Source of the DNA: Eubacteriales bacterium
GTDB taxonomy: Bacteria > Bacillota > Clostridia > Oscillospirales > CAG-382
Assembly (NCBI GenBank): GCA_045652245.1
Contig: JAZRTY010000013.1
Span: forward strand, 1,533 to 65,532
Direction: 5' to 3'
DNA length: 64,000 bases
Position 1 is the first letter of the stretch; each line of letters begins with the position of its first letter. The translations under genes and the position numbers were made by a program. Under the pieces are notes generated by a model, which was not told where the DNA came from, did no database searches, and saw nothing but the letters and a program-made list of their open reading frames with translations. Positions 1-64,000 of this stretch are shown in pieces.

Positions 1-992
1 TTCTCGTTTCGGATAATATCATAACCTTTACCGATACAAACGGGAAGCTGATGGCGCTCAAGCCTGACGTTACCTTGTCGATTATCAAAAACGGAAAGGA
101 TAAGCCGGGAGCAATCGAAAAGGTTTACTATAATGAGAATGTTTACAGAGTATCAAAGGGAAGTAAGTCATATAAAGAAATAATGCAGGTAGGACTTGAA
201 TGTATAGGGGATATAGACGATTTCTGTATCTATGAGGTAATTTGCCTTGCAGCAGAAAGCCTTGCAAATATTTCCCCCGACTATGTACTTGATATTTCGC
301 ATATGGGACTTGTGTCGCAGCTTATTTCTGAAATTGGACTTTCGCGTACAGGCGAGAGTGAGCTTTTAAAATGTATTGCCGAAAAAAATACTCACGGTAT
401 TTTTGCTCTGTGTGATAAAGAGGGAATTGATAAAGAAAGAATAAGCCTTATCTGTTCTCTTGTAAATACAAGCGGAAAGCTGTGTGACACAATATGCGAG
501 TTTGAAGAAATTATTTCAAAGAACGAACAGCTCTCAGGTCTGGGTATGAGCTTCCTGAAAATCTTAAAGGTGCTTTCAAAATGTGAATTTGCACAGAATC
601 TTCGTATAGATTTTTCGGTAATCAACGATATGAACTATTACGGTGGTATTGTTTTCAAGGGCTTTGTAAGTGGGATTCCGACAGGCATCCTGTCAGGTGG
701 CGAATATAATAAGCTGATGCAGAAAATGGGAAGACGCAGTGGTGCTATCGGCTTTGCTGTATATCTTGATATGCTTGAAAGACTTTCGACTCAAAACAGC
801 GACTATGATGTTGATGCAGTGGTGCTTTATGACCAAGATACCGATATTGAGGCACTTAAAAACTGCATAAATATGCTTACAGCAAGTGGAAACAGAGTTC
901 TTGCACAAAAGGAAGTATCGGAAAATATAAAATATAAACAGCTTTTGAGAATTCGTGAAAGAGGGGTGGAAATACTTGAAAACAATGCTTAA
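1..992 (+). CDS. hisZ: ATP phosphoribosyltransferase regulatory subunit HisZ (5' end outside window)
   Basis: The frame is open from base 3 (LVSDNIITFTDTNGKL precedes the listed Met). HisRS-like paralog. Its stop overlaps the hisG start (ATGCTTAA). First gene of a his operon. Confidence 0.85.
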   Translation, partial: LVSDNIITFTDTNGKLMALKPDVTLSIIKNGKDKPGAIEKVYYNENVYRVSKGSKSYKEIMQVGLECIGDIDDFCIYEVICLAAESLANISPDYVLDISHMGLVSQLISEIGLSRTGESELLKCIAEKNTHGIFALCDKEGIDKERISLICSLVNTSGKLCDTICEFEEIISKNEQLSGLGMSFLKILKVLSKCEFAQNLRIDFSVINDMNYYGGIVFKGFVSGIPTGILSGGEYNKLMQKMGRRSGAIGFAVYLDMLERLSTQNSDYDVDAVVLYDQDTDIEALKNCINMLTASGNRVLAQKEVSENIKYKQLLRIRERGVEILENNA

Positions 993-1632
993 TATAGCGC
1001 TGCCAAAGGGTAGACTCGGTGAAAAAGTATATGATATGTTTGAAAAAGCAGGACTTGAATGTCCCGAGATTCACGAAAAAGGAAGAAAGCTGATATTTGA
1101 AAATGAGCAAAAGGGAGTAAGGTACTTCTGGGTAAAACCCTCTGATGTGGCAATCTATGTTGAAAGGGGAGCAGCAGATATCGGTGTTGCAGGTAAAGAC
1201 ATTCTCCTTGAATATGAGCCGGATATATATGAGCTGCTTGACCTTGATATCGGAAAATGCTCAATGGCAGTAGCTGCAAAGAATGATTTTCGTGATGATA
1301 CACAGAAAACACTCAGGGTTGCGACTAAATTTTCGAATATCACAAGAAATTACTACAACAGTCTTGGCAGGGATATAGATATTATCCACCTGAACGGCTC
1401 GATTGAAATAGCTCCTATTCTTGACTTGTCTGATGTTATTGTGGATATAGTTGAAACAGGAAGTACTCTTCGTGAAAACAATCTTCGTGTGGTTGAAAAA
1501 ATATTCCCTATCAGTGCAAGGCTTATTTCAAACAAAGCAAGCTTCAAATTCAAAAACGAAGAGATTAAATCGGCAGTAGAAAAAATTGCAGAATTACTAA
1601 AGACACAGAACGGGGAAGCAAAAAATGATTAA
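985..1632 (+). CDS. hisG: ATP phosphoribosyltransferase, short form HisG
   Basis: MLNIALPKGRL N-terminus typical of short HisG. I prefer the ATG at 985 over the ORF-track start at 955. A short-form HisG fits the presence of hisZ. Confidence 0.9.
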   Translation: MLNIALPKGRLGEKVYDMFEKAGLECPEIHEKGRKLIFENEQKGVRYFWVKPSDVAIYVERGAADIGVAGKDILLEYEPDIYELLDLDIGKCSMAVAAKNDFRDDTQKTLRVATKFSNITRNYYNSLGRDIDIIHLNGSIEIAPILDLSDVIVDIVETGSTLRENNLRVVEKIFPISARLISNKASFKFKNEEIKSAVEKIAELLKTQNGEAKND

Positions 1633-2899
1633 GATAATGAAATATTCGGATGTTGAAAAATCCGAAATTTTCGCAAGAACAGAGAGTAAAGTAAATGTAG
1701 AAGCTGTTGTTTCGGAAATTATAGAAAATGTAAAAAAGAACGGCGATAAGGCTCTTTTTGAGTATTGCGAAAAATTTGATAAAGCAAAGCTTGACTCTCT
1801 TCTTGTAAGTCCGGAGGAAATAGAAGAAGCAATAAGCGAGTGTGACAGCGAATTTATAAGAATCCTTGAAAGAGCTGCAGAAAACATCAGAAAATTCCAC
1901 GAAAAGCAAGTGCGTAACAGTTTTATAATAAACGACGAGGACGGAATAGTAGTAGGACAGAAAGTAATACCCGTTGACAGAGCAGGACTTTATGTTCCGG
2001 GTGGAACTGCAACCTATCCGTCGACAGTTCTCATGGACTCAATTCCTGCCAAAATCGCCGGCTGCCGTGAAGTTGTAATTGTAACTCCACCTAATGCACA
2101 GGGCAAGGTAAATCCTGTAATACTTGCCGCTGCAAGTGTTGCCGGTGTTGATAAAATCTTTAAAGTAGGTGGGGCACAAGCTATAGCTGCTCTTGCTTAC
2201 GGAACAGAAAGTATACCGAAGGTTGATAAAATCGTAGGTCCCGGTAATGCATTTGTTGCTGAAGCCAAAAAGCAGGTTTTCGGACTTGTTTCTATAGATA
2301 TGATAGCAGGACCGAGCGAAATTTTAATAGTTGCCGACGGAAAGTCAAATCCTGCACATTTAGCAGCAGACTTACTGTCACAAGCAGAGCACGATAAAAT
2401 GGCAAGTGCCGTGCTTGTAACTGACAGCCAAGAGCTTGCAAAGAGTGTAAGTGAAGAAATTGAAAAACAGCTTTCTGAGCTTTCAAGATGTGAGATTGCA
2501 AGAGCATCTATTGACGATAATGGTAAAATTATAGTTGCAGATAACCTTGAAAAAGTTATTGAAATTGCAAATGAAATAGCACCCGAGCATCTCGAACTTT
2601 GCGTTGACAATCCTTTTGATTATCTTGATAAAATCCGTCACGCAGGGTCAATCTTTATGGGAAGAAATTGCCCGGAAGCACTTGGCGATTACCTTGCAGG
2701 CCCGAATCATACACTTCCGACAAGTGGAACTGCGAAATTTTCAAGCCCACTTTCGGTTGATGATTTTGTTAAGAAAACACAGTATACCTATTATACAAAA
2801 GAAGCTCTTTCCCGTGTTGCAAGAGATGTTGAGTATTTTGCAAAGAAAGAGGGACTTACAGCACACGCAAAGAGTGCAGTTATCAGAATAGAAGACTAA
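1625..2899 (+). CDS. hisD: histidinol dehydrogenase
   Basis: 424 aa with conserved GPGN, SQAEHD and GDYxAGPNHxLPT motifs; operon context. Confidence 0.93.
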   Translation: MIKIMKYSDVEKSEIFARTESKVNVEAVVSEIIENVKKNGDKALFEYCEKFDKAKLDSLLVSPEEIEEAISECDSEFIRILERAAENIRKFHEKQVRNSFIINDEDGIVVGQKVIPVDRAGLYVPGGTATYPSTVLMDSIPAKIAGCREVVIVTPPNAQGKVNPVILAAASVAGVDKIFKVGGAQAIAALAYGTESIPKVDKIVGPGNAFVAEAKKQVFGLVSIDMIAGPSEILIVADGKSNPAHLAADLLSQAEHDKMASAVLVTDSQELAKSVSEEIEKQLSELSRCEIARASIDDNGKIIVADNLEKVIEIANEIAPEHLELCVDNPFDYLDKIRHAGSIFMGRNCPEALGDYLAGPNHTLPTSGTAKFSSPLSVDDFVKKTQYTYYTKEALSRVARDVEYFAKKEGLTAHAKSAVIRIED

Positions 2900-2925
2900 A
2901 AGAGAGAAAGGAAAAATCCTTTAAA

Positions 2926-3984
2926 ATGAGTAGATTCTTAAGCAGTAAATATAAAGAGCTTGTACCGTATACTCCCGGTGAACAGCCGAAAGAGAGAAAA
3001 TATATAAAGCTCAATACAAATGAGTCGCCCTTTCCACCGTCGGAAAAAGCAATAAAGGCAGCACAAGAGGCGACAAATAATCTTCAGCTTTATTCTGATC
3101 CCGAATGTCGTAAGCTTTCCGAGAAACTTGCACAGACACTTGGAGTAAATGTAGAGAATGTAATACTTACAAACGGTTCTGACGAGGTATTGAACTTTGC
3201 TTTTATGGCTTTTTGCGATAAAAATACTCCTGCAATTTTCCCGGATATAACCTATGGCTTTTATTCGGTGTTTGCGACTCTTAACGGAGTTCCGTATGAA
3301 GAAATCCCACTTTGTGAGGATTTTACAATAAACACGCAGGATTATATTGGTAAAAATAAAACAGTATTTATTGCAAACCCCAACGCACCGACAGGAATTA
3401 CTCTTGGTGTTTCGGAGATTGAGAAAATTATAAAGTCAAACCCCGAAACAATCGTGGTAATTGATGAAGCCTATGTTGATTTTGGTGCACAAAGCTGTAT
3501 TCCACTTGTGGAAAAATATGATAATCTGCTCGTAACAGGTACTTTTTCAAAATCCCGTAGTATGGCAGGCGCAAGACTCGGCTTTGGTATCGCTTCAAAG
3601 GAAATAATAAAGGACCTGCATACAATCAGGTATTCCACAAATCCGTATAATGTCAACAGTATGACAATGGCAGCAGGCATAGGAGCTCTTGAGGATAAAG
3701 AATATTTTGAAAATAACTGCAGGGAAATTATAAAAAACAGGGAAATATATTCGGGAAAACTCAAAGAGCTTGGGTTTACAATGACAGATTCTTGTGCTAA
3801 CTTTATCTTTGCAAAGCACGAAAGTATAAGTGGCGAGGAAATATATACAGCACTTCGTGAAAAGGGAGTACTTGTACGCCACTTTACCGGTAAAAGAATT
3901 TGCGATTATAACAGAATCACAGTCGGAAACAAAGAACAAATGGATGCTCTTTGCGAAAAGCTTTCGGAAATAATAAATAAGTGA
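2926..3984 (+). CDS. hisC: histidinol-phosphate aminotransferase
   Basis: 352 aa class-II aminotransferase (LNTNESP, TFSKSRSMAGARLG PLP-lysine region) in the his operon. Confidence 0.9.
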   Translation: MSRFLSSKYKELVPYTPGEQPKERKYIKLNTNESPFPPSEKAIKAAQEATNNLQLYSDPECRKLSEKLAQTLGVNVENVILTNGSDEVLNFAFMAFCDKNTPAIFPDITYGFYSVFATLNGVPYEEIPLCEDFTINTQDYIGKNKTVFIANPNAPTGITLGVSEIEKIIKSNPETIVVIDEAYVDFGAQSCIPLVEKYDNLLVTGTFSKSRSMAGARLGFGIASKEIIKDLHTIRYSTNPYNVNSMTMAAGIGALEDKEYFENNCREIIKNREIYSGKLKELGFTMTDSCANFIFAKHESISGEEIYTALREKGVLVRHFTGKRICDYNRITVGNKEQMDALCEKLSEIINK

Positions 3985-3994
3985 GGTAGAGAAA

Positions 3995-4582
3995 ATGAGA
4001 AGTGCACAAATTACCAGAAAAACAGCAGAAACAGATATAAAGCTGACTCTTAATATAGACGGTACAGGTAAAAGCAATATTCAGAGTGGTTGTGGTTTTC
4101 TTGACCATATGCTCACCCTTTTTGCACGTCACGGAAGATTTGATATAGAGCTTTCCTGCACAGGGGATACATATGTAGACTATCATCATACTGTCGAGGA
4201 TATCGGAATTTGTCTTGGAAGAGCATTTTTTGAAGCACTCGGTGACAGACGAGGTATTGTCCGTTACGGAAGTATGCTTCTTCCGATGGACGAGGCACTT
4301 ATTATGACTGCAGTTGATATTTCCGGAAGATGCTATCTTGATTACGGACTGCACAATCTTGCAGACAAGGTCGGTGATTTTGATACAGAGCTTTGCGAGG
4401 AATTCTTTTTAGGTTTTGTCAGAAATGCGCTCATTACCCTGCATATTCAGCAGGAAGCAGGTACAAATACACACCACATAATTGAAGGTACCTTCAAGTC
4501 TGTGGCAAGAGCTATGCGTCAAGCTACAAGTATTGAAGCAGGCTTTGAGGATGAAATTCCCTCAACGAAGGGAGTTCTGTAA
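3995..4582 (+). CDS. hisB: imidazoleglycerol-phosphate dehydratase
   Basis: 195 aa with RKTAETDI, GFLDHML and DxHHxxE motifs. Confidence 0.93.
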   Translation: MRSAQITRKTAETDIKLTLNIDGTGKSNIQSGCGFLDHMLTLFARHGRFDIELSCTGDTYVDYHHTVEDIGICLGRAFFEALGDRRGIVRYGSMLLPMDEALIMTAVDISGRCYLDYGLHNLADKVGDFDTELCEEFFLGFVRNALITLHIQQEAGTNTHHIIEGTFKSVARAMRQATSIEAGFEDEIPSTKGVL

Positions 4583-4587
4583 AAGTA

Positions 4588-5199
4588 ATGATAGCAATTG
4601 TAGATTACGGTGTAGGAAATCTTTTCTCTCTTGAAAGCTCGTTTGCTAAAATCGGAGAAAAGGTAATAGTAACGAAGGATGCAAGTGTAATAAAAAAGGC
4701 TGAAAAGATTATTCTTCCGGGTGTCGGTGCTTTTGGGGATGCTATAAAGAAGTTGAAAGACAGAGGACTTGCGTCTGTTGTGATTGAGGAAGCAAAAAAC
4801 GGAAAGCCTTTGCTTGGCATCTGTCTTGGAATGCAGATGCTTTTTGAGAAAAGCTATGAGTACGGAGAGTATGAAGGACTTGGACTTATCGCCGGTAGTG
4901 TTGTAGGTATGAAAGGGGAAATCCCCGAGAGCCTTAAAATCCCACATATCGGCTGGAATGCTCTTTCCTTTACAAATAAAAAGAGCGAGCTTTTTAAATA
5001 TATCAAAAACGGTGATTTTGTATATTTTGTTCATTCGTATTATGCTACGAATTGTGATGAAAATGTAATTGCCTATACTGAATATGGTAAAAATCTTTGC
5101 GCAGCAGTGCAAAAGGACAACATTTACGGTTGTCAGTTCCACCCCGAAAAGAGTGGTGATGTGGGACTTGCAATTCTTCGTGCCTTTTGTGAAATATAA
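4588..5199 (+). CDS. hisH: imidazole glycerol phosphate synthase, glutaminase subunit
   Basis: 203 aa class-I amidotransferase: GICLGMQ nucleophile elbow and QFHPEKS. Confidence 0.93.
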   Translation: MIAIVDYGVGNLFSLESSFAKIGEKVIVTKDASVIKKAEKIILPGVGAFGDAIKKLKDRGLASVVIEEAKNGKPLLGICLGMQMLFEKSYEYGEYEGLGLIAGSVVGMKGEIPESLKIPHIGWNALSFTNKKSELFKYIKNGDFVYFVHSYYATNCDENVIAYTEYGKNLCAAVQKDNIYGCQFHPEKSGDVGLAILRAFCEI

Positions 5200-5214
5200 A
5201 ATAAGGAGAAAGAA

Positions 5215-5928
5215 ATGCTAATATATCCTGCAATAGACCTGTATGGCGGCAAAGCCGTAAGGCTTTATAAGGGCGACTATAATCAGATGACAGTCTATAA
5301 CGAAAACCCTTGTGAGGTAGCACGCGATTTTGAAAAAGAGGGTGCGTCTTGCATACATATAGTTGACCTTGAGGGAGCAAAAACCGGAGATGCCCCAAAC
5401 ATAGAAGTCATAAAAAAAATAGTAAGTGAAACCTCACTCTTCGCAGAGGTAGGTGGTGGAATACGCAGTATGGAGATAATTGAAAAGTATTTAGATGCCG
5501 GTGTCGGCAGAGTAATTCTCGGTACTGCTGCAGTAAATGACGAAAAATTCTTAATTGAAAGTGCAAAGAAATACGGTGAAAAAATCGCTGTCGGAGTTGA
5601 CATAAAGGACGGCTTTGTGGCAATAAAGGGTTGGACGGAAAAATCCGAGTATACCTGTTTCGACTTCTGCGAAAAGGTGCAAAATATCGGAATATCCACA
5701 ATCATCTGTACCGATATCTCTAAAGACGGTGCGATGATGGGAACAAACCATGAGCTTTATCGTGAGCTTTCCGAAAAGCTCGGTATAAATATAATTGCAT
5801 CCGGTGGAGTTTCGAGCCTTGAGGATATAAAAAAGCTCAGAAAACTTGATATTCACGGAGCAATTATAGGAAAAGCCTACTATACGGGTGCCGTTAAAAT
5901 TTCAGAAGCTGTGGAGGCAGGAAAATGA
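5215..5928 (+). CDS. hisA: ProFAR isomerase HisA
   Basis: 237 aa (beta/alpha)8 HisA/HisF fold: IYPAIDL, VGGGIRS, ASGGVSS. Confidence 0.92.
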   Translation: MLIYPAIDLYGGKAVRLYKGDYNQMTVYNENPCEVARDFEKEGASCIHIVDLEGAKTGDAPNIEVIKKIVSETSLFAEVGGGIRSMEIIEKYLDAGVGRVILGTAAVNDEKFLIESAKKYGEKIAVGVDIKDGFVAIKGWTEKSEYTCFDFCEKVQNIGISTIICTDISKDGAMMGTNHELYRELSEKLGINIIASGGVSSLEDIKKLRKLDIHGAIIGKAYYTGAVKISEAVEAGK

Positions 5929-6683
5929 TAACAAAAAGAATAATACCCTGCCTTGACGTAAAGGACGGAAGAGTAGTAAAGGGTGTAAATTTCACGGGAC
6001 TTTCTGATGTGAATTCTCCTGTTGAACTTGCAAAATATTATAGTGACTGTGGTGCAGATGAGCTTGTTTTTTACGACATAACAGCCTCAAGTGACGGCAG
6101 AGCGATTTTTACCGATATTCTCTGTGAAGCAGCACGTTCTGTATTTATCCCACTTACAGTTGGTGGAGGAATAAATACCCTTTCGGATTTTGACAGAGTC
6201 TTGAAATGTGGTGCAGATAAGGTAAGTGTAAATTCAGGTGCGATAAAAAATCCGGATCTCATTTACGAAGCAGCTAAACGCTACGGAGACCAGTGTGTCG
6301 TAATATCGGCAGATGTAAAACGAGTTGACGGAGTGTTCCGTGTGTTTGCTAAGGGTGGCAGAGAAAATACGGGTATGGAAGCTATTGAATGGATAAAGAA
6401 ATGTGTCGGAAACGGAGCAGGCGAGGTAGTTCTCAACTCTATTGATACAGACGGAGTAAAGGGTGGCTTTGATATAGAAATGCTCAGAGCCGTATGTGAT
6501 GCAGTTGATGTACCTGTTATAGCTTCCGGTGGTGCCGGAAAAATGCAGGACTTTACAGACTTGTTTAAGAGTCTTCCGAAGGTTGATGCCGGACTTGCAG
6601 CATCGGTTTTCCATTTCGGTGAAATTAAGATTTCTGATCTTAAAAAAGAACTGTCGGATAACGGAATAATAGTAAGAATATAA
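5925..6683 (+). CDS. hisF: imidazole glycerol phosphate synthase, cyclase subunit
   Basis: 252 aa: [19 protein letters not shown]. Overlaps the hisA stop by 4 nt. Confidence 0.93.
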
Positions 6684-6694
6684 GGAGAAAAACA

Positions 6695-7345
6695 ATGCTT
6701 AATATTGACGAACTTAAATTTGACGAAAAGGGGCTTATCCCTGCAATAGTTGTGGACGCAATTTCAAAAAAGGTACTCACCCTTGCATATATGAACAGAG
6801 AAAGCCTTGAAATTTCTCTTGAAAAGGGACTGACTTGCTTCTGGAGCAGATCAAGACAGAAACTCTGGCTTAAGGGTGAAACAAGTGGACATTTTCAGCA
6901 TATCGTTTCGATTACAGCCGATTGTGACAACGACGCCCTTGTTGTTATGGTAGAAAAAGAGGGCGCTGCCTGCCACACAGGAACTGACTCCTGCTTTACA
7001 AAGCCTGTTTTCGAGAGCGAGGAACTGCACGAATTTTCACTTGACGGACTTTATGAGCTTCTAAAGGGCAGAAAGGCTGAAAAGAAGGAAGGCTCATATA
7101 CAACCTATCTTTTTGAAAAGGGAATTGATAAAATTCTCAAAAAGGTAGGCGAGGAATGTACCGAAGTAATAATTGCAGGAAAAGCAGACGACAAAAAGGA
7201 AACTATATATGAAATAGCAGACCTTGCATATCACGTAATGGTGCTGATGGTGGAAATGGGAATAACAAACGAGGATATTCACAGAGAACTTGCGTCACGT
7301 CACGTAATTGACCACAAGGTAAAGCAGGAGAAAATGACAAAATGA
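6695..7345 (+). CDS. hisI: bifunctional phosphoribosyl-AMP cyclohydrolase / phosphoribosyl-ATP pyrophosphatase
   Basis: 216 aa. N-terminal HisI ([16 protein letters not shown], CDxD) fused to a C-terminal HisE (SYTxYLF, EExxE). Confidence 0.92.
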
Positions 7346-8118
7346 TGACAAAAAGGGACCTGCATATACATACCTGCTATTGCGACGGGAGTGCCGAGCC
7401 GGAAGAGTATGTAAAGGTATCGATAGAAAAGGGATTATCCGAAATTGGCTTTTCTGTTCATTCCTATGTGTCGTTTGATGATTGCTGCATAGACAAGGAA
7501 AGAATAGACGACTATATATCCGAAATATCATCCCTTAAGAAGCAGTATAAGGATAAGATAAAAATCCTTTGTGGTGTAGAACAGGACTATTTTTCCGAAA
7601 TGACAACAGAGCCATATGATTATGTAATCGGTTCGGTACATTATCTGAAAGTAAAAGGAAATGAATATATCCCGATAGACCTGAGTGTGGATGCACTAAA
7701 GGTCTGTTGCAAGGACTATTTCGACGGCGATTTTTATGCTATGTGCCGTGAATATTACCGTCTTGAGAGCGATGTCGTAAATCGTACAAAAGCCGATATT
7801 ATCGGACATATCGACCTGATAACCAAATTCTGTGACATAGAGGAACTATTTTCGGCAAAGGACGAAAGGTATATAAATGCATATACACAGGCGATAAAAA
7901 AGCTGTGCCTGTACGAAAAGCCCTTTGAAATAAATACGGGTGCGATTTCACGTGGATATAAAAAAGCTCCGTATCCGGACGAGGATATATTGAAGCTTAT
8001 AATTGAGCTCGGTGGGAAATTTATTATGTCAAGCGACAGCCATACTCCTGAAAATATAGCCTATGAATTTGAAAGATATGAAGAATGGGCGACAAAGCAC
8101 GGTGCGATAATACTATAA
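7342..8118 (+). CDS. hisJ: histidinol-phosphatase, PHP family
   Basis: 258 aa. N-terminal DLHIHTxxCDG and C-terminal SSDSH PHP metal-binding motifs. Overlaps the hisIE stop and completes the pathway. Confidence 0.85.
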
Positions 8119-8138
8119 CAAAAAAAGATACTGCAAAG

Positions 8139-8975
8139 CTAATTTGCAGTATCTTTGTTTTTTTCTGTGCTTTCGTCATCATCAAAAACAAGTTTTTTCT
8201 GTAGCTGAGGGATAAAACTCGAAGCGATAGTACCGTGCTCTCTTCTGACAATATAAAAGTAACCGATAATTGAAAATACAAACGCACCGATACAGTTTAC
8301 AATCAAATCCTTCATTGTATCATATGTTCCGATATCAAGGTAACCATCGGGAATTGTAAGAACTTCGCCGCCGGAGTAATGGATAACAGTTTCTGTAATC
8401 CCCTGAATTTTGACCGGGTCGTTAAGCCCGTCGGGATTAAGAGAGATAGACGCAAATTCAGAAATAAGCCTGTCCTTTTGCATATCAATAACTGTATAGG
8501 TATCCATCCCGAATTCAAAGAATTCCCAGAAAATTCCTACAGTCATCGAAAAGCAAAAGGCAACAAAGGCAACGAATACCGGTGACAGATTAATATGAAA
8601 ACGTGGGGAGTTGTTAAGAATGTCAATCATAGAAAAGCCGATTGCTGCCATAAGGAATCCGTTAACCGTGTGGAGCATTGTATCCCACCAGGGGATTTTG
8701 GTGTAGAAGTTGCCGATTTCTCCAAGTATTTCAGCCGAAAAAATAAAAAGTAAAATTATCGTCATAAGAGTTTTCGGAAGGTGCAGCTTCAGGCGTTCTC
8801 CGATAAAGAAGGGAATATTGAAAAGCAGAAGTGTTAAAAAGCAAAGGAATACAGAATAGTAATCCTGTCTTATAAATCTTGCAATACCGATGAGCACTAC
8901 AATTACCGATAAAAAATAGTGCAGGGGAGCTTTTGTTTTCAAGGTCCTTGGAAGTTTGTGGCTTTTAAAATGCAT
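8139..8975 (-). CDS. polytopic membrane protein of unknown function (possibly DUF2238/YjdF-like)
   Basis: 278 aa with about 6 hydrophobic helices. The family guess rests only on WWDTMLHTVNG and FWEFFEFG resembling YjdF-type motifs. Confidence 0.5.
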   Translation of the reverse strand: MHFKSHKLPRTLKTKAPLHYFLSVIVVLIGIARFIRQDYYSVFLCFLTLLLFNIPFFIGERLKLHLPKTLMTIILLFIFSAEILGEIGNFYTKIPWWDTMLHTVNGFLMAAIGFSMIDILNNSPRFHINLSPVFVAFVAFCFSMTVGIFWEFFEFGMDTYTVIDMQKDRLISEFASISLNPDGLNDPVKIQGITETVIHYSGGEVLTIPDGYLDIGTYDTMKDLIVNCIGAFVFSIIGYFYIVRREHGTIASSFIPQLQKKLVFDDDESTEKNKDTAN

Positions 8976-9111
8976 TTTCTCACCTCACGATTAGTATATG
9001 TAATATATAAAAAGAATAAACAAAACATGGTACTCAAAGCACACAACTCCGAGTACCAAAATAATGAATTTTAAGACAAAGCTTTGCGACGGAGCATTTG
9101 TGGAAATGAAT

Positions 9112-9756
9112 TTAATAATTTGCACTGTGAATTTCAAAATAGCTTTGGGGATGAGCACAAACAGGGCAACTCTCGGGCGCTTTTTCTCCGACAACTATGT
9201 GGCCGCAATTGCGACATTCCCAAATCTTAACTTCGCTTTTTTCAAAAACCTTAGCTGCTTGAACATTTTTAATGAGAGCTCTGTATCTCTCCTCGTGATG
9301 TCGTTCAATGTCGGCAACCATACGGAACTTCTGAGCAAGATCGTGGAAGCCTTCTTCGTCTGCAGTTTTTGCAAAGCCTATATACATATCAGTCCATTCG
9401 TAGTTTTCCCCCTCAGCTCCTGAATTTAAGTTGTCAAGAGTAGTTCCAAGGGCTGATAGCTCCTTAAACCAAAGCTCGGCGTGTTCTTTTTCGTTGTCAG
9501 CTGTTTTTTGGAAAATTTCGGCTATCTGCTCAAAACCTTCTTTTCTTGCTTTGGAAGCAAAATAGGTGTACTTGTTCCGAGCCTCCGATTCACCCGAAAA
9601 AGCAGCCCGAAGGTTCTTTTCGGTCTGGGTTCCTGCATACGGATTGCCGGTCGGAACAACATTGTCACCTGAAGCCTTACAGACAGGACATACAGGAGTT
9701 TCCCCCTCGGATACATCAAAAAATGCGTTGCATAATTTGCATTTGTATTTTTGCAT
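9112..9756 (-). CDS. rbr: rubrerythrin with rubredoxin-like CxxC pairs at both termini
   Basis: N-terminal CKLC...CPVC, a central ferritin-like di-iron domain (ExxH pairs) and C-terminal CRNC...CPVC. Confidence 0.85.
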
Positions 9757-9942
9757 AAAAATCCCCTAACGTTTAAAGTATTTGTATGTCTATATTCATT
9801 TTTACATAAATATCAGGAATTTTAAAGTACATTTCATGACATATTTGTAAAATAACAAATACAGATAAATACATATTTTTATAATAAGCAAAATTCTGAT
9901 AAATATGTAATCAATTTGGGCGAAATTTGTTGAAAAACAATA

Positions 9943-9975
9943 TTGACAAATTTATGCGGAAAAGTTATAATTATA
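9943..9975 (+). promoter_or_regulatory. sigma-A type promoter of feoAB with a palindrome overlapping the -10
   Basis: TTGACA (9943-9948), 17-nt spacer, TATAAT (9966-9971). The perfect 10-nt palindrome TATAATTATA (9966-9975) could be a Fur/PerR-family half-operator. Confidence 0.55.
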
Positions 9976-10006
9976 GTTGGAAATACAGTATTTATATGGA
10001 GGAAAT

Positions 10007-12355
10007 ATGACGCTTGATAAACTGAAGGTCGGAGAAAGTGCAGTAATCACGCAAGTCGGTGGTGCGGGAATTTTGCGACGCCATTTTCTTGATATGGGAG
10101 TAATTCCGGGTAGCTGTGTAACACTTGTAAAGCTTGCACCGATGGGCGACCCGATGGAGCTTAAAATACACGGATATGAGCTTACTTTGCGTATGGATGA
10201 TGCGAAGAATATAGAGGTTTGTCCGACAACGCAAGAGCTTTCGGACACTACTCTTGCGTGTGATAAAAGTACAGCAAAAACACCTCATCCGGGACTTGGC
10301 GAAAGTGGAAAGTATCATACCAAAGCTGACGAAAATCCACTTCCGAAGGGAACGGTACTCAGTTTTGCCCTTGCAGGAAACCAGAACTGCGGTAAAACTA
10401 CGCTTTTCAATCAGCTTACAGGTTCAAATCAACATGTCGGAAATTTCCCCGGGGTTACCGTTGACAGAAAAAGCGGAGCAATAAAAGGGGAGAGCGATAC
10501 CCTTGTAACAGACCTGCCGGGTATTTATTCATTATCCCCCTTTTCAAGCGAAGAAATACTTTCAAGAAACTTTATTCTTGATGAAAAACCAACGGGAATT
10601 ATAAATATAGCAGACGCAAGTAATATAGAGAGAAACCTGTACCTTACCTTGCAGCTTATCGAACTTGATATGCCGATGGTGCTTGCACTTAATATGATGG
10701 ATGAGGTGAGGGGTAACGGCGGTTCTATTGATATCAACAAAATGGAAGCGCTGCTTGGAATACCTGTTGTTCCGATTTCGGCATCAAAAAACGAGGGTGT
10801 AGCAGAACTTGTAGAACACGCAATTCACGTTGCAAAATACAGAGAAAGACCGGGACGGGTTGATTTTTGTGACAGCTCAAACGGTGGTGGTGCCGTACAT
10901 AGATGCCTGCATGGTGTTATGCATCTTATTGAGGACCATGCGCAAAAGGCAGATATCCCGGTTCGATTTGCTGCAAGTAAGCTTGTCGAGGGCGATGAAC
11001 CGATACTTGAAGCACTGGAACTCAGCAAAAACGAAAAAGAAATGCTCGAGCATATTATCTGTCAGATGGAACAGGAAAGTGGACTTGACAGAGCTGCAGC
11101 TATTGCAGATATGAGATTTTCCTTTATAAAAGAACTGTGCCGTGAGACGGTTGTAAAACCACAGGAAAGCCGCGAGCATAAAATGAGCCGGAAAATCGAC
11201 AAGATTCTTACAGGAAAATATACTGCATTACCCGTATTTGTAATAATTATGGTGCTTGTTTTCCATCTCACCTTTAATGTTGTCGGAGCATACCTTCAGG
11301 GCTTGCTTGAAACAGGAATTGAGTACATAACAGGGCTTGTTGACAATGCGCTTTCGGTTTGGCAGATAAATGAGGTTCTTCATTCACTTATAATTGACGG
11401 AATATTCGGTGGTGTCGGAAGTGTACTGTCCTTTATTCCTCTTATTGTGACATTGTTCTTCTTCCTGTCTATGCTTGAGGACAGTGGATATATGGCAAGA
11501 ATAGCTTTTGTAACAGATAAGCTTCTGCGTAAAATCGGACTTTCCGGAAGAAGTATAGTTCCTATGCTTATAGGCTTCGGATGTACTGTACCGGGCGTTA
11601 TGGCAAGCAGAACACTTCCGTCTGAGAGAGACAGAAAGATGACAATTCTTCTGACCCCCTTTATGAGCTGTACGGCAAAGCTACCGATATACGGTTTCTT
11701 CGCAGCAGCGTTTTTCCCGAATCATACAGGAATTGTTATGATAGCACTATATCTTCTCGGTATAGCAGTAGGACTTCTTGTGGCACTTGTGTCAAAAAAT
11801 ACCGTTTTTAAAGGAGAGGCTGTTCCCTTTGTAATGGAGCTCCCGAATTATCGTATGCCTGTTGCAAGGAATGTGGCACATATACTCTGGGATAAGGCGA
11901 AGGATTTTCTTGAAAGAGCCTTTACGGTGATTTTTGTAGCGTCTGTCCTTGTCTGGTTTTTGCAGACCTTTGATTTCAGACTTAATATTGTACAGAATAC
12001 CGAAAACAGTATACTTGCAAGCTTTGCGGGAATCATAGCACCGATTTTCAAGCCCCTTGGCTTTGGCTCATGGCAAGCTGTAACTGCCCTGGTTGCCGGC
12101 TTTATGGCGAAAGAAAGTGTAGTTTCCACTCTAACTATACTTTTTGGCGAGTCAGGTGTATTATCCTTCCTTACTCCTGCGTCGGCAGCAGCGCTTCTTG
12201 TATTCTGCCTGCTTTATACCCCATGTGTTGCAGCTATAGCTGCTATAAAACGGGAACTTGGTACTAAATGGGCAGCCTTTATAGTGTTCTTCCAATGTGC
12301 GCTGGCGTATATTGTAGCGTATGTAGTTAAAATACTGTTTGTACTGTTTAGCTGA
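10007..12355 (+). CDS. feoB: fused FeoA-FeoB ferrous iron transporter
   Basis: Start moved to the ATG at 10007 (GGAGG lies 4 nt upstream). N-terminal FeoA SH3-like domain (VGESAVITQV...GDPMELKI), a roughly 50-aa linker, the G-domain GNQNCGKTT, then a polytopic permease. Confidence 0.9.
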   Translation: MTLDKLKVGESAVITQVGGAGILRRHFLDMGVIPGSCVTLVKLAPMGDPMELKIHGYELTLRMDDAKNIEVCPTTQELSDTTLACDKSTAKTPHPGLGESGKYHTKADENPLPKGTVLSFALAGNQNCGKTTLFNQLTGSNQHVGNFPGVTVDRKSGAIKGESDTLVTDLPGIYSLSPFSSEEILSRNFILDEKPTGIINIADASNIERNLYLTLQLIELDMPMVLALNMMDEVRGNGGSIDINKMEALLGIPVVPISASKNEGVAELVEHAIHVAKYRERPGRVDFCDSSNGGGAVHRCLHGVMHLIEDHAQKADIPVRFAASKLVEGDEPILEALELSKNEKEMLEHIICQMEQESGLDRAAAIADMRFSFIKELCRETVVKPQESREHKMSRKIDKILTGKYTALPVFVIIMVLVFHLTFNVVGAYLQGLLETGIEYITGLVDNALSVWQINEVLHSLIIDGIFGGVGSVLSFIPLIVTLFFFLSMLEDSGYMARIAFVTDKLLRKIGLSGRSIVPMLIGFGCTVPGVMASRTLPSERDRKMTILLTPFMSCTAKLPIYGFFAAAFFPNHTGIVMIALYLLGIAVGLLVALVSKNTVFKGEAVPFVMELPNYRMPVARNVAHILWDKAKDFLERAFTVIFVASVLVWFLQTFDFRLNIVQNTENSILASFAGIIAPIFKPLGFGSWQAVTALVAGFMAKESVVSTLTILFGESGVLSFLTPASAAALLVFCLLYTPCVAAIAAIKRELGTKWAAFIVFFQCALAYIVAYVVKILFVLFS

Positions 12356-12369
12356 TAGGATGATAGAAT

Positions 12370-13200
12370 ATGCTTGAATACAGCAAAGAAAAAGTAATTG
12401 AAAAAACATCGAAGAACCGAAACGGCAGTATTACTTTTTTTGATTCTGCCTCTTCGACAAACACATATCTGCGTGAAAATTCTTTAAATGGCAAAGCAAG
12501 TGTCGGAGATGTTGTAATTGCAGATACCCAGACAGGCGGCAGAGGCAGACTTGGTCGTAGCTTTTCTTCACCCCGTGGCGTCGGAATATATATGTCGTAT
12601 CTTTTTGGTGCAGGGAATGCCGATTTTGAGGAAATATCCACACTTACTGCACGATGCGCTGTTTCTGTAAGACAAGCAATACTCGAGTGTTGCAAGCTTG
12701 ACACAAAAATCAAATGGGTAAACGACCTTGTATATGACAGAAAAAAGCTTTGTGGGATACTTACCGAAATGTCAACTGTGGCAAATTGTGATGACGAAAA
12801 AAAGGTAATAATCGGAATCGGAATAAATGTTAATAACGAGCCATCTGATTTTCCCTGTGAGCTTTCGGATATTGCGACCTCAATAAAGATTATAATTGGT
12901 AAGGAAGTTGACAGAAGTTTGCTTTGTGCAAAAATTATTGAAAAGCTCGACAAGCTTCAGGCGGATTTTCCAAACAATAAAGGAGAATATCTTTCAAAGT
13001 ATCGGGAAAATTGTGCAATACTCGGACAAAGTGTAATAATCGAGAGAATGTCGGGAAAAAATGGCGAAAAAATTTCAAGAACCGGAGTAGTCAGAGGGAT
13101 TTCTGACAGTTTTGGTCTCGTTGTTGAGTTTGAGGGTGCCGGTCTTGAAACAATAACAGACGGTGACGTGAGTGTCAGAGGCTTTTATGGCGTAAAATAG
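12370..13200 (+). CDS. birA: biotin--[acetyl-CoA-carboxylase] ligase (no N-terminal HTH)
   Basis: 276 aa with the GRGRLGRSF biotin-binding loop and KWVNDL. Too short for a repressor domain. Confidence 0.85.
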   Translation: MLEYSKEKVIEKTSKNRNGSITFFDSASSTNTYLRENSLNGKASVGDVVIADTQTGGRGRLGRSFSSPRGVGIYMSYLFGAGNADFEEISTLTARCAVSVRQAILECCKLDTKIKWVNDLVYDRKKLCGILTEMSTVANCDDEKKVIIGIGINVNNEPSDFPCELSDIATSIKIIIGKEVDRSLLCAKIIEKLDKLQADFPNNKGEYLSKYRENCAILGQSVIIERMSGKNGEKISRTGVVRGISDSFGLVVEFEGAGLETITDGDVSVRGFYGVK

Positions 13201-13209
13201 TAAGTTTGG

Positions 13210-13238
13210 TCGGCAGGGAAAAACTTGCCGATTTTTCT
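13210..13238 (+). terminator. rho-independent terminator after birA
   Basis: TCGGCAG / CTTGCCGA stem followed by a T-run. Confidence 0.6.
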
Positions 13239-13339
13239 TATTAAAGTGAAATTTCTCTTGATATTCGAAAGATTTTATGATATAATATTCCAGGTAGCAA
13301 AATATATCTATACCAAATAATTTTTAAGGAGAATTCAGC

Positions 13340-13885
13340 ATGGGTATTATTATTCCGATTGTAGTTATTTTAGTTTTGGTTTTGTGGTTTGTCTCTACAC
13401 AGAGAAAACTTGTTGTTATGGACGAAAATATTAACAACGCAATGAGCCAGATTGGTGTTACGCTATCCTCTCGTTGGGATGCACTTACAGCGCTTCTTGA
13501 CCTTACAAAAGGATACGCAGAGCATGAATATAAGACAATATCCGATACAATCAAAATGCGTACATCTATAAACGGAAACAGCAGCGCATCTGACGTAAAT
13601 GCACAGGAAAATATGTTTACTCAGGCTATGGGCAAAATTATGGCGGTAGCCGAAAGCTATCCGGACCTGAAAGCAAACGAAAATTACATTAAGACAATGG
13701 ACAGTGTGAACGAATATGAAAATATGGTGAGAAAATCAAGACTCATCTATAACGACAGCGTAACAAAGCTTAACCGTGAAATAAGAATGTTCCCGACCTC
13801 AATTATTGCAGGAATATTGGGCTTTAAAATGCGTGACTATCTTAAAGAAGACGAGAAAAAGGCAGATATGCCAAGCATGAAATGA
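13340..13885 (+). CDS. lemA: LemA family membrane protein
   Basis: 181 aa: N-terminal TM helix plus LemA motifs (AESYPDLKANENY, RxxYNxxV). Adjacent to a DUF2207 gene, as is typical. Confidence 0.88.
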   Translation: MGIIIPIVVILVLVLWFVSTQRKLVVMDENINNAMSQIGVTLSSRWDALTALLDLTKGYAEHEYKTISDTIKMRTSINGNSSASDVNAQENMFTQAMGKIMAVAESYPDLKANENYIKTMDSVNEYENMVRKSRLIYNDSVTKLNREIRMFPTSIIAGILGFKMRDYLKEDEKKADMPSMK

Positions 13886-13895
13886 GGCTTATTTT

Positions 13896-15554
13896 ATGAG
13901 AAAAATCTCTAAAGCAATTGCTCAAGGCTTCTTTTTTGCTCTGCTTTTATCAACAACGGTTTTCGCAAATAATGTTTCGGATATAGATATTGACATTACC
14001 TTGCGTGATGATGGAAGCGCATATATCGTACAGGAATGGCAAGGCAGTTTTTCTGAGAAAACAGAGAATTATATTCCGATAAATACCGACGGTATTGAAA
14101 TTACAGATTATAAGGTATCAGACGAGGATGGGGAATATACACACGTCAAGGAGTGGGATATTGATGCCTCTTTTTCGCAAAAAGCGAGAAAATATGGTAT
14201 AAATCAAACTCACGGCGGAGTTGAGCTTTGCTTTGGTATTTCGGAATACGGGCAGAAGCATTACACGATTGAATATGTAGTGCAGGGCTTTGTAAAGTCA
14301 TATACAGACTATGACGGTACAAACTTTATGCTTGTAAATCCCGGTATGAGCACCTTCCCGAGTAATTGTACCGTAAGCATTTCTCTTGAAAACGGAATCT
14401 TGCTTTCACAGGAAAATTCAGCAATCTGGGCATTCGGCTTTGAGGGATATATTGAGTTCCGTAACGGTGAGGTTGTTGCATCCACAACACAGGCACTTCG
14501 TGATAATAACAGAGTAATAGTTATGCTCCGTCTTGATAAGGGTATAATTACACCTGTATATACCGAAGTCTTTTCCTTTGAGAATGTTATGAATAAGGCA
14601 TTTGAGGGCAGTGATTACGGCAAAGAAAAAGATAGTGTCTTTGTTTCGGTAGCGAAAATGTTTTTGTTTGCTCTTTTGTTTGTTGTAGTGATTGCACTTG
14701 TTATTATTTTTATAGTGAAAACTATAAAGAGAAAACGAGCAATACGAAAATTCTATTCTGAAGCCGATTATTACAGGGATATCCCCAATGGGGGTAACCT
14801 TAAAATGTCGCACTTCCTCTCTCAACGTTTTGATATAGGAGATAAGGATAGCTTAATTATTGGTGCAGTTATGCTGTCTATGATAAACAGAGGCGAAATT
14901 TCACCCCTGACAGAGGAATCGGTGGGATTTTTCGGTAACACAAAAGAATCTGTATCACTAAAGCTTATAAAAGAGCCTGAAGACAAGCTTTCCAAAAAGC
15001 TCTATGAGCTTATGCAAAAAGCAGCAGGTAAAGATGGCGTACTTCAGGAAAAGGAGCTTTCAAAATATACCTATAATCATCCACAGAAGCTTCGCAGCTT
15101 TATCGACTATGCAATAGAACGCGGAGAGGACGAGTTTTGTCTGCTTCCCGGATTTTTATCATATAGTGGCAATAAAATTTCTGACCTTACAGACATAGGA
15201 AAGAAAGAGCTTTCTGAAATAATGGGACTTAAAAAATACCTTGAAGAATTTTCGCTCATCTCGGAAAGAGGAGTAAAGGAAGCTGAAATCTGGCAGGAAT
15301 ATATGGTGTATGCCATGCTTTTCGGTATTGCCGATAAGGTAGAAAAACAACTACGTCAGGTTTACCCGGAAATGATTTCCGAGCTTGAAAGCTACGACAG
15401 AAATATTATTATCTGCCACAGCTACTATCACACAATGTACAGCTCATACACAAGGTCTGTGCAGCAAAGCAGAAGCAGCGGACTTGGTGGCTCAAGCTCA
15501 CTTGGTGGAGGAGGTGGCTTCTCCGGTGGTGGCTTCGGTGGAGGCTCGAGATAA
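13896..15554 (+). CDS. DUF2207 domain membrane protein with Gly-rich C-terminal tail
   Basis: 552 aa: signal/TM, extracellular domain, TM segments, and a tail GGSSSLGGGGGFSGGGFGGGSR. Classic LemA partner. Confidence 0.8.
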   Translation: MRKISKAIAQGFFFALLLSTTVFANNVSDIDIDITLRDDGSAYIVQEWQGSFSEKTENYIPINTDGIEITDYKVSDEDGEYTHVKEWDIDASFSQKARKYGINQTHGGVELCFGISEYGQKHYTIEYVVQGFVKSYTDYDGTNFMLVNPGMSTFPSNCTVSISLENGILLSQENSAIWAFGFEGYIEFRNGEVVASTTQALRDNNRVIVMLRLDKGIITPVYTEVFSFENVMNKAFEGSDYGKEKDSVFVSVAKMFLFALLFVVVIALVIIFIVKTIKRKRAIRKFYSEADYYRDIPNGGNLKMSHFLSQRFDIGDKDSLIIGAVMLSMINRGEISPLTEESVGFFGNTKESVSLKLIKEPEDKLSKKLYELMQKAAGKDGVLQEKELSKYTYNHPQKLRSFIDYAIERGEDEFCLLPGFLSYSGNKISDLTDIGKKELSEIMGLKKYLEEFSLISERGVKEAEIWQEYMVYAMLFGIADKVEKQLRQVYPEMISELESYDRNIIICHSYYHTMYSSYTRSVQQSRSSGLGGSSSLGGGGGFSGGGFGGGSR

Positions 15555-15730
15555 AATAATGTTTTTTGTCTCTGGCTTGACAAAATTATATGAAGATTGT
15601 CTAAATTTGTAGAAAAAAAGAAAAGTTTTGTGTCTTATTGTTTCGGGCGACACAACATTGAAGTTATAGTGTATTTAATAAATAAATATTAAATAAAATT
15701 AAAATTAAAATTAAGAGGAGAGAATTTAGT

Positions 15731-17080
15731 ATGTTATCAATTGTTTCATTATGTGGTATTGTAATAGGGTTATGTTTGTTGATTTTTTTAGCGTATAAGG
15801 GGCACTCTATTATTTGGGTTGCACCTGTATGTGCAGTTGTTGTGGCTGTCCTGGGAGGACTTCATGTTCTGGATACCTATCTTGGTGACTACATAAAAGG
15901 TGTGGCAGATTATATTATTTCTTGGTTCCCTGCATTTTTCTTAGGTGCAGTTTACGGAAAAATAATGGATATGACAGGTTCGGCACGGTCTCTTGCAAAC
16001 AAATTAGTTTCTATTATTGGTTCTAAGTTTGCTGTACTGGCAGTTATTATTCCTTGCCTTTTAATGACATATGGAGGAATATCTTTGTTTGTGGTTGTGT
16101 TTGTCATTTACCCAATGGGTTATGCAATATACCGTGAAGCAAATCTGCCGAGAACACTCCTTCCCGGAGCGATAGCATTTGGTGCCTTTGGAATTACTAT
16201 GACAGCTATACCGGGAACTCCGCAAATTCAAAATATCATACCTACTGAATATTATGGTACAACGGCAACAGCAGCACCTTTGATGGGAATTATAGCAGCG
16301 ATTTTGATTGCTGTGCCGGGATATTTATATCTGGAATGGCGTTGTCGTGATGCGCGCAAAAAGGGGCTGGGCTTTATCGAAGATGATAAGTTCACACAAA
16401 ATGTTACTGATGAATTTGAACAATCATCATGGCACTGGTTGAGCGGATTGTTACCGTTAATTGTTGTTGTGCTTATGTTAAATGTTTTACCATCTGTTTT
16501 GAAAAAGGCAGGAATTGCTGAATGGTCTACAAGCCAATCCATAGTGGTTGCACTTTTAGGTGGTATATTGGTAACTTGTCTTATGAATATAAAGCGGTTT
16601 AAAGTTCTTTTACCCGCGATTAATGAAGGGGCTAACGGTTCGTTAGTGGCAATTATGAATACTGCGTGTGCTGTAGGGTTTGGATCTGTTGTTAAAATAG
16701 TTCCTGGCTTTGCACTTCTCAAGAATGCTATGCTGAATATGCCCGGCAGCATACTCTTCTCCGAGGCAGTTGCTGTCAATGTGTTGGCAGGTGCAACCGG
16801 ATCTGCTTCCGGAGGAATGTCCATTGCACTTGAAGCTTTAGCTCCTCAGTATCTTGAAAAAGCGATGAGCATTGGTATGAATCCTGAACTATTACACAGA
16901 GTTGCATCATTAGCATCCGGTGGGTTAGATACTTTGCCGCATAATGGCGCAGTTTTGACTTTACTCGCAGTGTCCAATTGCAAACACAAGGAGTCATATA
17001 TAGATATTTGTGTTACTTCTTGCATTATTCCGGTTATCGTGTCGCTGTTATTGTCTTTTGCATGGGGATTGTTTATTTGA
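15731..17080 (+). CDS. GntP-family-like anion:H+ permease
   Basis: 449 aa, about 12 TM helices with a central hydrophilic loop. The family assignment is by overall architecture only. Confidence 0.55.
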   Translation: MLSIVSLCGIVIGLCLLIFLAYKGHSIIWVAPVCAVVVAVLGGLHVLDTYLGDYIKGVADYIISWFPAFFLGAVYGKIMDMTGSARSLANKLVSIIGSKFAVLAVIIPCLLMTYGGISLFVVVFVIYPMGYAIYREANLPRTLLPGAIAFGAFGITMTAIPGTPQIQNIIPTEYYGTTATAAPLMGIIAAILIAVPGYLYLEWRCRDARKKGLGFIEDDKFTQNVTDEFEQSSWHWLSGLLPLIVVVLMLNVLPSVLKKAGIAEWSTSQSIVVALLGGILVTCLMNIKRFKVLLPAINEGANGSLVAIMNTACAVGFGSVVKIVPGFALLKNAMLNMPGSILFSEAVAVNVLAGATGSASGGMSIALEALAPQYLEKAMSIGMNPELLHRVASLASGGLDTLPHNGAVLTLLAVSNCKHKESYIDICVTSCIIPVIVSLLLSFAWGLFI

Positions 17081-17247
17081 TTTTTCCTGATTTGATATAA
17101 GTTCCCCTTAAAAATTGGCTGCATCTAAACCGTCTGTACCGCATAGTGCGGTTGAGTATTAACCGAAGCGATATAAATTCCTGACGGAATTTTGAGCTGA
17201 TTCATCAAAAAAGGAATTATAAAATACAGACAAGGAGAAGAAAAACG

Positions 17248-17811
17248 GTGAAGGTAACATTACTTGGAGATTCTATAAGAATGATCGGTTACGGGAAATT
17301 AGTGCCGGAGCTTTTAGGAGACGGATATGAAGTTTATCAGCCGGAAGATAATTGTCGGTTTGCCAAATATACTCTCAGAGGTCTTTTTGAGTGGGAAAAA
17401 GCTATGGTTGGAAGCAGAATCGTTCATTGGAATAATGGCTTGTGGGATATATGTAATTTGTTTGGCGATGGTCCGTTCTCTACAGAGACGGAGTATATAA
17501 CAAATATACTCAGGGTTGCTGATATCTTGCTTTCGAGACACGAGAAGGTCATTTTTGCGACAACAACTCCTGTTACGGAAAGAAATATGTACGACAAAAA
17601 TCCGGTCATAGAAAGATACAATAAAATAATTGTACCGTTGCTTGAAGAAAAAGGAGTCATTATAAACGATCTTCACAGTACTGTAGCTAAGGATATAAAC
17701 CGCTATATAAGACAGGATGACAATATTCACCTGACCGATGCCGGTGCAGAAATCTGTGCAAAGCAGGTAACTGATATTATAAAAAAAGTAGCCGCAACTT
17801 TAGGTGATTAA
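17248..17811 (+). CDS. SGNH/GDSL hydrolase
   Basis: GTG start after AAGGAGAAG. N-terminal LLGDSI block I and a DxxH block near the C-terminus (DNIHLT). Confidence 0.75.
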   Translation: MKVTLLGDSIRMIGYGKLVPELLGDGYEVYQPEDNCRFAKYTLRGLFEWEKAMVGSRIVHWNNGLWDICNLFGDGPFSTETEYITNILRVADILLSRHEKVIFATTTPVTERNMYDKNPVIERYNKIIVPLLEEKGVIINDLHSTVAKDINRYIRQDDNIHLTDAGAEICAKQVTDIIKKVAATLGD

Positions 17812-17842
17812 AAACAGACGGTGAACTAAATGTACTGCGAAC

Positions 17843-17902
17843 GCTAAATTGCTTCGTACCTAAATTGACCTACGGTCAGCTTGAAGCGAATTTAGCTGTT
17901 TT
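17843..17902 (+). terminator. compound stem-loop / terminator after the SGNH gene
   Basis: GCTAAATTGCTTCG (17843-17856) pairs with GAAGCGAATTTAGC (17883-17896), enclosing an inner TGACC/GGTCA hairpin. Followed by TGTTTT. Confidence 0.45.
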
Positions 17903-18016
17903 GAAAAACAATTTAAATAATTTTCCATCTCTGACTTGACACGAGCAATCGAAAAAAGCCAGGCATTTTAACCAAACCGTACAGGTTTTGTATACAAATT
18001 AAAAGGAGCTTTATTT

Positions 18017-18976
18017 ATGAAAAAGAAACTAATCGGTATTTTTATCGCAACAGCGATACTGCTTTTGACCACCTCATGCTCTTTTGTGAAAATAGAGGTA
18101 GAGCAGGGGGAGGAAAAGGAGAATATTACCGATACTCAAAAGAAAGAGGAAACCCCCGATATTGTTGAAAATACTCCTGAGGAAACAGAAAAGGAGAAGG
18201 AGGAAATCCCACAAAAAGAAAGTGAAGAAAAAGGAGATTTTCTCTTTACAGCCTCCGATGGGACAAGGATTGCGCACGCTGTTGATGACAGCAACTACTA
18301 TGTTTTCACACGCAGCTTTGCAGGTACAGGCTTTGAACGGGAATACTACGGAATTATTGATATAGAAGGTAACGAGATAGTTGCACCGACCTACGAGCTT
18401 CTTGGTTGGTGTGACTGGCATGAGGTAATTTATGCAGAGCCCTTTCCTGAAGGCACTCCCGATGTAATTATAGACGATAATTATAGAATCTCACTCCACT
18501 ACGGACATGGCGCAGAGGGGGGAGGAATGTACCTGTATGAAAAGAGAACAGACAAGTATTTTGAGGTTTTCGGCTTCGGTGGTCTTGAATTTGTGCAGAT
18601 ACAGGACGTACCCGAAATGACACCTTATTATGTATATGATGATGAAACTTCGATAAATGAAGGTTACTACGAGTCGATGCTTGGCGAAATTCCTGCCTAT
18701 GAGAAAATACAGGAAGTTCTGTATAACTTCGGTGAAGGTGAATTTGAATTTATATCAGATAAGGGTGATACAGTAAGCCTTGGAATAATAAATTACGTTT
18801 ATCCGAATTTTGTAAACGGTTACTACATAGTAAGACGTGGCGATAAGTGGGGATATGTTGACGGACTCGGAAACGAGGCGTCGGAATTTATCTATGACGG
18901 TGCAAGTCAGGCAACAAGCGATGGCAGAGCCTGGGTTGAGCATGATGGATTGTGGAAGGTATTGAAGCTTAAATAG
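18017..18976 (+). CDS. lipoprotein with acidic linker and WG-repeat (KWG-type) domain
   Basis: Lipobox LLTTSC, an E/K-rich linker, and WGYVDGLGNE / WKV repeats. Confidence 0.7.
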   Translation: MKKKLIGIFIATAILLLTTSCSFVKIEVEQGEEKENITDTQKKEETPDIVENTPEETEKEKEEIPQKESEEKGDFLFTASDGTRIAHAVDDSNYYVFTRSFAGTGFEREYYGIIDIEGNEIVAPTYELLGWCDWHEVIYAEPFPEGTPDVIIDDNYRISLHYGHGAEGGGMYLYEKRTDKYFEVFGFGGLEFVQIQDVPEMTPYYVYDDETSINEGYYESMLGEIPAYEKIQEVLYNFGEGEFEFISDKGDTVSLGIINYVYPNFVNGYYIVRRGDKWGYVDGLGNEASEFIYDGASQATSDGRAWVEHDGLWKVLKLK

Positions 18977-18989
18977 CTGTAAAAGACAA

Positions 18990-20627
18990 ATGCAGATAGC
19001 TTCTGGAGGTGTGTTTGATTTGCCGTACGGGCTTTTGATGGCAGCTATTGTAATAGTTGTGTGTGTGATATTCAATAGAATAACCTCAAAAATGGGGATA
19101 CCGATGCTGTTTGCGTTTATTTTGCTCGGAATGTTTTTCGGGAGTGACGGTATTGTAAAAATCCCTTTTGATAACTTTACCTTTGCAGAGCAAATTTGTT
19201 CAGTCTCGCTTATTTTCATTATGTTCTACGGTGGATTTGGAACAAAATGGAGTGTGGCAAAGCCTGAGGCTCCGAAAGCAATAATTCTTTCATCCTTTGG
19301 AACATTGCTTACAGCACTTTTTGTCGGGCTTTTCTGTCACTATGCGCTTGGAACGGAGCTTCTGAGTGGACTTCTTATAGGTTCAGTTATCAGCTCTACC
19401 GACGCTGCGTCTGTCTTTTCAATTTTGCGTTCAAAGCACCTTAACCTGAAATACGGCACAGCCTCAATACTTGAGCTTGAAAGTGGAAGTAATGACCCTT
19501 TTGCTTATATGCTTACTATTGTAATACTCTCGGTGATGAATGGAGATTTTACAGCCGGAAATATTGCGTATATGCTGTTTGCGCAGGTCGTTTACGGAAT
19601 TTTAACAGGAGCTGTAATTGCAATTCTTGCAACAAATTTCCTTCGCCATTTCAAATTTGCCTCCTCCGGCTTTGATACGATTTTTTTGTTTGCAATTGGC
19701 ATTATTTCCTATGCTCTGCCGACTTTAATTGGCGGAAACGGATATCTCAGTGCATATATTACGGGAATTATCATGGGAAACAGTAAAATTCCAAACAAAA
19801 AGTCGATGGTAATTTTCTTCGACGGAGTAACCGGACTTTTGCAGATGCTGCTATTCTTTCTTTTGGGACTTCTTTCTTTTCCAATGCAGCTTATAAAGGT
19901 TGTACCAATGGGATTTGCAATAGCATTGTTTCTTACCTTTATTGCAAGACCTTTTGCTACCTTCCTGTTGCTTACCCCCTTCAGATGCCCCTTCAGACAA
20001 CAGCTTCTGATTGCCTGGTCCGGAATGCGCGGGGCTGCGTCAATTGTATTTGCAATTATAACGGTAATTGCTTCTGTAAGTCAGCCTCATGATATTTTTC
20101 ACATAGTATTTTTCATAGTTTTGTTTTCAATATTGCTTCAAGGCTCTCTTATTCCGTTTCTTTCCAAAAAACTTTCAATGGTTGATAACAGTCAGGACGT
20201 TATGAAAACCTTTACCGACTATTCCGAAGAAGAGCCTATCGGCTTTTTGCAGTGTGAAATTCACAAGAATCATTCCTGGAACGGAAAAACAATTGCTGAG
20301 ATAGCACTTCCTCCCGAAAGCATTATTGTTCTTGTTATCCGAAACAAAGAAAGAATAATTCCAAACGGAAGAACGGTTCTTTATGAAAACGATACACTTA
20401 TTCTGAGTGGAAAGACGTCGGAAAAAATCGACGGTATCAATCTTTATGAAAGAAAGATTTTGTTGGGCGATGAATATGTAGGCAAAAAAATCCTTGAAAT
20501 ATCAAAGTCTGATGATGAGTTAATAATTATGATAAGACGCAAACGTGGAATTGTAATCCCCAAAGGAAACACGGTCGTAAAGCCCGGCGATGTGCTTGTC
20601 ATAAACCATACAGGTTTTAATGATTAG
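18990..20627 (+). CDS. K+/H+ antiporter (CPA1, NhaP2-type) with C-terminal TrkA-C domain(s)
   Basis: 545 aa: a polytopic Na_H_exchanger-like core plus a soluble RCK_C-like tail (GDVLVI). The exact start is uncertain (alternative Met at 19038). Confidence 0.75.
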   Translation: MQIASGGVFDLPYGLLMAAIVIVVCVIFNRITSKMGIPMLFAFILLGMFFGSDGIVKIPFDNFTFAEQICSVSLIFIMFYGGFGTKWSVAKPEAPKAIILSSFGTLLTALFVGLFCHYALGTELLSGLLIGSVISSTDAASVFSILRSKHLNLKYGTASILELESGSNDPFAYMLTIVILSVMNGDFTAGNIAYMLFAQVVYGILTGAVIAILATNFLRHFKFASSGFDTIFLFAIGIISYALPTLIGGNGYLSAYITGIIMGNSKIPNKKSMVIFFDGVTGLLQMLLFFLLGLLSFPMQLIKVVPMGFAIALFLTFIARPFATFLLLTPFRCPFRQQLLIAWSGMRGAASIVFAIITVIASVSQPHDIFHIVFFIVLFSILLQGSLIPFLSKKLSMVDNSQDVMKTFTDYSEEEPIGFLQCEIHKNHSWNGKTIAEIALPPESIIVLVIRNKERIIPNGRTVLYENDTLILSGKTSEKIDGINLYERKILLGDEYVGKKILEISKSDDELIIMIRRKRGIVIPKGNTVVKPGDVLVINHTGFND

Positions 20628-20641
20628 TAATTAAATTTTTC

Positions 20642-20670
20642 TTGACATATTTATATAGGTTTGATATAAT
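20642..20670 (+). promoter_or_regulatory. sigma-A type promoter of alaA
   Basis: TTGACA, 17 nt, TATAAT. Confidence 0.65.
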
Positions 20671-20708
20671 ATATATAATTTATAAATTTTTATTAAAGGA
20701 GTATTGAA

Positions 20709-21911
20709 ATGGCACTTATTGCAGACAGACTTAACAGCATTGCTTCAGACATAAGAGGTAAGAATTATTACGCCGCACTTGATCTTGAAAAGCGTGGCGA
20801 AAAAATATTGAAGCTTAATACAGGTAATCCTGCGGCTTTTGGCTTTAAAATGCCTGAAAGCGTAAGAGCAGCGCTTATCGAAAAGCTCGACAGCGCACTT
20901 GGTTATAGCGACATAAGAGGTATGATAGCGGCAAGAGAAGCGATTTTTGAATATCACAAGGCTAAGGGAATCGCAGATTTTACAATGGATGATATTTTCA
21001 TCGGAAACGGAGTAAGTGAAATTGCTTCAATGGTTGCAACCTCGCTTTTCGACGCAGGTGATGAAATTCTTGTTCCGAGCCCATGCTACTCTCTCTGGAC
21101 AAATGAAATTCTTTTGAGTGATGCTAAACCCGTGCTTTACAGATGTGATGAATCAAACGGCTGGAATCCCGACATTGATCACATAAAGAGTCTTATAAAT
21201 GAAAAAACAAAGGCTATACTTATTATAAATCCAAATAATCCTACAGGTGTTCTTTATACAAACGAGATTCTTTGTGAAATTGCTGAGCTTTGTCGAAAGA
21301 ACAATATGATGATTTTGTCAGATGAAATTTACGACAGACTCGTGTTTGACGGAAAGGAGCATACAACAATGGCAAAGCTTGCTCCCGACCTTACAGTTCT
21401 TACAATGAACGGTCTTTCAAAATCTCATTGCCTTTGTGGCTTCAGATGTGGCTGGCTTGTAGTAAGTGGTCCCGAAGGCGCAAGAACTCAGATAAGCTCG
21501 GCACTTCTTAAAGTTGCCTCTATAAGACTTGGTGCAAACTCCATTATGCAGACAATCATTCCTGCAGCTCTTGCCGACAGAGAGTATTCCGACAGTATGA
21601 TAAGACCCGGCGGAAGACTTTACGAGCAGAGAAAGGCAACCTTTGAGGAGCTTGATAAAATCGAAGGTATTTCTTATGTCAAGAATGATGCAAGCCTTTA
21701 TGTATTCCCGAGAATTGTCGATAAGGCCGCAAAGATAACCGACGACAGAAAGTTTACCTATGATTTGCTCATAGATAAGCACGTTCTGATAGTTCCCGGC
21801 AGTGGTTTTGCATGGGAAACTCCCGACCATTTCCGTATTGTTATGCTTCCCGAGGTTGATATACTTCGTAAGGCAGTACGCGAAATCGGGGATTTTATTT
21901 CAAAACTTTAA
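20709..21911 (+). CDS. alaA: alanine/glutamate-pyruvate aminotransferase (AlaA-type, class I)
   Basis: 400 aa, colinear with E. coli AlaA as I recall it: KLNxGNPAxFGF, INPNNPTG, NGLSKxxxxxGFRxGW, GGRLYEQR, PDHFRIV. Confidence 0.85.
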   Translation: MALIADRLNSIASDIRGKNYYAALDLEKRGEKILKLNTGNPAAFGFKMPESVRAALIEKLDSALGYSDIRGMIAAREAIFEYHKAKGIADFTMDDIFIGNGVSEIASMVATSLFDAGDEILVPSPCYSLWTNEILLSDAKPVLYRCDESNGWNPDIDHIKSLINEKTKAILIINPNNPTGVLYTNEILCEIAELCRKNNMMILSDEIYDRLVFDGKEHTTMAKLAPDLTVLTMNGLSKSHCLCGFRCGWLVVSGPEGARTQISSALLKVASIRLGANSIMQTIIPAALADREYSDSMIRPGGRLYEQRKATFEELDKIEGISYVKNDASLYVFPRIVDKAAKITDDRKFTYDLLIDKHVLIVPGSGFAWETPDHFRIVMLPEVDILRKAVREIGDFISKL

Positions 21912-21965
21912 ATTGTTCAGCATCACAAGCAGCTAATAAATATTAGTTACTAACGGAGGTCAAAA

Positions 21966-23015
21966 ATGGACATTACAAAATACGACAAAAATTTTAAAGT
22001 TGAAACAAAAATCGATAAACCGGATATAAAATTCTATAATGTAGAAGAAGCTCCAATGCGACTTTACGGTGTATTCCGTGATGGGAACGGTTTTGTAAGA
22101 CTTCCCAGAGAAGTAGCAAGTGCAACAAGTGAAGCTGTCGCAGCACTCAACAATCACAGTGCAGGTGGCAGAGTGCGTTTTTGTACAGACAGTCCCTATG
22201 TTGCAGTTTATGCAGATATGGGAGAACCAATACTCGGTTCAAGTGACCGTTCTTGGGGCTTTGATTTGTATATCAAGGAAAACGGCAAAGAAGAATTTAA
22301 GTTTTTGTATAGACCGGCTGCAGACAATACAAGTGGAATTTTTGAAAGTGTCTATGATAATGGCAGCAGAAAAATGAGGGAAGTTACAATAAACTTCCCC
22401 CTTTACAGACAGGTGAAATCTCTTCATATCGGGCTTTCGGAAACTGCAAAAGTTACAGAACATCCGGATTATACATATGAAAAGCCGATACTGTACTATG
22501 GCTCCTCAATAACGCAGGGCGGTTGTGCATCAAGACCGGGGCTTTCTTATCAGGGAATGATTTCAAGAGAGCTTGATACAAACTTTATAAATCTTGGCTT
22601 TTCAGGTTCTGCAAAGGGGGAAGATGCAATAAGAGAATATATGAAAAATCTCGATATGAGTATTTTTGTTCTCGACTATGACTTTAACGCACCGAATGCC
22701 GAGCATCTTGAAAAAACTCATTTGCCGATTTATAAAGCAGTAAGAGAGGTACAGCCCACTCTTCCGATTATTATAGCATCAAGACCGAATCCGTCTTTAC
22801 CTTCCGACGACAAACGAGAAGGAGTCATACGTGCCACTTACGAGTATGCAGTACAAAACGGAGATAAAAATGTGTACTTCATTTCCGGAAGAGATCTTAT
22901 GAAAATCTCAGGAAATGACGGAACTGCCGATGGTGTACATCCGAATGATTTTGGCTTCTATTCAATGGCACAAGGATTTTTACCGATAATAAAAGACATT
23001 TTAGGTATAAACTAA
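21966..23015 (+). CDS. SGNH hydrolase with N-terminal beta-sandwich domain
   Basis: 349 aa: YYGSSITQGG block I and DGVHPND block V. Confidence 0.75.
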   Translation: MDITKYDKNFKVETKIDKPDIKFYNVEEAPMRLYGVFRDGNGFVRLPREVASATSEAVAALNNHSAGGRVRFCTDSPYVAVYADMGEPILGSSDRSWGFDLYIKENGKEEFKFLYRPAADNTSGIFESVYDNGSRKMREVTINFPLYRQVKSLHIGLSETAKVTEHPDYTYEKPILYYGSSITQGGCASRPGLSYQGMISRELDTNFINLGFSGSAKGEDAIREYMKNLDMSIFVLDYDFNAPNAEHLEKTHLPIYKAVREVQPTLPIIIASRPNPSLPSDDKREGVIRATYEYAVQNGDKNVYFISGRDLMKISGNDGTADGVHPNDFGFYSMAQGFLPIIKDILGIN

Positions 23016-23022
23016 TTATAAA

Positions 23023-23050
23023 GAGACAGCGAGGTAATCGCTGTCTTTTC
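23023..23050 (+). terminator. rho-independent terminator
   Basis: GAGACAGCG / CGCTGTCT stem followed by TTTTC. Confidence 0.7.
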
Positions 23051-23068
23051 TATATTATAGAAATATAC

Positions 23069-23125
23069 TTGAAATATTCATATTTTTAGGTTATAATATC
23101 ATTAGGTAAGCATTGTTTACCTAAT
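23069..23125 (+). promoter_or_regulatory. promoter plus palindromic operator of the acyl-CoA ligase-tetR-hlyIII unit
   Basis: TTGAAA (23069), 17 nt, TATAAT (23092-23097), then the perfect 9-bp inverted repeat ATTAGGTAA-N7-TTACCTAAT (23101-23125) at the predicted transcription start. Confidence 0.6.
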
Positions 23126-23171
23126 GGTTACTATTTTGTATGTCACCGTACAGGTGAGAATGGAGGTAAAT

Positions 23172-24854
23172 GTGAAAAATCTCAAATATGTATATAACGT
23201 GCGTGAAGTTTCATCAATCAGAGAACTGCTTGAATCAAGCTGCGAGCTTTATGGTGAAAAAACAGCTTTTCTTTTTCGGGAGAACGGTGTTGGAATAGAA
23301 ATCACATATGAAAAGCTGTTAAAGGATGTAAAGGAACTTGCAACATATCTTAATTCAATTGGACTTTCAGGTAAGAAAATCGCAGTAAGCGGAAAAAACT
23401 CTTATAATTGGGCAATATCCTATCTTGCAATCACTTGCGGTTGTGGGATTGTCGTACCACTTGATAAGGATTTGACGGAAAAGGAAATAAATTTCATTCT
23501 TGAACATGCAGAAGCCTCGGCAGTAATTTATTCAGATGAAATTTCAGAAAAATTCGAATCTTGTTCTGACGGTATTCTCAAAATGAATATGGTAAATATT
23601 CCCGAATACAAGGAAACAGGCGAAAAGCTTATGGAAAATGGTGACAGAAGCTATGCCGAGCATAGAATTAATCCATTTGAACTGGGCGTTTTACTTTATA
23701 CATCGGGAACAACAGGAGTCGCAAAGGGTGTAATGCTGTCGCAGTATAATATTGTAAGTGACATTGTTCATATACGACGTGCAGCACACCTTACAAGTGA
23801 CGACAGGAGCATTTCTGTGCTTCCGTTGCATCACACCTATGAGTGTTCAATCGGATTTCTTGCAATGCTTCATGGCGGAGCAAGTATTGCAATCAGTGCA
23901 TCACTGAAAACTCTTAAAAAGGAAATTGAGGAATATAAGCCGACAATTTTTGTGTCGGTTCCTATGATTCTTGAAAGATTCCACAAGCTTATACTTGATA
24001 AGTACAGCAAAATCCGTGGTGGCGAGAGCATTATTTCAATTCAGAGAGTTGTTGCAAAAATAGGGAATACCGAATTCAGAAAGAGAATTTTCTCTGCTGT
24101 AAATGAAGCCTTTGGTGGCAGGATGAGACTTATACTCTGTGGTGCAGCCCCCCTTGAGGAGAATATCCACAGAGATTTCGAGCTTTTTGGAATAAAGACC
24201 TATATCGGTTACGGACTTACCGAAACAGCACCTGTTTGCCTTATGCACAACGATTTTTACAGAAGTGTATCTGACAACGGTTACCCGATGGTGGGAGTGG
24301 ATGCGAAAATTGTAAATCCCAATTCTGACGGAATAGGTGAGCTTGCAGTTCGTGGTTCAAATGTAATGCTCGGATATTATAAAAATCCTGAAGAAACAGC
24401 AAAGGTATTAAAGGACGGTTGGTTTTATACAGGTGACCTTGCACGAAAGAATCCTGACGGTACTTATAAAATTGTAGGCAGACTTAAGAGTATGATTGTT
24501 ACCCCTGGTGGTAAGAAGGTATTTCCTGAGGAAATTGAGCTTGAGCTTGTGCAGAACAGTCTCGTTGAAGAATGTATGGTTTTTGGTGTAGAATCTGAAG
24601 GTAAGGTTATAATTTGTGCCTCGGTTTATCCGAATGAAGAGAAGGTTCAGGATGAACTTTCGAAAAAGGGAATTACAAAGGATAACCCTGAATACAATAA
24701 AGCTAAAAAAGAGCTTATAATGTCAATTATAACTGCACTCAACGATACACTTCCCACATATAAGGTTATTCGCAGACTAATCGTCAGAGATGAAGAATTT
24801 ATAAAAACAACTACTAAAAAAATTAAGAGAAACGAACCATTAAATCTTATTTGA
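23172..24854 (+). CDS. long-chain-fatty-acid--CoA ligase (AMP-binding family)
   Basis: YTSGTTGVAKGV AMP-binding motif, GYGLTE and TGD. Start moved to the GTG at 23172 (GGAGG lies 5 nt upstream); the ORF-track start at 23124 sits inside the operator. Confidence 0.85.
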   Translation: MKNLKYVYNVREVSSIRELLESSCELYGEKTAFLFRENGVGIEITYEKLLKDVKELATYLNSIGLSGKKIAVSGKNSYNWAISYLAITCGCGIVVPLDKDLTEKEINFILEHAEASAVIYSDEISEKFESCSDGILKMNMVNIPEYKETGEKLMENGDRSYAEHRINPFELGVLLYTSGTTGVAKGVMLSQYNIVSDIVHIRRAAHLTSDDRSISVLPLHHTYECSIGFLAMLHGGASIAISASLKTLKKEIEEYKPTIFVSVPMILERFHKLILDKYSKIRGGESIISIQRVVAKIGNTEFRKRIFSAVNEAFGGRMRLILCGAAPLEENIHRDFELFGIKTYIGYGLTETAPVCLMHNDFYRSVSDNGYPMVGVDAKIVNPNSDGIGELAVRGSNVMLGYYKNPEETAKVLKDGWFYTGDLARKNPDGTYKIVGRLKSMIVTPGGKKVFPEEIELELVQNSLVEECMVFGVESEGKVIICASVYPNEEKVQDELSKKGITKDNPEYNKAKKELIMSIITALNDTLPTYKVIRRLIVRDEEFIKTTTKKIKRNEPLNLI

Positions 24855-24873
24855 ATTTGAGGGTATAATAAAA

Positions 24874-25446
24874 ATGAAAATTGCCAAATCCGAGAGTAAG
24901 GAGAAATTCGTTCTTGCAGCAATAAAAGAGATGCAGACACACGGGATCACCGATTTTTCCATGCGTAGAATCGCAAAGGAATGTGGTATGTCGAGTGGTG
25001 CACCATATAAACATTTCAAGGATAAAAGTGAATTGATAGTCGAGGCGATAAAGCATATCTGTCGTGAATGGGGAAGGGTGCAGAGAGGTATCATAAGAAG
25101 CTGCAGCGATAACCCAAGAGAGCTTCTTGTTGAAATAAGTGTTGCGTATGTTAAATTCTTATGTGAAAATCCTGCATATCAATCAATACTGATGCTCAGC
25201 GATAATTCTCTTTCACCACAGCAACTCACTCAAAAGGCAAGTATGACATCTATTACAGAGGAAATAATAGAAAATTATTGCGAAAGCGTAGAAATGAGTG
25301 ATGATGACAGAATACGTAAAACCTATGCTGTTCGTTCCTTTATTTTCGGTGCGGCGTACCTTATAAATTCTGGTTTTTTCAAAAACGACGAGGAAAGCAT
25401 ACTTCTTGCAAGACGTTGCATAGAGAGAGAATTTGACATAGTATAA
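24874..25446 (+). CDS. TetR/AcrR family transcriptional regulator
   Basis: 190 aa with an N-terminal HTH (FSMRRIAKECGMSSGAPYKHF). Confidence 0.85.
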   Translation: MKIAKSESKEKFVLAAIKEMQTHGITDFSMRRIAKECGMSSGAPYKHFKDKSELIVEAIKHICREWGRVQRGIIRSCSDNPRELLVEISVAYVKFLCENPAYQSILMLSDNSLSPQQLTQKASMTSITEEIIENYCESVEMSDDDRIRKTYAVRSFIFGAAYLINSGFFKNDEESILLARRCIEREFDIV

Positions 25447-25470
25447 TAGTATTACAGAAAGGGAATAAAA

Positions 25471-26154
25471 ATGGGAAAAGAAGCATTCAGAGAAAGACAA
25501 CTCCCGAAATATACAAAGGGCGAAGAAATTTTTAATATGGTATCGCATATCGTAGGAGGAGCACTTGGTGTCATTGCCCTTATACTGTGCGTGGTATATT
25601 CATTTTTACACGAAGACGTATATGCAGTTGTTGGTTCATTCATTTACGGATTTTCAATTATAATTCTTTATACAATTTCAAGTGTGTATCACGGAATTAC
25701 ACCGAATTTACCTGTTGCAAAGCGTGTTATGCAGGTAATAGACCATTGTGTGATTTTTATTCTGATTGCAGGTACCTATACTCCTGTTGCATTATGCTCA
25801 CTCCGTCGAGAGAATGCCATTGTCGGCTGGGCAGTTTTAGGTTTCGTATGGGGGGCATCTGCTCTTGGAATAACTCTTAATGCAATTGACCTTAAAAAAT
25901 ACAAAAAGTTTTCTATTGTATGTTATCTTGTGATCGGCTGGTGTATTGTTTTCACACTAAAAACTTTGATTTCGGCAGTTGGCATTCCCGGCTTTGTATA
26001 TTTACTGCTCGGAGGGGTTGCATATTCAATTGGTGCCATTCTTTATGTAATAGGTGGTAAAAAGGGGCTTAAATATATGCACTCGGTTTTTCATATCTTT
26101 GTCGTAATCGGAACTGTGCTTCAGTTTTTTACAGTATTTTTTTATGTTATATAA
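25471..26154 (+). CDS. hemolysin III / PAQR family membrane protein
   Basis: 227 aa, 7 TM helices, with SSVYH, DHxxIF and HxFVVxG motifs. Confidence 0.85.
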   Translation: MGKEAFRERQLPKYTKGEEIFNMVSHIVGGALGVIALILCVVYSFLHEDVYAVVGSFIYGFSIIILYTISSVYHGITPNLPVAKRVMQVIDHCVIFILIAGTYTPVALCSLRRENAIVGWAVLGFVWGASALGITLNAIDLKKYKKFSIVCYLVIGWCIVFTLKTLISAVGIPGFVYLLLGGVAYSIGAILYVIGGKKGLKYMHSVFHIFVVIGTVLQFFTVFFYVI

Positions 26155-26167
26155 GTGAAATATAAAG

Positions 26168-26197
26168 AAAAAAGGGTAGCGATGCTGCCCTTTTTTT
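26168..26197 (+). terminator. rho-independent terminator after hlyIII
   Basis: GGGTAGC / GCTGCCC stem plus T7. Confidence 0.7.
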
Positions 26198-26423
26198 ATA
26201 TAACGACTTTATGGAAAACTATCGGCGCACTGCCTGTACAATATGTCGACACGCTTTGCATTATCGGTAGTGATTTTGTCGGAGAATGCGTAAAGTAAAA
26301 GAGCAGAGTGTGAAATTACACATTACGGAAATTTACATAAAGTACAAAGTTTAATAATCTTTTTGGTATAAAATATCAGAAGGTAGCGAATAATTTATGT
26401 TTCTTTATTATGGAGGAATAATT

Positions 26424-26900
26424 ATGAAAGCAACAATAAAAATGGAAAACGGTAAAGTGATGGTGCTTGAGCTGTATCCCGACAAAGCACCGATTACAGT
26501 AGAAAACTTTAAAGCACTCTGCGATAAGGGTTTTTATAACGGACTTATTTTCCACAGAGTAATCGCAGGCTTTATGATTCAGGGAGGCTGTCCCGAAGGT
26601 ACAGGTATGGGTGGTCCCGGCTATACTATCAAGGGCGAGTTTTCTTCAAACGGAGTCAAGAACGACATAAAGCATACAAGAGGAGTTATTTCAATGGCAA
26701 GAACAAACGAGCCGAATTCAGCAGGCTCACAGTTCTTTATTATGCACGAGGATGCTTCATATCTTGATGGTCAGTATGCAGCCTTCGGGAAAATGACAGA
26801 GGGCTTTGAGGTGCTTGACGAAATTGCAAATGTCGAAACTGATTTTTCTGATAAACCACGACGTGAGCAGAAAATTGAAAGTATTACAGTCGAGGAATAA
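26424..26900 (+). CDS. ppiB: peptidyl-prolyl cis-trans isomerase, cyclophilin type
   Basis: Start at 26424 (GGAGG lies 7 nt upstream). FHRVIxGFMIQGG and SAGSQFFI motifs. Confidence 0.9.
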   Translation: MKATIKMENGKVMVLELYPDKAPITVENFKALCDKGFYNGLIFHRVIAGFMIQGGCPEGTGMGGPGYTIKGEFSSNGVKNDIKHTRGVISMARTNEPNSAGSQFFIMHEDASYLDGQYAAFGKMTEGFEVLDEIANVETDFSDKPRREQKIESITVEE

Positions 26901-26965
26901 AAAGATTTATCCCTTGCTTTATGGCAGGGGATAATTTTATAATGAATAACATTCGGGGTATTAAA

Positions 26966-27370
26966 ATGACAAGAAAAGAAAAAGCAAAATATTTGCACGA
27001 AAAGAAATATAACTGCGCACAATCCGTACTTTGTGCCTTTGCAGAAAAGACAGGAATTTCCGAAGCAGAGCTTTTTAAAATCAGCGAAGGCTTTGGAGCA
27101 GGTATGGGAAGCACAAATCACGTTTGTGGAGCTCTTTCGGGAGCAATTATGCTTGCAGGACTTATAAATTCTGACGGAAATATTGATAATCCACAGAGCA
27201 AAGCCTCTACATATGAAATAGCAGCAAAAATGACAGAGGTGTTCAATGACAGAGCCGGTGCTGTAAACTGCCGTGATATCAAGGGACTTGATACCGGAAA
27301 GCCCACTTGCTCTTGTCCGGACTGTATTACTATTGCAGTAGAGATAGTAGAGGAAATGCTGAATATATAA
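26966..27370 (+). CDS. C_GCAxxG_C_C family redox-type protein
   Basis: YNCAQSVL... and C-terminal CxxxxxxxCSCPDC motifs. The start is probably at 26966. Confidence 0.75.
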   Translation: MTRKEKAKYLHEKKYNCAQSVLCAFAEKTGISEAELFKISEGFGAGMGSTNHVCGALSGAIMLAGLINSDGNIDNPQSKASTYEIAAKMTEVFNDRAGAVNCRDIKGLDTGKPTCSCPDCITIAVEIVEEMLNI

Positions 27371-27384
27371 AAAATATAAAAAGT

Positions 27385-27418
27385 GCCGACAGGAGAAATT
27401 TCCTGTCGGTATTTTTTG
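27385..27418 (+). terminator. rho-independent terminator
   Basis: CCGACAGGA / TCCTGTCGG stem plus T6. Confidence 0.75.
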
Positions 27419-27543
27419 TAATTTACATTTTTCTTCATAAAAAACAAAATTCCGTGAATATTACCTGAATTACAGCTCTTCTTTTTTTGCATAGAATGTT
27501 ATACAGGAATATAAAACAAATTTGTGAAAGGGGAAAGGTGAAA

Positions 27544-28413
27544 ATGAAAAATTCAAAAATTGCCTTCATCGGCGGCGACAAAAGAATGTTTTTCTGTGCC
27601 GAAGCACTTTATGATATGGGCTATGAATGTGCCCTGTTTGGTTTTGACAAAATTTCCGGTCATGCAAATTCAACAAGGTGTGCCTCACTACATGATTGTG
27701 TCATAAATTCATCGGCAATTATTTTGCCATTGCCGCTAAGCCGTGACGGAAAGACGGTAAATTCACTTGGAAGGTCGGAAATTATGCTGCGAGACGTTTT
27801 TGAAATTGCAACCGGTATTCCGATTTTTGCAGGGAATGTTACACCTGAGGTAGCAGAGCTTGCACAGGTATATGGACATACAATCTCAGATTATTACGAA
27901 AGCGAAACCTTTATATATAAAAACGCACTTGCAACGGCAGAGGGTGCAGTGTTCCTTACAATGCAACATTCTGACAGAACTATTTTCGGCTCAAGAATAC
28001 TCATTACAGGTTTCGGCAGAATAGCAAAATACACAGCAAGACTCCTTGACAGCTTTGGCGCAGATATTTGCATTTGCGCAAGGAAGACACAGGACAGGGC
28101 ATATGCCGAAACGTTGGGATATACGGCAATAGATTTTGATAGCCTGAGTGAAAAAATCCGCAATTTCGATACTGTTATAAATACAGTACCTGCCAACGTC
28201 TTTACGCAGGAGGTGCTGTCAAATATGAAGAGCAATAAAATATATATTGAGCTTGCAAGTGCACCATATGGCGTTTCAAAGACTCTTGCAGATAAATATA
28301 ATATAGAAATCTGCGACGGCAGGGGACTGCCGTCAAGATACAGCCCAAGAAGTGCCGGTAAATATATCGCAGATGAGATAAGTCGGGAGCTTGAAAGGTT
28401 GGGTGTTGTATGA
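27544..28413 (+). CDS. dpaA: dipicolinate synthase subunit A (SpoVFA)
   Basis: Colinear with B. subtilis SpoVFA as I recall it (IAFIGGDKR, ATAEGA, Rossmann GFGRI). Start at 27544 after GGGGAAAGG. Confidence 0.85.
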   Translation: MKNSKIAFIGGDKRMFFCAEALYDMGYECALFGFDKISGHANSTRCASLHDCVINSSAIILPLPLSRDGKTVNSLGRSEIMLRDVFEIATGIPIFAGNVTPEVAELAQVYGHTISDYYESETFIYKNALATAEGAVFLTMQHSDRTIFGSRILITGFGRIAKYTARLLDSFGADICICARKTQDRAYAETLGYTAIDFDSLSEKIRNFDTVINTVPANVFTQEVLSNMKSNKIYIELASAPYGVSKTLADKYNIEICDGRGLPSRYSPRSAGKYIADEISRELERLGVV

Positions 28414-28970
28414 TAGGCTTTGCGCTGTGCGGTTCTTTTTGTAATATGAGAAGATGTGTTGACATAATGAGGGAATTTGCAGAAAAAGGAGAAGAAATAC
28501 TACCGATTATGTCAGAAACGACTTACAGTACAGATACGAGGTTTGGAAAAGCAAAGGACTTTATAGAAGAAATAGAGGGGATATGTGGAAGAAATATAAT
28601 ACACACAATAGAACAAGCTGAGCCGATAGGGCCTAAAATAAAGCTTGATGCCCTTCTTATTTGTCCTTGTACCGGAAATACAGCATCCAAAATGGCACAC
28701 GGAATTTGTGATACAGCCGTTACAATGGCAGCAAAGGCACATTTGCGTAATGAACGCCCACTGGTGATTGCACTTGCCACAAATGATGCACTATCCCTTT
28801 GTGCCCCGAATATCGGAACTCTGCTTCAGCGAAAGAATGTTTATTTTGTTCCTCTGTCGCAGGACGATGCCGAGAAAAAACCGCGTTCTATGGTCTGTGA
28901 TTTCAGTCGTGCGTTTGATACTGTTAAGCTTGCAATAGATGGAAAGCAGATACAGGGAATAATAGGGTAA
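28410..28970 (+). CDS. dpaB: dipicolinate synthase subunit B (SpoVFB, flavoprotein)
   Basis: ATGA overlap with dpaA. CPCTGNTxSKxAxG and ATNDAL motifs. Confidence 0.88.
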   Translation: MIGFALCGSFCNMRRCVDIMREFAEKGEEILPIMSETTYSTDTRFGKAKDFIEEIEGICGRNIIHTIEQAEPIGPKIKLDALLICPCTGNTASKMAHGICDTAVTMAAKAHLRNERPLVIALATNDALSLCAPNIGTLLQRKNVYFVPLSQDDAEKKPRSMVCDFSRAFDTVKLAIDGKQIQGIIG

Positions 28971-28975
28971 AAAAA

Positions 28976-29012
28976 GCCTTCCCCTGTGGGGGAAGGTGTC
29001 AGCGAAGCTGAC
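28976..29012. repeat. REP-like double hairpin element
   Basis: CCTTCCCC-tgtg-GGGGAAGG (28977-28996) is immediately followed by GTCAGC-gaa-GCTGAC (28998-29012). Its minus-strand translation gives the PSPTGEGF-type pseudo-ORF. Confidence 0.55.
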
Positions 29013-29030
29013 GGATGAGGGGTAAAAAAC

Positions 29031-29056
29031 AAAAAACGGCTTTTCAGCCGTTTTTT
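29031..29056. terminator. bidirectional terminator between dpaB and jag
   Basis: A6-CGGCT-tttc-AGCCG-T6. Confidence 0.75.
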
Positions 29057-29070
29057 ATATTTTTATTAAA

Positions 29071-29901
29071 TTATTCCTCATCAGAAGAAGCTTCATAAGA
29101 GTTATACGAATCATAATTTCTTCTGCCATAACCTCTGCTTCTTGAGTGCTTTGGCTTTATCGGATTTTCAGGAGTACCCAGGGCTATAACAACTCGTCTG
29201 TCGCTGTCAGAACCAATAGAGTAGGTGAATACCCCTTCATAGTCCTGAAGTTCTGCGTGAATAACCTTTCTCTCGTATGCGAGCATAGGCTCAAGAGTCA
29301 TATTTTTTTCGTACTTGAGAGCCTTTTCGGCCATTCTGCGAGCAAGAGCTTTGAGAGTTTCCTCTCTCTTTGCTCTGTAATTTTCAATATCAAGACAGAT
29401 TTTGATGTATTCCTTCTTTTCTTCGCCACTCTTTACCTTTCTGCCTGCAGCGATATTTGCAAGGTACTGAAGTGAGTCAAGAACGTCACCGTGTCTTCCG
29501 ATAAGTGAGCCAAGGTTTTCACCCTCAATTTCAACATAAACATTCTTTTCAGGGATTGACTTTCCTTCGGGAGTTTCAATTTCTGTCTTTACTATTTTTG
29601 CATGAGCGTTTATTCCGATATCTGAAATAATTGTTTCAAGAAGGTCAAGAGCTGCCTTTTCGGGAGATCCTTCGCCGACTTCAAATTCCTCTGACTCGTC
29701 GTGGCAATCACAACAATTACACTTTTGTTCACCTTCGCAGTAAACTTTAACCTTTGCATCTACTGCACCAAAGCCTAAAATACCCTTTTTACCTTCTTCG
29801 ATTATTTCATATTTTACTTCACTTGTGTCTCTTCCGAGCTTTTGCGCTCCAAGTGCTATTGCAGCATCTACTGTTTTGGCACTAACTATAATTTCTGACA
29901 T
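29071..29901 (-). CDS. jag: Jag/KhpB RNA-binding protein (Jag_N, KH, R3H)
   Basis: 276 aa with KH (GxxG-like IGRHG) and R3H (HAELQ...S.G) domains, downstream of yidC. Contains a Cys-rich insert, CNCCDCH. Confidence 0.85.
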   Translation of the reverse strand: MSEIIVSAKTVDAAIALGAQKLGRDTSEVKYEIIEEGKKGILGFGAVDAKVKVYCEGEQKCNCCDCHDESEEFEVGEGSPEKAALDLLETIISDIGINAHAKIVKTEIETPEGKSIPEKNVYVEIEGENLGSLIGRHGDVLDSLQYLANIAAGRKVKSGEEKKEYIKICLDIENYRAKREETLKALARRMAEKALKYEKNMTLEPMLAYERKVIHAELQDYEGVFTYSIGSDSDRRVVIALGTPENPIKPKHSRSRGYGRRNYDSYNSYEASSDEE

Positions 29902-29956
29902 TGTTTTACTTTCCTTTCGATTGAATGAAAATATAAATGTAGTTATTTTCTATAAT

Positions 29957-31075
29957 TTATGGGCGCTTCTTTGCGCGTGGCACCGTTCCGTGTGACTTAA
30001 CTCTTGCTCTGGCATGAGCTGAAATTTGCGCCTTGCGAACTACAGGAGCTTTCTTCGCATCTTTCTTAATAGGAGCTTTTTCCACAATTTCGGGAACAGG
30101 CTTTTTTTCAGAGGGTACACGCTTTTGCTTACCCTTAAGCTGTGCTTCGGCAGCCTTCAAGTCCTCATCTGTCATGGGAGGAACAGGGAATAACTTATAA
30201 AGAGCAAACTGCTGAGCAACACCAAGTACATTCTGAATTATCCAGTAAATACCGATACCTGCAGGAGTGATAAAACTAATCCAGAGCGACATTAAGGGCA
30301 TTGTAATGTCCATCATAGCCATTGATGATTTTGTTGCATTATCATCTCCCATAGAAGGCTGATATGTGAATTTTCTTGTAAGCTTCATAGAAAGGTATGA
30401 GAAAACTACAACGAGAATCGGAATTATAATAAGAGCATTGAGTCCGAAGGTAGGCGTTTCCATAAGGTTGAGACTAAAAAGTTCAAAACTGCTTGAAAGA
30501 TTTTCAAAAGCCGCTTCAACATTTGTTTCGATACCCTTAACGGTTACAGGAGAAGCGAGAAAATCCTTTATTGCAGTAGCAGATTCAGAGGTGAGAGTAC
30601 TGAAATCTGCGTGAAGAATTTTGTCAATCTGTACAATTTCCGTTGCAGCCTTATCGTCGATAAGACGAGCTACTTCTGTAAGCTTTGTTGTAAGCTCCTT
30701 CGGGAAACGAAGAAGGAAGGTTGCAGGTTTTATAATTACCTGATAAAGTGCAAAGAGAATCGGGAGCTGAATGAGCATTGGAAGACAGCCGGACGCAGGA
30801 TTGAAATTTTCCTTCTGATACAGCTGCATTATTTCTTCATTCATCTTCTGCTTTGAAACATTATCAGTTCTTCCTGCATATTTCTTTCTGATAATTGTTT
30901 CATAGGGACGAAGCTTTGCCTGCTTTATGGAGTTCTTTTGCTGCTTGATGCTGAAGGGGAAAAGAACAATTTTCATAAAAATAGCAAAGAGAATCAGCGT
31001 TACAACATAGTTCGGAGAGATAGAGTCTATCCATCTGAAGGGATATGCTATAATGCTACCGAGAAAATCGAGCAT
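29957..31075 (-). CDS. yidC: membrane protein insertase YidC/SpoIIIJ with long basic tail
   Basis: NPxxGCLPxLIQxPI motif and a conserved gene neighbourhood. Confidence 0.9.
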   Translation of the reverse strand: MLDFLGSIIAYPFRWIDSISPNYVVTLILFAIFMKIVLFPFSIKQQKNSIKQAKLRPYETIIRKKYAGRTDNVSKQKMNEEIMQLYQKENFNPASGCLPMLIQLPILFALYQVIIKPATFLLRFPKELTTKLTEVARLIDDKAATEIVQIDKILHADFSTLTSESATAIKDFLASPVTVKGIETNVEAAFENLSSSFELFSLNLMETPTFGLNALIIIPILVVVFSYLSMKLTRKFTYQPSMGDDNATKSSMAMMDITMPLMSLWISFITPAGIGIYWIIQNVLGVAQQFALYKLFPVPPMTDEDLKAAEAQLKGKQKRVPSEKKPVPEIVEKAPIKKDAKKAPVVRKAQISAHARARVKSHGTVPRAKKRP

Positions 31076-31151
31076 AGTTTTTTTACCATCCTTTTCTTAA
31101 AAATATTTATCCATCTGCACGAAAAGTGCAGTGATTTACGAATTTTGTACT

Positions 31152-31364
31152 TTACGGCACAGGGTCGTAGCCACCACGACAGAACGGGTTACAACGAAGA
31201 ATTCTCCATACCGTAAGATATGTTCCCTTGAAAAAACCGTATTTTGTATATGCTTCAAGTGCATACTGCGAACAGGTCGGAGTAAAACGACAGGTAGGCC
31301 GACCTTTCAGGGGAGAAATGAATTTTCTATAAAATTTTATAAGCAAAATAAGAATATGTGACAT
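31152..31364 (-). CDS. yidD: membrane protein insertion efficiency factor YidD
   Basis: 70 aa: CRFxPTCSxYxxEA and RCxPxxxGGxDPVP. Confidence 0.92.
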
Positions 31365-31385
31365 ATTTTTCTGTAATTTTAAAAG

Positions 31386-31817
31386 TTATTTTGAGTTACT
31401 TGGTTTTGCCGGCTTTTTATTTGCACCGGAAGTTTTAGCTTTCAATGTTTGTCCTTTAAATACACCGAGATTATTAAAGGAGTTCTCAAGTAATTTTGCA
31501 ATACTTGTGGATTTTGCACTGTGCGAAAAAGCAGCACCTCTTGCGGCGATTACAATAAGAAGTCCGTCGGAAAGGTTATCAAAGTGTGGGTAACACCCTT
31601 CACGAATAATTCTTTTAACACGGTTACGCTGTACAGCACCACCGAGCTTTGCGTTTACTGCAATTCCGAGCTTGGTTTTTCGGGGAGTCCCGTCTTTGTT
31701 TCTTTTAATGTTTTTCAGAACATATACAGCACAAAGCTTATTTACATCACAAACGCCGTTTTTATATGCTTTCGAAAACAAATGATTTTCCGTCAAAGGA
31801 TTGAGTCTTTTATTCAA
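31386..31817 (-). CDS. rnpA: ribonuclease P protein component
   Basis: 143 aa: VxKKxGxAVxRNRxKRxxRE motif plus a Lys-rich C-terminal extension. Confidence 0.88.
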   Translation of the reverse strand: MNKRLNPLTENHLFSKAYKNGVCDVNKLCAVYVLKNIKRNKDGTPRKTKLGIAVNAKLGGAVQRNRVKRIIREGCYPHFDNLSDGLLIVIAARGAAFSHSAKSTSIAKLLENSFNNLGVFKGQTLKAKTSGANKKPAKPSNSK

Positions 31818-31958
31818 GTTTTAGTCTCCTTTGCTCTCGTTTTTTTGCTAAAAAACGCAATAAGAGGACGGCTACAAGTGCCATACATGGCAGTGCGGTG
31901 CAGCTCGCCCTCTTTAAAATTCAAAGTAAGTCCTGTAAATCAGCAACTTGTGTGCCAA

Positions 31959-32093
31959 TTAGTAGGTAAGTCTTGCTCTTCCTTTTGCGCGTCTTCTCTT
32001 GAGTACTTTTCTTCCGTTAGCGGTTCTCATACGCTTTCTGAAGCCGTGCTCAACTTTTCTTGTGCGTTTTTTTGGTTGGTATGTTCTCTTCAT
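31959..32093 (-). CDS. rpmH: 50S ribosomal protein L34
   Basis: Not in the ORF track (44 aa). My own translation gives [44 protein letters not shown]. Confidence 0.95.
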
Positions 32094-32140
32094 CAACTCG
32101 CACCTCGCTTTCTGAATACATATTTTGCCGATATACTGAT

Positions 32141-32169
32141 ATTATAATATATCTGAGAATTTTTGTCAA
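32141..32169 (-). promoter_or_regulatory. sigma-A type promoter of rpmH-rnpA
   Basis: On the minus strand: TTGACA (32169-32164), 17 nt, TATAAT (32146-32141). Confidence 0.65.
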
Positions 32170-32221
32170 GAGTTTTTTTGTATTTTTAATAAAAATTTAT
32201 TATTTTTAATAAGGCGTACAC

Positions 32222-32252
32222 AAAAAACAGCTTCCGGAATTGTCGGAAGCTG
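32222..32252 (-). terminator. terminator of the small acidic-tail protein gene
   Basis: CAGCTTCCG / CGGAAGCTG stem flanked by A6 and T5. Confidence 0.75.
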
Positions 32253-32262
32253 TTTTTCTGCA

Positions 32263-32526
32263 TTAGATGTTTTTGTCGAGGTTATCAAGTTCGTCGATTG
32301 TTTCGGAAAGGAGGTCATCCTCTTCTTCAACCGGTACTTCTTCCCATGTAATATCATCTTCGAAATCCTCATCGAAATCGTCATAGTCATCAAAATTAAC
32401 ATCTGCAGGCTTCTTTGTTACAGATAAATTGAAATTTACGGTGTACTTTTTGATAAAAACAGCTACTGCTGCGGCAACACCGATTGCAATTGCAATTGCT
32501 CCGATAATTGTAAGTGTGTTTTTCAT
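32263..32526 (-). CDS. small single-pass membrane protein with highly acidic C-terminal tail
   Basis: 87 aa. Strong RBS (AAGGAGGA), one N-terminal TM helix, and a D/E-rich tail (DDYDDFDEDFEDD...EEEDD). Confidence 0.65.
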   Translation of the reverse strand: MKNTLTIIGAIAIAIGVAAAVAVFIKKYTVNFNLSVTKKPADVNFDDYDDFDEDFEDDITWEEVPVEEEDDLLSETIDELDNLDKNI

Positions 32527-32654
32527 AATAATATATCCTCCTTAAAATAGTATATACAGTTTTTATTCTTTAATTACATTGTACAGAATAAAGTTTAAAT
32601 AAAATTGAATATTTTGTATATTTATATAGAATTTAATGTAAATTGTTGTAAAAT

Positions 32655-32686
32655 CAAAAGGGCTGTTGCGAGGTGTGCAACAGCCC
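32655..32686 (-). terminator. terminator of tyrS
   Basis: GGGCTGTTGC / GCAACAGCCC 10-bp stem. Confidence 0.7.
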
Positions 32687-32693
32687 TGAAAAA

Positions 32694-33917
32694 TTATGCA
32701 ATTACAATTTTAGCAAAGTTCTTTTTACCTCTGCGAAGAACAAAATCCCCTGCTGTAATTTCATCCTTTGTGTAGGTCTTTTTTACGTCTGTAACTTTTT
32801 CACCGTTAACGGTAGCGCCACCCTGCTCAACTGCACGTCTTGCTTCTGAACGGGAAGTTACAAGCTTTGCATTAACGAGAAGCGTAAGGATATCAATGCT
32901 TCCGTCTGCAAAATCTGCGTCAGTTATTTCTGCTGTCGGCATATTCTCGGTACTTGCACCCGAGAAAAGTGCTCTTGCTGCATCCTGCGCCTTTCTTGCT
33001 TCTTCTTCACCGTGAACGAGCTTTGTGAGTTCGTAAGCGAGAATTTCTTTTGCTTCGTTAAGACGGCTTCCTTCCCAGGCATCCATCTTATCAATCTCCT
33101 CAAGTGGCAGGAAGGTGAGCATTCTGATGCACTTGAGAACGTCATTATCACCGACATTTCTCCAATACTGATAGAATTCGAACGGACTTGTCTTATTAGG
33201 GTCAAGCCAAACTGCACCGTTTGCTGTTTTCCCCATCTTCTTACCCTCAGAGTTGAGAAGAAGTGTGATTGTCATAGCATATGCGTCTTTTCCGAGCTTC
33301 TTTCTTATAAGCTCAGTACCACCAAGCATATTTGACCACTGGTCGTCACCACCAAACTGCATATTACAACCGTAGTTCTGATAAAGGTGATAGAAGTCAT
33401 AGGACTGCATAATCATATAGTTGAATTCGAGGAAGGAAAGACCTTTTTCCATTCTCTGCTTGTAACACTCAGCTCTGAGCATATTATTAACAGAGAAACA
33501 AGCACCTACCTCACGAAGCAAATCGATGTAGTTAAGCTTCAGAAGCCAGTCTGCGTTGTTAACCATTATTGCTTTATCAGGACCAAATTCGATAAATTTT
33601 TCCATTTGTGCCTTGAAGCAGTCACAGTTATGCTGGATAATTTCGGGAGTCATCATACTTCTCATATCAGTTCTACCCGATGGGTCACCGATATAACCTG
33701 TACCACCACCGATGAGTACTACCGGCTTGTTACCTGCCATCTGAAGTCTTTTCATAAGGCAAAGCGCCATAAAATGTCCTACATGCAGTGAATCTGCCGT
33801 CGGGTCAAAGCCAATATAGAAGGTCGCCTTTCCGTTGTTTACAAGCTCGCGGATTTCTTCTTCGTCTGTCAGCTGTGCAATAAGTCCTCTTGCTCGGAGT
33901 TCTTCGTAAATTTTCAT
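32694..33917 (-). CDS. tyrS: tyrosine--tRNA ligase
   Basis: 407 aa: HVGH, KMGKT (KMSKS variant) and a C-terminal S4 domain. Confidence 0.93.
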
Positions 33918-33935
33918 TATTTTTTTCCTTACTTT

Positions 33936-34784
33936 TTATTTGTTTTTTATAAATTTTGCTTTTTTAGGGAGATTTTCCATCCAGTAAACAGCACTGTCAA
34001 TCCAACTCTCAATTGCACTGTCAACCCAGGAGTCATTACCACACTTTGTAATATTGTTTCCTAGTGCAACACCGTGAGGAGCATCGGGGTATATGTGAAG
34101 CTCAAAGGTGAGATTTGCGTCTGCATACGCCTTTGCAAGTGCCAATGAATTATAGACCGGAACGGTACAGTCGTTTGCTGTATGCATCAGGAATATCGGA
34201 CTTGAATCAGCATTTACGTGTTTTTCAAGACAAACCCTGTCAAGCATTTCCTGTGTCGGATTTTCACATCTTAAAAGATTTTTAAGAGTACCCGGAAGCA
34301 TATCCGGAGGAGTACAGGTTATTACCGGATATATAGGCAGAATACCTGTCGGCTTATTGTAACCGTAGGGCATATCAATAGCTTCATATATTTCGGGAAG
34401 ATTCCAGAGAATACCGGTGCACGCACAAAGGTGTCCGCCTGCCGAAAAGCCTGTTACGAAAACCTGTTCTTTGTCTATACCGTACCTTTCGGCATTATCC
34501 TTTATATGCTTTATAGCACGGGAAGCTTCAATCAGCTGTGTCGGGAACTTCTTGTCGTCATTGTTTGAAATAACCGAATAGCTGAGCACAAAAGCATTAA
34601 AACCTGCATTCAGAAAAGCCAGAGCAATCGGCTCACCCTCTCTCTCGGAACATATAGAGCGATAAGCTCCACCGGGAATTACAAGAATTGCCTTACGTGT
34701 ATAACCTTGTATCTTATCTGCAATATAGGCATCAAGATAAGCATTCGGATTTTCTTCGTTTAAAAAAATCTTTTCAATATACAT
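33936..34784 (-). CDS. alpha/beta hydrolase (acetyl-esterase-like), paralog 1
   Basis: 282 aa: GFSAGGH nucleophile elbow, with ANDxxVP and APHG completing the triad. Confidence 0.8.
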   Translation of the reverse strand: MYIEKIFLNEENPNAYLDAYIADKIQGYTRKAILVIPGGAYRSICSEREGEPIALAFLNAGFNAFVLSYSVISNNDDKKFPTQLIEASRAIKHIKDNAERYGIDKEQVFVTGFSAGGHLCACTGILWNLPEIYEAIDMPYGYNKPTGILPIYPVITCTPPDMLPGTLKNLLRCENPTQEMLDRVCLEKHVNADSSPIFLMHTANDCTVPVYNSLALAKAYADANLTFELHIYPDAPHGVALGNNITKCGNDSWVDSAIESWIDSAVYWMENLPKKAKFIKNK

Positions 34785-34796
34785 CTCGGTTATCTG

Positions 34797-35648
34797 TTAT
34801 TTATTCGGTCTGATTTTCTTTGCCTTTTCATTAACGTGCTTTGCCCAGTAGGAAGCGTTTTCAACCCATTTTCCAACCTGAGGGTCATTCCATACAGGAT
34901 TGCCACGCATTGTAATTTCATTACCGAGTGCCGGACCGTGAGGAGAATCGGGATAAACGTGAAGCTCAAATGTGAGGTTTGCCTCAGCATATGCCTTACA
35001 AAGAGCAAGAGGACCTGTAACAGGAGCGATTATATCGTTTGCACCACAGGAAATAAAGAGAGGACTTGCTTCCTCTGTTACGTGTCTGTCAACACAAACT
35101 CTGTCGAACTGTTCCTCTGTAATTTCTTCTTCCTGTCTCCATACTCTCTTGAGGCTCTTTTCGGTTGAATAGTCATTTATAACAGGGTATATCGGCATAA
35201 TACCGGTAGGCTTATTGTAGCCGTAGGGCATATCAATAGCTTCGTAAATTTCAGGAAGATTCCACATAACACCCAGTGACGCGCAAAGATGTCCACCAGC
35301 CGAGAAACCAACTGCAAAAACCTGCTCAGGGTCAATGTTGTATTCTTCTGCGTTGTCTCTTATGTGCTTCATTGCACGGGAAGCTTCAATAAGCTGTGCT
35401 GGGAAAATCTCGGTTTCGTTGTTTGTAATTACCGAATAATTAAGTATAAAAGCATTAAAGCCTTGAGCCATAAAAGCCTGAGCTACAACTTCTCCTTCAA
35501 TACTTTTGCAAAGCTGATAGTAGCCGCCACCCGGAATTACGAGAATAGCTCTTCTTGTAAAGTTTGGTGATTTTTCTGCTACATAAACTTCGAGGTACGC
35601 GTTTTCGTTTTTTTCGCTCATTGGAATTTTCTTGTAAAGCATAATCAA
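34797..35648 (-). CDS. alpha/beta hydrolase (acetyl-esterase-like), paralog 2
   Basis: 283 aa, colinear with paralog 1 and sharing long identical blocks (WNLPEIYEAIDMPYGYNKPTGI). Confidence 0.8.
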   Translation of the reverse strand: MIMLYKKIPMSEKNENAYLEVYVAEKSPNFTRRAILVIPGGGYYQLCKSIEGEVVAQAFMAQGFNAFILNYSVITNNETEIFPAQLIEASRAMKHIRDNAEEYNIDPEQVFAVGFSAGGHLCASLGVMWNLPEIYEAIDMPYGYNKPTGIMPIYPVINDYSTEKSLKRVWRQEEEITEEQFDRVCVDRHVTEEASPLFISCGANDIIAPVTGPLALCKAYAEANLTFELHVYPDSPHGPALGNEITMRGNPVWNDPQVGKWVENASYWAKHVNEKAKKIRPNK

Positions 35649-35877
35649 TTCTCCGTATTCTTTTAAAAATTTATGTGAAAAACATATATTATCACAAATG
35701 CGATTATATCATAAACATTGTTGTTTGTCAAGCGTTTTGGGGAATTTTGACAAGCCTGAATGGCGATATTTACCATCATACGACAATTTTTGATAATTGA
35801 TTATTTTTACTTGAAAAAGCAGTGGTATTATGTTATAATAAACGGGTTATTTCAAAATAATTAAAGGATGATTATTT

Positions 35878-38208
35878 TTGGCATTTGAAAAAACTGTAGA
35901 TTATGACAAACTGTCGCTTTGTTGTGCTTCTTTTAGCATTTCGGTATTTGCATTTCTCGGAGGGGACACAATAAGTGCTGTTGTCAGCAGCGTAATATTT
36001 CTGCTTTCGGCGATTACCTCGCTTTTGCTTTGTGTTAGCCAAAAACTTCGCAGTAAGAGTTTGATTGTATTTTTAATTTGCCTGTTTGCGTTTGCAGGTA
36101 CGGCTTATGCGATTATCTCAAGAAATATAAATTACCTTCCTGCCGAGAAGCTTCTTTCTGAATATGAAGGACTCGAATGTACACTCGAAGCTGAAATAAC
36201 ACGCATTTCCTCGTCCGGAAATAATTATTCTATCTATGACGCAAAGCTCCTTGAAATAAACGGTAAGGAAACCGGTTCACCTCTTGGCGTAACTCCGAAA
36301 ATCCGTATTTCGAGCTTCGGTGAGGATTTTCTGAAGGCAGGGGATACCGTCAGCTTTTCCGGAATACTCGAAAAACCCGAAAGTACCCTTGAGGATGGCT
36401 TTGAATTCAGAAAATATCTTGAATCAAAGGCTGTGTTTTTGTGTTGTACCTTGCAAGGGGATTTTACTGTAGTTTCACAGGGAAAGGTCGGTATAATTTC
36501 CAAAATGCAGGACAAGCTGAAAATCGGCTTTATGAAATATATAGGGAACGGCAGAAAAAGCTATGAGACAAACATTTCCTCCTGTATGCTCTTTGGAGAT
36601 AAAAGTGGAATAGATGACTACTTAGACGGTATTTTTCGTGGAAGTGGACTTTCACATATTCTTAGTGTTTCGGGTTTGCATCTTTCTATCCTCTTTGGTG
36701 TTATTATGGGGCTTATGGGGCTTTCGGGAAATAAACGCAAAAGACGCAGATTCCCGTTTTCCGAGCTTGTTGCCTGTGTTATTGCCTTTACATATATGCT
36801 GTTTTCGGGCTTTTCGCCGTCGATTATGAGGGCAGGCTTTATGCTCATTTGCGCAAATATTCTGAGCTTTGTCGCATATTATTACCGAAAGCTCAGAAGT
36901 GCCGGAACGCCTGATACGTTTGTTGAGTATACTTCACTTTCCTCACTTCTTGGCTCGCTTTTTATAATTTGTATTATTTCTCCGTATTCGGTATATGATA
37001 TAGGGCTTCAGCTGTCCTTTATGTCAAGCCTCGGAATAATACTTGTAATGCCCCTTTATGATGAGGTAAAAGACAAAATAAAGCCAAAATTCTTAAACTA
37101 TATTATTTCACCGATAGTTGTCACCTTGTCGGCAATTTCCTTTACCTTTCCGATTATGGCATACAGCTTCGGGACATTTTCCTCGGTATCGGTATTTTCA
37201 AATCTTGCCACAGCCTTTATTGCAACGCCTTACCTTGCGCTTCTTTTATTCCTTGCAATATTTATCCTGCTTCCGGCAGGTACGCTTACTCATATAATCT
37301 GTGAAACTTTAGGTGCTGTTTGCGACTTTTTTGCAACTCTCGTTCTGGAAATTGCAGAGTATTTTTCTTCGTTTGAATTTTCCGTAATTGATATGGAATT
37401 TGATACGGGAATTTTCATAGTTTTCTTTTCCTGCGTAATGCTCACAGTTTTTGCGTCAATATTCAAAGTTCAAAACATAATCAAAATACTTTGTTCGGTA
37501 ATTCTTGCATTACTTGTCTTTTCCTTTTCTATCGGTTTTACAACAACTGTTGTAAGCTTTTATACTCCGACACTTCGTGCTTGTACTCTTTCAAAGCTCC
37601 CGTATGCTATGCTTTCTGTTGGGGATACAAGAATTACTTTTGATTTCGGAGAGGGTCTTTCTAAAATTTCGCAAAATCAGGAATTACTCGGCAAAAGTTA
37701 CTATGAAACAAATAATATCTATGTTGTAGCACCACGTGAAGCTTCGGGGCTTTACGATATTTATTACAATGTTCTGTTCTTTGAAAAATATTGTGATATA
37801 GATACGTTACTTCTTCCGGGGATTGACGCAATTCGTGCTTGCAATATAGACGAGGAAGCTTACAAGGAACTTGTTGTGAAGCTATATGAGGATGATGGCT
37901 ATACACTTCAATTCTATGAAAAGAAAATAGAAGTGTCGGATATGGAAATAGAGCTTTCTCTTGGAAAGGAAAATACCGAAATTTATGCAGAGAGCTTTGC
38001 AATTGTTTATTCGGATAACTATGATGAAGCACTGTCTGTCGAGGCTTCAAAAAAGGCGGATAATACAATTTATTTCTGCAATAGCGCAAAAGACGTCGAA
38101 AAGGGAGAGAGAAAACCGAAAACAAACCTTTATGTAAGTTCACACTGTGCAAAATATGTAGAGGACGCAGAGAAAATTCAGACACAGAAGATAATGGAAA
38201 TAAGATAA
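35878..38208 (+). CDS. comEC: ComEC/Rec2 family competence channel protein
   Basis: 776 aa with a TTG start. N-terminal TM/OB region and the competence domain GLSHILSVSGLHLSILFG. The C-terminal ~230 aa lack an HxHxDH metallo-beta-lactamase motif. Confidence 0.8.
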   Translation: MAFEKTVDYDKLSLCCASFSISVFAFLGGDTISAVVSSVIFLLSAITSLLLCVSQKLRSKSLIVFLICLFAFAGTAYAIISRNINYLPAEKLLSEYEGLECTLEAEITRISSSGNNYSIYDAKLLEINGKETGSPLGVTPKIRISSFGEDFLKAGDTVSFSGILEKPESTLEDGFEFRKYLESKAVFLCCTLQGDFTVVSQGKVGIISKMQDKLKIGFMKYIGNGRKSYETNISSCMLFGDKSGIDDYLDGIFRGSGLSHILSVSGLHLSILFGVIMGLMGLSGNKRKRRRFPFSELVACVIAFTYMLFSGFSPSIMRAGFMLICANILSFVAYYYRKLRSAGTPDTFVEYTSLSSLLGSLFIICIISPYSVYDIGLQLSFMSSLGIILVMPLYDEVKDKIKPKFLNYIISPIVVTLSAISFTFPIMAYSFGTFSSVSVFSNLATAFIATPYLALLLFLAIFILLPAGTLTHIICETLGAVCDFFATLVLEIAEYFSSFEFSVIDMEFDTGIFIVFFSCVMLTVFASIFKVQNIIKILCSVILALLVFSFSIGFTTTVVSFYTPTLRACTLSKLPYAMLSVGDTRITFDFGEGLSKISQNQELLGKSYYETNNIYVVAPREASGLYDIYYNVLFFEKYCDIDTLLLPGIDAIRACNIDEEAYKELVVKLYEDDGYTLQFYEKKIEVSDMEIELSLGKENTEIYAESFAIVYSDNYDEALSVEASKKADNTIYFCNSAKDVEKGERKPKTNLYVSSHCAKYVEDAEKIQTQKIMEIR

Positions 38209-38303
38209 AGTTTATTTTATTTCGACTTTTTTGTAACCATTTGTCTATATTATTGTGTTAAAATTGTTATGAATGTTAATATTCTTATTGAAAGGAATTA
38301 TAT

Positions 38304-38942
38304 ATGGCAGATTTCAGAGTATTATTCAAAAAGGACGATGTTCTAATATATATTTCACATCTTGACCTGAATCACACCTTTATTCGTGCTCTTAACCGTG
38401 CCGATATAAAGCTTCGTTTTTCCGAGGGTTTCAATCCTCATCCAAAGATAGTGTTCGCTCTTCCGTTGTCTATCGGTATGGTAGGGGAAAATGAGTTGTG
38501 TGACATCAGTGTCGCAGATGAAAGCATGACAAGTGAAAAGCTGATGTCACTTCTTTGTGCGCAAATGCCACCTCATATTGAAATAAAAAAGGTATATGAA
38601 GCAGATATAAAATTCCGTGAAATTGAAAGTGCGAGGTACACCATTGAAATTTCAAAAACAGGTATTCTTGAAGCTTTAAATAAAATGCTCGGTGGTGCCA
38701 TTGTTGTTTCAAAGAAAACAAAGGGTGGTATCAAGAATATTGATATTTCACAGAGAATTGTAAGTATTGATGTGAGTGAAACAGATAATAAAACTGTTAT
38801 AAAAGCAGTTTTGTGTGCAAAGGGTGAAAATTACTTAAGTCCCGAGCTTCTGATTGGTGCCATGAAGGACAGAGATATTATTTCGGAGGATATTCCGTAT
38901 ACAGTTGTACGAAACGAAATAATCTTCGGTAAAAAAGCATAG
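38304..38942 (+). CDS. radical-SAM-associated protein, DUF2344/TIGR03936 family
   Basis: ISHLDLNHTFIRALNRA...FSEGFNPHPKI motif typical of the family. Confidence 0.75.
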   Translation: MADFRVLFKKDDVLIYISHLDLNHTFIRALNRADIKLRFSEGFNPHPKIVFALPLSIGMVGENELCDISVADESMTSEKLMSLLCAQMPPHIEIKKVYEADIKFREIESARYTIEISKTGILEALNKMLGGAIVVSKKTKGGIKNIDISQRIVSIDVSETDNKTVIKAVLCAKGENYLSPELLIGAMKDRDIISEDIPYTVVRNEIIFGKKA

Positions 38943-38968
38943 TATAAGAAAATTTTGGAGTTATATAA

Positions 38969-40444
38969 ATGGAGAAAAAAAAGGAAAACAAGATAGCAAA
39001 AAAGACGAAAAATATCGCAGACCTTGTAATATCGGTCTTTTTCGGTTTTGTTATAATTGCAGTAGGAGTATTTGCTCTTGTATTGCCAAAGCAAAAATAC
39101 TCCGAATCGGAAAAGAGAGAGCTTGCCGTTTTGCCTGAATTTACTCTTGATAATTTATTTTCGGGAGATTTTACAGACGGGTTTGATGTGTATTTTTCCG
39201 ACACCTTCCCGATGCGTGATACCCTTGTGGATTTCGCAGGTGACATAAAGCAGTACAGGGGAACAAGAGCCTTTACGGGTGGAAAGACGATATATGCTGC
39301 CGATGATGATATGTTCCATGCAGACGATATCAATACCGAAATTGACGAGAGTAAATTCGATAACGCCGAAAAAATTGAAATTGATGAATCGGCTGAAAAC
39401 ATAGTTGACGGCGGTGAATTTATCCCCGGCGAGATTGATTCTCAAAAAAATGAAAGTGGCACAAATCAAGACGTGCAGAATTCCGAAAGCAACACACAGG
39501 AGACAGAAGAGCCTGTAGTGGAAGAACCGAAGCCTGTCGGCGCAGAGGGCCCTGCAGGAGAGAAAAGAGGCTCTCTTTACGTTGTCGGAAATACCGCACT
39601 TGAGCTTTATCGTGGAAACGAAGCTTCGGCACTTGCGTATGCAGAGCTTATTAATTCCTACGCAAAGTACCTTCCCGAAAATGTAAACATATACAATATG
39701 GTAGTTCCGACTCATACCGAATTTGCGCTTCCGCTATCCGACCGTACAGTTTCAAACGAACAAAGACCTGTACTTGATACTATTCGTGATAATCTGTCTG
39801 AGAGAGTAATTTCGATAGATCCCTATAACACAATAAGAGAGCATTATGAAAACGGCGAGTATCTGTATTTCCGGACTGACCACCACTGGACAGCGCTCGG
39901 CGCGTATTATGCATATACAGAATTCTGCCGTACACTTGGTATAGAAGCAGTACCGGTTTCGGATTATGAAAGCGGCCGTATAGAGCCGTTCCTCGGAACC
40001 TTCTACCAATCCTCACGTGATGCAGCACTTCGTGAAACACCGGACTACGTTGACTATTATAAGGTAGATATCCCCTGTACCGTTACAAGATACGATAACA
40101 GCGGACAAGGCTATAGCGCAGCACTTTACTATACCTATGTCAAGGGAGAAGCGAACGCATACCTTGCGTTCCTTGGAGGTGATTTTCCGTATATCAAAGC
40201 AGTTACAGAGAATAAGAACGGAAGAAAGCTTATAGTTTTCAAGGAGTCCTACGGCAACCCGCTGATTCCGTTTTTAGCACCTCATTTTGAGGAAATACAC
40301 GTGGCAGATATAAGATATTTCCCATATAATGCAGTCAACTTCATAAGTCAGTACGGCATAACCGATGCGCTTTTTGTAAATGGACTTATGTCAGCAAGCA
40401 CAGGAGCAAGAATTAACGAAATGTACGCACTTCTGACAAAATAA
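38969..40444 (+). CDS. DHHW family protein (AlgJ/AlgX-like SGNH acyltransferase/esterase)
   Basis: N-terminal TM anchor, an acidic low-complexity linker, and the signature FRTDHHWT. Confidence 0.8.
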   Translation: MEKKKENKIAKKTKNIADLVISVFFGFVIIAVGVFALVLPKQKYSESEKRELAVLPEFTLDNLFSGDFTDGFDVYFSDTFPMRDTLVDFAGDIKQYRGTRAFTGGKTIYAADDDMFHADDINTEIDESKFDNAEKIEIDESAENIVDGGEFIPGEIDSQKNESGTNQDVQNSESNTQETEEPVVEEPKPVGAEGPAGEKRGSLYVVGNTALELYRGNEASALAYAELINSYAKYLPENVNIYNMVVPTHTEFALPLSDRTVSNEQRPVLDTIRDNLSERVISIDPYNTIREHYENGEYLYFRTDHHWTALGAYYAYTEFCRTLGIEAVPVSDYESGRIEPFLGTFYQSSRDAALRETPDYVDYYKVDIPCTVTRYDNSGQGYSAALYYTYVKGEANAYLAFLGGDFPYIKAVTENKNGRKLIVFKESYGNPLIPFLAPHFEEIHVADIRYFPYNAVNFISQYGITDALFVNGLMSASTGARINEMYALLTK

Positions 40445-40463
40445 AGATAAATAACGGCAGTAA

Positions 40464-40498
40464 AATTCCGACAAGGTAAAGCTTGTCGGAATTTTTTG
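40464..40498 (+). terminator. rho-independent terminator
   Basis: AATTCCGACAAG / CTTGTCGGAATT stem plus T6. Confidence 0.8.
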
Positions 40499-40584
40499 TG
40501 ACAAAAAGGGAACTTTTTGCATAAAATATAGTAATCGTGGCGTAGTTTATACACTTTTTACTTAATTTTGTTTTGGAGGCCTGT

Positions 40585-40737
40585 ATGAATAAGCTTGGCG
40601 CAATAATAGGCGTTTTTATTCTTTCCTTTGGTCTGAGCATATTACTTACCTGTATTTTGCCGGCAGGTGCATTGATTGTTATTGAGTCGGTGCTTCTTGT
40701 TGCGGCAGGTGCATTTTTTGTTCTGTCTATTATGTAG
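40585..40737 (+). CDS. small hydrophobic protein (50 aa, two predicted TM helices)
   Basis: Below the ORF-track cutoff. GGAGG lies 6 nt upstream of the ATG. Translation: MNKLGAIIGVFILSFGLSILLTCILPAGALIVIESVLLVAAGAFFVLSIM. Confidence 0.45.
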   Translation: MNKLGAIIGVFILSFGLSILLTCILPAGALIVIESVLLVAAGAFFVLSIM

Positions 40738-40760
40738 TTTTATTGAAGGAGGGTTTACTT

Positions 40761-40832
40761 ATGAAAATTGTTGTAATGAAGATGCCGAAGTTCTTGTCGG
40801 GGCTGTTTAAGATTTTTGGGAAAAAGAAGTAA
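40761..40832 (+). CDS. spoVM: stage V sporulation protein M (23-aa amphipathic peptide)
   Basis: Below the ORF-track cutoff. GAAGGAGGG lies 7 nt upstream. MKIVVMKMPKFLSGLFKIFGKKK versus B. subtilis SpoVM MKFYTIKLPKFLGGIVRAMLGSFRKD (shared K-x-PKFL-x-G core). Confidence 0.7.
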   Translation: MKIVVMKMPKFLSGLFKIFGKKK

Positions 40833-40905
40833 CGGACTGTAATATTTTTTTCTTTTCGATAATATATTTATTACAAAAAGCAATAAAATCGAAAAGGAGA
40901 AAATT

Positions 40906-42450
40906 ATGGAAAACTATCTTCCCGTCTACGGAAAAACAATTTCAGAAAGACAAGAAAAGAATGTAAGTGTTGAATTTACACTTCCCGAATATCTGCCGAA
41001 TATCAGTAAAATTGTAAAGGTGTCGGTTTTGCCGTCTGTGAAAATTTCTGAAAACACCGAAAACGGCGTAAAGGTTTCAGGAAAGGCTGTTTTTGCAGTA
41101 GTTTATCTTTCGGATTTTAATAATAACCTGAAAAGCACAGTGATTTCCGAGGATTTTTCGGCAGATTTTTCAAGGCATAATGAAGAGGGGAATAGCGCCG
41201 GTGATACAATTCTTGACTGCTCTGTATATGCTGCAGAGGAGAGGGCAATTGCAACTTCACCCCGTAAAATCAATGCCTCCTGCAAGCTTATACTTCGGGC
41301 AGAGGAGAGTGCTGTGAAAAAGAATGAGGTTTTTGATGAAGAGGAAAATGAAAAAATCAAAAAGCTTGTGAAAAAGGTTACTGCCATGTCCAAAAAGGAT
41401 TTTGGTGAAGCGCCCTTTCACATTGAGGAAAGGCTTTCACTTGAAGATGGTATGCCGGGTATCCGTGAAATTGTTTTTGCTGATTGTTCAATTGTAAAGG
41501 ATTCCTGTGTAATGGAAAATGATGAAGCGAAAATTTCCGGAAATATAATTTTTAATTGTCTGTACCACTCTGCAACTGAAGGGGAACAGGATATGCCGGA
41601 ATACATATCGATGTCAAAGGAAATACCGTTTACTGTAAATGTACCTGCCTTGGGAACGATACCGGGGATGAGTCTCGGTTCAAAGGTATGTATTACAGGG
41701 ATTTCTGCTGATGCTATGCAGGATAGCTACGGAGATTCAAATATGATAGGTCTTTTCGTTGATGGGGTTGTACATATAAAGGGTTATACAAACGAAGAAT
41801 TTTCAGTATGTGAGGATTTGTTCAGTACAGAATTTCCGGTTAGCTGCAAAGCAAGCAAGGTGGAGTATGACAGCTTCAACGGCATAATAAGGGATACGAT
41901 TAATGTTTCGGAAAACGTTCATACGGGACTTGGCAGCATTGTAAGAATTATATCTCAGGAAGCAAGAGTTATACCTGTGTCTGAGGAGGTTCTCGAGGAT
42001 AGTATCCTTATAAATGCAAGGATTTATCTGAAGCTTGTCGGCACAGATGAACTTGGCGGTATCGAGTGTGCAAACACAAGCTTTATGATAAAGGCTCCTG
42101 TTTTGGGCAGAAAAATTGCAAATCCCGATAAATGCGAATTTGATACCGATACAAGTGTTCGTAAGTGCTCGTGTGAAATTGTGAATGGTGAAATAAAGTG
42201 CGACCTGGCACTTAATACTGAACTTGCTGTCAGTACGAGAAATTCTATAAATGCCGTTACTGCGATTGAAACAGATGACGAGAATAAATATGTAAAAAAT
42301 AATTCGGAATACATTATTTACTATCCCACAAATGAAGATACAGTCTGGTCTGTTGCAAAGAAATACAAGGTGTCACCTGAAGCGCTATCTGAGCTTAACG
42401 AAATAAAATCCGGGATTCATGAAAAGAAAACTGTTGTAATTCCAAGATAA
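40906..42450 (+). CDS. DUF3794 (SPOCS) domain protein with C-terminal LysM
   Basis: 514 aa. Repeated beta-rich DUF3794-like modules, with a LysM at the C-terminus (YIIYYPTNEDTVWSVAKKYKVSPEALSELN). Confidence 0.7.
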   Translation: MENYLPVYGKTISERQEKNVSVEFTLPEYLPNISKIVKVSVLPSVKISENTENGVKVSGKAVFAVVYLSDFNNNLKSTVISEDFSADFSRHNEEGNSAGDTILDCSVYAAEERAIATSPRKINASCKLILRAEESAVKKNEVFDEEENEKIKKLVKKVTAMSKKDFGEAPFHIEERLSLEDGMPGIREIVFADCSIVKDSCVMENDEAKISGNIIFNCLYHSATEGEQDMPEYISMSKEIPFTVNVPALGTIPGMSLGSKVCITGISADAMQDSYGDSNMIGLFVDGVVHIKGYTNEEFSVCEDLFSTEFPVSCKASKVEYDSFNGIIRDTINVSENVHTGLGSIVRIISQEARVIPVSEEVLEDSILINARIYLKLVGTDELGGIECANTSFMIKAPVLGRKIANPDKCEFDTDTSVRKCSCEIVNGEIKCDLALNTELAVSTRNSINAVTAIETDDENKYVKNNSEYIIYYPTNEDTVWSVAKKYKVSPEALSELNEIKSGIHEKKTVVIPR

Positions 42451-42457
42451 ATAAATA

Positions 42458-42490
42458 TAAAAAATTCGGGGGAAACCCCGAATTTTTTGT
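42458..42490. terminator. bidirectional terminator
   Basis: A6-TTCGGGG-gaaa-CCCCGAA-T6. Confidence 0.8.
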
Positions 42491-42538
42491 ACATAATAAA
42501 GCCTACTCATATTTTCTGAGCAGGCTGTTGTAATTTTA

Positions 42539-43678
42539 TTATACTATTCCAAACGAAATACCCGTATAGTAATATTTAAGAATATCATAAAAGCTGTTTC
42601 CGTTTTCAGCCATTGTCATAGCTCCGAGCTGGCTCATTCCGACACCGTGTCCGTAGCCTTTGGTAGTAAAGGTTATATTGTCCTGCGTGTAGCTTACCGA
42701 AAAATCGGTGCTTTTAAGACCTAATAGCTTTTGCATGGTACTGCCTGATATTTTGTTGTTTCCTATTTCTATAAAATCTACTCTTCCCGAACTGCTCCTT
42801 GTAAGACCGCTTACAAATTCGTGAAAGGAGAGAGAATCACATTCAGATATGTCGGAATAGCCGTTGTTTACTAAAATGCTTATGAATTTTTCCTTTGAAA
42901 AGCTCTTGCTGCCGAAAACCTGGGATTGTAAATCGGCATTTGTGGTTTCCTGCGTTTTTACAGAGGAAAGATATCCTACCTCACCACCCCAGACCTCCTT
43001 GCTTGAAGCTGTATATTCACCGCTTGAAGCGTGGAAAACGGCAATTATCGGCTCGGCATCATATAGCATTATAATTCCCTTTGTTGCACTTGCTGCGTTT
43101 TCTGCTTTTTCATAAATTTCGGTCGAAGCTATACCGAATTTTCTGATAAATTCATTCTTTGACAGGTAGCTCTGACAGTGGGCAGGGTTCGTACAGATGT
43201 CTGCACCGTCGTGTCCGGCCTTGGTGTTGTTTAAAATTGCATTTACCGCAAGTGTTCTGCATGCAACTGCCTGAGCCTTTAACGCCTCGGCGTTTGCAGC
43301 AAGCGGCATCTCGGCAGCAACGCAGGCAGTAACGTATTCTTCAAGGGGGATGTTTACTGTTTTCTCTTCCTCGTGAAGATATAGATTGATTTGGGATATT
43401 TCAAGTATTTCCTTGTCAACGCAGGGCATATTTTCGGATAAAACCTCATTGCTGTCACTTTTTTCCTGAAAACCTGTAGCTTCTGTATATGTGCTTTGAT
43501 TTGGAATTTCGCTGTTCAGGGTTTTGTAAAGAGTTCCCGTGTAATGCCTTAAAGAATAAGCCTCTGTTTTTTTGTTTCCGAATAAAAGAAATATAAGTAT
43601 TAATAAAAAGCATGAAATGAAAATTAAAATTATTGCAATGATTTTTTTCAGCCTTTGTTTTTTTCTCCGATAACTCAT
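42539..43678 (-). CDS. spoIID: stage II sporulation protein D (lytic transglycosylase)
   Basis: 379 aa: N-terminal TM helix, SpoIID domain, GYGHGVGMSQ motif. Confidence 0.88.
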   Translation of the reverse strand: MSYRRKKQRLKKIIAIILIFISCFLLILIFLLFGNKKTEAYSLRHYTGTLYKTLNSEIPNQSTYTEATGFQEKSDSNEVLSENMPCVDKEILEISQINLYLHEEEKTVNIPLEEYVTACVAAEMPLAANAEALKAQAVACRTLAVNAILNNTKAGHDGADICTNPAHCQSYLSKNEFIRKFGIASTEIYEKAENAASATKGIIMLYDAEPIIAVFHASSGEYTASSKEVWGGEVGYLSSVKTQETTNADLQSQVFGSKSFSKEKFISILVNNGYSDISECDSLSFHEFVSGLTRSSSGRVDFIEIGNNKISGSTMQKLLGLKSTDFSVSYTQDNITFTTKGYGHGVGMSQLGAMTMAENGNSFYDILKYYYTGISFGIV

Positions 43679-43865
43679 AATTCTGTTCCTTTCATATTTT
43701 TAGTCTTTCTAAATTATATTTTCAGTAGTAAATAAATATTCTGAATATGAGGCATCATAAAATAAAATGTACAAAATAATCACATAATTTTCACAAAGGG
43801 AACATAGGTATTTCAAACTTGCAATATATAATGAAGTCACAAGTAATCAATACGGAGGTATTACT

Positions 43866-45506
43866 ATGGAATACAAAAATGGATTTGAAAACAATCCGAA
43901 TAATGAAAATAATAATAATATGTCGGCAGAAGGCTGCAATGACTGCGGTACTGCTCAAAATGATGTTAAGGAAAGCTCTGATGCGCTCCGGGAAGAAGAG
44001 AATCAGAGTGTATTACCGGGTGATTCGGTACAGCAGACCCTGAAGTACACTCAGGAGAGCTATTTTGGAAAAACAGCCGGTAACATACAGCAGCCGGTTG
44101 ATGATACTGTTCAAAATCAAAATACAGGTTTTAATAGCGGCTATAATGCGTATAACGTCAATAACAGCTATAACGGTAATAATAGTTATAACGGCAATCA
44201 GCAGGAAAAACGGAGTTACGGAATAAGATACGACAGAAACGAAAATGACGACAATAATTATTCCTGGAATTACAGCAATACGCCCGTGAAATCACCTGAA
44301 AAGAAAAAGAATAAAAACGGTTTTACCGTGTTTGTGTCTGTTGCAATGGCGTTTGTAATTCTCGGAACGGCGGCTGTTTCCTCTGTTATTACATCTAATA
44401 TAATCGAAAAAGGTTCTGTTTTCGGAAATTATGAAATAGAGTCAGCTAAGGATAAAGAAGCTCCGATAGTCGGAAAGCAGGAGGATAAAAACGATACTCA
44501 GCCAATTGTAAGTGTTCCAAGCTTAAATGGAAACGGAGTGCTTACAAAGCAGCAGATAGCTGTAAAGTGCAAGCCTTCTTCTGTCGGTATCGAGGTTGTA
44601 AGTACAGTACGAAGCATATACGGATACTCCTACCAGACCTCAGGTGTCGGCTCCGGCTTTATCCTGACAGAGGACGGATATGTGGCAACAAACAATCATG
44701 TAATTGAGGGCGCTACCACAATTACCGTTATGCTTGATGACGGAACACGTCACGAGGCAAAGCTTATCGGAGCTGACGCCATTACTGACCTTGCAGTAAT
44801 AAAAATCGAAGCGACAGGTCTTGTTCCGATGCAAATAGGCGACTCGGATAAAATGATGGTGGGAGACAGCGTTGTTGCAATCGGAACTCCTGCAGGAATT
44901 GAATTTGCAGGAACTGTAACCGACGGAATAATATCTGCTATAAACCGTGGGGTAGAAATAACCAATGAGCGTGGTGCTGTTGTAAAAACTATGACACTTA
45001 TGCAGACAAATGCTGCAATAAACCCCGGTAATTCCGGTGGTCCCCTTATAAATGACAGGGGAGAGGTTATTGGCATCAATACATTGAAGCTTACTTCTAC
45101 CTATGAAGGAATCGGATTCTCTATTCCGATAAACAGCGCAGTTAAAATCTTCAACCAGCTTATAGCCGACGGAAAAGTGTCGGAGTATGACAGTGGCTTT
45201 GTAACCGGAAATGGTGCAATCGGTATTACTCAGTATGCTGAAATCAGCAAGGAGGAAGCAGAATACTATAAAATTCCACAGGGAATTATAGTAATTCAGA
45301 TAAAAAAAGGTTCGGCAGCCTCTGAGATGGGACTTCGCAGAGGGGATATTATCACAGGCTTCTGCGGTACAGATGTGCATACTGTTGAAGAGCTTAATAA
45401 GCTGAAAGCAAATTATAAAGCAGGCGACGAGGTGACTCTCCATATTTACCGTGACGGAGAGGGTGAAAACGATATTACCTTTAAGCTTGACCTTATGGAA
45501 TCGTAA
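43866..45506 (+). CDS. htrA: HtrA/DegP-type serine protease with PDZ domain and Asn-rich N-terminal region
   Basis: Triad context NNHVI, DLAVIKI, GNSGGPL. TM helix at about aa 155-175 and a C-terminal PDZ. Confidence 0.88.
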   Translation: MEYKNGFENNPNNENNNNMSAEGCNDCGTAQNDVKESSDALREEENQSVLPGDSVQQTLKYTQESYFGKTAGNIQQPVDDTVQNQNTGFNSGYNAYNVNNSYNGNNSYNGNQQEKRSYGIRYDRNENDDNNYSWNYSNTPVKSPEKKKNKNGFTVFVSVAMAFVILGTAAVSSVITSNIIEKGSVFGNYEIESAKDKEAPIVGKQEDKNDTQPIVSVPSLNGNGVLTKQQIAVKCKPSSVGIEVVSTVRSIYGYSYQTSGVGSGFILTEDGYVATNNHVIEGATTITVMLDDGTRHEAKLIGADAITDLAVIKIEATGLVPMQIGDSDKMMVGDSVVAIGTPAGIEFAGTVTDGIISAINRGVEITNERGAVVKTMTLMQTNAAINPGNSGGPLINDRGEVIGINTLKLTSTYEGIGFSIPINSAVKIFNQLIADGKVSEYDSGFVTGNGAIGITQYAEISKEEAEYYKIPQGIIVIQIKKGSAASEMGLRRGDIITGFCGTDVHTVEELNKLKANYKAGDEVTLHIYRDGEGENDITFKLDLMES

Positions 45507-45520
45507 TTGAACCGAAAAAA

Positions 45521-45551
45521 ATGAGTCTGAAGCTTTTTCAGGCTCATTTTT
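45521..45551 (+). terminator. rho-independent terminator after htrA
   Basis: ATGAGTCTGAA / TTCAGGCTCAT (one G-U pair) followed by T5. Confidence 0.75.
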
Positions 45552-45674
45552 GTTGTTTTCTGTGTTTTGTTTGGCAAAACAACACAAAACAACACCAAAA
45601 ACAATAAAAAATCAAATAAAAACAAAAAATATTTGTTGGTTTCTATTGACAAACGGATATAAATATAGTATAAT
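45551..45674 (+). promoter_or_regulatory. BMC promoter P1 with upstream CA-rich phased A-tract element
   Basis: Imperfect palindrome TGTTGTTTTCTGTGTTTTGTTTGG / CAAAACAACACAAAACAACACC (45551-45596), tandem AAAACAACAC repeats, then TTGACA (45646-45651), 17 nt, TATAAT (45669-45674). Confidence 0.6.
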
Positions 45675-45756
45675 ATGAGATGAGTAAAAGTATAGGTATG
45701 CTTTTATGAAATTTGGTATGAATTATTACTATAAATAATGCAAAGGATGTGTTTTT

Positions 45757-48273
45757 ATGGCAAGATATAACAGCGAAAAATGCAAAAAAAGTCCCAGAAT
45801 TGACAGATTAAAGGAGAGGCTGTTTGCAGCAAAACCGGAAATTGAAGCAGACAGAGCAGTGCTTCTTACCGAAAGCTATATGCAGACAGAGAATGAGCCG
45901 ATTGTCACAAGACGTGCAAAGGCGTTCAAAAACATTCTTGAAAATATCCCGATAGTAATTCGCGAGGATGAACTCGTTGTCGGTTCTGCTACTACAAAAT
46001 CGAAGGGCTGTCAGGTTTTCCCGGAATTCTCTTATGCTTGGTTAGAATCCGAATTTGATACACTTGGAACCCGTAGTGCTGACCCGTACTATATTTCTGA
46101 AGAAACAAAAAAGACTCTCAGTACAGTATATAAATATTGGAAGGGAAAAACATCAAGTGAGCTTGCGGAGTCTCTTATGGTGCCGGAAGCAAGGCTTGCT
46201 ATTGAGCATAATGTATTTACTGTCGGAAACTACTTCTATAACGGTGTAGGTCACGTAACAGCAAATTACGGTAAGGTGCTTGAAATCGGTTATCTCGGAA
46301 TAATCGAGGAAGCAAAGGCCGAAAAGGCAAGGATGAATATTGGTGACGCAGATTATGTAACAAAGGGTACTACCCTTGATGCGATTATAATGAGCTGTGA
46401 AGCTGCAATTACATATGCGCAAAGATATAGCGAGCTTGCAAAGAAAATGGCAATGACTGAGATGAATGCCCAGAGAAAAGCAGAGCTTCTGCAGATTGCC
46501 GAGAACTGTGCAAGAGTTCCTGCTCACGGAGCTACAAGCTTCTATGAGGCTTGCCAGAGCTTCTGGTTTGTACAGCTTCTTATTCAGACAGAATCAAGCG
46601 GACATTCTGTATCTCCCGGAAGATTTGATATGTATATGTATCCTTATTATAAGAAGGATATTGACGCAGGCAAGATTACAAGAGACTTTGCTCAGGAGCT
46701 TATAGACTGTATCTGGATAAAGTTCAATGACTTTACAAAGTGCCGTGACGCAGCTTCTGCCGAAGGCTTTGCAGGCTACTCGCTTTTCCAGAACCTTATT
46801 GCAGGTGGTCAGGATAAGAATGGCGAGGATGCAACCAATGACCTTTCCTTTATGTGTATTGATGCTACAATGCACGTGTTACTACCCGGACCGTCCTTCT
46901 CTGTAAGAATCTGGAATAAGACTCCTCACGAATTTTTAATTCGTGCAGCAGAGCTTACAAGAACCGGTGTAGGTCTTCCTGCTTACTATAATGACGAAGT
47001 AATCATTCCGTCGCTTATGTCAAGAGGAGTTGCTCTTGAGGATGCGAGAAACTACAATATCATTGGTTGTGTTGAACCTCAGGTATCAGGTAAAACATGG
47101 GGCTGGCACGATGCTGCGTTCTTTAATATGCTGAAGCCTATGGAAATGGTATTCAACAGCGGCAAGCTCGACGGTGTGCAGGTAGGACCTGTAACTCCCG
47201 ATATTGCTGACATACATAGCTATGATGAATTCTTTGATGCTTACAAGACACAGATAGAATACTGTATCTCGCTTCTTGTAAATGCAGATAACGCGATTGA
47301 TATAGCACACGCTGAAAGATGTCCTCTTCCGTACCTTGCATCTATGATTGAAGACTGTATAGGTACAGGTAAGACTCCCGAGCAGGGTGGAGCTGTTTAT
47401 AACTTCTCAGGTCCTCAGGGATTTGGTATTGCAAACGTTGCCGATGCCCTTTATGCAATTAAAAAGCTGTGCTTTGAAAGTAAGAAGCTTACTCTTGCTG
47501 AGCTTCGTGATGCGATGAATGCAGACTTCGGAAAGGGAACAGACAGTGCCGCAACACTTGCTGAAAAAATAGCACTTGAGCTTTCGAAGACAGGTGTTAA
47601 GGTAACTGAAAACCTTATTTCGGATATCTATAAGGAGCTTAAATCAAAGGACGGCGGAAGCGATACAAGATACGCTGAAATCCGCGAGATGATTCTTGAG
47701 CAGGCAAAGTTCGGTAACGATATTGACGATGTTGATAATATAGCAAGAGAAGCAGCGTACACATATACAAAGCCTCTTCTTAAGTATAAAAATCCAAGAG
47801 GTGGTATGTTCCACGCAGGACTTTATCCGGTATCAGCAAATGTACCGCTCGGAGCACAGACTCCTGCATCTCCTGACGGAAGATACGCATTCACACCTAT
47901 TGCCGATGGTGTTTCGCCTACTGCAGGTAGAGATGTAAACGGACCTACTGCGAGTGCGAACTCTGTTTCAAAGCTTGACCACGGAATAGCATCTAACGGA
48001 ACACTCTTCAATATGAAGTTCCATCCGTCAGCTTTGGCAGGTGATTCAGGGCTTGAAAGCTTTGCAGCTCTTGTACGTACATATTTTGATATGAAGGGTA
48101 GCCATATGCAGTTTAACGTAGTAAGCCGTGAAACTTTGCGTGATGCCCAGAAGAATCCTGATAAATACAGAAGCCTTGTTGTTCGAGTTGCCGGTTACAG
48201 CGCACTCTTTACAACACTTTCAAAATCACTTCAGGACGACATTATAAACAGAACAGAGCAAGCATCGTTTTAA
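45757..48273 (+). CDS. glycyl radical enzyme, PFL2/diol-dehydratase (1,2-eliminase) type
   Basis: 838 aa. Cys loop IIGCVEP (Cys438, Glu440 by my count) and the glycyl radical motif RVAGYSA (Gly813). BMC context. Confidence 0.9.
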   Translation: MARYNSEKCKKSPRIDRLKERLFAAKPEIEADRAVLLTESYMQTENEPIVTRRAKAFKNILENIPIVIREDELVVGSATTKSKGCQVFPEFSYAWLESEFDTLGTRSADPYYISEETKKTLSTVYKYWKGKTSSELAESLMVPEARLAIEHNVFTVGNYFYNGVGHVTANYGKVLEIGYLGIIEEAKAEKARMNIGDADYVTKGTTLDAIIMSCEAAITYAQRYSELAKKMAMTEMNAQRKAELLQIAENCARVPAHGATSFYEACQSFWFVQLLIQTESSGHSVSPGRFDMYMYPYYKKDIDAGKITRDFAQELIDCIWIKFNDFTKCRDAASAEGFAGYSLFQNLIAGGQDKNGEDATNDLSFMCIDATMHVLLPGPSFSVRIWNKTPHEFLIRAAELTRTGVGLPAYYNDEVIIPSLMSRGVALEDARNYNIIGCVEPQVSGKTWGWHDAAFFNMLKPMEMVFNSGKLDGVQVGPVTPDIADIHSYDEFFDAYKTQIEYCISLLVNADNAIDIAHAERCPLPYLASMIEDCIGTGKTPEQGGAVYNFSGPQGFGIANVADALYAIKKLCFESKKLTLAELRDAMNADFGKGTDSAATLAEKIALELSKTGVKVTENLISDIYKELKSKDGGSDTRYAEIREMILEQAKFGNDIDDVDNIAREAAYTYTKPLLKYKNPRGGMFHAGLYPVSANVPLGAQTPASPDGRYAFTPIADGVSPTAGRDVNGPTASANSVSKLDHGIASNGTLFNMKFHPSALAGDSGLESFAALVRTYFDMKGSHMQFNVVSRETLRDAQKNPDKYRSLVVRVAGYSALFTTLSKSLQDDIINRTEQASF

Positions 48274-48305
48274 TCCTTAAAACTTGCAAAAACGGGAGAA
48301 ATTAA

Positions 48306-49097
48306 ATGGTATTAGATAATAATTCTGTTGTCGGAAGAATATTCGACATACAGAAGTTCTCAACCCACGACGGTCCCGGTATTCGTACAATCGTATTTCT
48401 CAAGGGCTGTATTCTGCGTTGCCGTTGGTGCTGTAACCCGGAATCTCAGAGTCACAGAATCGAGAGAATGTTTTTGGGCGGAAAGCTCAAGATTGTCGGA
48501 CGTGATACGACTGTCGGCGAGGTTATGAAGGAAATCGAAAAGGATTTGCCGTATTATCACAGAAGTGGTGGCGGACTTACCTTGTCGGGTGGCGAGGCGC
48601 TGTGTCAGGACGAGTTTGTTCATGCACTGCTGCTGGAAGCAAAGAAACATGGCATAAATACTGCAGTTGAAACTACTGCGTGTCTGCCCTGGTATATGAT
48701 AGAGAAGAACATAGAGTTGCTTGATACTATCTTGATGGATATTAAGCATACAAATTCTGAAAAACACGAGAAATTCTGTGGACTCAGAAACGAGCTTATT
48801 CTTGACAATGCGAAAAAAATCGCTGCTATGGGAAAAAATTTCATTATAAGAGTTCCGGTAATTCCCACATTCAACGATACAGTTGAGGAAATTCGTGATA
48901 TTGCAAGATTTGCAAAATCACTTCCCGGAGTTGAGGAAATTCATCTTCTTCCTTATCACAGACTTGGATATGACAAATATGTTGGTCTTTCGAGAAAATA
49001 CCTTATGGGTGACCTTAAAACTCCGGACAGCGCAAAAATGAAGGAGCTTTCTGCAGCGGCAGAGGGTGAGGGTCTTAAGGTAATAATCGGAGGATAA
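48306..49097 (+). CDS. glycyl-radical enzyme activating protein (radical SAM), short form
   Basis: 263 aa with CILRCRWCCNPES (CxxxCxxC). There are no further Cys clusters between the SAM motif and GGGLTLSGGE. Confidence 0.9.
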   Translation: MVLDNNSVVGRIFDIQKFSTHDGPGIRTIVFLKGCILRCRWCCNPESQSHRIERMFLGGKLKIVGRDTTVGEVMKEIEKDLPYYHRSGGGLTLSGGEALCQDEFVHALLLEAKKHGINTAVETTACLPWYMIEKNIELLDTILMDIKHTNSEKHEKFCGLRNELILDNAKKIAAMGKNFIIRVPVIPTFNDTVEEIRDIARFAKSLPGVEEIHLLPYHRLGYDKYVGLSRKYLMGDLKTPDSAKMKELSAAAEGEGLKVIIGG

Positions 49098-49115
49098 AAT
49101 TTCAGAGGTGAAATA

Positions 49116-49481
49116 ATGGAAATATTTGAACATAAGCAAAGAATTATTCAGGAATCGGTTCCCGGTAAGCAGATTACCCTTGCACATATTATCGCAAATC
49201 CTGATAATACTCTGTATCGCAAGCTTGGTCTTGACCCGACGGTCGATTATTCAAGCAAAAGTGCAATTGGTATTGTCACAATGTGTCCGAGCGAATACGC
49301 AATTATTGCAGCAGACATTTCATTGAAGTCTGCAGGCGCGCAGGTAGGTTTTGTAGACAGATTTTCGGGAACACTCATAGTTGTGGGAAGCGTTTCGGAA
49401 GTAGACTCGGCACTTATAGCAGTGTGTGACTATGCTAAAGAAAAGCTTGGTTTCAATGTTTGTGAAATAACTAAAACCTAA
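49116..49481 (+). CDS. pduU: circularly permuted BMC shell protein (PduU/EutS type)
   Basis: 121 aa, with the N-terminal extension and permuted BMC fold signature (ITLAHIIANPD...VGFVDRFSGTLIVVGSVSEV). Confidence 0.85.
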   Translation: MEIFEHKQRIIQESVPGKQITLAHIIANPDNTLYRKLGLDPTVDYSSKSAIGIVTMCPSEYAIIAADISLKSAGAQVGFVDRFSGTLIVVGSVSEVDSALIAVCDYAKEKLGFNVCEITKT

Positions 49482-49486
49482 ACATT

Positions 49487-49912
49487 ATGAAAAAGATAAT
49501 TTTTATGGGCAAAAGCGGAGCAGGTAAGACGAGTATAATCGAGGCTCTGCGAGGACAGAAAATTACATACCACAAAACGCAATACATATATTATGATGAG
49601 GATTTCATAGATACTCCCGGAGAGTATACCCAGGGACGTGAGCTTGGTGCTGCGCTTGCGGTGTATTCCTACGAGGCAGATGTTGTGGGACTTGTTATAT
49701 GTGCAGAGGATGATTATTGCATTTTCCCTCCTGCATGTGCTCCGGTTGCCAACAGACCTGTTGTCGGAATTGTAACTCAATGCGACGGAAAAACTCAAGA
49801 TCAGCTCGATATTTCAAAACACAGACTTCTGCTTTGTGGCTGCGAAAGAGTGTTTTTTACAAGTGCAAAAACAGGACTCGGAGTACAAGAGTTGCTTGAT
49901 TATTTAAAATAA
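49487..49912 (+). CDS. pduV: EutP/PduV family small GTPase
   Basis: 141 aa with P-loop GKSGAGKTS and DTPGE. Confidence 0.85.
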   Translation: MKKIIFMGKSGAGKTSIIEALRGQKITYHKTQYIYYDEDFIDTPGEYTQGRELGAALAVYSYEADVVGLVICAEDDYCIFPPACAPVANRPVVGIVTQCDGKTQDQLDISKHRLLLCGCERVFFTSAKTGLGVQELLDYLK

Positions 49913-49964
49913 AGTTGTTCTTATTGTATTTTGTTCATTTTTAGTTAATAAATGTGGATTTTAA

Positions 49965-50046
49965 GAACAAAACCACACAAAACAACACAAAAAACAACAA
50001 AAAACCAATAAAAACTATTGACAAAACAAAGACAATGTGGTATTAT
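49965..50046 (+). promoter_or_regulatory. BMC promoter P2 with second copy of the CA-rich element
   Basis: AAAACCACAC-AAAACAACAC-AAAAAACAACA... (49969-50016), then CTATTGACAAA (-35 at 50018-50023), 17 nt, TGgTATTAT (extended -10, 50041-50046). Confidence 0.6.
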
Positions 50047-50117
50047 ATAATTAAGATAGAATATTTTAATTATAATATTCTGCAAAATAAAAAAATAATT
50101 GAAGGAGATAAAAAACT

Positions 50118-50921
50118 ATGTCAGAGTACGAAATCAAAAAACAAATTTGCGACATCGGAAAAAGAATCTATGACAAAGGAATGGTTGCATCTAACGACGG
50201 CAATATTTCTGTAAAGCTCAACGACAACGAATTTCTTTGTACACCTACCGGTGTTTCAAAGGGCTTTATGACACCCGAATACATCTGTAAGGTTGACGCA
50301 GAAGGAAAGGTTATCCAGGCTTATGAAGGCTTCAAGCCCTCTTCTGAAATCAAGATGCACATGAGAGTATATAAGGAAAGACCTGATGTAAAGAGCGTAG
50401 TTCACGCACATCCTCTTTATGCTACAAGCTTTGCAATTGCAGGTATTCCGCTTACAGAGCCGATTATGCCTGAAGCAGTTATCGCTCTTGGTTGTGTTCC
50501 GATTGCTGAATACGGCACACCTTCAACAGAGGAAATTCCGGATGCAGTTTCAAAGTACCTTCAGTACTATGATGCAGTACTTCTTGCAAACCACGGCGCA
50601 CTTGCATTCTCAGATTCTCTTCTTGCAGCATATCACAAGATGGAATCTCTTGAATTCTATGCTCAGCTTCTCTACCAGGCAAAGGTTCTTGGTGGACCCA
50701 AGCAGCTTTCAGATTCACAGGTTCAGAGACTCTACGAAATCAGACGTCAGTTTGGTCTTAAGGGTAAACATCCTGCTGACCTTTGTCCTAATGCTAAGGC
50801 AGGCAAGCCCAGCTGTCACCACTGTCCTAACGGTTCATGCAACGGTTCTTGCTCACACGGCGAGGAAGGCGAAGTTATTGCTGAAATTACAAAAAAAGTG
50901 CTTGCAGCACTCGGTAAGTAA
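50118..50921 (+). CDS. class II aldolase (fuculose/rhamnulose-1-phosphate aldolase-like) with C-terminal extension
   Basis: Zn ligands HAH and NHG, and catalytic SSEIKMH. A ~50-aa tail has a Cys/His-rich linker and the terminal amphipathic helix EVIAEITKKVLAALGK. Confidence 0.85.
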   Translation: MSEYEIKKQICDIGKRIYDKGMVASNDGNISVKLNDNEFLCTPTGVSKGFMTPEYICKVDAEGKVIQAYEGFKPSSEIKMHMRVYKERPDVKSVVHAHPLYATSFAIAGIPLTEPIMPEAVIALGCVPIAEYGTPSTEEIPDAVSKYLQYYDAVLLANHGALAFSDSLLAAYHKMESLEFYAQLLYQAKVLGGPKQLSDSQVQRLYEIRRQFGLKGKHPADLCPNAKAGKPSCHHCPNGSCNGSCSHGEEGEVIAEITKKVLAALGK

Positions 50922-50943
50922 TTAAGGCATATCGGTACATATT

Positions 50944-51456
50944 ATGGGTACAGATATTGAAAAGCTGATTGCGCAGGCGATAAAAAATATTTCCGAAAAC
51001 GAAAATTCTGCAAAAATCACCGAAGCTCAAAAAACAAAGATTGACTATATTTCTCTTGAAAACGCAAAGGTACTTTGCGAATATGTGGAGCAAAAGGCGC
51101 GTGAAATGGGAGTCAATGCAGTTGTAGCGGTCGCTGATAACGGCGGAAACCTTAAAATTTGCGAATGCATGGATGACTCATATATCGCAAGCAGGGATAT
51201 TGCTATAAACAAAGCGTTTACTTCGGTGTCACTCAAGATGTCGACTAAAAAGCTGTCGGTGCTTGCAAAACCAGACGGTCCACTTTACGGAATACAGCAT
51301 ACCAATGGTGGTAAGATTGTAATTTTCGGTGGCGGTGATACTCTGGTGTGCTCCGGAAAGATTCTCGGAGGACTTGGCGTCAGTGGTGGAAGCGAGGAGC
51401 AGGACACAGAGCTTTGCGCAGTTGGAAAAAGATTTTTTGAAGAAAAATTTAATTAA
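50944..51456 (+). CDS. GlcG/DUF336 (PduO C-terminal-like, heme-binding-type) protein with N-terminal helix
   Basis: 170 aa. DUF336 core (VAVADNGGN...GGLGVSGG) preceded by DIEKLIAQAIKNI and a linker. Confidence 0.75.
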   Translation: MGTDIEKLIAQAIKNISENENSAKITEAQKTKIDYISLENAKVLCEYVEQKAREMGVNAVVAVADNGGNLKICECMDDSYIASRDIAINKAFTSVSLKMSTKKLSVLAKPDGPLYGIQHTNGGKIVIFGGGDTLVCSGKILGGLGVSGGSEEQDTELCAVGKRFFEEKFN

Positions 51457-51492
51457 AATATTACGGTATTTTCCGAAGAAAGGAAGATGATT

Positions 51493-52683
51493 ATGACAGA
51501 TCAGGAAAAAATTGAAGCCATAGTCAAGCAGGTAATTTCCGGTATGAAGAATTCAAATGCTTCTTCCGGTGGTGCTGCTTCAGTTCCGAAAACATGTCGC
51601 GTTGCATACCTTACAGATAAGGAAAAATTCGAGATTCGTGAATGTCCCATTCCCGAGCTCGGTGATGATGACGTGCTTGTAAAGGTTGAGGGCTGTGGTG
51701 TGTGTGGTACAGACGCACACGAATATAAGCGTGACCCCTTTGGTCTTATCCCTGTTGTTCTCGGACACGAGGGAACTGGTGAGATTGTAAAGATGGGTAA
51801 AAACGTAAAGAAGGACAGTGCAGGAAAGCCTCTTGCAATCGGTGATAAGATTGTAACCTGTATGATCTTCAACGATAACCCCGATATTACAATGTTCGAC
51901 CTTAATAAGCAGAATGTTGGTGGTGGTGGAGTTTACGGACTTCTTCCGGACGACGATATTCGCCTTAACGGCTGGTTTGCAGATTACATACTTGTAAGAG
52001 GCGGTTCTACAATATTTAATGTAAGTAACCTTGACCTTGATTCAAGAATTCTTATCGAGCCGGCAGCAGTTCTTATTCACGCAGTTGAAAGAGCAAAGAC
52101 AACAGATATTTTAAGATTCAATTCAAGAGTTGCAGTTCAGGGCTGTGGTCCTATCGGACTTCTCTGCATTGCAGTTCTTCGTACAATGGGTATTGAAAAT
52201 ATCGTTGCAGTTGACGGAAATGAACAGAGACTTGAATTTGCAAAGGAAATGGGTGCTACTGCAACAGTAAACTTCAAGAATTACAAAGGTTCTGAAGAAC
52301 TTGCCGGTGGTGTTAAGGATGCATTCGGTGGTTATCTTGCAGACTTTGCGTTCCAGTGTACAGGTTCACCTGTAGCACACGCAAATATCTACAAGTTCAT
52401 CAGAAGTGGCGGCGGACTTTGTGAGCTCGGCTTCTTTATCAACGGAGGAGATGCAACAATCAATCCTCACTTTGATATCTGTTCAAAGGAAATCACAACA
52501 GTAGGCTCATGGGTTTACACACTTCGTGATTACGCAACAACCTTTGATTTCCTCAAGCGTGCAAAGGGAATCGGACTCCCGCTTGAAAAGCTTATTACTC
52601 ATAAATTCAAGCTTGAAGATATTGACGAAGCATTCCAGACAAACCTTCGTCAGGACGGACTTAAGATTGCTGTTGTTTGGTAA
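51493..52683 (+). CDS. zinc-type (MDR) alcohol dehydrogenase with N-terminal encapsulation-peptide-like helix
   Basis: CGVCGTD, GHEGTGEIV, and Rossmann GCGPIG. No structural-Zn Cys lobe. The N-terminus EKIEAIVKQVISGM is followed by a Ser/Gly/Ala linker. The start is 51493 or 51487. Confidence 0.85.
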   Translation: MTDQEKIEAIVKQVISGMKNSNASSGGAASVPKTCRVAYLTDKEKFEIRECPIPELGDDDVLVKVEGCGVCGTDAHEYKRDPFGLIPVVLGHEGTGEIVKMGKNVKKDSAGKPLAIGDKIVTCMIFNDNPDITMFDLNKQNVGGGGVYGLLPDDDIRLNGWFADYILVRGGSTIFNVSNLDLDSRILIEPAAVLIHAVERAKTTDILRFNSRVAVQGCGPIGLLCIAVLRTMGIENIVAVDGNEQRLEFAKEMGATATVNFKNYKGSEELAGGVKDAFGGYLADFAFQCTGSPVAHANIYKFIRSGGGLCELGFFINGGDATINPHFDICSKEITTVGSWVYTLRDYATTFDFLKRAKGIGLPLEKLITHKFKLEDIDEAFQTNLRQDGLKIAVVW

Positions 52684-52697
52684 TCCGGAGGAGCAAA

Positions 52698-53012
52698 ATG
52701 AGAGATGCAGTTGGAATGATTGAAGTATACGGACTTGTTGCAGCATTCGCAGCTTGTGACGCAGGTTGTAAAGCAGCAAACGTAACCGTAGAAACATTCG
52801 ATAAAAATAAGCCTGCAAATCCCGACGGACTTCCGGTACCGCTTCAGGTGCTTGTAAAGTTCAGGGGAACCGTTCAGGATGTCACATCAGCAGTTGATGC
52901 AGCAGAAATTGCTGCAAACGAAATTTCAGGCGTTGTAACAAAGCACATTATCTCAGGTATGGATGAGGGAGCTCAGAAGATGCTCAAGCTCAATGCCTTT
53001 GATAAAAACTAA
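52698..53012 (+). CDS. BMC-H shell protein, divergent, with enlarged pore loop
   Basis: 104 aa with the BMC fold (AVGMIEVYGLVAA...). The canonical GxEKIGSG loop is replaced by ETFDKNKPANPDGLPVPLQ. Start at 52698 after GGAGGAG. Confidence 0.8.
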   Translation: MRDAVGMIEVYGLVAAFAACDAGCKAANVTVETFDKNKPANPDGLPVPLQVLVKFRGTVQDVTSAVDAAEIAANEISGVVTKHIISGMDEGAQKMLKLNAFDKN

Positions 53013-53051
53013 AATTTATAAACTATATTTTATTTATGGAGGATTACAAAA

Positions 53052-53327
53052 ATGTCACAGGAAGCACTTGGAATGATTGAAACAAGAGGTCTTACAGCAG
53101 CAATTGAAGCAGCAGATGCAATGGTAAAGGCAGCAGAGGTTACTCTTATAGGAACAGAAAAAATCGGTTCAGGTCTCGTATCTGTAATGGTAAGAGGCGA
53201 TGTTGGAGCTGTTAAGGCAGCAGTAGAAGCAGGCGCAGTTACAGCAACAAGACTTGGTGAGGTTATCGCAACACACGTAATTCCGAGACCTCATAACGAT
53301 GTAGAAAAGATTCTTCCCAAGCTTTAA
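53052..53327 (+). CDS. pduA: BMC-H shell protein, PduA/PduJ type
   Basis: 91 aa: [10 protein letters not shown]...[23 protein letters not shown]...HVIPRPH. Confidence 0.92.
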
Positions 53328-53382
53328 TTTTAGGAAATACTTAATTCGTAAGGCACACGCTTTGCGTTAGATTGGAGCAAAT

Positions 53383-53667
53383 ATGAAATCACTCGGCTTT
53401 ATCGAGGTGTCCGGCGTTGTAGCTGCGACATGTGCTCTTGATGTTATGTGCAAGAGTGCTGACATTGAATTTGTTACCTGGGAGAGAAAGCTTGGAGGCA
53501 GGATGGTCACTATAATAGTGACAGGAAGCGTTTCTGATGTAACAGAGGCAATTGAATGTGCAAAGAAGACAGCACCATTCGATATTACAGCCTCAAATGT
53601 TATAGCAAACCCTCACGAGGAAACAATAAGAATGGTCGAGCTTTCTGCGTCGAGACTAAAAAAATAA
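53383..53667 (+). CDS. BMC-H shell protein, divergent
   Basis: 94 aa with the BMC fold (SLGFIEVSGVVAA...); the pore loop is ERKLGGRM. Confidence 0.8.
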   Translation: MKSLGFIEVSGVVAATCALDVMCKSADIEFVTWERKLGGRMVTIIVTGSVSDVTEAIECAKKTAPFDITASNVIANPHEETIRMVELSASRLKK

Positions 53668-53710
53668 GCAAAATGCAAATCCTTTTAAAAACTAAAGGAG
53701 AATGAAAGTT

Positions 53711-54100
53711 ATGGCAACTACTAAAAAAGTGTCAAAAACCACAGCACCCGAAACCGAAGTAAAGGTTGAAGAAGCAGTGGAAAATAATATTAAAACAAAT
53801 ATTGTAAAGGAGAAAGTAAAAATGGTACAGCAAGCACTTGGTATGATTGAAACACGTGGTCTTGTTGCTGCAATCGAAGCAGCAGATGCAATGCTCAAGG
53901 CAGCAAACGTAGAACTCGTAGGAACTGAAAAGATCGGTTCAGGACTCGTATCTGTAATGGTAAGAGGAGACGTTGGAGCTGTTAAGGCGGCTGTTGAAAC
54001 AGGCGCAACAGCAGCAGGTGCTCTTGGAGAACTTATCGCAACACACGTAATTCCAAGACCTCATGGCGACGTTGAAAAGATTCTTCCTGTTTTAAAGTAA
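53711..54100 (+). CDS. pduJ: BMC-H shell protein, PduA/PduJ type (possible 37-aa N-terminal extension; alternative start 53822)
   Basis: The core from 53822 is a close paralog of the 53052 gene. Both 53711 (AAGGAG 10 nt upstream) and 53822 (AAGGAGA 8 nt upstream) have good RBSs. Confidence 0.85.
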
Positions 54101-54136
54101 TATCTTAATTACAGAGTAAGAAAAAGCTGCATTTAT

Positions 54137-54166
54137 CGCTTCGGGGGGATTTTTCTCCCCGAAGCG
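54137..54166 (+). promoter_or_regulatory. strong intra-operon stem-loop between the shell block and pduN
   Basis: CGCTTCGGGG...CCCCGAAGCG, a 10-bp GC-rich stem extendable to about 13 bp. A weaker GCTGA/TCAGC hairpin plus T6 lies at 54190-54209. Confidence 0.5.
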
Positions 54167-54262
54167 AGGTTGCGACTTTTGTGAAGGATGCTGAGTCTTC
54201 AGCTTTTTTCACAAGTGCCGTAATTATTTTTAGGGTTGTCCCCGAATGAAAGGAATGATTAT

Positions 54263-54517
54263 ATGATAATCGGTAAGGTTATTGGAAGTGTAGTTTCAAC
54301 AAGAAAGAATGAAAAACTTGTGGGTCAGAAGCTTCTCATAGTAGAGCCACTTGACGGAATGACGCAAAATGGAAATTTTATTGCAATAGATAATGTTGGC
54401 GCAGGCTTTGGGGAAAAGGTGCTCGTAGCTACAGGATCTGCTGCAAGAATTGGTTGTGGTCTTGAAAATGCTCCGGTTGATGCTGCGATTGTAGGAATTA
54501 TCGACGAACAGCAATAA
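54263..54517 (+). CDS. pduN: BMC-P pentameric vertex protein (EutN/PduN/CcmL)
   Basis: 84 aa: MIIGKVIGSVVSTRK...LLIVEPLD...AIDNVGAG...VLVATGSAAR. Confidence 0.9.
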   Translation: MIIGKVIGSVVSTRKNEKLVGQKLLIVEPLDGMTQNGNFIAIDNVGAGFGEKVLVATGSAARIGCGLENAPVDAAIVGIIDEQQ

Positions 54518-54580
54518 TCATCATCTGTGTAATTTTACAAACTTTTTGTGCCATAACAGATGGCGACGAATGGAGATTAT

Positions 54581-55909
54581 ATGGAACTTAATAAACTATC
54601 TGAAATAATGAAAAAAGCCGGGGTTGTAGGTGCCGGTGGTGCCGGCTTCCCCTCATATGCAAAACTTAATATGGCTGCAGATACAATTATACTTAATTGT
54701 GCGGAATGTGAACCACTACTCAAGCTTCACAGACAGGTTATGAAGATATATGCAAGTGAGATAATGGAAACCCTCGAGGAAATCGCTGATACCCTTGAGG
54801 CTTCAAATGTAATCATCGCAATAAAACCTCACTATGAGGAAGCTGTTAGCGCAATTCGTGAAAATCTTAACAAATTCAAGAAAATCAAAATCGGATTTTT
54901 ACCTGAAATTTATCCTGCAGGTGACGAAATAGTTACTATATACGAAACAACAGGCCGAGTTGTAAATCCAGGTTCACTCCCGATTACAGTCGGTTGTATC
55001 GTTTATAATGTTGAAACTATTTACAATGTTTACAGAGCCTGGAAAGAGGATGCTCCTGTTACACATAAGTACATAACAATCGCAGGTGAGGTTAAAGCTC
55101 CCTGTACACTGAAAGCGCCTCTTGGTATTACCTTCGGAGAGCTTATTGCTATGGCAGGTGGTGAGACTTGTAAGGATACGGTAATTATTTCAGGCGGTCC
55201 TATGACGGGTGTTATCGGAAGTAAAAGTGATGTTGTTACAAAAACATCAAATGCTATTCTTGTAATGCCAAGAGAAGCTTTAATCGTACAGAAGAGACTT
55301 ACTCCTCTTTCTATAAACGTAAAACGTGCTATGGCTGCTTGTTGTCAGTGCAGAATGTGTACCGACCTTTGCTCAAGAAATCTTCTCGGACACCCGATTG
55401 AGCCTCATAAGATTATGCAGGCTGCAGCAAGTGGCGTTGCAAGTAACAGTAAAGCCTTTTTGGGTACATTCTCCTGCTCGTCCTGTGGACTTTGTGAGCT
55501 TTATGCCTGTGGACAGAACTTAAGTCCCAGAAGCATTATTGCTGATATTAAGGATGGACTTCGTGCAGGTGGTGTAACACCTCCAAAAGGACTTGTTGCA
55601 GGTAATGTGCCTGAAACAAGAGAATACAGAAAGGTTCCGATGTCAAGACTTATTTCAAGACTCGGACTTAAAAAATATGACCTTGATGCACCTGTTGTTG
55701 ATGTCGATATTACCTCAAAGAGTGTTAGAATAATGCTCTCACAGCATATCGGTGCTCCGGCTACAGCCCTTGTTAAGGTTGGAGATACGGTAAAATGTGG
55801 CGATATGCTCGGAAATGTCGCAGATGATAAGCTTGGTACAGCAGTTCATTCTCCGATGAATGGTAAAGTAGTCGAAGTTTGTGACAAATTTGTTGTAGTC
55901 GAAGCTTGA
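54581..55909 (+). CDS. pduS: PduS/RnfC-like flavo-iron-sulfur oxidoreductase
   Basis: GVVGAGGAGFPSYAKL, SLBB region, and two Fe-S motifs, CCQCRMCTDLC and CSSCGLCELYAC. Confidence 0.85.
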   Translation: MELNKLSEIMKKAGVVGAGGAGFPSYAKLNMAADTIILNCAECEPLLKLHRQVMKIYASEIMETLEEIADTLEASNVIIAIKPHYEEAVSAIRENLNKFKKIKIGFLPEIYPAGDEIVTIYETTGRVVNPGSLPITVGCIVYNVETIYNVYRAWKEDAPVTHKYITIAGEVKAPCTLKAPLGITFGELIAMAGGETCKDTVIISGGPMTGVIGSKSDVVTKTSNAILVMPREALIVQKRLTPLSINVKRAMAACCQCRMCTDLCSRNLLGHPIEPHKIMQAAASGVASNSKAFLGTFSCSSCGLCELYACGQNLSPRSIIADIKDGLRAGGVTPPKGLVAGNVPETREYRKVPMSRLISRLGLKKYDLDAPVVDVDITSKSVRIMLSQHIGAPATALVKVGDTVKCGDMLGNVADDKLGTAVHSPMNGKVVEVCDKFVVVEA

Positions 55910-55927
55910 GGAAAGGATGGGTGAAAA

Positions 55928-56479
55928 ATGTTAAATAAAGCACTTGGTATGGTCGAATATCAGACTGTTTCAGCAGGTATTACTGCTGCTGACCTTATGG
56001 TAAAGACAGCAAGCATCGAAATTCTGCAGTCATCTGTTGTTTGTCCCGGTAAATATATTACAATTTTTAGTGGTGAGCTTTCTGCAGTGTCAGCTGCGCT
56101 TGAAGCTGCAAAGACCCAGCTTGGTGATAAGCTTTCCGATTCATTTGTGCTTGGAAATCCCCATGAGGATATTTTCCCTGCAATTTATGGTGGTGCGCAT
56201 ATTGAAAATGCAAGAGCCCTGGGCGTTCTTGAAACCTTCTCTGCACCTGCAATAATTGTTGCTGCAGATGCAGCAGCAAAAACAAGTGATGTTTCACTTA
56301 TCGAGCTTCGTATAGCACGCGGTATGTGTGGTAAATCATATATGCTGCTTACAGGTGAGGTTGCAGCTGTTTCTGCTGCTATTGAAAACGCAAAAGAAAA
56401 AGTCGGCAAAGACGGACTTCTTCTTGATACTTCAGTTATTCCGAGTCCCGATAAGAGTCTCTGGACTTCTATTTTATAA
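55928..56479 (+). CDS. pduT: BMC-T tandem-domain shell protein, PduT type
   Basis: 183 aa, two BMC repeats. Cys39 in VVCPGKY corresponds to the PduT pore [4Fe-4S] ligand position. Confidence 0.85.
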   Translation: MLNKALGMVEYQTVSAGITAADLMVKTASIEILQSSVVCPGKYITIFSGELSAVSAALEAAKTQLGDKLSDSFVLGNPHEDIFPAIYGGAHIENARALGVLETFSAPAIIVAADAAAKTSDVSLIELRIARGMCGKSYMLLTGEVAAVSAAIENAKEKVGKDGLLLDTSVIPSPDKSLWTSIL

Positions 56480-56481
56480 TT

Positions 56482-57240
56482 ATGTTACCGATTGAAAGAA
56501 GAAATGAGATTCTTCAAAAGCTTATGGTTGACGGCAAGGTAATTGTATCACAGCTTGCTGAAAAGTATGAGGTTACCGAAGAAACCATACGTCGTGACCT
56601 TGAAAAGCTTGAAGATGACGGATATGCTAAAAAAACTTACGGTGGTGCCGTTCGTAACGATAATATGACAAGTGAGCTTCCGTATACTGTAAGAAAGCAG
56701 ACTAATGTCGGGGGAAAGAAATATATCGCCGAGATTATTGCATCTCTTATTGAGGACGGAGACAGCTTGCTTCTCGATTCGAGTACTACAGCCCTTTTTA
56801 CTGTTAAAAGTATTTTCTCGAAGCATAATCTTACTATTATTACAAATTCGGTTGAAATTCTCCTTGACCTGCCGGTTGGCAATGACTGGAATATAATTTC
56901 AACAGGTGGACAGTACCGCAGTGAAGCTATGGCATTCCACGGCAATTCTGCTGCTGATGTTGTAAGAAAATATCATGTTGATTATGCTATTTTGTCCTGT
57001 AAGGGACTTGATATCGAAAAAGGTATTACCGATTCAAGAGAGATTTTTTCTCAATTTAAAAATTGCTTCTTTGAATCAGCTAAAAAGGTAATTCTTGCAG
57101 TAGACAATACAAAGTTTGATAAGATTTCCTTTGTATGTCTTGGTGATATCAATAAAGTAGATGTTGTAGTTACTGATATTGAACCATCTGAAAAATGGAA
57201 AAACTACTTTGAAGAAGAAGGAATAGAACTGTTCTATTGA
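56482..57240 (+). CDS. DeoR family transcriptional regulator
   Basis: 252 aa: N-terminal HTH (RRNEILQKL...VSQLAEKYEVTEETIRRDL) plus a DeoR_C sugar-phosphate-binding-type domain. Confidence 0.88.
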   Translation: MLPIERRNEILQKLMVDGKVIVSQLAEKYEVTEETIRRDLEKLEDDGYAKKTYGGAVRNDNMTSELPYTVRKQTNVGGKKYIAEIIASLIEDGDSLLLDSSTTALFTVKSIFSKHNLTIITNSVEILLDLPVGNDWNIISTGGQYRSEAMAFHGNSAADVVRKYHVDYAILSCKGLDIEKGITDSREIFSQFKNCFFESAKKVILAVDNTKFDKISFVCLGDINKVDVVVTDIEPSEKWKNYFEEEGIELFY

Positions 57241-57264
57241 TACTTCTTTTGTGAAAGGCGTCAG

Positions 57265-58410
57265 ATGAATACTTTTGGAATTAAAACCAAAGTTTGTTTT
57301 GGTGATAATGCTCTTTCTGCACTTTCCGAAATAAAGGCTAAAAATGCTGTAATTCTTACAGATGCCTTTATGAGAGATTCGGGAAATGCAGATATGCTTG
57401 CTTTGCTTTGTGAAAATTGTGACAATGTTTCGATTTTTGCAGAAATAATACCTGATCCTCCGGTCGAGCTTATCGTCAGGGGGCTTGAGTTTTTGCTCTC
57501 AAAGAACGCCGATGTGGTTATTGCTCTTGGTGGTGGTTCTTCAATTGATGCTGCAAAGGCTACAATACTTATGTATGCAAAAAAGACAGGTACACGTATT
57601 CCTCTTGTCGCAGTTCCAACTACAAGTGGAACAGGTAGTGAGGTTACAAAATTTGCAGTGATTACCGATAGGGAAGCAGGAGTCAAGTACCCACTTGCGT
57701 CGGATATGATGCTTCCGGATGTTGCTATTTTATCAAGTGACCTAGTAAAAAGTGTACCTGCGGGAATTACTGCAGATACAGGCTTTGACGTTATTACTCA
57801 TGCCATTGAAGCGTATATATCAACTCAGGCAAGTGATTTTACCGATGCTTTTGCCCAGATGTCGCTTGAACTTTGTTGTCAATATCTCCGTCTTGCTTGC
57901 GAGGATGGAAATGATACAGTTGCAAGAGAGAAGATGCACAACGCCTCGTGTCTTGCCGGAATGGCTTTTAATGACGCAGGTCTCGGTGTAAATCACGGTA
58001 TTGCCCACGCACTTGGTGCAACCTTTCATATTCCACACGGAAGAGCAAATGCTATGCTTCTTTACCATACAATGAAATATAATGCTTCTCTTGACAGCGC
58101 AGAAGCGTATGGAGACATAACTCCTACCTGTGCAAAACTGTCAAAAATTGCAAAGCTTGTAGGTTTACCGTGTGTTTCTGTAAAATCCGGAGCTGCGAAT
58201 CTTATAAATGAAGTTCGTCGTTTGACGATTGCTCTTGGTATTCCGCAAACTCTTGCTGATGTCGGAATTGCAAAAGAGGATTATATGCAATACAGAGAGC
58301 ATATTATAAAAAGCGCTGTTAATGATGCTTGTTCTTTAACAAATCCACGTGAGGTTAACGAAGCAGCTGTTGCTAAAATACTTTCCGGAATCGAGATTTT
58401 CACAAAATAA
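57265..58410 (+). CDS. iron-containing alcohol dehydrogenase (PduQ/FucO/EutG-like)
   Basis: 381 aa: GGGSSIDAAK and the His cluster HAIEAY...HGIAHALG...HG. No terminal encapsulation-type helix. Confidence 0.85.
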   Translation: MNTFGIKTKVCFGDNALSALSEIKAKNAVILTDAFMRDSGNADMLALLCENCDNVSIFAEIIPDPPVELIVRGLEFLLSKNADVVIALGGGSSIDAAKATILMYAKKTGTRIPLVAVPTTSGTGSEVTKFAVITDREAGVKYPLASDMMLPDVAILSSDLVKSVPAGITADTGFDVITHAIEAYISTQASDFTDAFAQMSLELCCQYLRLACEDGNDTVAREKMHNASCLAGMAFNDAGLGVNHGIAHALGATFHIPHGRANAMLLYHTMKYNASLDSAEAYGDITPTCAKLSKIAKLVGLPCVSVKSGAANLINEVRRLTIALGIPQTLADVGIAKEDYMQYREHIIKSAVNDACSLTNPREVNEAAVAKILSGIEIFTK

Positions 58411-58424
58411 AATATAAATTCAAA

Positions 58425-58467
58425 CACTGCAGGGTTTTCAACTTTGCAGTGCTTTTTGTTTTTTTAT
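58425..58467 (+). terminator. terminator closing the BMC operon
   Basis: CACTGCA / TGCAGTG stem followed by CTTTTTGTTTTTTT. Confidence 0.65.
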
Positions 58468-58565
58468 TATGTTAAATATCGAAACAATTTGAACTTGATT
58501 TTTACAAATTATTATGGTAAAATATACCTGAAAAAATATTTGTAGTGTAAATGTAAGGTGTAAAA

Positions 58566-59948
58566 ATGAATAAATCTATAGTAACTGATTTAACGGTTGG
58601 AAATGTTCCGAAGCTTTTGTTAAAGTTTGCTTTTCCACTGTTTTTATCTAATGCCCTTCAGGCAATTTATAATCTTGTGGATATGATTGTCGTAGGTCAA
58701 TATGTAGGTGGGGCCGGAATGGCTGCAGTATCAATCGGTGGCGATATTCTTCATCTTCTGACTTTTATAGCAATGGGCTTTTCTTCTGCAGGACAGGTCT
58801 TAATAGCACAGGACGTAGGCTCGGGAAAGTTTGACAGAGTCCGTAAGACAATCGGAACAATGTTTACTCTTTTGTTCCTTTGTTCGATTGCAGTATCTGT
58901 CGTTTGTTATCTTATTCGTATTCCTATGCTCGGATGGCTTAATACCCCGGATGAGGCATATGAATATACGCTCAGCTATACTGTAACCTGTATTATCGGA
59001 CTCGTTTTCATTTACGGTTACAATATCGTAAGTGCAGTTCTTCGTGGGATGGGTGACAGTCGCAGACCATTTGCTTTTGTAGCTATTGCAGCGCTTGTAA
59101 ACCTTGTACTTGATGTTATCTTTGTAGTATTTTTCGGGATGGAAGTGTTTGGTGCAGCTCTTGCTACAGTTATAGCACAGGGTATAAGCTTTATTATTTC
59201 TATTATTTATCTTTATCGTAAGAAAGAAAGCTTTTTCTTCGATTTTAAACTCAAAAGTTTTGCTATGGAAAAGACGGCACTCAGACGTATTCTCACGCTT
59301 GGAATTCCGATGGCTATTCAGTCTGCCGCTATCAGTCTTTCAAAGATTGTACTTATGGCATGGATTAACGCTTTTGGTGTTGTATATGCGGCTCTTGCAG
59401 GTGTGTTTAATAAGGTTAATACAATGATTGGTATTGTTTCAAACTCCTTTACAACTGCAGGAAGTGCGATGGTCGGTCAAAACCTCGGTGCCGGAAAAGA
59501 CGAGAGAGTACCACAAATTCTGAAGACGGTAAATGTCTGCGGAATGTTAATAGCAATTGTTTTCTCGCTTGTAGTATTTTTATTCCCGGATCAGTTTTTT
59601 GCTATCTTTACCGACGACGTGGAGGTGCTTAAAATTGCAGGAATACTCGTTTATCCGATTATACTTAATTTCTTTGGTGCAGCAACAAGAAGCGTTAGCT
59701 TTTCGCTGATTAACGGCTCGGGCAATACGAAGCTTAATCTTGCAGTTGCAATCATTGACGGAGTAATCAGCAGAGTGGGAATTGCAGCATTACTTGGATT
59801 TGCGTTGCATATGGACTGTCTTGGCTTCTGGTATGGCGACTCGATAGCAGGCTTTATGCCGTTGGTAATCGGTTTTTGCTTCTTTGCGTCAGGAGCCTGG
59901 AAAACGAAAAAGACATACCAAAATAACGAATCAGAGAAAATTCAATAA
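58566..59948 (+). CDS. MATE family efflux transporter
   Basis: 460 aa, 12 TM helices, N-terminal LLKFAxPLxLSNxLQxxYNxVD. Confidence 0.85.
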   Translation: MNKSIVTDLTVGNVPKLLLKFAFPLFLSNALQAIYNLVDMIVVGQYVGGAGMAAVSIGGDILHLLTFIAMGFSSAGQVLIAQDVGSGKFDRVRKTIGTMFTLLFLCSIAVSVVCYLIRIPMLGWLNTPDEAYEYTLSYTVTCIIGLVFIYGYNIVSAVLRGMGDSRRPFAFVAIAALVNLVLDVIFVVFFGMEVFGAALATVIAQGISFIISIIYLYRKKESFFFDFKLKSFAMEKTALRRILTLGIPMAIQSAAISLSKIVLMAWINAFGVVYAALAGVFNKVNTMIGIVSNSFTTAGSAMVGQNLGAGKDERVPQILKTVNVCGMLIAIVFSLVVFLFPDQFFAIFTDDVEVLKIAGILVYPIILNFFGAATRSVSFSLINGSGNTKLNLAVAIIDGVISRVGIAALLGFALHMDCLGFWYGDSIAGFMPLVIGFCFFASGAWKTKKTYQNNESEKIQ

Positions 59949-59962
59949 AAGGAGATCGGAAT

Positions 59963-60901
59963 ATGAAAAAGAGAGTTCTTGTACTCGGCAGTTCAAATAT
60001 TGATTTTGTATCCAATACAGAGCGTGTCCCCGAATCCGGTGAAACCTTTATGACAAACAGAGACTATATGTTTGTTCCCGGTGGAAAGGGTGGAAATACT
60101 GCAGTAGCCCTTGCAAGACTTGGCGCTGATTGCATATTTTGTGCAAGACTCGGTAAGGATAATTATGGAAAAGAACTTCTCGATTTTTACAAGAATGAGG
60201 GGATTGATACAAGACATATTCATCTTACCCCCGACTCTTCTACGGGACTTGCAAATATAATCGTCGATGATGATGCAAAAAACAGAATTATCGTATATCC
60301 GGGAGCAAATATGCTTATTACCGATGAGGACGTTGAAGCAGCCCTTATAACATATCCCGAAGCGCTTGTTTGTCAGTTTGAAATAAACTTCGACAGAATT
60401 TGTCAGGCAACACATTATTGTAACGAAAAGAATATTCCGGTAGTAATAGATGCAGGTCCGGCAAATAAGTTCCTTGACCTTGCAAGTCTTGGCAGACTTG
60501 AGATTTTTTCTCCGAATGAACCTGAAACAGAGATTTTTACAGGAATAAGACCTAATTCCTTTGAGAGCTGTATTTTGGCTTGTATTGCACTTAGAAAAAT
60601 GGTAGATACAAAGTACGTGGTGTTAAAGCTCGGCGATAAGGGCTGTTTTATATACGGCGAAAACCTTTCGAACTTTGTAGAGCCATATAAAGTACACGCA
60701 ATTGATACAACTGCAGCAGGGGATAGCTTTACTGCAGCACTCACGCTTGAATATCTCAGAAACGGCAAGGATATACTGAAAGCTGCAAAATACGCAAATG
60801 CCGTTGGTGGAATGGTAGTATCAAAAAGTGGTGCTTCCTCATCAATTCCCACCGAAAAAGAGGTAGCGAGCTTCATTTCGGAATATGATGAAACTCTTTA
60901 A
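59963..60901 (+). CDS. rbsK: ribokinase (PfkB family)
   Basis: VLGSSNIDF, GGKGGNTAVALARLG and DTTAAGDSF motifs. Confidence 0.85.
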   Translation: MKKRVLVLGSSNIDFVSNTERVPESGETFMTNRDYMFVPGGKGGNTAVALARLGADCIFCARLGKDNYGKELLDFYKNEGIDTRHIHLTPDSSTGLANIIVDDDAKNRIIVYPGANMLITDEDVEAALITYPEALVCQFEINFDRICQATHYCNEKNIPVVIDAGPANKFLDLASLGRLEIFSPNEPETEIFTGIRPNSFESCILACIALRKMVDTKYVVLKLGDKGCFIYGENLSNFVEPYKVHAIDTTAAGDSFTAALTLEYLRNGKDILKAAKYANAVGGMVVSKSGASSSIPTEKEVASFISEYDETL

Positions 60902-61007
60902 TGATTTACTTATGCATAGATAATTAACATTTTAAGATAGATTATCGGCATTGTTTTGTGATAACATTATAATGAAAGTTTATGTAAACCAAAATGGAGG
61001 AACATTT

Positions 61008-61718
61008 ATGGTAAAATATAAGAGAATTTTACTGAAATTGTCCGGCGAGGCGTTAGCGCCGTCAGACAGAGCCGAAGGGATACTTGATTTCGATTTTATA
61101 AAAGAGGTTGCACTTCAGATAAAGGATTGTGTTCTTGCCGGAACCCAGGTTGCAATAGTAATCGGTGGAGGCAATATCTGGCGTGGCAAAAAGGGAGTGC
61201 AGGTAACAAGAAGCAGATCCGACAGTATGGGAATGCTTGCAACTACAATAAACTCTCTGGCATTCAAAACAGGTCTAGATAACGTAGGAGTGCCATGCAA
61301 GGTTATGTCAGCACTTCCTATGGATAAAATAGCAGAGTATTACACAAACGAGAAAGCAATTTCTTATCTTGAAGAAGGTAATGTTGTTATAGTATCTGGT
61401 GGAAGTGGTAACCCGTATTTCTCAACAGATACAGCAGCAATTCTTCGTTGTGCAGAGCTTGAGTGTGAGGCAGCACTCTTTGCAAAGAATATTGACGGTA
61501 TCTATACTGCTGACCCGAAGATAGATAAGAATGCAAAGAAAATCGAAAAGCTTACATATACTGAAATTATCGATAAAAATCTTCAGGCTATCGACCTTTC
61601 AGCGGCAGCTTTCGGCAGGGAAAATGATATCCCTCTTATCTGCTTTGGACTTAAGGAAGAAAACAGTATCCTGAGAGTATGTGCCGGAGAAAAGCTCGGT
61701 ACGGTTATATCAAACTGA
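61008..61718 (+). CDS. pyrH: UMP kinase
   Basis: Start at 61008 (GGAGG upstream). KRILLKLSGEAL and GGGNIWRG. Confidence 0.93.
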   Translation: MVKYKRILLKLSGEALAPSDRAEGILDFDFIKEVALQIKDCVLAGTQVAIVIGGGNIWRGKKGVQVTRSRSDSMGMLATTINSLAFKTGLDNVGVPCKVMSALPMDKIAEYYTNEKAISYLEEGNVVIVSGGSGNPYFSTDTAAILRCAELECEAALFAKNIDGIYTADPKIDKNAKKIEKLTYTEIIDKNLQAIDLSAAAFGRENDIPLICFGLKEENSILRVCAGEKLGTVISN

Positions 61719-61752
61719 TAAATTTTAATAAATATATATTTGGAGGATTATT

Positions 61753-62307
61753 ATGAAACTCGAACTTCGTGAATTTGACGCAAAAATGGCAAAATCCATC
61801 TCTAACTATGAAGCTGAACTCAAGGTAATAAGAGCAGGACAGGCAAACCCTTCTGTTCTTGACAGAATTACCGTTGATTATTACGGAACACAAACCTGTG
61901 TAAACCAGCTTGCAAATATTACTCTGCCTGACCCAAGAACTTTAGTTATTGCCCCCTGGGAGGCAAATCTTCTGAAAGAAATCGAAAAGGCAATTATTGC
62001 TTCTGACCTTGGAATTAACCCTTCAAATGACGGCAAGGTAATTCGTCTTGCATTCCCGGTACCTACCGAGGAAAGAAGAAAAGAACTTGCAAAGAGCGTT
62101 GACAAGTTCGCAGAGGAAGTAAAGGTTGCACTCCGTAATATCAGACGTGATGCTAACGACAAGTGTAAGGAAATGAAGAAGAACGGTGAAATGACCGAGG
62201 ATGAACAGAAGGCTTCGGAAAAGAGTGTTCAGGATCTTACCGATAAGTACACAAAGAAGGCAGACGAAATTGCAGCTGCTAAAAAAGCAGAGATAATGTC
62301 TATCTGA
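61753..62307 (+). CDS. frr: ribosome recycling factor
   Basis: 184 aa: RAGxANPxxLD, IRxxRRDxN. Confidence 0.95.
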   Translation: MKLELREFDAKMAKSISNYEAELKVIRAGQANPSVLDRITVDYYGTQTCVNQLANITLPDPRTLVIAPWEANLLKEIEKAIIASDLGINPSNDGKVIRLAFPVPTEERRKELAKSVDKFAEEVKVALRNIRRDANDKCKEMKKNGEMTEDEQKASEKSVQDLTDKYTKKADEIAAAKKAEIMSI

Positions 62308-62311
62308 TTTT

Positions 62312-63037
62312 ATGGGTATTTTGTCTTTGTTTGGCAAAAAAAAGCGTTCTTTACAGACTGATAAACTACCTTCTCATATAGCATTTATAATGGACGGGAA
62401 CGGCAGATGGGCAAGAAAAAGAGGTCTTGCCCGTACTGCCGGTCATGTAAGAGGGGCGCAAACTTTCAAGGAAATAGTTGAATACTGTTTTACTCTTGGG
62501 ATAAAGAATGTAACAGTATATGCTTTTTCTACCGAAAATTGGCGTCGCCCAAAAGAAGAAATCGATGCCATAATGGGCATTATGAATGAGTATATTGTCG
62601 ATAGACTGAATGTTGTCGACACAAGATACAAAATACGTTTTATCGGCGAGAAAGAACATTTTGAAAACAGCACAATAGAAAAGCTCAACAGTGTTGAAGC
62701 GCTGAATCCAAATGCCGAATACACATTATATGTAGCACTCAGCTATGGCGGCAGAGCAGAAATCTGCAGTGCTGTAAATAGTCTTATTTCTGAAGGAAAA
62801 CGGGAAATTTCCGAGGAAGATATTTCAGCTAAAATATATACAGCACAAAGTCCTGACCCCGATTTGATTGTCAGAACAGGAGGAAATGTTCGTATTTCAA
62901 ACTTCCTCTTATGGCAATGTGCATATTCAGAGCTATGGTTCACCCGTACGCTATGGCCTGATTTTAATAAATCAGAGCTTTTGGAAATTCTTGAGTGTTA
63001 TAAAAATACTGAACGCCGTTTTGGTGGTCTTGTTTAA
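62312..63037 (+). CDS. uppS: isoprenyl transferase (undecaprenyl diphosphate synthase)
   Basis: HIAFIMDGNGRWA, FSTENWxRP, RTGGxxRxSNFLLWQ. Confidence 0.95.
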   Translation: MGILSLFGKKKRSLQTDKLPSHIAFIMDGNGRWARKRGLARTAGHVRGAQTFKEIVEYCFTLGIKNVTVYAFSTENWRRPKEEIDAIMGIMNEYIVDRLNVVDTRYKIRFIGEKEHFENSTIEKLNSVEALNPNAEYTLYVALSYGGRAEICSAVNSLISEGKREISEEDISAKIYTAQSPDPDLIVRTGGNVRISNFLLWQCAYSELWFTRTLWPDFNKSELLEILECYKNTERRFGGLV

Positions 63038-63090
63038 GTTAAAAAACAGGATCTTTACAAAATTGCGTACAGAGAGGAAAGGTTTTTTAT

Positions 63091-63894
63091 ATGAAGGTGC
63101 GTGTTGTTACAGCAATTGTCGGACTTCTTGTGTTTATTCCGATATTGTTTTTTTCAAACGCGTTAATATTTAAAATAGTATATTCACTCCTGTCTTTGAT
63201 ATCGGCATTTGAGATGCTACGTTGTGTAGGAGTTGTCAGAAAATTCTTGTTATCAATTCCATTACTTGCTTTTTCTGCATTGTTCCCGTTACTTACTGCT
63301 GTTCCTTCCGAGTATAGCTATCTTGCGGTAATTATCGCAATGCTTTACTGCATGGTAACAGTAGTTATATACAGTGGAGCACTTTCAATACAAGATACAA
63401 GTGTTGCTTTTGTTTCTGTATTCTTTATCTCCCTTGCGTATGCTTGTATTGTAAGTATAAGAGAAAGCTTTTCATACGTTTTTCTTCTTGTATATATCGG
63501 TGCATGGATTTCTGATACCTTTGCATATCTTGTCGGTATGAATCTTGGAAAAACGCCACTTATGCCACAGGTTTCTCCAAATAAAACTGTTGAAGGAGCA
63601 ATTGGTGGGGTAGCTGCCGTTATGCTTGCATATCCTGTATTCGGATATATTATCCAAAGGATTACAGATTACAAGGTTAGTTTTATTTTGCTTGTGGTTG
63701 TAGGGCTGTTTGCGTCGCTTCTTTCACAAATAGGTGACCTTATTATGTCTGCAATAAAGCGTTGCTATGGTATAAAGGATTACGGACGTATTTTCCCCGG
63801 ACACGGTGGTATGCTCGACAGATTTGACAGTACTCTTATTATAGCTCCGATGCTTTGTATTTGTCTGAATGTATTTAAAATCTTTTATGTATAA
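63091..63894 (+). CDS. cdsA: phosphatidate cytidylyltransferase
   Basis: 267 aa, polytopic, C-terminal SxxKRxxxxKDxGxxxPGHGGxxDRxDS. Confidence 0.93.
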   Translation: MKVRVVTAIVGLLVFIPILFFSNALIFKIVYSLLSLISAFEMLRCVGVVRKFLLSIPLLAFSALFPLLTAVPSEYSYLAVIIAMLYCMVTVVIYSGALSIQDTSVAFVSVFFISLAYACIVSIRESFSYVFLLVYIGAWISDTFAYLVGMNLGKTPLMPQVSPNKTVEGAIGGVAAVMLAYPVFGYIIQRITDYKVSFILLVVVGLFASLLSQIGDLIMSAIKRCYGIKDYGRIFPGHGGMLDRFDSTLIIAPMLCICLNVFKIFYV

Positions 63895-63899
63895 GAGTT

Positions 63900-63937
63900 G
63901 GGTATTGAACGTGTAATTTTTTGTTCAATACCCTTTT
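63900..63937 (+). terminator. stem-loop / terminator after cdsA
   Basis: GGGTATTGAAC / GTTCAATACCC 11-bp stem plus TTTT. Confidence 0.65.
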
Positions 63938-63952
63938 GCTTTTGGAGGAAAA

Positions 63953-64000
63953 ATGACAGAAAAAATAACTATTCTCGGTTCATCCGGTTCAATCGGCACA
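63953..64000 (+). CDS. dxr: 1-deoxy-D-xylulose 5-phosphate reductoisomerase (3' end outside window)
   Basis: GGAGG lies 5 nt upstream. MTEKITILGSSGSIGT is the Dxr NADPH-binding N-terminus. Conserved uppS-cdsA-dxr order. Confidence 0.85.
   Translation, partial: MTEKITILGSSGSIGT

What the first reader, a model, noticed from the sequence alone, without database searches (positions are those of the whole stretch)
45521..58467. Glycyl-radical-enzyme microcompartment locus with no acylating aldehyde dehydrogenase or phosphotransacylase: possibly an all-reductive metabolosome
The region between two terminators (45521-45551 and 58425-58467) encodes a full BMC kit. The shell genes are a permuted PduU-type protein, four BMC-H, one BMC-P and one PduT-type BMC-T. 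The other genes are a GRE, its activase, PduV, a class II aldolase, DUF336, an MDR Zn-ADH, PduS, DeoR and an Fe-ADH. A GRE together with a class II aldolase is the hallmark of the fucose/rhamnose (GRM5-type) class. Every characterised catabolic metabolosome (PDU, EUT, GRM, PVM, RMM) has an acylating aldehyde dehydrogenase as its core. In most of them (PDU, EUT, GRM, PVM) a PduL/Pta phosphotransacylase and an ADH are also present, and together these recycle NAD+/NADH and CoA inside the shell. Here all ORFs over 60 aa in this 13 kb are accounted for, and none is ALDH-like (~450-500 aa) or PduL-like. The encoded chemistry is therefore: sugar-1-P to DHAP plus lactaldehyde (aldolase); lactaldehyde to 1,2-propanediol (ADH); propanediol to propionaldehyde (GRE); propionaldehyde to 1-propanol (ADH). 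That route consumes two NADH and has no internal NAD+-reducing step. Either the core enzymes are encoded in a satellite locus, or this compartment needs an external supply of reducing equivalents, with the PduS/PduT pair as an obvious candidate. There is also no sugar isomerase, kinase or permease for fucose/rhamnose in the window; only a ribokinase and a MATE pump follow.
Basis: partly seen in the sequence, partly recalled or inferred. Interest (0 to 1): 0.75.

Follow-up and report, generated by a model that had tools for sequence, protein, structure and literature searches.

The report
Fucose/rhamnose microcompartment locus without oxidative branch
This is a real, conserved variant of the known fucose/rhamnose glycyl-radical microcompartment (GRM5) locus that has lost the three-gene branch making propionate and ATP and kept only alcohol dehydrogenases, so as encoded it can only reduce the sugar's C3 fragment to 1-propanol, which tests the idea that such organelles must recycle NAD(H) internally.

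Summary
Window 45757-58410 (+) is one terminator-bounded locus with GRE, activase, seven shell genes, PduV, class II aldolase, DUF336, Zn-ADH, PduS/PduT, DeoR and Fe-ADH. No acylating ALDH, PduL or acetate kinase lies anywhere in the 64 kb, not even as remnants.

It is a GRM5 derivative.

Of 57 informative relatives, 49 carry ALDH+PduL inside the locus, at one of three alternative positions. Eight lack them, like the window. All nine ALDH-less loci have the Fe-ADH directly after DeoR/PduT, where the relative L007 has DeoR-AckA-ALDH-PduL-FeADH.

The ALDH-less state recurs in several lineages. Every gene is under purifying selection (dN/dS 0.05-0.19 against L001). In 79 ALDH-centred loci no satellite copy was seen.

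Best reading (about 0.55): a reductive-only, propanol-forming compartment fed by NADH crossing the shell. Purified ΔPduP Pdu compartments behave this way in vitro. PduS/PduT as NADH generator is disfavoured.

Main rival (about 0.3): ALDH/PduL supplied from elsewhere in the genome, which these tools could not check.

It is a new variant of a known kind, of moderate interest.

The parts
45517..45551 (+). Intrinsic terminator of the upstream htrA-like gene; left boundary of the locus
   Evidence: 16-pair stem followed by a T-tract
45583..45604 (+). CA-rich 22-nt element, copy 1 (CACAAAACAACACCAAAAACAA), 42 nt upstream of the -35 box
   Evidence: Two exact matches in the window against 0.00 expected; sequence
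45646..45674 (+). Promoter P1, perfect sigma-70 consensus (TTGACA-17-TATAAT)
   Evidence: 12/12 match
45757..48273 (+). Glycyl radical 1,2-propanediol dehydratase, carrying the internal insertion of about 60 aa that is predicted to be an encapsulation peptide
   Evidence: PFL-like plus Gly_radical. End-to-end match of 1193 bits to R. inulinivorans diol dehydratase 5I2A. The GCVEPQ, GVGHVT, YPVSANVPLG and RVAGYS motifs are identical
48306..49097 (+). GRE-activating radical SAM enzyme, short form without the ferredoxin-like insert (the GRM5 trait)
   Evidence: Radical_SAM plus Fer4_12 only. TIGR02494 296 bits in two stretches that skip the insert region
49116..49481 (+). Circularly permuted BMC-H shell protein (EutS/PduU type)
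   Evidence: BMC domain; EutS subfamily 106 bits
49487..49912 (+). PduV/EutP GTPase
   Evidence: PF10662, E=1e-43
49976..49997 (+). CA-rich 22-nt element, copy 2, 21 nt upstream of the -35 box
   Evidence: the CA-rich tract and TTGACA are conserved in L001, L162, L163 and L165
50018..50046 (+). Internal promoter P2 (TTGACA-17-TATTAT with TG) in the PduV-aldolase gap
   Evidence: 11/12 match; the -35 box is invariant in five relatives
50118..50921 (+). Class II (fuculose/rhamnulose-1-P type) aldolase with a C-terminal Cys/His-rich linker and an encapsulation-peptide helix (GEVIAEITKKVLAALGK)
   Evidence: Aldolase_II, E=3e-51, residues 9-185 of 267. The tail is conserved across loci. It falls below all NCBIfam equivalog cut-offs
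50944..51456 (+). DUF336/HbpS-like protein with an N-terminal encapsulation peptide (DIEKLIAQAIKNI)
   Evidence: PF03928 covers residues 36-159; the N-terminal helix is conserved
51487..52683 (+). Zn-dependent MDR alcohol dehydrogenase with an N-terminal encapsulation peptide. It is the canonical GRM5 lactaldehyde/propionaldehyde reductase and the only EP-tagged NAD(H) enzyme here
   Evidence: ADH_N plus ADH_zinc_N start at residue 59. A helix QEKIEAIVKQVISGMK plus a variable linker is conserved. PDB homologues align only from about residue 45
52677..53012 (+). BMC-H shell protein
   Evidence: PF00936
53052..53327 (+). BMC-H shell protein (PduA-like)
   Evidence: PF00936, E=6e-30
53383..53667 (+). 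BMC-H shell protein
   Evidence: PF00936
53702..54100 (+). BMC-H shell protein. The Lys-rich 40-aa N-terminal extension is not conserved in relatives, so the true start may be M41 at 53822
   Evidence: PF00936 covers residues 45-120. The gene is called at 85-126 aa in relatives
54236..54517 (+). BMC-P pentamer protein
   Evidence: EutN_CcmL, E=1e-30
54560..55909 (+). PduS-type flavo-FeS oxidoreductase (Nuo51 FMN/NADH domain, two 4Cys motifs, SLBB, RnfC_N)
   Evidence: the motifs GAGGAGFP, CCQCRMCTDLC and CSSCGLCELYAC are read
55928..56479 (+). PduT-type BMC-T with the pore cysteine (VVC39PGK)
   Evidence: Two BMC domains; TIGR02526 124 bits; sequence
56482..57240 (+). DeoR-family regulator
   Evidence: HTH_DeoR plus DeoRC
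57241..57264 (+). 24-bp DeoR/Fe-ADH junction. At this position the relative L007 carries AckA-ALDH-PduL (about 3.4 kb)
   Evidence: ALDH-bearing loci are listed
57265..58410 (+). Fe-dependent alcohol dehydrogenase with no encapsulation peptide, closest to the ADH domain of AdhE. It is orthologous to the Fe-ADH that follows PduL in L007/L049/L055/L063
   Evidence: Fe-ADH plus ADH_Fe_C; 3ZDR E=1e-87; tree and N-termini
58425..58461 (+). Intrinsic terminator; right boundary of the locus
   Evidence: 12-pair stem plus CTTTTTGTTT

Best explanation
The locus encodes a GRM5-type (L-fuculose/L-rhamnulose-1-phosphate) glycyl-radical microcompartment that has lost the oxidative, ATP-yielding cassette (acetate/propionate kinase, CoA-acylating propionaldehyde dehydrogenase, PduL). 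It keeps only the reductive route.

Proposed pathway inside the shell:
1. The EP-tagged aldolase splits the deoxy-ketose-1-phosphate into DHAP, which leaves the compartment, and L-lactaldehyde.
2. The EP-tagged Zn-ADH reduces lactaldehyde to 1,2-propanediol.
3. The GRE dehydrates propanediol to propionaldehyde.
4. Propionaldehyde is reduced to 1-propanol by the Zn-ADH inside the shell, by the untagged Fe-ADH, or by both.

The compartment would then be a net sink of two NADH per sugar with no substrate-level phosphorylation. NADH and NAD+ would exchange across the shell instead of being recycled internally. The payoff for the cell would be redox disposal, for example letting the DHAP-derived pyruvate go to acetate plus ATP without making H2.

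Shown here: gene content, encapsulation peptides, absence of the cassette in cis, conservation and selection.

Inferred: substrate, enzyme roles, product, and NADH import.
For: Identity as GRM5:
- All GRM5 hallmarks are present.
- Gene order is collinear with relatives.

Loss of the cassette:
- There is no ALDH, PduL or AckA signal in 64 kb.
- L007 has DeoR-AckA-ALDH-PduL-FeADH, while the window has DeoR, 24 bp, then the orthologous FeADH.

Recurrence and stability:
- Eight further ALDH-less loci exist (L001, L026, L053, L071, L077, L162, L163, L165) among 57 informative relatives.
- They have different flanks and different junctions.
- dN/dS against L001 is 0.05-0.19 for all 16 genes, with dS at least 0.65.
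- 9/9 ALDH-less loci carry the Fe-ADH, against 5/37 ALDH+ loci (Fisher 1.8e-6).

No satellites seen:
- In 80 ALDH-centred metagenome loci, 75 have the ALDH beside GRM5 genes, 5 are cut by contig ends and none is isolated.
- The three closest ALDHs looked up (four places) also sit in main loci.

Encapsulation:
- The EP helices on Zn-ADH, DUF336 and aldolase are conserved and resemble those on the relatives' ALDH and PduL.

Feasibility:
- Purified ΔPduP Pdu compartments still make 1-propanol from externally added NADH, more slowly (bioRxiv 10.1101/2025.08.20.671389).
- A pduQ mutant is viable (PMC3471927).
Against: - The rest of the genome could not be searched. GRM5 genomes sometimes also carry EUT2B or other BMC loci (Sutter 2021 supplement), and their ALDH/PTAC could serve in trans.
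- The ALDH-PduL cassette is positionally mobile (three in-locus positions), so relocation is conceivable.
- The Fe-ADH has no recognisable encapsulation peptide, so its place inside the shell is unproven.
- No enzyme activity, substrate or product has been measured for this lineage.
- Cofactor passage through shells is regarded as inefficient (PMC11626177 abstract), so a compartment with no internal recycling would be kinetically handicapped.
Confidence: 0.55

Rival explanations
1. Split locus. The compartment is an ordinary GRM5 whose ALDH and PduL (plus kinase) are encoded elsewhere in the genome, either as a satellite or borrowed from a second BMC locus such as EUT or PDU. Propionate and propanol would both be made, with normal internal NAD/CoA recycling.
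For: - The cassette sits at three different in-locus positions in relatives, so it moves.
- Satellite AldDh is documented for ACI loci, and many BMC types have satellites (PMC8217296).
- EUT2B co-occurs with GRM5/5like in about 5-15% of cases.
- Only 64 kb of the genome is visible.
Against: - No satellite arrangement was seen among 75 informative ALDH-centred metagenome loci or in the four further look-up places.
- The ALDH-less state correlates perfectly with an in-locus Fe-ADH. This is expected if the reductive enzyme compensates for a true loss.
- There are no ALDH or PduL remnants and no extra CA-rich element anywhere in the window.
Confidence: 0.3
2. One reading: reductive-only compartment whose luminal NADH is regenerated by PduS, using electrons passed through the PduT [4Fe-4S] pore cluster from cytosolic reduced ferredoxin or flavodoxin.
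For: - PduS has an NADH/FMN (Nuo51/RnfC-like) domain and two 4Cys motifs.
- PduT keeps the pore cysteine.
- The pair is adjacent and conserved.
Against: - PduS/PduT occur in all GRM5 loci (57/57) whether or not ALDH is present, so they are not an adaptation to ALDH loss (PMC6325248).
- The measured potentials of the Pdu homologues (PduT +99 mV; PduS FMN -150 to -262 mV) favour electron flow from NADH outward or to the activase, not reduction of NAD+ at -320 mV.
Confidence: 0.07
3. The substrate or chemistry differs from fucose/rhamnose. For example, another deoxy-sugar phosphate is cleaved by the aldolase, or the Zn-ADH dismutates propionaldehyde to propanol plus propionate with bound cofactor.
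For: - The aldolase is below every NCBIfam equivalog cut-off. Its best hit is the OtnC decarboxylase at 142 bits, with FucA at 130.
- There are no fucose or rhamnose genes in the window.
- The Zn-ADH has only distant characterised relatives.
Against: - The GRE is an end-to-end orthologue of the characterised R. inulinivorans propanediol dehydratase, with identical active-site motifs.
- The aldolase is 78-92% identical to those of ALDH-bearing relatives, including the canonical-order locus L036.
- ALDH-less relatives have a rhamnosidase (L162) or an FGGY kinase (L163) nearby.
Confidence: 0.05
4. A decaying, non-functional remnant of a GRM5 locus.
For: It lacks two enzymes regarded as the core of metabolosomes.
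Against: - All 16 genes are intact, with dN/dS 0.05-0.19 against L001 at near-saturated dS.
- Both consensus promoters and both terminators are intact.
- The same architecture is kept in nine loci.
Confidence: 0.03

Closest known systems
GRM5 fucose/rhamnose glycyl-radical microcompartment (Clostridium phytofermentans Cphy_1174-1187; Roseburia inulinivorans)
   Same: The two share:
- The GRE propanediol dehydratase with its internal insertion.
- The short activase.
[quoted passage not shown]
- The PduS/PduT pair.
- The class II aldolase with a C-terminal EP.
- The Zn-MDR ADH with an N-terminal EP.
- DUF336 and the DeoR regulator.

Gene order is the same as in relatives (PMC3557285, PMC6325248).
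   Different: There is no PduP-type ALDH and no PduL (and no AckA). An Fe-ADH sits at the 3' end instead. No HAD hydrolase lies upstream.
Engineered ΔPduP Pdu microcompartments of Salmonella (Palmero et al. 2025 preprint)
   Same: An aldehyde-producing dehydratase plus an alcohol dehydrogenase inside a shell without the acylating ALDH. They make 1-propanol only, using NADH supplied from outside.
   Different: The Salmonella system is a laboratory deletion in a B12-dependent compartment. Here the state is natural, conserved, GRE-based, and includes an upstream aldolase and a second NADH-consuming step.
BMC types with an incomplete or dispersed core (MIC, ACI with satellite AldDh, EUT2K module, BUF) in the Axen 2014 and Sutter 2021 catalogues
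   Same: Precedent that a main locus need not hold all four core enzymes.
   Different: MIC types are defined by having the AldDh but lacking other core enzymes. ACI has its AldDh in a satellite. Here the AldDh and PTAC are the missing parts, while the signature enzyme and the ADH remain.
Cytosolic anaerobic fucose/rhamnose fermentation of E. coli and Salmonella (FucA/RhaD plus FucO, with 1,2-propanediol excreted)
   Same: The C3 aldehyde branch is used purely as an electron sink, with no ATP from it (PMC3557285 introduction).
   Different: That pathway is not encapsulated, stops at propanediol and consumes one NADH. Here a GRE and a further reduction would take it to 1-propanol (two NADH) inside a shell.

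Membership tests
GRM5 (fucose/rhamnose GRE microcompartment) | GRE (PF02901+PF01228) and a cognate activase (PF04055) encoded with BMC shell genes | tested here: met
GRM5 (fucose/rhamnose GRE microcompartment) | GRE of the 1,2-propanediol dehydratase clade with the internal insertion of about 60 aa; activase lacking the ferredoxin-like insert | tested here: met
   The GRE gives a 1193-bit end-to-end match to 5I2A, with the insertion region aligned. The activase is 263 aa with only Radical_SAM and Fer4_12. The criteria come from PMC6325248
GRM5 (fucose/rhamnose GRE microcompartment) | Class II aldolase (PF00596) with a C-terminal encapsulation peptide | tested here: met
GRM5 (fucose/rhamnose GRE microcompartment) | Zn-MDR ADH (PF00107+PF08240), the 'lactaldehyde reductase', with an N-terminal encapsulation peptide | tested here: met
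   A GRM5 Zn-ADH EP model built from 197 sequences exists in the Sutter 2021 supplement
GRM5 (fucose/rhamnose GRE microcompartment) | PduS/PduT pair with the pore cysteine; DeoR regulator; DUF336 | tested here: met
GRM5 (fucose/rhamnose GRE microcompartment) | CoA-acylating aldehyde dehydrogenase (PF00171) with an N-terminal EP in the locus | tested here: not met
   tblastn with three relatives' ALDHs against the whole window gave a best E of 0.54. No such ORF appears
GRM5 (fucose/rhamnose GRE microcompartment) | PduL phosphotransacylase (PF06130) in the locus | tested here: not met
   The best tblastn E is 0.10, on an unrelated stretch
GRM5 (fucose/rhamnose GRE microcompartment) | Induction by, and growth on, fucose/rhamnose, with propanol and propionate as products | not testable with these tools
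   The organism is an uncultured Clostridia MAG lineage; no data exist
Canonical metabolosome core (Axen 2014) | Aldehyde-generating signature enzyme, AldDH, PTAC and AlcDH that recycle NAD and CoA internally | tested here: not met
   The signature enzymes (aldolase, GRE) and two ADHs are present. AldDH and PTAC are absent in cis. Supply in trans was not testable
MIC (metabolosome with incomplete core) | Encodes the core AldDH but lacks AlcDH and/or PTAC | tested here: not met
   The opposite pattern holds: ADHs are present and AldDH is absent (definition in PMC4207490)

The most novel reading that the evidence does not exclude
A naturally evolved, lineage-stable bacterial microcompartment that encloses a purely reductive pathway: deoxyhexose-phosphate to DHAP plus 1-propanol. 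It would have no acylating aldehyde dehydrogenase, no CoA chemistry and no internal NAD(H) recycling. It would be an electron-sink organelle that depends on bulk NADH import and NAD+ export across the protein shell. It arose repeatedly by loss of an AckA-ALDH-PduL cassette, and an Fe-ADH cassette is its alternative.
Probability: 0.45. Interest if true: 0.7.

Novelty: new variant of a known kind. Interest (0 to 1): 0.55.

Why it matters
The accepted design rule for catabolic microcompartments is that an aldehyde dehydrogenase, a phosphotransacylase and an alcohol dehydrogenase keep private NAD and CoA pools cycling inside a poorly permeable shell.

A natural compartment maintained by selection that keeps the aldehyde-generating enzymes but only the NADH-consuming half would show that shells can sustain stoichiometric cofactor traffic in vivo. 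It would also give a clean system in which to measure that traffic.

It predicts a class of gut and rumen Clostridia that turn fucose or rhamnose into 1-propanol rather than propionate. That matters for short-chain fatty acid and alcohol budgets in the gut.

The modular ends of the locus (oxidative cassette, reductive cassette, or both) are a ready-made natural experiment for BMC engineering.

If a trans-encoded ALDH/PduL exists, the finding reduces to a split GRM5 locus of modest interest.

Tried and rejected
1. Identifying the source genome. The window's Zn-ADH (both the 398-aa and the 396-aa form, P0001) is 'not on record' in the look-up of encoding contigs.
2. Linking ALDH homologues to the ALDH-less genomes through NCBI accession ranges. 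The listing of cluster members returned no accessions, so this was abandoned.
3. Looking for ALDH/PduL/AckA pseudogene remnants in the window. None were found.
4. Aligning deletion junctions among ALDH-less loci. The spacers of 15-347 bp are unalignable, so shared and independent deletions cannot be told apart.
5. Phylogeny to count losses. The inner clade is a near-polytomy (internal branches 0.001-0.008). The printed supports there are very low but unreliable after re-rooting. A Biopython bootstrap timed out. Only 'at least three losses, or loss plus regain' can be stated.
6. Rfam scan of the locus at E<=0.1. Nothing was found.
7. Formaldehyde-dismutase-like nicotinoprotein idea for the Zn-ADH. 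The nearest structures are ordinary polyol dehydrogenases, so there is no support.
8. FucO identity for the Fe-ADH. It is below the cut-off and closer to the AdhE ADH domain.
9. Literature. Zarzycki 2015 (PMC4644659) and LaMattina 2016 (PMC4957038) are not held. The GRM5 and GRM5like text in the Sutter 2021 supplement is truncated. Searches found no report of an ALDH-less GRM5.
10. The CA-rich element as a regulon probe. The exact 13-mer occurs in only two other loci, upstream of the GRE. It is too divergent to use.

Full report
**1. What is in the sequence**

The region is a single, well-delimited locus on the + strand.
- A strong hairpin terminator (45517-45551) ends the upstream HtrA-like protease gene.
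- A perfect sigma-70 consensus promoter follows (TTGACA-17-TATAAT, 45646-45674).
- Sixteen genes run from 45757 to 58410.
- A second strong terminator closes the locus (58425-58451 plus a T-tract).

[quoted passage not shown] A MATE pump and a ribokinase-like PfkB kinase follow.

The rest of the window is housekeeping of a spore-forming member of the Clostridia: the his operon, FeoB, rubrerythrin, SpoIID, SipL, dipicolinate synthase, TyrRS, YidC, then pyrH-frr-uppS-cdsA. None of the larger ORFs scanned is a fucose or rhamnose isomerase, kinase or transporter.

**2. The absence is real**

I took ALDH (three arrangement types), PduL (two) and acetate kinase sequences from related loci and ran tblastn against all six frames of the 64 kb. 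Nothing scored better than E=0.1. There is no gene and no decayed remnant in the window.

**3. It is a GRM5 locus**

- The GRE aligns end to end (1193 bits, residues 1-836) with the crystallised Roseburia inulinivorans diol dehydratase 5I2A. The alignment includes the GRM3/4/5-specific internal insertion.
- The Cys-loop (GCVEPQ), the GVGHVT and YPVSANVPLG segments and the glycyl loop (RVAGYS) are identical.
- The activase is the short, insert-less form that Ferlez et al. give as a GRM5 peculiarity (PMC6325248).
Petit 2013 call it 'propanol dehydrogenase'. Zarzycki and Ferlez call it 'lactaldehyde reductase'.

Encapsulation peptides are readable directly.
- The Zn-ADH has a conserved N-terminal amphipathic helix (QEKIEAIVKQVISGMK) and a variable Ala/Ser/Pro linker before the catalytic domain.
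- DUF336 has DIEKLIAQAIKNI at its N-terminus.
- The aldolase has a C-terminal GEVIAEITKKVLAALGK.
- These resemble the peptides on the ALDH and PduL of relatives.
- The Fe-ADH has none.

**4. Comparison with relatives**

A scan of one genome per species with the Zn-ADH found more than 564 species with a relative, and the best 80 loci were fetched. One more locus came from a protein look-up and three more from the nearest homologues.

Gene-order tables show that 49 of 57 informative loci carry ALDH and PduL inside the locus, in one of three arrangements:
- (a) DUF336-ALDH-ZnADH ... BMC-H-PduL-BMC-P. This is the C. phytofermentans order, seen for example in Mobilisporobacter senegalensis (L036).
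- (b) PduT-ALDH-BMC-H-PduL-DeoR.
- (c) DeoR-[AckA]-ALDH-PduL-[FeADH].

Precomputed Pfam for three such loci confirms PF00871, PF00171 and PF06130.

Eight loci (L001, L026, L053, L071, L077, L162, L163, L165) lack the cassette, as the window does. Each has at least 3 kb of sequence beyond the last core gene (at least 5 kb in all eight). All nine ALDH-less loci have the Fe-ADH immediately after DeoR or PduT. Only 5 of 37 ALDH-bearing loci with enough flank have it (Fisher 1.8e-6, not corrected for phylogeny).

The Fe-ADHs form one orthologous family whose tree mirrors the locus tree. The window is therefore the L007 arrangement (DeoR-AckA-ALDH-PduL-FeADH) minus three genes, with 24 bp left between DeoR and Fe-ADH.

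The closest ALDH-bearing relatives (L002, L004, L166, L168) have the reverse: the cassette but no Fe-ADH. The 3' end of the locus is thus modular, holding the oxidative cassette, the reductive cassette, or both.

**5. Is the ALDH-less state stable and functional?**

- The ALDH-less loci fall in one larger clade but are interleaved with ALDH-bearing ones.
- Their junction spacers differ (15 to 347 bp) and their genomic flanks differ.
- Resolution is poor. The data need either at least three losses or an old loss with regains.
- The state has survived speciation. Between the window and L001, all 16 genes have dN/dS of 0.05-0.19 with synonymous sites near saturation. These values match the flanking housekeeping genes pyrH and frr.
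- Both promoters and both terminators are intact. The locus is not decaying.

**6. Could ALDH and PduL be elsewhere in the genome?**

As an indirect test I sampled the family from the ALDH side. Of 80 metagenome loci found with the L004 ALDH, 75 have the ALDH next to GRM5 genes, 5 are cut by a contig end inside or just before AckA, and none is an isolated satellite. The three closest database ALDHs that I looked up (four places) are also in main loci.

So a relocated GRM5-lineage ALDH has no precedent in this sample. An ALDH borrowed from a different BMC type, or a cytosolic AdhE, cannot be excluded. The Sutter catalogue notes that EUT2B co-occurs with GRM5 in a minority of genomes.

**7. Mechanism**

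As encoded, the route is:
1. Aldolase: ketose-1-P to DHAP plus lactaldehyde.
2. Zn-ADH: lactaldehyde to 1,2-propanediol.
3. GRE: propanediol to propionaldehyde.
4. Zn-ADH and/or Fe-ADH: propionaldehyde to 1-propanol.

This consumes two NADH and has no oxidative step.

By my own stoichiometry, canonical GRM5 is balanced inside the shell only if all propionaldehyde is oxidised. C. phytofermentans and R. inulinivorans make propanol as well. Net NADH entry is therefore already implied for GRM5, and the window is the limiting case.

Cofactor entry is feasible.
- Salmonella pduQ mutants grow.
- Purified ΔPduP compartments still make 1-propanol from added NADH, though more slowly.

A whole-cell balance is plausible, by inference. 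Fucose would give acetate, CO2 and propanol, with glycolytic NADH and ferredoxin-derived NADH both consumed. That would suit H2-rich gut habitats. The MAGs come from ruminant, deer and human faecal or gut samples.

- The pair is universal in GRM5.
- The measured potentials of the Pdu homologues point the other way.

**8. Verdict**

The thing is a new variant of a known kind: a GRM5 locus family in which the AckA-ALDH-PduL cassette is replaced functionally by an Fe-ADH. I found no description of it in the BMC catalogues or GRE reviews that I could read. The relevant supplement text is truncated and Zarzycki 2015 was not available.

I put about 0.55 on a truly reductive-only compartment, 0.3 on a trans-supplied oxidative branch, and the remainder on minor alternatives.

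Noticed in passing
window 45583-45604 and 49976-49997: There are two exact copies of a 22-nt CA-rich element (CACAAAACAACACMAAAAACAA; 0.00 expected by chance). Each lies inside a longer A/C-rich tract just upstream of a consensus TTGACA -35 box (45646 and 50018). The locus therefore has two similarly built promoters (GRE-AE-PduU-PduV, and aldolase to Fe-ADH). The tract and the -35 box are conserved in L001, L162, L163 and L165. It may be the DeoR operator or an UP element.
   Followed up: partly
window 50118-50921, residues about 215-250 of the aldolase; all related loci: Between the aldolase domain and its C-terminal encapsulation helix lies a conserved Cys/His-rich linker (KHPADLCPNAKAGKPSCH-x-C...C...C). 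Across 76 relatives, the last 85 residues hold 3-5 cysteines. It looks like a metal or Fe-S binding site on a cargo-targeting tail. It is a feature of the related loci in general, not of the ALDH-less variant.
   Followed up: partly
L001-L081 and L082-L161: The ALDH-PduL pair occupies three alternative positions in otherwise collinear GRM5 loci. The 3' end carries AckA-ALDH-PduL, Fe-ADH, or both. This is cassette-like modularity in a BMC locus.
   Followed up: yes
L083, L094, L096, L122, L136: Five metagenome contigs start inside or immediately before the AckA/ALDH cassette. This could reflect assembly breaks caused by presence/absence polymorphism of the cassette among co-occurring strains.
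   Followed up: no
L001 5263-6768; L165 6093-6851: Unrelated genes are inserted between the GRE and its activase in two ALDH-less relatives: a 501-aa ORF with a faint DUF3863 hit in L001, and a GDSL lipase in L165.
   Followed up: no
L066, L068, L076 (and L036): Some loci with aldolase, Zn-ADH, ALDH, PduL and shell genes show no GRE or activase within the 4-9 kb of flank that was fetched. They may be GRE-less (PVM-like) relatives, or the GRE may be placed further away, as in L078, where it follows DeoR.
   Followed up: no
window 53702-53821: The fourth BMC-H has a Lys-rich 40-aa N-terminal extension before a second Met ([10 protein letters not shown]). Relatives are called at 85-126 aa, so the extension is variable and the true start is uncertain.
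   Followed up: partly
window 45552-45756 compared with L001, L162, L163 and L165 upstream of the GRE: Relatives carry a Cof-type HAD hydrolase (PF08282) directly upstream of the GRE. This is the 'hydrolase' listed as a GRM5 ancillary gene by Axen 2014. The window has none, and its locus starts right after the htrA terminator.
   Followed up: no
window 59963-60901; L001 18429-19373: A ribokinase-like PfkB kinase (TIGR02152 270 bits, below the cut-off of 299.65) lies between the locus and pyrH in both the window and L001. It is absent from this position in L162, L163 and L165. It is probably not part of the BMC system.
   Followed up: partly
L043: A second GRE-activase pair lies in inverted orientation just downstream of PduL.
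   Followed up: no
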